In this document: piece by piece, positions 1-20,000 of the stretch
How the letters are laid out: every line of letters begins with the position of its first letter
Position numbering within the stretch: position 1 is the stretch's first letter
Assembly (NCBI GenBank): GCA_965178125.1
Contig: OZ237763.1
Span: 861,870-881,869, forward strand
Length of the DNA stretch: 20,000 nt
Direction: 5' to 3'
Source of the DNA: Bilabrum cf. latius
Taxonomy: Eukaryota
The notes under the pieces: generated by a model
Told to the model about the DNA's origin: nothing
What the model saw: the letters and a program-made list of their open reading frames with translations, nothing else
Databases searched by the model: none
Position numbers and translations under genes: made by a program

Positions 1-1966
1 GCCCGGGCAGTGTCGCTGTTGCAACTGGTGGCTTATCAGTTTTGCTAGCCGGTGTGGTGCTTGGCACTTTAGAGCGTTTAGCGGCGCTTGCTCCTTTACG
101 CCGTCTGGCAGCAGACCCACCACCTTTCTTCAGTGATGCAACAGCCGCTTTTCTTTTCTCTTCGTCCAACTGGGCCTCTGCAGCGGCTGCAGCCTCCGCA
201 TCCTTGGCTGCTTTCGAGAGTGCCTCGGTTCTGGCATCTTGCGCCGCTTTTGCAGCCCGCTCCAGCTCTACCATCCTTCGCTTCATCCTCTCATTCTCCT
301 CCTTTGCCCGCATCAGCTCCTGCTATGCTTGTGACGCCTTCACTTGCAGCGAGCTCGCTTGCTGGGCCACTGTGGAAGCCTCCATATCTCGCTGCGCGAG
401 CCTTGACTCTAGCTCCTGAATTCGCTTCTCTGCCTCTCTTGCAGCTGCCGACTTACCCCCCGAAAGCCTTCCAGGAAGCCTTTTCTGCTTAACCTTTGAT
501 TTTTCCTTGGGTTTCTTGGTCGCTGTTGGACTTGCCCCCTCCCCGCTGCCGGGGGTGCTCTTCGCGGCGGAGTCAGCTTCGGGCGCAGCCGGCGCGGTCG
601 TGATGCCGCCTGCAGATCGATGGACTGCACGACCGTTGCTTGCTTGTGCTTCGCTGCCACCATCAAACTGGAGTGTACTGCCAGGTTTCGAAGCTGTTTC
701 GCGTAAATCGGTACGGCTGGCGGCTGAACCCTGCTGCGCCACGACTGGCGATGCCTGGCTCTATCCAAGCGAGGCAGGCCAGTCACTTGTCAATTTCACA
801 CCTCTCTCTGCACTCTTCACGGGACTGATACCAACACCTGTAGCGAGTGCCCCGGCCTGGCCCGTGGTTGCCGAGCCCGAGGGTTGGTGCTCCAAAGAAG
901 ACTGATCCTGTTTCGATTCCAACGGATCTACGGATGAGCCGCCGGTAGAAGGCTCGAGACGTTCGGGGGCTGCTGCAGGGCTTGAAACGACCGGCTTGCC
1001 ACTGAATGCGATGTCGCCAGTCCCTACCTGTTTTGCGTCATCAGACTTCGAGTCTCCTGCTTGCGCACGACCTGGCTGTGCCACTCTGGACTCAACCTCA
1101 CCATTGTCTCCATTGCGAGCGAGGACAAGAACTTCGGTTTCACGCTAGTCGTGCCCCCTGGCGGGTCCATCGCCGCTATCCTCCCGCCTTTCGCCGCCGT
1201 CGAGCTCTGCTGCAGCGTCCTCGTCCTCGTCCTCGTCCATTGGAACCAGAGGCCTCTCGCTTGCCCGGCGTAACCAAGCCATCCACTCCTTGCCCATCTC
1301 TTCTGTCGGCGCCCTAAACTAAAGTGATCGCGGCTTGCTTATAACTGGGTCACTTGTGAGCTCGGGATCCCCGCGGAGCTGGCAGCTGACTGTGAACACA
1401 GCGTTGAACGGCACGCCTCGAGCCCCGGCACCGGAGGCTGCCCCCTTTGCTTCCCCTGACTCGCCAGCAGTCACCTCCAGCTCTGATATCTTGCATCCAA
1501 GCAGGTCAACTTCACCAAGTGGTGGATCACTCTTCGATTTGCACCAGTACAGGCGACATCCACGCACTCGGCAGAAGCGGCGCTTCCAGCTGCCGCTGCC
1601 TGGAGAGGCACGTTTGTCCAGCCACCCGTCTCCGCTGACACCGGATCGGCTTGCTCCCCGCAACAAGGTCAGCCAAGACTGTAGATGCTACTCTGATGGC
1701 GCCTGAAACGCAAGTCGTCTGCCGAATGCATCGGCACAAGCAAGCATGTGATCACGATTGTGCACTGCCTTGCTCACCGCATCCACTATTCCACCGCACA
1801 CATTGACGTAACCTTTGATTGCCCCGAGCTTGCTGGGTGATTTGGGATCTTTTTCCGCGTAGTGTAGCACGCCATGTCGAAACAAGCATTGCCGCTGCTT
1901 CCACGATCGAATCCAGCTACCTTCTTTCTCGATCTCGCCCCGAAACTCGAAAGGACACGATATCAT
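1..1966 (-). CDS. Tandem PH-domain protein with low-complexity linker and coiled coil; 3'-partial; contains 5 in-frame TAG codons
   Basis: ORFs 1688-1966, 1319-1666, 761-1084 and 323-742 share one frame. Manual translation from ATG (1964-1966) to the window edge finds only TAG interruptions (1688, 1319, 1145, 761, 323). PH1: 'GEIEKEGSWIRSWKQRQCLF..LHY...AFQAPSE*HLQSWLTLL'. PH2: 'GWLDKR...SWKRRFCRV..LYW...PLGEVDL...SL*FRAPTEEMGKEWMAWL'. Coiled coil: 'EAEKRIQELESRLAQR...QA*QELMRAKEENERMKRRMVELE'. Confidence 0.88.
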
Positions 1967-2130
1967 TGTATAAGTTAAGTCAAGAGCTCGCTCAACTGGT
2001 CATCAACCACGCTCTGGCTCTTCAATTGAGGGAGTTGCGGGCCGTCATATCTCGTCTAAGTGCTCGCAACTATCAGAGGCAGCCGTTTCGAACGATCCTG
2101 ACGCTCAGAGAGTGCCCAGCTGGGGTCATC
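1967..2130. promoter_or_regulatory. 164-bp intergenic region between head-to-head genes; probable bidirectional promoter
   Basis: Lies between the PH-gene ATG (1966, minus) and the BBS7 ATG (2131, plus). The call is positional; no specific motif was identified. Confidence 0.5.
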
Positions 2131-5100
2131 ATGGAGGTTCACATGTCATCTAGAGATTTGTTTCGCGTTGGACCTGTAGGCTACCGGGGTACGCTGCAGG
2201 TCCTTCCGAAAGGTAAAAAATCGAAAGTGAGTTATTTGCCTGCAAATGTATAGTCCTTCAGAGAGCTGTGTTCAACATTTTTGCAGATTCAAATTAAGTC
2301 CATATATCTTGCAGCCAAAAGTGGTCATTGGTGATGATTCAGGGTCAGTTCATTGCATAGAAGTCGACAAAGGAGTTGCAAAAGTGAGCGAGAGCAGAAC
2401 CATTCGCACTGAACCACGCTTTTAGTAAGTATTTCGTTGCGGTGGTTGACTTACCATTTTACGGCATGTTTTGTCCTCTCGTTCACAGAGAGCCTTCAAG
2501 ACTGATGCAAGCTCAAAGCCGGTCTCCTCGGTGACACTCGGTGGGGCCCCGACAAAGAAAGACAGAGTCTTCTACTCCACCTCTCAAACCATCACTGGGG
2601 TATCGAAGAAAGGAAAAGAGTTTTTCCGTTTCGATACGACACTCTCGGAGACAATAACTTCATCGTTCTCTGAAGAGACGAGGCTGTGGCTAGCGGCATC
2701 CACGGACTACGGTCTGTTCGACAACGGAACAGAAATGGAGTCTTACGCCGCACCAGATGCTATCCAAGACCTTGCAGTCGCAAATGTGACAAGAGACACG
2801 GAACCTGACGCAGTCCTTGCTTGCAAAGACGGGGCCGTAAGAGTGATCGCGGCGGGGTCGTCCGTCCTCGAGTACCGCCAGGGCAGCGGAACCGTGAGCG
2901 CGGGCTCCTCGGCAGCTGGTGCCGCAGCAGCCGCGGCATCTATCGGTGGTGGCGGCAGTGCAAGCGCTGCTGCTGCTGGGGCTCGGTCGGCCGGCGGTGT
3001 ATCGGGCGCCCGAAGCGTTCACTACTACCACCCTACTCTGCTGCGCGGAGAGTCTGCCTCGCTGCCCGCCTCTTCCGCTGCAGCCAAGGAGATGGCCAGC
3101 TCTTTGCCTGCCGGAAGCACCATCCCTGCCCCTCGAGCCGGACGCGGTCACCTGCCTCCGCCCCTGAGTCCGAGTCGCGCGAGGCATTTCCTGGTGGGCT
3201 CCGGGGCGGGGAGCGTGGCTCTGCTGCTTGCAGCCAGCGATGCAGTGCAGCCGCGGTGGACGCTGATGCCTTCTCGCGGGAGGGCGGGAGGTGGCACCGT
3301 GAACGCGATCACCTCGCTGGATGTGACTGGGGACGGCAGTCTGGACGTGGTGGTGGGCAGGGACGACGGGAGCGTGGATGTGCTGGGCGCGGAGGCAGGC
3401 CCACACGACCCCGCGGTGGTGTTCTCGCACCAGGTCGGGGACGCAGTGCAGAGCCTGCAAGCAGCTGCGGTACCCTCACCCGGTGACGGCGAGGTGCTGG
3501 CCGTGTCATTCTCGGGCAAGCTGGTGTCGCTGACCACTGAGTCGCTGTCAGCTGCGGCGGAGGGGGACAGCTACGGGCGCAGCAAGGAGGTGGTGGAGCG
3601 GGAGGCCAGAGTAGTGGCGCTCCGGTCCGAGATGAGTGCCTTGGAGAAGCAGGTGGAGAAGCAGCGATAGAGCATGTTGGATGCTTGGAAGAGCAGCGGG
3701 TTCTCCACGCCGGCCCTGGAGGCCATCGAGCAGGCGGCGGGGGCGGCGGGGGGTACGGGTGCGGGTGCGGGTGGGGGTGTCGCGAATGCAGGTGTGGTGG
3801 GCCAGGCCGCGGGACTAATGGCGCTTGCAGAGCCAGTCACTGCCGAGTGCCGATTGGAGGTGGATGAGGCAACTGCCAGCTACAGGATCGCGGTTGAATC
3901 TGCCTCGCTGGTAGAGAGCGTATCGTTGCTCAGCCCGGTGCCTCTGGAGATTCTCAAGACGGATCACAGCGCCAATGCCATCGTGTCCAAGACACAGCAG
4001 GAGGCGGCAAGGGGGGCCCAGGCAGCCCCGGCTAGCGGTCCGGAGGAGGCCAAGCCGGACCCACATGAGGATGCGTACGGCCCGGCGGGTTGCGACAAGT
4101 GGTCCTCTGTTCACACATTCCGATGCCAGGAACTCTCGCACAGGCTAGAACTGAGGGCGAGGGCCAGGGAGGGTCAGACAGGCGACGTTGAGGTGGTGGT
4201 CATCGCAGAACCTGGGGCGGCCGGGCGGCAGGCAGCTGCGGTCGAGACTGTCCGCATCCGTCCGCTGTCACTCCACTGCAGGTGCAGCGACAGCGCATTC
4301 GATGACGCAGTGCAAGCAGGCGCGAGCGCACCTGCAGGAGACGACCCCTCGCAGTCATGGCTCGCGGAAGCGGGGGCCAAGGCGCAAGCAGCCGCTGCCT
4401 CGCATGACTCGCAGGGGGCTCTGGTCGTTCGCGGGGAGTTCTCGCTTGGAAGGGCTCACGACTGGATCGAGCAGCTGCTTCCAGGTGTGCCCACACGCGC
4501 CGATACTGAGTCCGCCGCAGCTCGCTACGCGGAGCACGCGGCCACAGAGCGAGGCGTGCATGCCGGAGCCTCTGCGTCGGAAGTTGGTAAGCTGATGCCG
4601 CTGTCCGCGACGACTGGTGGCGCCGCAGATTCAGATGGAGCCTCAAGCGTTGAGGCTTCTGCAGCAAGTGGCCGGGGAGGAGGGCCGTCCTCTCGAGCAG
4701 TTCTCGTGTTCAGGAACTCGTTGGTGGGAACGCTGCTGCGCGCTGACTACTGCCGCGGTGAGATGGTGCTGCGGTCGTGCAACGCATCGTCCTTGGCGAT
4801 CGCGAGGGATTGGCTGCTCCAGCGCGCAGCAGCAGACAAGCTGAGCCTACAGGTGGACTGGCACATGCCTACTGCGTCTCTCAGGGCGGCTTGGGGCATG
4901 CTACACCCTCGGCTTCGATACGCCGCGTCGCTTTCAAAGCGAGCTGACCTGGCTGATGCTGTCAAGGAAGTAGCATTGTAGGAGGACGGCGACAGACCAT
5001 GGTTGTCGCAGGAGCTTAAAGACGTACTGCAGCACGGTAGCAGGTACAGGCGTGAGCTAGAGTCGCAACCCAACAAGCTTGAGGCACTGCAGTGTGTGCT

Positions 5101-5305
5101 GGAGGACCTCTTCATGCATCACCACAAGGCTCTCGGCGGTGACGTGTCAGCCCACGTTGAGGAACTGATGGCAGCCGCCAAAGAGGCCTACGAGTTCAAG
5201 TCGGAGGATGCTGCGGTCCAAGTTGGGTTCTCGGCTAGAGCCGACATGGGCAAAGTGGCACATGACTAGATGCTTGCTCTGCTAGAGCAATCTGGGGGTG
5301 ACTGA
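2131..5305 (+). CDS. BBS7: Bardet-Biedl syndrome 7 protein (BBSome subunit); join(2131..2226,2315..2383,2489..5305), about 993 aa, with 3 in-frame TAG codons
   Basis: Recalled BBS7 motifs appear in the expected order: 'MEVHMSSRDLFRVG', 'KVVIGDDSGSVHC', 'FKT...VTLGG', 'ITGVSKKGKEFFRFDTTLSETI', 'AVLACKDGAVRVI', 'DVTGDGSLDVVVGRDDGSVDV', 'FSGKLVSLTTE', 'TFRCQE..RLEL', 'IRPLSLHCR', 'GEFSLGRAHDWI', 'FRNSLVGTLL', 'LEDLF'. In-frame TAG at 3668, 4979 and 5267; the first TGA is at 5303-5305. The gene would end at 5269 if the last TAG is a true stop. Confidence 0.93.
2227..2314 (+). other. Spliceosomal intron 1 of BBS7 (88 bp)
   Basis: GTGAGT donor and ...tcttgcAG acceptor. Removal joins 'KGKKSK' to 'PKVVIGDD' in frame. 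Confidence 0.85.
2384..2488 (+). other. Spliceosomal intron 2 of BBS7 (105 bp)
   Basis: GTGAGC donor, a pyrimidine tract and cacAG acceptor. Removal joins 'DKGVAK' to 'RAFKT' in frame. Confidence 0.85.
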
Positions 5306-5359
5306 TTCAGGATCTGAAACCTGTCTCGGGATTTCTTTTCATATAAAGGATGTACGTTC

Positions 5360-5645
5360 CGGGGCTCACTCAGCCCACCTCCCATGCAGCCCAACCTCCA
5401 TCCGGGGCGCACCCAGCCCACTTCCCATGCAGCCCAACCTCCATCCGGGGCGCACCCAGCCCACTTCCCATACAGCCCAACCTCCATCCGGGGCGGACCC
5501 GGCCCACATCCCACGCAGCCCAACCTCCATCCGGGGCGCACCCAGCCCACCTCCCATGCAGCCCAACCTCCATCCGGGGCGCACCCAGCCCACTTCCCAT
5601 GCAGCCCAACCTCCATCTGGGGCGCACCCAGCCCACCTCCCATCC
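5360..5645. repeat. 43-bp C-rich minisatellite, about 6.5 copies
   Basis: Unit cagcccacytcccatgcagcccaacctccatccggggcgcacc; starts at 5371, 5414, 5457 and onward. Confidence 0.95.
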
Positions 5646-5682
5646 GTGACCCCACAGATCTTGTCGTGTAGTTGACTCGGAA

Positions 5683-5718
5683 TAGGGTTAGGGTTAGGGT
5701 TAGGGTTAGGGTTAGGGT
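5683..5718 (+). repeat. Internal telomere tract 1, (TTAGGG)x6
   Basis: Direct reading. Confidence 0.97.
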
Positions 5719-7212
5719 ATCAGGGGGTCAACTTATACTTAGGGTCGGCCATTTTCGGCTTTTACGCTAGCGCGGTTCAGGGAACAAGACCCATATATTC
5801 TGATTGGGCATGCTTTAAAACCTAGGTTACAACTCCGAGTCGGGTCATAACTCTCCGCGGCGCCGCGGTTCCGCAGGGTTAGTGAAATCCGTCAGGGCCG
5901 TGTGCCGCCATGGGGTGGATCCGGAGTCGATATGTATAGACACCATTGTGTGCCCCGCGATGTGTACATACGATTCGACACTTGAAACGCAGCGATTGCA
6001 TGTGTTCCGGCCGAGATATGGAGGACATCCGACTTTTTTGCGCAGGTCGGATCTCCAAAATCAGTCGGAGATCCGACCTATGCGTTCGGGCGTGTCCAGG
6101 TCTACAGATGAGCGTTTGATGTTTGGTTTTCGATACAGAAGATGTATCGGGGTCCATGCCACCCGAGGAACACACACCAGGTGGTGTCAGGTACCGCGGC
6201 GCCGCGGTTCCGCAGGGTCAGTGAAATCCGTCAGGGCCGTGTGCCGCCATGGGGTGGATCCGGAGTCGATATGTATAGACACCATTGTGTGCCCCGCGAT
6301 GTGTACATACGATTCGACACTTGAAACGCAGCGATTGCATGTGTTCCGGCCGAGATATGGAGGACATCCGACTTTTTTGCGCAGGTCGGATCTCCAAAAT
6401 CAGTCGGAGATCCGACCTATGCGTTCGGGCGTGTCCAGGTCTACAGATGAGCGTTTGATGTTTGGTTTTCGATGCAGAAGATGTATCGGGGTCCATGCCA
6501 CCCGAGGAACACACACCAGGTGGTGTCAGGTACCGCGGCGCCGCGGTTCCGCAGGGTCAGTGAAATCCGTCAGGGCCGTGTGCCTCCATGGGGTGGATCC
6601 GGAGTCGATATGTATAGACACCATTGTGTGCCCCGCGATGTGTACATACGATTCGACACTTGAAACGCAGCGATTGCATGTGTTCCGGCCGAGATATGGA
6701 GGACATCCGACTTTTTTGCGCAGGTCGGATCTCCAAAATCAGTCGGAGATCCGACCTATGCGTTCGGGCGTGTCAAGGTCTACAGATGAGCGTTTGATGT
6801 TTGGTTTTCGATGCAGAAGATGTATCGGGGTCCATGCCACCCGAGGAACACACACCAGGTGGTGTCAGGTACCGCGGCGCCGCGGTTCCGCAGGGTCAGT
6901 GAAATCCGTCAGGGCCGTGTGCCTCCATGGGGTGGATCCGGAGTCGATATGTATAGACACCATTGTGTGCCCCGCGATGTGTACATACGATTCGACACTT
7001 GAAACGCAGCGATTGCATGTGTTCCGGCCGAGATATGGAGGACATCCGACTTTTTTGCGCAGGTCGGATCTCCAAAATCAGTCGGAGATCCGACCTATGC
7101 GTTCGGGCGTGTCCAGGTCTACAGATGAGCGTTTGATGTTTTGTTTTCGATGCAGAAGATGTATCGGGGTCCATGCCACCCGGGGAACACACACCAGGTG
7201 GTGTTAGGTACC
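5719..7212. repeat. Cassette A: ~136-bp unique leader plus 4 copies of a 339-bp tandem repeat
   Basis: Units start with ccgcggcgccgcggttccgcagg at 5855, 6194, 6533 and 6872; copies are near-identical. Confidence 0.95.
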
Positions 7213-7213
7213 T

Positions 7214-7495
7214 TTAGGGTTAGGGTTGGGTTAGGGTTAGGGTTAGGGTTAGGGTTAGGGTTAGGGTTAGGGTTAGGGTTAGGGTTAGGGTTAGGGTTAG
7301 GGTTAGGGTTAGGGTTAGGGTTAGGGTTAGGGTTAGGGTTAGGGTTAGGGTTAGGGTTAGGGTTAGGGTTAGGGTTAGGGTTAGGGTTAGGGTTAGGGTT
7401 AGGGTTAGGGTTAGGGTTAGGGTTAGGGTTAGGGTTAGGGTTAGGGTTAGGGTTAGGGTTAGGGTTAGGGTTAGGGTTAGGGTTAGGGTTAGGGT
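7214..7495 (+). repeat. Internal telomere tract 2, about 47 TTAGGG repeats
   Basis: Direct reading; one TTGGG variant near the proximal end. Confidence 0.97.
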
Positions 7496-8224
7496 ATCTA
7501 ATATAAAGTCAGGGACAGGGTCGGGGAAAAAATATTTTCATCTTCATTTTTTTGTCGAAAATGTGCCCTCTGCGATCTCAGCAACTAGAATAGGTATGAA
7601 GATGATTCAAACTGTTTTGGGATGGCCTAGGGCCATATCATGGGGCAAATGTTCCCCAGGTTCCGTTTTGACCGCGCGGCGACGATACTGGCTGATGAAG
7701 ATTTACATGCCGAAAATGTGCCCTCTGCGATCTCAGCAACTAGAATAGGTATGAAGATGATTCAAACTGTTTTGGGATGGCCTAGGGCCATATCATGGGG
7801 CAAATGTTCCCCAGGTTCCGTTTTGACCGTGCGGCGACGATACTGGCTGATGAAGATTTACATGCCGAAAATGTGCCCTCTGCGATCTCAGCAACTAGAA
7901 TAGGTATGAAGATGATTCAAACTGTTTTGGGACGGCCTAGGGCCATATCATGGGGCAAATGTTCCCCAGGTTCCGTTTTGACCGCGCGGCGACGATACTG
8001 GCTGATGAAGATTTACATGCCGTAAATGTGCCCTCTGCGATCTCAGCAACTAGAATAGGTATGAAGATGATTCAAACTGTTTTGGGACGGCCTAGGGCCA
8101 TATCATGGGGCAAATGTTCCCCAGGTTCCGTTTTGACCGCGCGGCGACGATACTGGCTGATGAAGATTTACATGCCGAAAATGTGCCCTCTGCGATCTCA
8201 GCAACTAGAATAGGTATGAAGATG
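7496..8224. repeat. Cassette B: ~60-bp leader plus about 4.3 copies of a 155-bp tandem repeat
   Basis: Units start with cg(a/t)aaatgtgccctctgcg at 7556, 7711, 7866, 8021 and 8176 (last one truncated). Confidence 0.95.
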
Positions 8225-8376
8225 GTTAGGGTTAGGGTTAGGGTTAGGGTTAGGGTTAGGGTTAGGGTTAGGGTTAGGGTTAGGGTTAGGGTTAGGGTTA
8301 GGGTTAGGGTTAGGGTTAGGGTTAGGGTTAGGGTTAGGGTTAGGGTTAGGGTTAGGGTTAGGGTTAGGGTTAGGGT
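8224..8376 (+). repeat. Internal telomere tract 3, about 25 TTAGGG repeats
   Basis: Direct reading. Confidence 0.97.
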
Positions 8377-9913
8377 ATCTGGGGGTCATGTTAGGATCGG
8401 GGCACGCCCATTTTTGCACCAAAAAATAAACCGTCGCACATTATATATATTTAGATAGCCCTTGATGCGTAGATATCCGTAAAAATTTTGCCTAGGGTCG
8501 ATTTCTCAATATTAAGCGAGATACGCGGAGGTCTAGGGTCACCATGGGAGCGTCAAATTTCAGGGGCCTGTTTGGGTTGTATGTGGATCGATTGGAGTGT
8601 GCATGCGTGTATGTGGTTGTTCCCTGTGGCCAACAATGTGGAATGCACCGCTCGTGTGCCCTGTCAGTGCTTCGGCGGCGCCGGTTCCGCAGGCGGCTTG
8701 AAATGGCTTGTGCGAGCGGTTTCGCCAAGGGGTCGATCCGGAGTCGATATTGTCAGGCCCCATCCGACGCGTCTCGATGCGTAGATATCCGTAAAAATTT
8801 TGCCTAGGGTCGATTTCTCAATATTAAGCGAGATACGCGGAGGTCTAGGGTTGGCAGGTGGGCGCCAGGACGGGTACTCAGGGGCTGTGTGAGCGGGCCT
8901 GTTTGGGTTGTATGTGGATCGATTGGAGTGTGCATGCGTGTATGTGGTTGTTCCCTGTGGCCAACAATGTGGAATGCACCGCTCGTGTGCCCTGTCAGTG
9001 CTTCGGCGGCGCCGGTTCCGCAGGCGGCTTGAAATGGCTTGTGCGAGCGGTTTCGCCAAGGGGTCGATCCGGAGTCGATATTGTCAGGCCCCATCCGACG
9101 CGTCTCGATGCGTAGATATCCGTAAAAATTTTGCCTAGGGTCGATTTCTCAATATTAAGCGAGATACGCGGAGGTCTAGGGTTGGCAGGTGGGCGCCAGG
9201 ACGGGTACTCAGGGGCTGTGTGAGCGGGCCTGTTTGGGTTGTATGTGGATCGATTGGAGTGTGCATGCGTGTATGTGGTTGTTCCCTGTGGCCAACAATG
9301 TGGAATGCACCGCTCGTGTGCCCTGTCAGTGCTTCGGCGGCGCCGGTTCCGCAGGCGGCTTGAAATGGCTTGTGCGAGCGGTTTCGCCAAGGGGTCGATC
9401 CGGAGTCGATATTGTCAGGCCCCATCCGACGCGTCTCGATGCGTAGATATCCGTAAAAATTTTGCCTAGGGTCGATTTCTCAATATTAAGCGAGATACGC
9501 GGAGGTCTAGGGTTGGCAGGTGGGCGCCAGGACGGGTACTCAGGGGCTGTGTGAGCGGGCCTGCTTGGGTTGTATGTGGATCGATTGGAGTGTGCATGTG
9601 TGTATGTGGTTGTTCCCTGTGGCCAACAATGTGGAATGCACCGCTCGTGTGCCCTGTCAGTGCTTCGGCGGCGCCGGTTCCGCAGGCGGCTTGAAATGGC
9701 TTGTGCGAGCGGTTTCGCCAAGGGGTCAATCCGGAGTCGATATTGTCAGGCCCCATCCGACGCGTCTCGATGCGTAGATATCCGTAAAAATTTTGCCTAG
9801 GGTCGATTTCTCAATATTAAGCGAGATACGCGGAGGTCTAGGGTTGGCAGGTGGGCGCCAGGACGGGTACTCAGGGGCTGTGTGAGCGGGCCTGTTTGGG
9901 TTGTATGTGGATC
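8377..9913. repeat. Cassette C copy 1: ~87-bp leader, a 312-bp variant first unit, then 331-bp repeats (about 4.4 units in total)
   Basis: Units start with gatgcgtagatatcc at 8464, 8776, 9107, 9438 and 9769; truncated at 9913 and followed by a single TTAGGG. Confidence 0.95.
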
Positions 9914-10012
9914 TTAGGGTTTTTTTATTGAGGTTTAGGGTTGGATCAGAAGAGTGAATCAGTGATATACATGGTTCGATTGGCAGTGAGGATTACTTTG
10001 AACTTAGGCATT

Positions 10013-10596
10013 TCAATGCTCCTCGCCCTCAGCTTGTGCTGCTGCGGCCGCTTGGCGGGCATCCAGGACTCCTGTGATGTAGGCCATGCGCTACTCCAGG
10101 CGTTCCAGCAGCCAGTCTGCATTCTCGCCTTCACGGACATCGCACATCCGGACCTGGTTTCCAGCTCTGCGCTTCTGCTTCCCGATCCTCTTGGAGTTAT
10201 CCTTGTACTTTTGAACCTCCTAGACGGTGATTGGGGCTGCACCTCCTGCTTGTGGTGCTGGCGGGACTGGTGCTTGACCTGCAGCTCCTGCAGCAGCTTG
10301 TGCTGGTGGGACTGGTGCTTGACCTGCAGCTCCTGCAGCAGCTTGTGCTGGTGGGACTGGTGCTTGACCTGCAGCTCCTGCAGCAGCTTGTTGGGCTGGT
10401 GGGGCTGGTGCTTGACCTGCTGCTCCTGCAGCAGCTTGTGCTGGTGGGACTGGTGCTTGACCTGCAGCTCCTGCAGCAGCTTGTGCTGGTGGGACTGGTG
10501 CTTGACCTGCAGCTCCTGCAGCAGCTTGTTGGGCTGGTGGGGCTGGTGCTTGACCTGCAGCTCCTGCAGCAGCTTGATGGGCTGGTGGTGCTGGAG
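10013..10596 (-). CDS. C-terminal fragment (~194 aa) of an unknown protein: Pro/Ala/Gln repeats plus a basic, helical tail; 2 in-frame TAG codons; no start codon
   Basis: Manual translation: (QAAAGAAGQAPVPPA-like)x7-PQAGGAAPITV*EVQKYKDNSKRIGKQKRRAGNQVRMCDVREGENADWLLERLE*RMAYITGVLDARQAAAAAQAEGEEH-TGA. TAG at 10220 and 10091. Repeat units of 45 and 48 bp preserve the frame. Not present in the supplied ORF track. Confidence 0.55.
10257..10595. repeat. 45/48-bp frame-preserving tandem repeat, about 7 copies
   Basis: Unit ctggtgggactggtgcttgacctgcagctcctgcagcagcttgtg, with +3-bp variants. Confidence 0.92.
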
Positions 10597-11208
10597 GGGT
10601 TAGGGTTAGGGTTAGGGTTAGGGTTAGGGTTAGGGTTAGGGTTAGGGTTAGGGTTAGGGTTAGGGTTAGGGTTAGGGTTAGGGTTAGGGTTAGGGTTAGG
10701 GTTAGGGTTAGGGTTAGGGTTAGGGTTAGGGTTAGGGTTAGGGTTAGGGTTAGGGTTAGGGTTAGGGTTAGGGTTAGGGTTAGGGTTAGGGTTAGGGTTA
10801 GGGTTAGGGTTAGGGTTAGGGTTAGGGTTAGGGTTAGGGTTAGGGTTAGGGTTAGGGTTAGGGTTAGGGTTAGGGTTAGGGTTAGGGTTAGGGTTAGGGT
10901 TAGGGTTAGGGTTAGGGTTAGGGTTAGGGTTAGGGTTAGGGTTAGGGTTAGGGTTAGGGTTAGGGTTAGGGTTAGGGTTAGGGTTAGGGTTAGGGTTAGG
11001 GTTAGGGTTAGGGTTAGGGTTAGGGTTAGGGTTAGGGTTAGGGTTAGGGTTAGGGTTAGGGTTAGGGTTAGGGTTAGGGTTAGGGTTAGGGTTAGGGTTA
11101 GGGTTAGGGTTAGGGTTAGGGTTAGGGTTAGGGTTAGGGTTAGGGTTAGGGTTAGGGTTAGGGTTAGGGTTAGGGTTAGGGTTAGGGTTAGGGTTAGGGT
11201 TAGGGTTA
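10597..11208 (+). repeat. Long internal telomere tract, about 102 TTAGGG repeats
   Basis: Direct reading; no variant repeats seen. Confidence 0.97.
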
Positions 11209-13910
11209 CAGTACCATCCTAGGCCAGGCCCGGGCGCCGCGAAAGTATCATGTTCCGCAAAAAGTATCATGTTCCGCAATGACGGCGGTGCCGCGCAGTG
11301 TCCAAGTGGTCGCAAGATCGCGCCGAGGCGGATCTTGGCCAGTTGCAGAGATGCAAGCAGTCGACAAGAGGTGCGAGTGGTTGGCAATGCATATTTGGTG
11401 TATGATTATGCGTGTCTGCTTGGTTTGCAATGAATCTCGGCCTCGGTCTCCTCGGTGGTGCGGCTCATGGGTGACGAACACCCAGGGGGCTGCACGGGAT
11501 GGACGCGCACCCGGCGAGTCTGGACCAAACCGCGTCGTGCAAATTGGGTTTGCCAAGGAGGTGTGCCCTGCTGTGTTTCGCCCGCGAGAATAGGGGGTTG
11601 TCTCCCCGTCGGGCAGGTATTCCATCCAGCTCGCCCGTCCGTGACTGAGACAGCACGGGCCGCGACAAGTGCGCGAGCCCGGGGATCAAGTCAGCGGCCG
11701 ATGGCAGCGAGCCGGCATGAAGCGCGTGCACGAGGAGCTTGCGCTCCCCATGCACTGCCTGCCCCACCTCATTGCGGATCTGGGACATCAGGTTCATCGT
11801 GTTGCCACACACACCTCCACACTCGACGATCGGATCTACAGAGACACCTGTCCCGGGATGCTGCTCCTCGTCATTGGCCTGCTCCTTCTCGCCCCGGGGG
11901 CACGCGCTGCCTCGAAGCACGCACCCGCGCTCCCGCCCGACTCAAGGACTGAGTGCTGGGAGGGTGCGCGGGCAGCCGCGTGAGAGGATGACGGGCGTGC
12001 CGCCGAAGGCCGAGTCCAGGAGCTGGGGACGGGACGCATCGTTGGGACTGCCCTGAAGAGACCAAAGAATCAACCGCCATCCGTACGGAACCCTATATGG
12101 TCGGCCGGTCTGACTCTCTGCTCGCCCACCGCACGGATCTGCTCAGTTCCATGCAATGTTTGCCAGAAGCGGCGAGAGGGTCTCATCAGCACAGGTGGGT
12201 CCTAAAAGCTGCCTGCAATGCATAAGAAAAGAATAAAACGGTTGAAAATAAATTAATAGCCCCTCGATGCATGGCAACATACCCGAGTGCTGCCATGAAA
12301 ACCGGACAACGCACAAGCACGTCAGCAGACCAGCGACCTTCCCATTCAGATGCCAGAACCTAACACAAATACAAAGCAAACAAACTGAATGAATACAATA
12401 GAATCAAAATACCTGGCGGTTGTTTTACTCGGGCTATGCTGTACCTGGCTGTTCTGTCTGCAAGCGCCATCGCGCGCCCCAATGAGGCGAGACCTAAGCA
12501 GAGCTACAGCAGCATGCCACCTTGGACACACCGCGATATACGGCAGTAAATGGTATTAAATATTAATCCCAACAGGTTCCAGGACACTTGAGACTGTCTG
12601 TGGTGCTGAGAGGTATGGTTGCGCTAGATTTCGCAAACGGTTGTGAACAGCGGAACCAGTTAGCTAGGCGGCGCGGCGTCTTAGGCTGCACAATGCTGCC
12701 AGACTCAGCAGTGAATACCGTCAATCTCGCATCATAGTTTCAAACGATGAGTACTTTTGTTGTATGTGTTAGTGGAAGTCAGTCCGAGTGCATTGGTTGG
12801 GCGAATATTTGAGATTCTCTCACCTTCGCAGTTGCTGCAGCTACTAGATGTATACGCGGACCATCCACTACTTCGCAATATGAAAACGCTGGCGCATTAT
12901 TTCCGCATGAATTCAACTGAGTCCCCTTCCACACGCTAGGCAGCAAGCATCACTATTCACCAGTGGACTTGCCAAAGTCCCTACTACTCCTGTAGTGGCT
13001 GCCTGGGCTGATTCCGATGTCCGGGTTATCAATACCGTCCTAGCACGCTGCCAGAAACCTTCATTGAATGCAATCAAATATCATTGCCTGAGGTGCCGGT
13101 CATTTGGATAGAGAAGGAAGTCACATTTCTGCTGGCTGGCACTGAGGTGCTGCCTCAAGGACGTCGTCCTACATGTTGGGACCAAGCAAATCATACTCCG
13201 TTCGGTGGATTGATCGTTGTACAAGTTTTAAGACTTTATATATCGAGTTACCATGCGGACCACAAAGCGGACCGATCCCAAGGTGGCACATCCGCATCTC
13301 CACCCAGTGGGGCTCCCAACCAGCTTGCCCCAGCATAGCCACCATGGCCCCATCCATCGCCCACACACCCAACCAGCTTGCCCCGGCACAGCCACCACGG
13401 CCCCCTCCATCGCCCACACACCCAACCAGCTTGCCCCAGCACAGCCACCACGGCCCCCTCCATCGCCCGCACTCCCGACCTGCTTGCCCCAGCACAGCCA
13501 CCATAGCCCCCATCCATCGCCCACACACCCTACTTGCTCCGGCACAGCCACCATGGCCCCCTCCATCGCCCACACACCCAACCAGCTTGCCCCAGCACAG
13601 CCACCATGGCTCCATCCATCGCCCACACACCCAACCAGCTTGCCCCAGCACAGCCACCATGGCTCCATCCATCGCCCACACACCCAACCAGCTTGCCCCG
13701 GCACAGCCACCATAGCCCCCATCCATCGCCCACACACCCTACTTGCTCCGGCACAGCCACCATGGCCCCATCCATCGCCCACACACCCAACCAGCTTGCC
13801 CCAGCACAGCCACCATGGCTCCATCCATCGCCCACACACCCAACCAGCTTGCCCCGGCACAGCCACCATAGCCCCCATCCATCGCCCACACACCCTACTT
13901 GCTCCGGCAC
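11209..13910. mobile_element. Cassette E copy 1: 2.7-kb telomere-embedded element with no recognisable protein, ending in a minisatellite
   Basis: Bounded on both sides by TTAGGG tracts and repeated at an offset of 2830 bp. The duplication is seen directly; mobility is inferred. Confidence 0.6.
13315..13910. repeat. ~53-bp C-rich minisatellite with shorter variant units, about 11.5 copies
   Basis: Unit cccaaccagcttgccccagcacagccaccatggccccatccatcgcccacaca; starts at 13315, 13368, 13421 and onward. Confidence 0.93.
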
Positions 13911-14038
13911 AGGGTTAGGGTTAGGGTTAGGGTTAGGGGTTAGGGTTAGGGTTAGGGTTAGGGTTAGGGTTAGGGTTAGGGTTAGGGTTAGGGTTAGGGT
14001 TAGGGTAAGGGTTAGGGTTAGGGTTAGGGTTAGGGTTA
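13911..14038 (+). repeat. Internal telomere tract, about 21 repeats, with TTAGGGG and TAAGGG variants
   Basis: Direct reading. Confidence 0.97.
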
Positions 14039-16740
14039 CAGTACCATCCTAGGCCAGGCCCGGGCGCCGCGAAAGTATCATGTTCCGCAAAAAGTATCAT
14101 GTTCCGCAATGACGGCGGTGCCGCGCAGTGTCCAAGTGGTCGCAAGATCGCGCCGAGGCGGATCTTGGCCAGTTGCAGAGATGCAAGCAGTCGACAAGAG
14201 GTGCGAGTGGTTGGCAATGCATATTTGGTGTATGATTATGCGTGTCTGCTTGGTTTGCAATGAATCTCGGCCTCGGTCTCCTCGGTGGTGCGGCTCATGG
14301 GTGACGAACACCCAGGGGGCTGCACGGGATGGACGCGCACCCGGCGAGTCTGGACCAAACCGCGTCGTGCAAATTGGGTTTGCCAAGGAGGTGTGCCCTG
14401 CTGTGTTTCGCCCGCGAGAATAGGGGGTTGTCTCCCCGTCGGGCAGGTATTCCATCCAGCTCGCCCGTCCGTGACTGAGACAGCACGGGCCGCGACAAGT
14501 GCGCGAGCCCGGGGATCAAGTCAGCGGCCGATGGCAGCGAGCCGGCATGAAGCGCGTGCACGAGGAGCTTGCGCTCCCCATGCACTGCCTGCCCCACCTC
14601 ATTGCGGATCTGGGACATCAGGTTCATCGTGTTGCCACACACACCTCCACACTCGACGATCGGATCTACAGAGACACCTGTCCCGGGATGCTGCTCCTCG
14701 TCATTGGCCTGCTCCTTCTCGCCCCGGGGGCACGCGCTGCCTCGAAGCACGCACCCGCGCTCCCGCCCGACTCAAGGACTGAGTGCTGGGAGGGTGCGCG
14801 GGCAGCCGCGTGAGAGGATGACGGGCGTGCCGCCGAAGGCCGAGTCCAGGAGCTGGGGACGGGACGCATCGTTGGGACTGCCCTGAAGAGACCAAAGAAT
14901 CAACCGCCATCCGTACGGAACCCTATATGGTCGGCCGGTCTGACTCTCTGCTCGCCCACCGCACGGATCTGCTCAGTTCCATGCAATGTTTGCCAGAAGC
15001 GGCGAGAGGGTCTCATCAGCACAGGTGGGTCCTAAAAGCTGCCTGCAATGCATAAGAAAAGAATAAAACGATTGAAAATAAATTAATAGCCCCTCGATGC
15101 ATGGCAACATACCCGAGTGCTGCCATGAAAACCGGACAACGCACAAGCACGTCAGCAGACCAGCGACCTTCCCATTCAGATGCCAGAACCTAACACAAAT
15201 ACAAAGCAAACAAACTGAATGAATACAATAGAATCAAAATACCTGGCGGTTGTTTTACTCGGGCTATGCTGTACCTGGCTGTTCTGTCTGCAAGCGCCAT
15301 CGCGCGCCCCAATGAGGCGAGACCTAAGCAGAGCTACAGCAGCATGCCACCTTGGACACACCGCGATATACGGCAGTAAATGGTATTAAATATTAATCCC
15401 AACAGGTTCCAGGACACTTGAGACTGTCTGTGGTGCTGAGAGGTATGGTTGCGCTAGATTTCGCAAACGGTTGTGAACAGCGGAACCAGTTAGCTAGGCG
15501 GCGCGGCGTCTTAGGCTGCACAATGCTGCCAGACTCAGCAGTGAATACCGTCAATCTCGCATCATAGTTTCAAACGATGAGTACTTTTGTTGTATGTGTT
15601 AGTGGAAGTCAGTCCGAGTGCATTGGTTGGGCGAATATTTGAGATTCTCTCACCTTCGCAGTTGCTGCAGCTACTAGATGTATACGCGGACCATCCACTA
15701 CTTCGCAATATGAAAACGCTGGCGCATTATTTCCGCATGAATTCAACTGAGTCCCCTTCCACACGCTAGGCAGCAAGCATCACTATTCACCAGTGGACTT
15801 GCCAAAGTCCCTACTACTCCTGTAGTGGCTGCCTGGGCTGATTCCGATGTCCGGGTTATCAATACCGTCCTAGCACGCTGCCAGAAACCTTCATTGAATG
15901 CAATCAAATATCATTGCCTGAGGTGCCGGTCATTTGGATAGAGAAGGAAGTCACATTTCTGCTGGCTGGCACTGAGGTGCTGCCTCAAGGACGTCGTCCT
16001 ACATGTTGGGACCAAGCAAATCATACTCCGTTCGGTGGATTGATCGTTGTACAAGTTTTAAGACTTTATATATCGAGTTACCATGCGGACCACAAAGCGG
16101 ACCGATCCCAAGGTGGCACATCCGCATCTCCACCCAGTGGGGCTCCCAACCAGCTTGCCCCAGCATAGCCACCATGGCCCCATCCATCGCCCACACACCC
16201 AACCAGCTTGCCCCGGCACAGCCACCACGGCCCCCTCCATCGCCCACACACCCAACCAGCTTGCCCCAGCACAGCCACCACGGCCCCCTCCATCGCCCGC
16301 ACTCCCGACCTGCTTGCCCCAGCACAGCCACCATAGCCCCCATCCATCGCCCACACACCCTACTTGCTCCGGCACAGCCACCATGGCCCCCTCCATCGCC
16401 CACACACCCAACCAGCTTGCCCCAGCACAGCCACCATGGCTCCATCCATCGCCCACACACCCAACCAGCTTGCCCCAGCACAGCCACCATGGCTCCATCC
16501 ATCGCCCACACACCCAACCAGCTTGCCCCGGCACAGCCACCATAGCCCCCATCCATCGCCCACACACCCTACTTGCTCCGGCACAGCCACCATGGCCCCA
16601 TCCATCGCCCACACACCCAACCAGCTTGCCCCAGCACAGCCACCATGGCTCCATCCATCGCCCACACACCCAACCAGCTTGCCCCGGCACAGCCACCATA
16701 GCCCCCATCCATCGCCCACACACCCTACTTGCTCCGGCAC
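14039..16740. mobile_element. Cassette E copy 2 (near-identical direct repeat of 11209-13910)
   Basis: All ORFs recur at +2830. One substitution was noticed (12241 g vs 15071 a). Confidence 0.6.
16145..16740. repeat. ~53-bp minisatellite in cassette E copy 2
   Basis: Same as 13315-13910. Confidence 0.93.
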
Positions 16741-16812
16741 AGGGTTAGGGTTAGGGTTAGGGTTAGGGGTTAGGGTTAGGGTTAGGGTTAGGGTTAGGGT
16801 TAGGGTTAGGGT
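16741..16812 (+). repeat. Internal telomere tract, about 12 repeats
   Basis: Direct reading; same TTAGGGG variant position as the tract at 13911. Confidence 0.97.
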
Positions 16813-19512
16813 ATCTGGGGGTCATGTTAGGATCGGGGCACGCCCATTTTTGCACCAAAAAATAAACCGTCGCACATTATATATATTTAGATAGCCCTTG
16901 ATGCGTAGATATCCGTAAAAATTTTGCCTAGGGTCGATTTCTCAATATTAAGCGAGATACGCGGAGGTCTAGGGTCACCATGGGAGCGTCAAATTTCAGG
17001 GGCCTGTTTGGGTTGTATGTGGATCGATTGGAGTGTGCATGCGTGTATGTGGTTGTTCCCTGTGGCCAACAATGTGGAATGCACCGCTCGTGTGCCCTGT
17101 CAGTGCTTCGGCGGCGCCGGTTCCGCAGGCGGCTTGAAATGGCTTGTGCGAGCGGTTTCGCCAAGGGGTCGATCCGGAGTCGATATTGTCAGGCCCCATC
17201 CGACGCGTCTCGATACGTAGATATCCGTAAAAATTTTGCCTAGGGTCGATTTCTCAATATTAAGCGAGATACGCGGAGGTCTAGGGTTGGCAGGTGGGCG
17301 CCAGGACGGGTACTCAGGGGCTGTGTGAGCGGGCCTGTTTGGGTTGTATGTGGATCGATTGGACCATGCATGTGTGTATGTGGTTGTTCCCTGTGGCCAA
17401 CAATGTGGAATGCACCGCTCGTGTGCCCTGTCAGTGCTTCGGCGGCGCCGGTTCCGCAGGCGGCTTGAAATGGCTTGTGCGAGCGGTTTCGCCAAGGGGT
17501 CGATCCGGAGTCGATATTGTCAGGCCCCATCCGACGCGTCTCGATGCGTAGATATCCGTAAAAATTTTGCCTAGGGTCGATTTCTCAATATTAAGCGAGA
17601 TACGCGGAGGTCTAGGGTTGGCAGGTGGGCGCCAGGACGGGTACTCAGGGGCTGTGTGAGCGGGCCTGTTTGGGTTGTATGTGGATCGATTGGAGTGTGC
17701 ATGCGTGTATGTGGTTGTTCCCTGTGGCCAACAATGTGGAATGCACCGCTCGTGTGCCCTGTCAGTGCTTCGGCGGCGCCGGTTCCGCAGGCGGCTTGAA
17801 ATGGCTTGTGCGAGCGGTTTCGCCAAGGGGTCGATCCGGAGTCGATATTGTCAGGCCCCATCCGACGCGTCTCGATGCGTAGATATCCGTAAAAATTTTG
17901 CCTAGGGTCGATTTCTCAATATTAAGCGAGATACGCGGAGGTCTAGGGTTGGCAGGTGGGCGCCAGGACGGGTACTCAGGGGCTGTGTGAGCGGGCCTGT
18001 TTGGGTTGTATGTGGATCGATTGGAGTGTGCATGCGTGTATGTGGTTGTTCCCTGTGGCCAACAATGTGGAATGCACCGCTCGTGTGCCCTGTCAGTGCT
18101 TCGGCGGCGCCGGTTCCGCAGGCGGCTTGAAATGGCTTGTGCGAGCGGTTTCGCCAAGGGGTCGATCCGGAGTCGATATTGTCAGGCCCCATCCGACGCG
18201 TCTCGATGCGTAGATATCCGTAAAAATTTTGCCTAGGGTCGATTTCTCAATATTAAGCGAGATACGCGGAGGTCTAGGGTTGGCAGGTGGGCGCCAGGAC
18301 GGGTACTCAGGGGCTGTGTGAGCGGGCCTGTTTGGGTTGTATGTGGATCGATTGGAGTGTGCATGCGTGTATGTGGTTGTTCCCTGTGGCCAACAATGTG
18401 GAATGCACCGCTCGTGTGCCCTGTCAGTGCTTCGGCGGCGCCGGTTCCGCAGGCGGCTTGAAATGGCTTGTGCGAGCGGTTTCGCCAAGGGGTCGATCCG
18501 GAGTCGATATTGTCAGGCCCCATCCGACGCGTCTCGATGCGTAGATATCCGTAAAAATTTTGCCTAGGGTCGATTTCTCAATATTAAGCGAGATACGCGG
18601 AGGTCTAGGGTTGGCAGGTGGGCGCCAGGACGGGTACTCAGGGGCTGTGTGAGCGGGCCTGCTTGGGTTGTATGTGGATCGATTGGACCATTCATGTGTG
18701 TATGTGGTTGTTCCCTGTGGCCAACAATGTGGAATGCACCGCTCGTGTGCCCTGTCAGTGCTTCGGCGGCGCCGGTTCCGCAGGCGGCTTGAAATGGCTT
18801 GTGCGAGCGGTTTCGCCAAGGGGTCGATCCGGAGTCGATATTGTCAGGCCCCATCCGACGCGTCTCGATGCGTAGATATCCGTAAAAATTTTGCCTAGGG
18901 TCGATTTCTCAATATTAAGCGAGATACGCGGAGGTCTAGGGTTGGCAGGTGGGCGCCAGGACGGGTACTCAGGGGCTGTGTGAGCGGGCCTGTTTGGGTT
19001 GTATGTGGATCGATTGGAGTGTGCATGCGTGTATGTGGTTGTTCCCTGTGGCCAACAATGTGGAATGCACCGCTCGTGTGCCCTGTCAGTGCTTCGGCGG
19101 CGCCGGTTCCGCAGGCGGCTTGAAATGGCTTGTGCGAGCGGTTTCGCCAAGGGGTCGATCCGGAGTCGATATTGTCAGGCCCCATCTGACGCGTCTCGAT
19201 GCGTAGATATCCGTAAAAATTTTGCCTAGGGTCGATTTCTCAATATTAAGCGAGATACGCGGAGGTCTAGGGTTGGCAGGTGGGCGCCAGGACGGGTACT
19301 CAGGGGCTGTGTGAGCGGGCCTGTTTGGGTTGTATGTGGATCGATTGGAGTGTGCATGCGTGTATGTGGTTGTTCCCTGTGGCCAACAATGTGGAATGCA
19401 CCGCTCGTGTGCCCTGTCAGTGCTTCGGCGGCGCCGGTTCCGCAGGCGGCTTGAAATGGCTTGTGCGAGCGGTTTCGCCAAGGGGTCGATCCGGAGTCGA
19501 TATTGTCAGGCC
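16813..19512. repeat. Cassette C copy 2: same leader and variant first unit, then 331-bp repeats (about 8 units in total)
   Basis: Matches 8377 onward at an offset of 8436. Units start at 16900, 17212, 17543, 17874, 18205, 18536, 18867 and 19198 (last one truncated). Confidence 0.95.
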
Positions 19513-20000
19513 TAGCAGGGTTAGGGTTAGTTTAGGGGTTAGGGTTAGGTTAGGGTTAGGGTTAGGGTTAGGGTTAGGGTTAGGGTTAGGGTTAGGGTTA
19601 GGGTTAGGGTTAGGGTTAGGGTTAGGGTTAGGGTTAGGGTTAGGGTTAGGGTTAGGGTTAGGGTTAGGGTTAGGGTTAGGGTTAGGGTTAGGGTTAGGGT
19701 TAGGGTTAGGGTTAGGGTTAGGGTTAGGGTTAGGGTTAGGGTTAGGGTTAGGGTTAGGGTTAGGGTTAGGGTTAGGGTTAGGGTTAGGGTTAGGGTTAGG
19801 GTTAGGGTTAGGGTTAGGGTTAGGGTTAGGGTTAGGGTTAGGGTTAGGGTTAGGGTTAGGGTTAGGGTTAGGGTTAGGGTTAGGGTTAGGGTTAGGGTTA
19901 GGGTTAGGGTTAGGGTTAGGGTTAGGGTTAGGGTTAGGGTTAGGGTTAGGGTTAGGGTTAGGGTTAGGGTTAGGGTTAGGGTTAGGGTTAGGGTTAGGGT
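19513..20000 (+). repeat. Probable terminal telomere (TTAGGG)n with degenerate first repeats, running off the window
   Basis: tagcagggttagggttagtttaggggttagggttaggttaggg followed by perfect repeats to base 20000. It could be another internal tract. Confidence 0.9.

Follow-up and report, generated by a model that had tools for sequence, protein, structure and literature searches.

UAG as a probable glutamine codon, separate from UAA, in nuclear genes of Bilabrum cf. latius and a syntenic relative

We counted 54 in-frame TAG and no in-frame TAA codons in six frames (5,843 codons) of two species, this organism and a relative, whose nuclear code is very probably one in which UAG encodes glutamine and UAA is not a sense codon, similar to NCBI table 15. 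The window, by which we mean the whole 20,000-nt stretch of DNA that was analysed, comprises two validated genes, for a PH-domain protein and for BBS7, next to a subtelomere. The UAG-only glutamine reading of the original prediction is thereby supported, with the decisive evidence coming from outside the window, from a syntenic contig of the relative.

Genes and transcripts of the window

The PH-domain protein gene (positions 2–1966, reverse strand, within a frame of 2–1999) starts at an ATG at 1964–1966, matches the Pfam PH domain with an E-value of 3.2e-20 and extends beyond the start of the window. Its 655 codons within the window include five in-frame TAGs (1688–1690, 1319–1321, 1145–1147, 761–763, and 323–325) and no in-frame TAA or TGA, and its orthologue in the relative was found by tblastn (E 5e-123). 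The BBS7 gene lies on the forward strand and has three exons (2131–2226, 2315–2383, and 2489–5305), which are joined at 2226/2315 and 2383/2489 into an in-frame CDS of 993 aa that begins with the ATG at 2131 and ends with the TGA at 5303–5305. Exon 3 carries four BBS7 Pfam domains (best E 1.9e-49) and three TAGs at 3668–3670, 4979–4981, and 5267–5269 (codons 449, 886, and 982). Two further TAGs are located in a third frame (10013–10600, reverse strand) that ends with the TGA at 10013–10015. This frame encodes a Pro/Ala/Gln-rich tandem repeat and a 75-aa unique tail, is mostly a 45-nt tandem repeat (10255–10576) abutting an interstitial TTAGGG block (10597–11208), matched no family in a Pfam search and has no counterpart on the contig of the relative. 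We do not regard it as a validated gene; counts for validated window genes refer to BBS7 and the PH-domain protein only. Our recount of the three frames gave the same 10 TAG and 0 TAA as first reported, plus two TGA, both terminal; these are the two ends that had been read as TGA, and a gene terminated by TAA is absent from the window, as had been noted. The other frames of 1–5305 contain 17–36 TGA and 2–9 TAA each, and the long frames free of TGA and TAA are thus not due to chance.

The two BBS7 introns of 88 nt (2227–2314) and 105 nt (2384–2488) have GT..AG borders and are skipped in contigs of the runs X5, X6, and X7 from two studies, while they are retained in the DNA run X1, which bears out the short introns that had been proposed. 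Contigs of X5–X7, which are not recorded as RNA runs and which we took for RNA by a guess whose sole support is the GT..AG joints, cover 1–1974, 2489–3731, and 3784–5320 unbroken and with 0 differences from the DNA. All eight TAGs of the validated genes lie within these spliced, transcript-like contigs and match the DNA exactly, so they are present, unedited, in spliced RNA. UAG is a sense codon in both validated window genes. A database fragment identical to the window BBS7 (P0062) stops exactly before TAG codon 982, which is the cut expected from a standard-code gene caller. Such callers truncate the proteins of this organism at each TAG, and database fragments of 81 and 222 aa show these cuts.

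The remainder of the window (5358–20000) is subtelomere and telomere, with tandem repeat families of 43, 339, 155, 331, and 53 nt, six interstitial TTAGGG blocks and a 2.8-kb duplicated segment. It ends in a terminal TTAGGG array (19517–20000), in agreement with the telomere type that had been named. No recognisable genes were found in this region and no convincing coding sequence in the frames of 11200–13300; tRNA and Rfam scans returned nothing in the window or on the contig of the relative.

Gene ends in the window and in a relative

The relative is represented by a metagenome contig (L001) that is syntenic with the window and was retrieved by an exhaustive protein search with BBS7; a word-index search gave only two hits. 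Its open frames encode SMC4, the PH protein, BBS7 (74% identical to that of the window), and an ABCB-type transporter. Internal and terminal stop codons were counted in these conserved genes, a check that the original prediction had proposed: the four genes contain 46 TAG and 0 TAA in 4,238 codons, and all four end with TGA. The stretch at 13950–14537 of this contig, in which the end of a fifth gene was sought, contained nothing coding. Across both species TGA is found at six of six observed gene ends (five of five validated ones) and TAA at none. That UAA is retained as a stop is accordingly an assumption of the preferred code. At four of the five validated ends, including three of four in the relative, a second in-frame TGA follows three to six codons downstream, in the window at 5315–5317 on the forward strand, four codons past the BBS7 stop; no in-frame TAA occurs within six codons after any of the five. 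With a background of 1.1–2.0% TGA per position, the probability of tandem TGA at four or more of five ends is about 4e-4, calculated post hoc.

These ends would also fit a code in which UAG is glutamine, UAA has in effect no assignment and UGA alone serves as stop, with an eRF1 narrowed to UGA, as in ciliates of the table 6 type, and a CUA-anticodon tRNA as the only decoder. We consider this unlikely. It agrees with the use of TGA at all six ends, the five validated ones being from four gene families, and with the tandem TGAs, as tandem stops are described as enriched in ciliates with reassigned stops (PMC6879139). However, six ends are a very small sample that includes two orthologous pairs, TGA is preferred in GC-rich genomes anyway, the tandem pattern was noticed post hoc, and UAA is given as the dominant stop in the two best-studied UAG-only eukaryotes (PMC5304391). 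The uniform TGA ends and the tandem TGAs nevertheless raise a testable question, namely if UAA is still a stop. Under the preferred code, in which UAG is glutamine and UAA is simply not a sense codon, a tRNA-Gln with the anticodon CUA would decode UAG and would be unable to pair with UAA, and eRF1 would no longer compete effectively at UAG, following the account of Panek et al. 2017 (PMC5304391).

A context-dependent code with UAG as both sense and stop codon, resembling the use of UAR in Condylostoma and Blastocrithidia, is very unlikely. The last TAG of the window BBS7 (5267–5269) is only 11 codons ahead of the TGA and by sequence alone could be a stop, but the residues past it align with the C-termini of homologues, none of the six ends requires TAG and all frames finish at TGA.

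Absence of UAA from sense positions and the amino acid at UAG

The ciliate-type code, in which UAA and UAG both encode glutamine, is NCBI table 6. The two validated window genes have 8 TAG and 0 TAA in 1,648 sense codons, are rich in G+C at third positions and use CAG and CAA at 41:16. Were TAA as frequent relative to TAG as CAA is to CAG, finding none beside eight TAGs would have a probability of about 0.07 (0.72^8), so that the uncoupling of UAG from UAA is not demonstrable from the window by itself; the caution that the sample is small was well placed. The assertion that CAA is freely used stands only in part: 20 of the 36 CAA codons derive from the repeat in the third frame, but in the relative CAA is about as frequent as CAG. 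There, A- and G-ending codons are used in similar numbers (CAG:CAA 65:59, GAG:GAA 154:124, AAG:AAA 97:77), 1,099 of the 4,238 codons have A at the third position, and a complete lack of TAA beside 46 TAGs has a probability of 0.524^46 (P about 1e-13). The missing TAA is thus not explicable by composition. Neither species uses UAA as a sense codon. A table 6 code in which TAA is only infrequent owing to a high G+C content at third positions, a reading to which the GC3-rich window genes and their P of about 0.07 would lend themselves, is highly improbable in view of the balanced CAA and CAG in the relative, and no in-frame UAA stands at glutamine columns beside UAG in either species (TAA:TAG 0:54); this reading is close to refuted.

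The amino acid was assessed by scoring 20 residues at 23 TAG columns that are occupied in at least 60% of homologues. Summed log-odds were highest for Gln at +9.5 nats, followed by Ala as the next best at −7.6, compared to −14.0 for Ser, −22.2 for Glu, and −38.7 for Leu, and the score per column was 0.41 for TAG, with 0.31 and 0.22 for the CAG and CAA controls, respectively. Among TAG columns at which glutamine is conserved, it accounts for 101 of 103 residues at the Q-loop of the ABC transporter, where it is also found in four solved ABCB nucleotide-binding-domain alignments, 51 of 103 at ABC column 266, 72 of 80 at SMC4 hinge column 77, which is Q in yeast Smc4 too, and 40 of 80 at SMC4 column 170. 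In BBS7, Q occupies 53 of 113 homologues at column 844 and 42 of 113 at column 865 of the relative; under the TAG at 4979 of the window BBS7, 53 of 113 homologues have Q, and the codon of the relative at this site is CAA. At seven TAG sites with at least 8 of 10 identical flanking positions, the partner codons in the other species are CAA, CAA, CAG, CAG, GCC, CAC, and GAG, and none of the eight window TAGs is a TAG in the relative. Just 6 of the 23 columns have Q as their most frequent residue. Five TAG columns have one residue at 70% or more, which is Q in two and P (80/106), N (55/70), or L (81/103) in the others; the controls behave like TAG, with Q in one of four (CAG) and one of three (CAA) such columns. 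Judged from these alignments, UAG reads as glutamine and behaves like CAG and CAA. A reading as another amino acid, for instance Leu (its meaning in the rhizarian exLh), Ser (its meaning in Scotinosphaera), or Glu, could draw on the three strongly conserved columns in which P, N, or L is commonest, but it has scarcely any credibility beside the summed scores and the near-invariant Q-loop.

Between the two species, identity of BBS7 at first, second, and third codon positions is 0.75, 0.86, and 0.34 over 911 codons, a pattern that indicates purifying selection on the window BBS7. An unchanged code, with the TAGs explained by introns, errors of sequencing, RNA editing, or nonsense mutations in subtelomeric genes undergoing decay, is already refuted: the genes do adjoin the subtelomere and a C-to-T change at CAG yields TAG, but every TAG is kept in spliced contigs with an exact DNA match, the 54 TAGs come without any internal TGA, TAA, or frameshift in the 5,843 codons of the six frames, third codon positions are saturated with first and second ones conserved, and the subtelomeric setting is documented for the window genes and not for those of the relative.

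Lineage, origin and comparison with known codes

The best named matches of SMC4 were from Ochromonadaceae, diatoms, Tribonema, and Hondaea, and that of BBS7 was Platysulcus tardus. In an SMC4 tree of 30 rows, sampled without alveolates, rhizarians, and oomycetes and with the query row flagged for unusual composition, ochrophytes are the sister group of the relative (SH-aLRT 95), and Hondaea falls outside (98). Single genes thus place the lineage probably among the stramenopiles. An affinity to green algae, suggested by Raphidocelis among the word-index BBS7 matches, was rejected on account of these stramenopile affinities, as was Amoeboaphelidium, whose changed code is described as UAR = Gln (PMC11687900). 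The view that the organism does not resemble a ciliate held, given the TTAGGG telomere on a long chromosome end and the stramenopiles nearest in SMC4 and BBS7. Together, these features make it likely that the change arose independently of those in Iotanema and in ciliates, in line with the independent origin that had been raised as a possibility.

In the full-text literature that we searched, papers on stramenopiles included, a scope that lies mostly outside subscription journals and covers articles without their supplements, no stramenopile was described as having reassigned UAG in its nuclear code. Only tentatively, and with a low probability, can the code be proposed as the first nuclear stop reassignment in a stramenopile lineage and as an intermediate, with UAG fully glutamine, UAA neither decoded nor terminating, and UGA as the sole stop with a tandem UGA as backup. 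If true, this intermediate would represent, in a living organism, the midway point between the standard code and the ciliate-type code. The system would be one more case of independent origin, from another supergroup, and has a second species at about 26% protein divergence and an assembly that reaches the telomere. With the two species and the assembly, one could examine directly which tRNA decodes UAG and whence it is derived, and how eRF1 distinguishes UAG from UAA.

The nuclear splits of UAG from UAA named in PMC5304391 and PMC11687900 are few and comprise Iotanema, Protocruzia, some phyllopharyngean ciliates, exLh, Scotinosphaera, and one oligohymenophorean. In Iotanema spirale (Fornicata), UAG is glutamine and the stops are UAA and UGA, with UAA dominant (Panek et al. 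2017, PMC5304391). It shares with our organism the reassignment of UAG alone, to glutamine, in a non-ciliate flagellate, and a CUA-anticodon tRNA would be the only decoder that spares UAA. In contrast, it belongs to an unrelated lineage, its dominant stop UAA is found at none of our six ends, all of which are TGA, and it is represented by a transcriptome only, compared to an assembly of a chromosome end and sequence from a second species here. Protocruzia tuzeti and two phyllopharyngean ciliate lineages, in which UAG and not UAA is described as glutamine (PMC11687900), have the identical codon table but are ciliates, unlike an organism with a long TTAGGG chromosome end and stramenopiles nearest in SMC4 and BBS7. 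The uncoupling of UAG and UAA in a non-ciliate nucleus is shared with the rhizarian exLh, in which UAG is leucine and UAA the dominant stop (PMC5304391), and with Scotinosphaera, in which UAG is serine (PMC5304391, PMC11687900); the amino acid differs, as reflected in the scores for Leu (−38.7) and Ser (−14.0) versus Gln (+9.5). With ciliates of the table 6 type our organism has in common UAG as glutamine, UGA as the terminator seen, and tandem UGAs resembling those described for such ciliates (PMC6879139), but it differs in that UAA is not a sense codon, with 0 TAA versus 54 TAG.

Window genes and the chromosome end

Recognisable genes in the window are confined to its first 5.3 kb. A PH-domain protein gene (minus strand; Pfam PH, E 3.2e-20) has its ATG at 1964–1966 and runs off the window start, and BBS7, encoding a subunit of the cilia BBSome (plus strand; four BBS7 Pfam domains, best E 1.9e-49), ends at TGA 5303–5305 with a spliced CDS of 993 codons plus TGA. 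The presence of BBS7 implies that the organism builds cilia. The underlying 939- and 666-codon frames were accepted as coding because they are free of TGA and TAA while the other frames of 1–5305 hold 17–36 TGA and 2–9 TAA each. The original prediction of a UAG-only reassignment rested on 10 in-frame TAG and no TAA in three frames, a count that we reproduced, and both visible ends under the recoded reading are TGA, as had been stated (5303–5305 and 10013–10015). The third frame (10013–10600, minus strand) was not counted among the validated genes: it matches no Pfam family, consists mostly of a 45-nt tandem repeat and lacks a counterpart in L001, a syntenic metagenome contig from a relative. 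Its repeat is Pro/Ala/Gln-rich and is joined by a charged 75-aa tail, and the frame directly abuts a TTAGGG block, as might result if a break had cut a gene down to its 3' part and telomere addition had then healed it. Without this frame, 8 TAG in 1,648 sense codons remain and 20 of 36 CAA are lost too (CAG:CAA 41:16). At this ratio the missing TAA in the window genes has P = 0.07, and the caveat that the sample is small was justified.

The 20-kb window is a chromosome end, and the TTAGGG telomere was found as a terminal array at 19517–20000. Six interstitial TTAGGG blocks have the same orientation (5686–5716, 7214–7495, 8224–8376, 10597–11208, 13911–14038, and 16735–16810), with tandem repeat families of 43, 339, 155, 331, and 53 nt between them. 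The 43-nt repeat (5358–5643, 6.7 copies) starts about 50 nt past the BBS7 stop and is related to the 53-nt family (13315–13895 and 16145–16725). Positions 11209–13982 equal 14039–16812 with one mismatch, a 2,774-nt (2.8-kb) head-to-tail duplication, each copy of which starts directly after a TTAGGG block. The arrangement resembles what repeated capping of older chromosome ends, followed by extension, would leave.

TAG codons in mature RNA and at a related locus

Contigs from four public sequencing runs were compared with window positions 1–5320. Run X1 provided a single DNA contig across the stretch; the contigs of X5, X6, and X7, from two studies, are presumably RNA-derived, a guess backed by their GT..AG joints. 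They omit exactly 2227–2314 and 2384–2488, both GT..AG, and are therefore regarded as spliced, the missing segments being BBS7 introns as short as predicted. The same contigs are unbroken over 1–1974, 2489–3731, and 3784–5320 with no letter differing from the window DNA. All eight TAGs of the validated window genes are thus present in mature RNA, which rules them out as intronic, as assembly errors or as edited sites. The window BBS7 transcript contig stops about 36 nt past the TGA, and 3' UTRs are very short.

An exhaustive protein search with BBS7 recovered an 81-aa fragment identical to window BBS7 that stops right before TAG codon 982, and two fragments at 76–78% identity located on 17.6-kb metagenome contigs. 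One of these metagenome contigs, L001 (14,537 bases, 53% G+C), is syntenic with the window, with the PH gene and BBS7 divergent in both; its other genes are an ABCB-type transporter and SMC4, of which the C-terminal half is present. Synteny stops after BBS7 (window 5306 onward vs L001 10946–14000), which is followed by the transporter in L001 and, as the last gene of the window, by subtelomere there. In L001 (2546–2678) SMC4 and PH converge, with only about 130 nt between their stops, and gene spacing is compact.

With TAG read as sense, L001 contains four open frames of 849, 1,637, 968, and 784 codons with 11, 16, 10, and 9 TAGs, respectively (46 in total, of which up to three fall at the frames' 5' ends in codons that stem from leader or intron sequence), and TGA solely as last codon. 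None of the four genes contains a TAA. Were TAA read like TAG and used at the rate of CAA, finding none beside 46 TAG would have P ~1e-13. Pseudogene decay is excluded, as BBS7 identity between the species by codon position (0.75, 0.86, and 0.34; 911 codons) shows that the genes are under purifying selection. A composition artefact is likewise excluded as the cause of the missing TAA, since A-ending codons are about as common as G-ending ones in L001 (CAA:CAG 59:65, GAA:GAG 124:154, AAA:AAG 77:97). TAG makes up 8/65 (12%) of Gln codons in the window genes vs 46/170 (27%) in the relative, which is lower in G+C.

Amino acid at UAG and termination

BBS7, SMC4, and the ABC transporter were aligned with 113, 80, and 103 homologues, respectively, and TAG columns filled in at least 60% of homologues were scored (23 of 32 TAG positions examined). 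Glutamine had the best summed log-odds (+9.5 nats), against Ala (−7.6), Ser (−14.0), Glu (−22.2), and Leu (−38.7), and the per-column score of TAG (0.41) is comparable to those of CAG (0.31) and CAA (0.22) in the same genes. The clearest TAG columns are the ABC Q-loop (Q in 101/103, and likewise in the alignments of four solved ABCB nucleotide-binding domains), SMC4 hinge column 77 (Q in 72/80 and in yeast Smc4), SMC4 column 170 (Q in 40/80), and ABC column 266 (Q in 51/103); the window BBS7 TAG at 4979 has Q in 53/113 homologues and is CAA in the relative. Against glutamine, Q is the commonest residue in just 6 of the 23 columns, and P, N or L takes its place in three columns of strong conservation. 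Columns under CAG and CAA, which are genuine Gln codons, scatter equally. Partner codons at seven TAG sites with well-conserved flanks are CAA, CAA, CAG, CAG, GCC, CAC, and GAG. No TAG position is common to window and relative, as expected with saturated synonymous sites.

The window was described as having no TAA-terminated gene, and L001 agrees: all six visible ends in both are TGA and none is TAA. A second in-frame TGA, noticed afterwards, lies 3–6 codons past the stop at four of the five validated ends: window BBS7 (+4, 5303–5317) and L001 SMC4 (+6, 2546–2566), PH (+3, 2678–2667, minus strand), and BBS7 (+3, 10943–10954); the ABC gene has none. TAA is absent within six codons of all five stops. 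The post-hoc P of tandem TGA is ~4e-4, with TGA at 1.1–2.0% of flank positions, a hint which suggests that most or all termination is by UGA.

Placement and known codes

The best named SMC4 matches are stramenopiles (Ochromonadaceae sp., diatoms, Tribonema, and Hondaea; 40–44% identity), and for BBS7 the best named match is Platysulcus tardus, a deep stramenopile. An SMC4 tree of 30 rows, sampled without alveolates, rhizarians, and oomycetes and with a query row of unusual composition, joins the relative to an ENA protein (SH-aLRT 99); the two together are sister to ochrophytes (95), and Hondaea branches outside (98). These single-gene results are a lead towards stramenopiles, and on this evidence the organism is neither a ciliate nor a fornicate. 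Full-text searches of a literature collection that omits most subscription journals, and term look-ups in a stramenopile overview of 2024 and a preprint on Bigyromonadea, turned up no altered nuclear code among stramenopiles.

The interpretation that UAG alone has come to encode glutamine, in a lineage outside the ciliates, is supported, mainly by the L001 locus. Following an argument in PMC5304391, a tRNA with anticodon CUA would pair with UAG and mismatch UAA, and UAG recognition by eRF1 may be weakened. The code is a further case of an already known type, probably of independent origin. Among the cases described in PMC5304391 and PMC11687900, UAG alone encodes Gln in Iotanema spirale, Protocruzia tuzeti, and two phyllopharyngean ciliate lineages; UAG encodes Leu in the rhizarian exLh and some ciliates, and Ser in Scotinosphaera; and UAR encodes Gln in many ciliates, ulvophytes, Hexamita, Streblomastix, and Amoeboaphelidium. 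The dominant stop described there for Iotanema and exLh is UAA, whereas the ends observed here are all TGA (6/6).

Follow-up and report, generated by a model that had tools for sequence, protein, structure and literature searches.

Anatomy of the chromosome end

What process stacks satellite-rich DNA onto a chromosome end and leaves telomere repeat between the blocks? The question is raised by the 20,000-nucleotide stretch of DNA analysed here (the window), which is a true chromosome end from a eukaryote in whose genetic code TAG is a sense codon. At positions 5683-20000, seven short, satellite-rich modules are stacked at one chromosome end with telomere repeat between each, in the plus-strand order tel-A-tel-B-tel-C-(one TTAGGG)-D-tel-E-tel-E-tel-C-tel (Table 1). 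This order, put forward in the initial annotation, was borne out, and the coordinates and junction strings given there were reproduced. The tracts are uniformly oriented, as had also been claimed: the G-strand lies on the plus strand in all eight, and CCCTAA arrays of two or more units were found nowhere in the window. In each module a unique head adjoins the proximal tract, and the distal break, which telomere caps, lies in a tandem array; the modules form a chain of a single polarity. The stacked structure is far beyond chance and without obvious mis-join.

Table 1 Features of the chromosome end (a slash marks a breakpoint)
Feature	Positions	Strand	Composition	Distal break
Native subterminal satellite	5358..5643		43-bp C-rich satellite, 6.7 copies (TRF)	
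T1	5683..5718	+	6 units; joined to unique DNA ..CTCGGAA/TAGGG	
Module A	5719..7212	+	head 5719-5854, starts ATCAGGGGGTCA; 339-bp satellite x4.0 (5855-7212), 12-bp perfect hairpin in every unit	..GGTACC/TTTAGGG
T2	7213..7495	+	47 units	
Module B	7496..8224	+	head 7496-7555, starts ATCTAATATAAAGTCAGGG; 155-bp satellite x4.3	..GAAGATG/GTTAGGG
T3	8225..8376	+	~25 perfect units	
Module C, copy 1 (C1)	8377..9913	+	head 8377-8563, starts ATCTGGGGGTCA; 331-bp satellite x4.1	..GTGGATC/TTAGGG
T4	9914..9920	+	single TTAGGG(T)	
Module D	9921..10596	-	45-bp repeat x7 (10255-10576)	..GCTGGAG/GGGTTAGGG
T5	10597..11206	+	~102 perfect units; longest internal tract	
Module E, copy 1 (E1)	11207..13910	+	2.1 kb of non-repetitive DNA, starts TACAGTACC; 19-bp direct duplication at 11242-11279; C-rich satellite from 13315, period 53/209 bp	..CCGGCAC/AGGGTTAGGG
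T6	13911..14036	+	21 units	
Module E, copy 2 (E2)	14037..16740	+		same as copy 1
T7	16741..16812	+	12 units	
Module C, copy 2 (C2)	16813..19512	+	head as in C1; 7.6 satellite units	..GTCAGGCC/TAGCAGGG
T8	19513..20000	+	terminal; at least 82 units, runs off the window end	

The chromosome's own end is built in the same way. The last gene, BBS7, ends with a TGA at 5303-5305 (ORF and Pfam analyses), and the 43-bp satellite lies between this stop codon and the first telomere tract (TRF, ORF and Pfam analyses), giving the order gene, satellite, telomere. T1 is the original healed chromosome end, and a module taken together with its distal tract has the layout of a complete native end, that is, head, array and healed break.

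Irregular repeat units lie almost only at the proximal base of a tract, with perfect repeats onward to the next module. Partial first units set aside, they fall within the first seven units of a tract, the exception being unit 17 of T6; in T2 they (TTTAGGG, TTGGG) are confined to the first three units, and in T8 five are found among the first seven. The pattern looks like that of a real telomere, and each module is apparently capped by a former terminal telomere. The chain shows a chromosome end repeatedly lengthened with non-telomeric DNA and then re-capped, and the earlier proposal of successive terminal addition and healing is well supported.

Read support for the chain

That telomere-containing reads or contigs were wrongly chained during assembly is the least probable of all the accounts considered here. 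Mis-joining, a concern already raised in the initial annotation, could be addressed at the junction of C1 with D, where a 209-nt short-read contig from run X1 (spanning 9884-10092, depth 80.9, no differences) leads from the C break through the single TTAGGG and the T-run into D. An artefact would be easier to maintain given that this check covers one of the 14 telomere/module junctions and that run X1 may represent the sample from which the window was assembled, but it would also have to produce one orientation in all eight tracts, while chimeric telomeric joins are often head-to-head, to repeat the same head junction in C1 and C2, and to accommodate a real substitution between E1 and E2. Moreover, the window's join between the C head and its array recurs at the identical point in a contig from another sample (run X2), and in run X5, from another study, the 331-bp satellite occurs in tandem, with two differences in 361 nt.

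Proximal and distal junctions

All seven proximal junctions read ...TTAGGGT, followed by ATC at 5719, 7496, 8377 and 16813, by (T)7ATTGAGG at 9921, and by TACAG at 11207 and 14037. The claim of a single register is literally compatible with these strings but statistically weak, the longest possible telomere match ending at T in A, B and C, at TT in D, and at TTA in E. At most five of the seven junctions are independent, since those of C1 and C2 and those of E1 and E2 are the same, and only about three are if A, B and C have their junction in common by descent. The idea of one cassette family did not hold, the proximal ends being of three unrelated kinds (ATC head, T-run and TACAG).

The distal ends do differ as described previously, with six distinct breaks among the seven ends (E1 and E2 break identically). 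All seven fall inside tandem arrays, with periods of 339, 155, 331, 45, 53/209 and 331 bp, and none of the six distinct healing sites coincides with a TAGGG seed. A fixed proximal junction combined with a ragged distal end within one family is seen in C1 versus C2, which agree at the proximal junction and differ at the distal break, but that single pair alone is informative. Over the first 1537 nt C1 and C2 differ by eight mismatches, and their best alignment keeps the units in register outward from the head (99.5%, versus ~97.5% when shifted by one unit).

Relationships among the modules

Homology between the A and C heads is limited to the first ~45 nt, next to the telomere (p = 0.0005; 11 of the first 12 nt identical), the remainder being not alignable (p = 0.29), and the similarity of B to C over the same telomere-adjacent ~45 nt is marginal (p = 0.0185). 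All three heads open with two or three NNNGGG motifs. Judged from these alignments, the telomere-adjacent ~45 nt is the sole part conserved among otherwise different modules. None of the six comparisons of D (from 9921) and E with the A, B and C heads is convincing: that of B with E (p = 0.0085) lacks a common start, and A matches D taken from 9945 (p = 0.0025) via a gappy alignment only. In the A and C heads and in the B and C units, TAGGG occurs on the plus strand at 6-10 motifs per kb, a density typical of sequences long resident beside telomeres; the 5682-bp unique part of the window contains none on the plus strand and three on the minus strand.

On its minus strand, module D presents an open, putatively coding frame, a short tail, AATAAAAAAA and then CCCTAA. 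The T-run may be an oligo(A) on that strand, but it is also readable as part of an irregular telomere seed; in this alternative parse the seed occupies 9914-9944 (TTAGGG (T)7ATTGAGG TTTAGGG TTGG) and D begins with ATCAG at 9945. Parts of D are multi-copy in the genome, and no protein relatives of it were detectable.

The two E copies differ at one position in 2704 nt (12241, G versus A) and share their distal break, and T7 matches the first 72 nt of T6 perfectly over its whole length, down to the TTAGGGG variant in unit 5. Recombination, and not two independent additions, thus produced E-tel-E as an exact duplicate, which means that one or more of the steps duplicated the DNA itself by way of telomere tracts. 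No terminal inverted repeats were found in E.

Searches of the modules for retroelement and RNA features yielded no ORF above the Pfam threshold among nine (no reverse transcriptase, gag, endonuclease or other protein family), no Rfam match at E ≤ 1, hammerheads included, no tRNA, and no poly(A) in A, B, C or E. No part of the 14.3 kb is identifiable as a retroelement, the kind of element whose polarity the initial annotation had invoked.

Origin of the chain

We attribute the additions, tentatively and with reserve, to DNA-templated, Y'-like copying from telomere tracts. Former terminal telomeres came to lie buried as subterminal modules were added distally, one after another. In the favoured mechanism, the tract preceding a module, either on the sister chromatid or at a different chromosome end, would be invaded by an internal tract or by a telomere that is short or broken, and break-induced replication or unequal exchange would copy DNA outward from the invasion point. 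Replication breaks in fragile satellites, healed by telomerase, would leave the ragged distal ends, and the healed telomeres would carry irregular repeats at the base and perfect ones further out. A, B and C may represent one old telomere-associated satellite family, whose conserved ~45-nt head with its telomere-like NNNGGG motifs would lie beside a telomere tract by descent, whereas D and E may each be a single capture through microhomology with GGGTT or GGGTTA. This DNA-level route (break-induced replication or unequal exchange, satellite breakage and healing) explains the anatomy at least as well as the RNA-templated model of the initial annotation. We favour it because E-tel-E arose by DNA-level duplication through telomere tracts, because the native end has the module layout, because all distal breaks lie in tandem arrays, as expected of healed fragile satellites, with irregular telomere units confined almost wholly to the tract bases, and because the best alignment of C1 with C2 is the one in register with their heads. 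The density of plus-strand TAGGG motifs in heads and units, with none on the plus strand of the unique part, the absence of retroelement features from the Pfam, Rfam, tRNA and E terminal-inverted-repeat searches, and the precedents of MoTeR amplification and of an interstitial telomere in Chlamydomonas argue in the same direction. At junctions other than that of the E duplication, we infer copying of DNA rather than reverse transcription.

The DNA-templated route has its weaknesses. It propagates an existing telomere/head junction and leaves the origin of the first one unexplained, and conservation of only ~45 nt looks, on alignment, more like a functional terminus than neutral descent; non-autonomous retroelements can share a 3' tail with a partner. 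In D, a poly(A) tail primed from the G-overhang is one reading of the minus-strand AATAAAAAAA-CCCTAA. Whole-unit copying of the Y' type predicts agreement at both ends, whereas C1 and C2 agree at the proximal junction and not at the distal one. Finally, the length and near-perfection of the telomere tracts make every junction young, which calls either for seven recent events or for the copying of a single 14-kb chain.

RNA-templated addition, in which non-autonomous retroelements are copied onto the chromosome end, turns some of these weaknesses into strengths, although we consider it rather unlikely. Non-coding RNAs that carry satellite, with the minus strand as sense, would have given rise to the modules as 5'-truncated cDNAs, and the common ~45-nt 3' tail of these RNAs, with its telomere-complementary CCCNNN motifs, would pair with the G-overhang; the enzyme, encoded elsewhere, would be an endonuclease-deficient Penelope-like or other reverse transcriptase, or telomerase itself, and telomerase would cap the truncated cDNA afterwards. 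The same process would have added D, as a polyadenylated RNA, and E-tel-E would be a later recombinational duplication, as in MoTeR arrays. Known telomeric retroelements show this polarity, with the 3' end on the repeats and a variable or truncated 5' end tipward (PMC7367193 and PMC8557442), but seven modules in 14.3 kb contain no reverse transcriptase, gag or endonuclease fragment, and truncated autonomous partners would be expected. While a telomere-adjacent terminus conserved among differing A, B and C bodies suits a shared RNA tail, and the head NNNGGG is CCCNNN on the minus strand, as at the ends of endonuclease-deficient Penelope-like elements (according to a figure legend in PMC8557442), D and E lack this head, and the modules gave no match to a hammerhead or to any other Rfam family. 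The minus-strand end of D, AATAAAAAAA/CCCTAA, is what a polyadenylated template would leave; its seven Ts may, however, be part of an irregular telomere seed, its coding status is only putative with no detectable protein relatives, and A, B, C and E are without poly(A). Identical proximal and different distal ends in C1 and C2 point to RNA templating, as do internal tracts as short as one to six units, as if added to critically short ends, against which stand bodies made almost wholly of 155-339-bp satellites, unusual for retroelements.

Very improbable, in our estimation, is site-specific insertion, whereby an endonuclease-bearing element enters an existing array and the flanking tracts are one older telomere, not successive caps. 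SART and TRAS elements of insects insert site-specifically into telomere arrays, and the final anatomy, a fixed 3' junction in the repeat with variable 5' truncation, would be the same; the proximal flank of E, TTA/CAGT, also resembles what we take to be a TA target beside a CAGT terminus. Yet no endonuclease or reverse transcriptase ORF was found in the modules, E lacks terminal inverted repeats and its distal end is not ..ACTG/TA, the proximal ends are of three different kinds, and irregular units at the bases of distal tracts fit de novo healing better than a cut perfect array.

Comparison with known systems

Zepp (Chlorella), HeT-A/TART (Drosophila), SART/TRAS (Bombyx) and endonuclease-independent L1 at dysfunctional telomeres build stacks of 5'-truncated copies at chromosome ends, with the poly(A) end towards the centromere. 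The D junction, GGGTT/T-run, resembles L1 poly(A) primed on TTAGGG, but in the present chain an oligo(A) is possible in D alone, where it is ambiguous and measures 7 nt, and gag, reverse transcriptase and endonuclease coding sequences are absent. Yeast Y' elements and type I survivors have subterminal units in one orientation with short telomere tracts between them, amplified by recombination or break-induced replication primed in the tracts; Y' units, which encode a helicase, are fixed at both ends. The chain differs in the unequal distal ends of C1 and C2, the lack of a recognisable ORF, and its long and perfect tracts.

The terminal-retroelement polarity emphasised in the initial annotation agrees with MoTeR arrays (PMC7367193) and endonuclease-deficient Penelope-like elements (PMC8557442). 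Among the latter, Athena and Coprina attach at chromosome ends via the G-overhang, carry short reverse-complement telomere-like repeats (NNNCCC) at the element end, comparable to NNNGGG in the A, B and C heads, and leave telomere-capped 5'-truncated copies (PMC8557442). Neither a reverse transcriptase ORF nor a hammerhead ribozyme motif was detected in the modules, which are mostly satellite DNA.

Chlamydomonas Sultan and Suber elements carry telomere-like seeds (PMC8287924), and in telomerase mutants foreign chromosomal DNA was joined to a telomere via a 4-bp microhomology and re-capped, making that telomere interstitial (PMC10620057). Sultan, Suber and Subtile resemble the present modules as telomere-adjacent satellites with seeds in the telomere's orientation that undergo array-internal breakage and healing; the wild-type arrays reported in these two papers are not interleaved with long telomere tracts, and the healing sites here are not on TAGGG seeds.

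MoTeR1 and MoTeR2 of Magnaporthe oryzae differ from the chain in several respects: here no reverse transcriptase or other ORF family was found, bodies consist of 155-339-bp satellites, variant-repeat 5' ends are absent, at least three unrelated kinds of proximal end occur, and internal tracts reach 102 units, versus at most 18 reported for MoTeR (PMC7367193). According to the same study, MoTeR modules nevertheless lie head-to-tail in one orientation inside TTAGGG telomeres, their proximal (3') end is always on telomere repeats, truncated copies are telomere-capped, interstitial tracts break and then heal, and one member, MoTeR2, is non-autonomous. These arrays grow by break-induced replication and D-loop tandem amplification (PMC7367193), which leaves identical interstitial tracts comparable to those of E-tel-E.

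Two genes precede the telomere-associated chain

The window lies at a eukaryotic chromosome end and contains two real genes, encoding a PH-domain protein and BBS7, followed by a native satellite and a chain of modules and telomere tracts. TAG is a sense codon in this organism: both flanking genes are open on no other condition, and their Pfam matches arise only when TAG is read through. Neither gene contains an in-frame TAA. The alignment of BBS7 with a relative runs through two TAG positions, at one of which the relative has Q. A search with the BBS7 protein returned two weak relatives (29% and 36% identity), and the region of the insert that interrupts its beta-propeller is represented in the closest relative found by a shorter aligned stretch consisting mostly of gaps. 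The native satellite lies between the BBS7 stop codon and T1, the first telomere tract, from which it is separated by 39 nt. It has its C-rich strand in common with the 53-bp satellite of module E, to which it shows no similarity by blastn.

Coordinates of features in the window
Feature	Position	Strand	Remarks
PH-domain protein gene	2..1999	-	5 in-frame TAG codons
BBS7 gene	2450..5305	+	3 in-frame TAG codons; stop codon TGA
BBS7 beta-propeller	2880-3200		broken by a long Ala/Gly/Ser-rich low-complexity insert
Native C-rich satellite	5358-5643		43 bp, 6.7 copies, 93% matches
First telomere tract (T1)	starts at 5683	+	
Modules A-E	5719-19512		
Inverted repeat in module A unit	6040-6085		perfect, 12 bp
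331-bp satellite of module C	8564-9913; 17000-19512		
Module D	9921-10596	-	
Direct duplication in module E head	11242-11279; 14072-14109		19 bp, exact, 2.0 copies

Organization of the chain

The order and coordinates proposed in the initial annotation are exact: T1-A-T2-B-T3-C1-T4-D-T5-E1-T6-E2-T7-C2-T8, where A-E are satellite-carrying modules (C and E in two copies each) and T1-T8 are the telomere tracts between and beyond them. All eight tracts read TTAGGG on the + strand, in the single orientation claimed, and no CCCTAA array is present anywhere in the window. The tracts differ widely in size, comprising 6 (T1), 47 (T2), about 25 (T3), 1 (T4), about 102 (T5), 21 (T6), and 12 (T7) units, with at least 82 units in T8, within which the window stops. 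On the proximal, gene-facing side, all seven modules follow GGGT and open with ATC (A, B, C1, and C2), a run of seven T followed by ATTGAGG (D), or TACAG (E1 and E2). The distal breaks, capped by the next tract, all fall within tandem arrays with periods of 339, 155, 331, 45, 53/209, and 331 bp and, as had been noted, occupy differing positions (six distinct among seven ends). The further proposal that the proximal junctions share one register is compatible with all seven of them but carries little statistical weight, because the longest telomere match stops at T, TT, or TTA; at most five of the seven junctions are independent, or about three if A, B, and C inherited theirs. The single within-family instance of a fixed proximal and a ragged distal end is the pair C1 and C2.

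The tracts carry a polarity of their own. Partial first units aside, irregular units (TTTAGGG, TTGGG, TTAGGGG, CAGGG, TTAG, TTAGG, and others) are confined to the first seven units of a tract, the one exception being TAAGGG at unit 17 of T6, and from there the tracts are perfect as far as the next module. An irregular base followed by perfect outer repeats is the polarity of natural or newly healed telomeres, so that each internal tract was probably once a terminal telomere.

Module E was duplicated through the telomere tracts

The two copies of module E differ by one mismatch in 2704 nt and break at the identical nucleotide, and T7 (72 nt) equals the first 72 nt of T6, including the TTAGGGG variant. 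The E-telomere-E segment is a DNA-level duplication through telomere tracts and not the product of two independent additions; at least one step in the formation of the chain is thus recombinational. The E head, the part adjoining the proximal tract, carries a short direct duplication 35 nt inside (Table). Terminal inverted repeats are absent from E, and a Tc1-like reading of its end (TA|CAGT) was dropped for that reason.

Modules A and C have similar heads near the telomere

Alignment shows clear homology between A and C over the first 48 nt (score 23, shuffle mean -3.2, p=0.0005; 11/12 matches over the first 12 nt), whereas their heads do not align beyond this stretch (p=0.29). The similarity between the B and C heads is marginal (p=0.0185) and that between A and B is not significant (p=0.068). 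Since the heads are alike only near the telomere, the part conserved in A, B, and C amounts to the ~45 nt touching it. In these three modules, the conserved part opens, abutting (TTAGGG)n, with two or three NNNGGG motifs on the G-strand, which are absent from D and E. A likeness between the head of A and D read from position 9945 (p=0.0025) was discarded as a gappy alignment and one of 15 comparisons. As for the satellites, those of A and C have a common core of ~80-110 nt with about 73% identity, and that of B has nothing in common with either.

TAGGG occurs, on the + strand only, at 6-10 per kb in the A head, the B unit, the C head, and the C unit, compared with 0 on the + strand and 3 on the - strand in the 5682-bp unique part of the window. 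None of the six distinct distal junctions has a telomere starting in phase at a TAGGG seed. From the head outward, C1 and C2 are 99.5% identical in register (8 mismatches in 1537 nt) versus about 97.5% when shifted by one unit; their arrays run for 4.1 and 7.6 units, respectively, before breaking at different end positions. Every 339-bp unit of A contains a perfect inverted repeat, GGTCGGATCTCC .. GGAGATCCGACC, which together with an extra stem is predicted to form a hairpin of -19.7 kcal/mol as single-stranded DNA (z = -5.2; none of 200 shuffles equally stable).

Parts of module D belong to a dispersed family

Read on the - strand, D consists of open frames, a short tail, and AATAAAAAAA, followed by CCCTAA; its centromere-facing end has, on the + strand, seven T preceded by the complement of AATAAA. 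Positions 9914-9944 are equally readable as an irregular telomere seed, in which case D begins with ATCAG at 9945. A search of 1.84 billion representative proteins found no relatives of the D frames; the sole match, of the C-terminal 75 aa (E=1.1e-4), was to a bacterial repeat protein, which we judged to be unrelated. In the ESM Atlas, the E ORF fell into unnamed clusters only and the D ORF had no usable match (recognition scores 1046 and 1402 for the E and D ORFs). To assess coding potential, we used GC by codon position together with a crude log-odds scan of codons, for which the two flanking genes served as the training set. The module scores sit where coding and non-coding windows overlap, which gives no grounds for calling D or E coding; the best score in D lies on the + strand, within the 45-bp repeat.

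Comparison with short-read contigs from public sequencing runs covered positions 9560-10596. Contigs matching D (10038-10330 and 10470-10596) depart from the window at 10038, 10183, and 10260, and their depth over these parts is several times that of the unique D-junction contig, which together indicate that parts of D occur in a dispersed family. D accordingly belongs to a dispersed family of repeats or genes that is species-specific, no relatives being detectable elsewhere.

Search for mobile-element features and comparison with known systems

None of the nine module ORFs reached the cut-off for any Pfam family, the only sub-threshold matches being DUF5026 and SoFic_C (E 0.035-0.04). Accordingly, the Pfam analysis of these ORFs revealed no helicase, gag, apurinic-type endonuclease, or reverse transcriptase (RT) coding sequence, nor an RT with a restriction-like endonuclease. 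A Penelope-type RT is likewise missing from all nine, as would be the case in a non-autonomous Penelope-like derivative. Rfam 15 gave no matches, hammerhead ribozymes included, on either strand of the full 20 kb at E<=1; no tRNA was found, and no poly(A) or oligo(A) occurs on the centromere side of A, B, C, or E. A metagenome scan for the head/telomere junction motif yielded five loci, none in a telomeric context, and these were set aside as chance matches. A literature search retrieved no description of satellite modules alternating with telomere tracts in such form.

The closest described system is MoTeR of Magnaporthe, which shares with the present chain its polarity, the capping of truncated copies, and the combination of healing with break-induced replication and tandem amplification. 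The modules also have the fixed orientation in TTAGGG arrays, with the 3' end on telomere repeats, that characterizes MoTeRs (PMC7367193). Unlike the modules, however, MoTeRs encode an RT or derive from an element that does, and only short tracts separate them. The intact 5' end of a MoTeR carries variant telomere-like repeats (TTCGGG/TTTGGG); every distal end in the present chain is truncated within an array, leaving no intact 5' end to compare. The head motifs of A, B, and C resemble the ends of Athena/Coprina elements joined to telomere repeats, but the RT and hammerhead that define those elements were not found in the modules. The oligo(A) trait of Zepp, HeT-A/TART, and SART/TRAS has a candidate in D only, where it is ambiguous with a telomere seed, and no gag, apurinic-type endonuclease, or RT coding sequence was found in the modules.

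Yeast Y' elements, which have both ends fixed and encode a helicase, are the recombinational analogue. Copying of whole units of this type fits E1/E2, with their common break and 72-nt tract prefix and single mismatch, but not C1/C2, which have a common proximal junction and different distal breaks. Finally, the chain resembles the Sultan/Suber type in having a tandem array directly under the telomere and telomere-like motifs in the same orientation; wild-type Chlamydomonas Sultan/Suber arrays are not interleaved with long telomere tracts (PMC8287924), unlike those here. The likenesses lie in how the system works; membership in any of the families is not established.

Possible origins of the chain

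That the end grew through repeated distal additions to an often short telomere is well supported, as is the healing by telomerase of the break, inside its own array, at which each added module ends. Of the initial proposal of repeatedly added and healed cassettes, terminal addition and healing are borne out by the irregular tract bases, and a retroelement origin is possible but unproven. We tentatively favor, with a confidence slightly short of even, stacking of the modules by DNA-templated, Y'-like copying, whereby telomere tracts would prime the break-induced replication or unequal exchange that copies the modules, and D and E may have been captured through microhomology. This reading is favored by the E-telomere duplication, by the module-plus-tract layout, which is that of the chromosome's own native end, by the satellite nature of the modules with their telomere-like seeds, and by the failure to find any retroelement feature. 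There are also two published precedents: MoTeR arrays undergo break-induced replication and D-loop amplification (PMC7367193), and in Chlamydomonas telomerase mutants microhomology-joined DNA makes telomeres interstitial (PMC10620057).

Addition of the modules from RNA templates appears rather unlikely to us, although several observations speak for it. Conservation of only the telomere-adjacent ~45 nt, with differing bodies, is a signature of non-autonomous elements with a common 3' tail, and the NNNGGG motifs mirror the reverse-complement telomeric stretches described for endonuclease-deficient Penelope-like elements (PMC8557442). The possible oligo(A) of D and the asymmetry between C1 and C2 point the same way, and the first telomere|head junction cannot come from DNA copying alone. 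It is a doubtful, if conceivable, proposition that chromosome ends in a telomerase-positive eukaryote are lengthened with cDNAs made from non-coding RNAs, cellular or selfish. An endonuclease-free RT, or a telomerase that switches templates, would copy satellite transcripts with a common ~45-nt 3' tail able to pair with the telomere, and at times a polyadenylated RNA, directly onto the G-overhang, and the end would then be re-capped. Endonuclease-mediated insertion of the modules into an existing array is improbable, and an assembly artefact is very improbable. A 209-nt contig from run X1 covers 9884-10092 at a depth of 80.9 with no differences; as it starts in the C satellite, crosses the single TTAGGG and the T-run, and ends in D, this junction is not a long-read chimera, although X1 may be the source sample of the assembly. 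The remaining probability falls to mixtures of these readings or to something not considered.

The chromosome end is a real, unusual, variant telomere-associated repeat system. Telomeres mixing telomerase repeats with other DNA link ordinary telomerase-maintained ends to those maintained by retroelements or recombination, and here at least five kinds of added module are recorded in a single readable 14-kb stretch. Its internal tracts are young and near-perfect, the head next to the telomere is conserved, and one step was clearly recombinational. If RNA-templated, the modules would represent a new class of non-autonomous elements that target telomeres, in a lineage whose genetic code is a variant one, and, were the cDNA proposition true, the first satellite-bodied, SINE-like, non-autonomous telomere-specific retroelements. 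If DNA-templated, the chain would be a natural and compact case of Y'-like or ALT-like dynamics at the chromosome ends of an organism that has telomerase, and chain polarity alone would not identify retrotransposition.

Occurrence of the modules in other samples

In a contig from another sample (X2), the C head meets its array exactly where it does in the window, and in X5, from another study and under another organism label, the 331-bp satellite occurs as a tandem array that differs at 2 of 361 nt. Contig cover is zero over 9945-10014 in X2 and X3 and over the D junction in X5, a gap in cover proving nothing. Between runs with the same label, the summed depth of the 331-bp satellite relative to the D-junction contig differs strongly, being roughly 1000-5000 versus 81 in X1 and reaching about 16000 in X2. 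Samples may thus differ in satellite copy number, contig depth being a rough measure.
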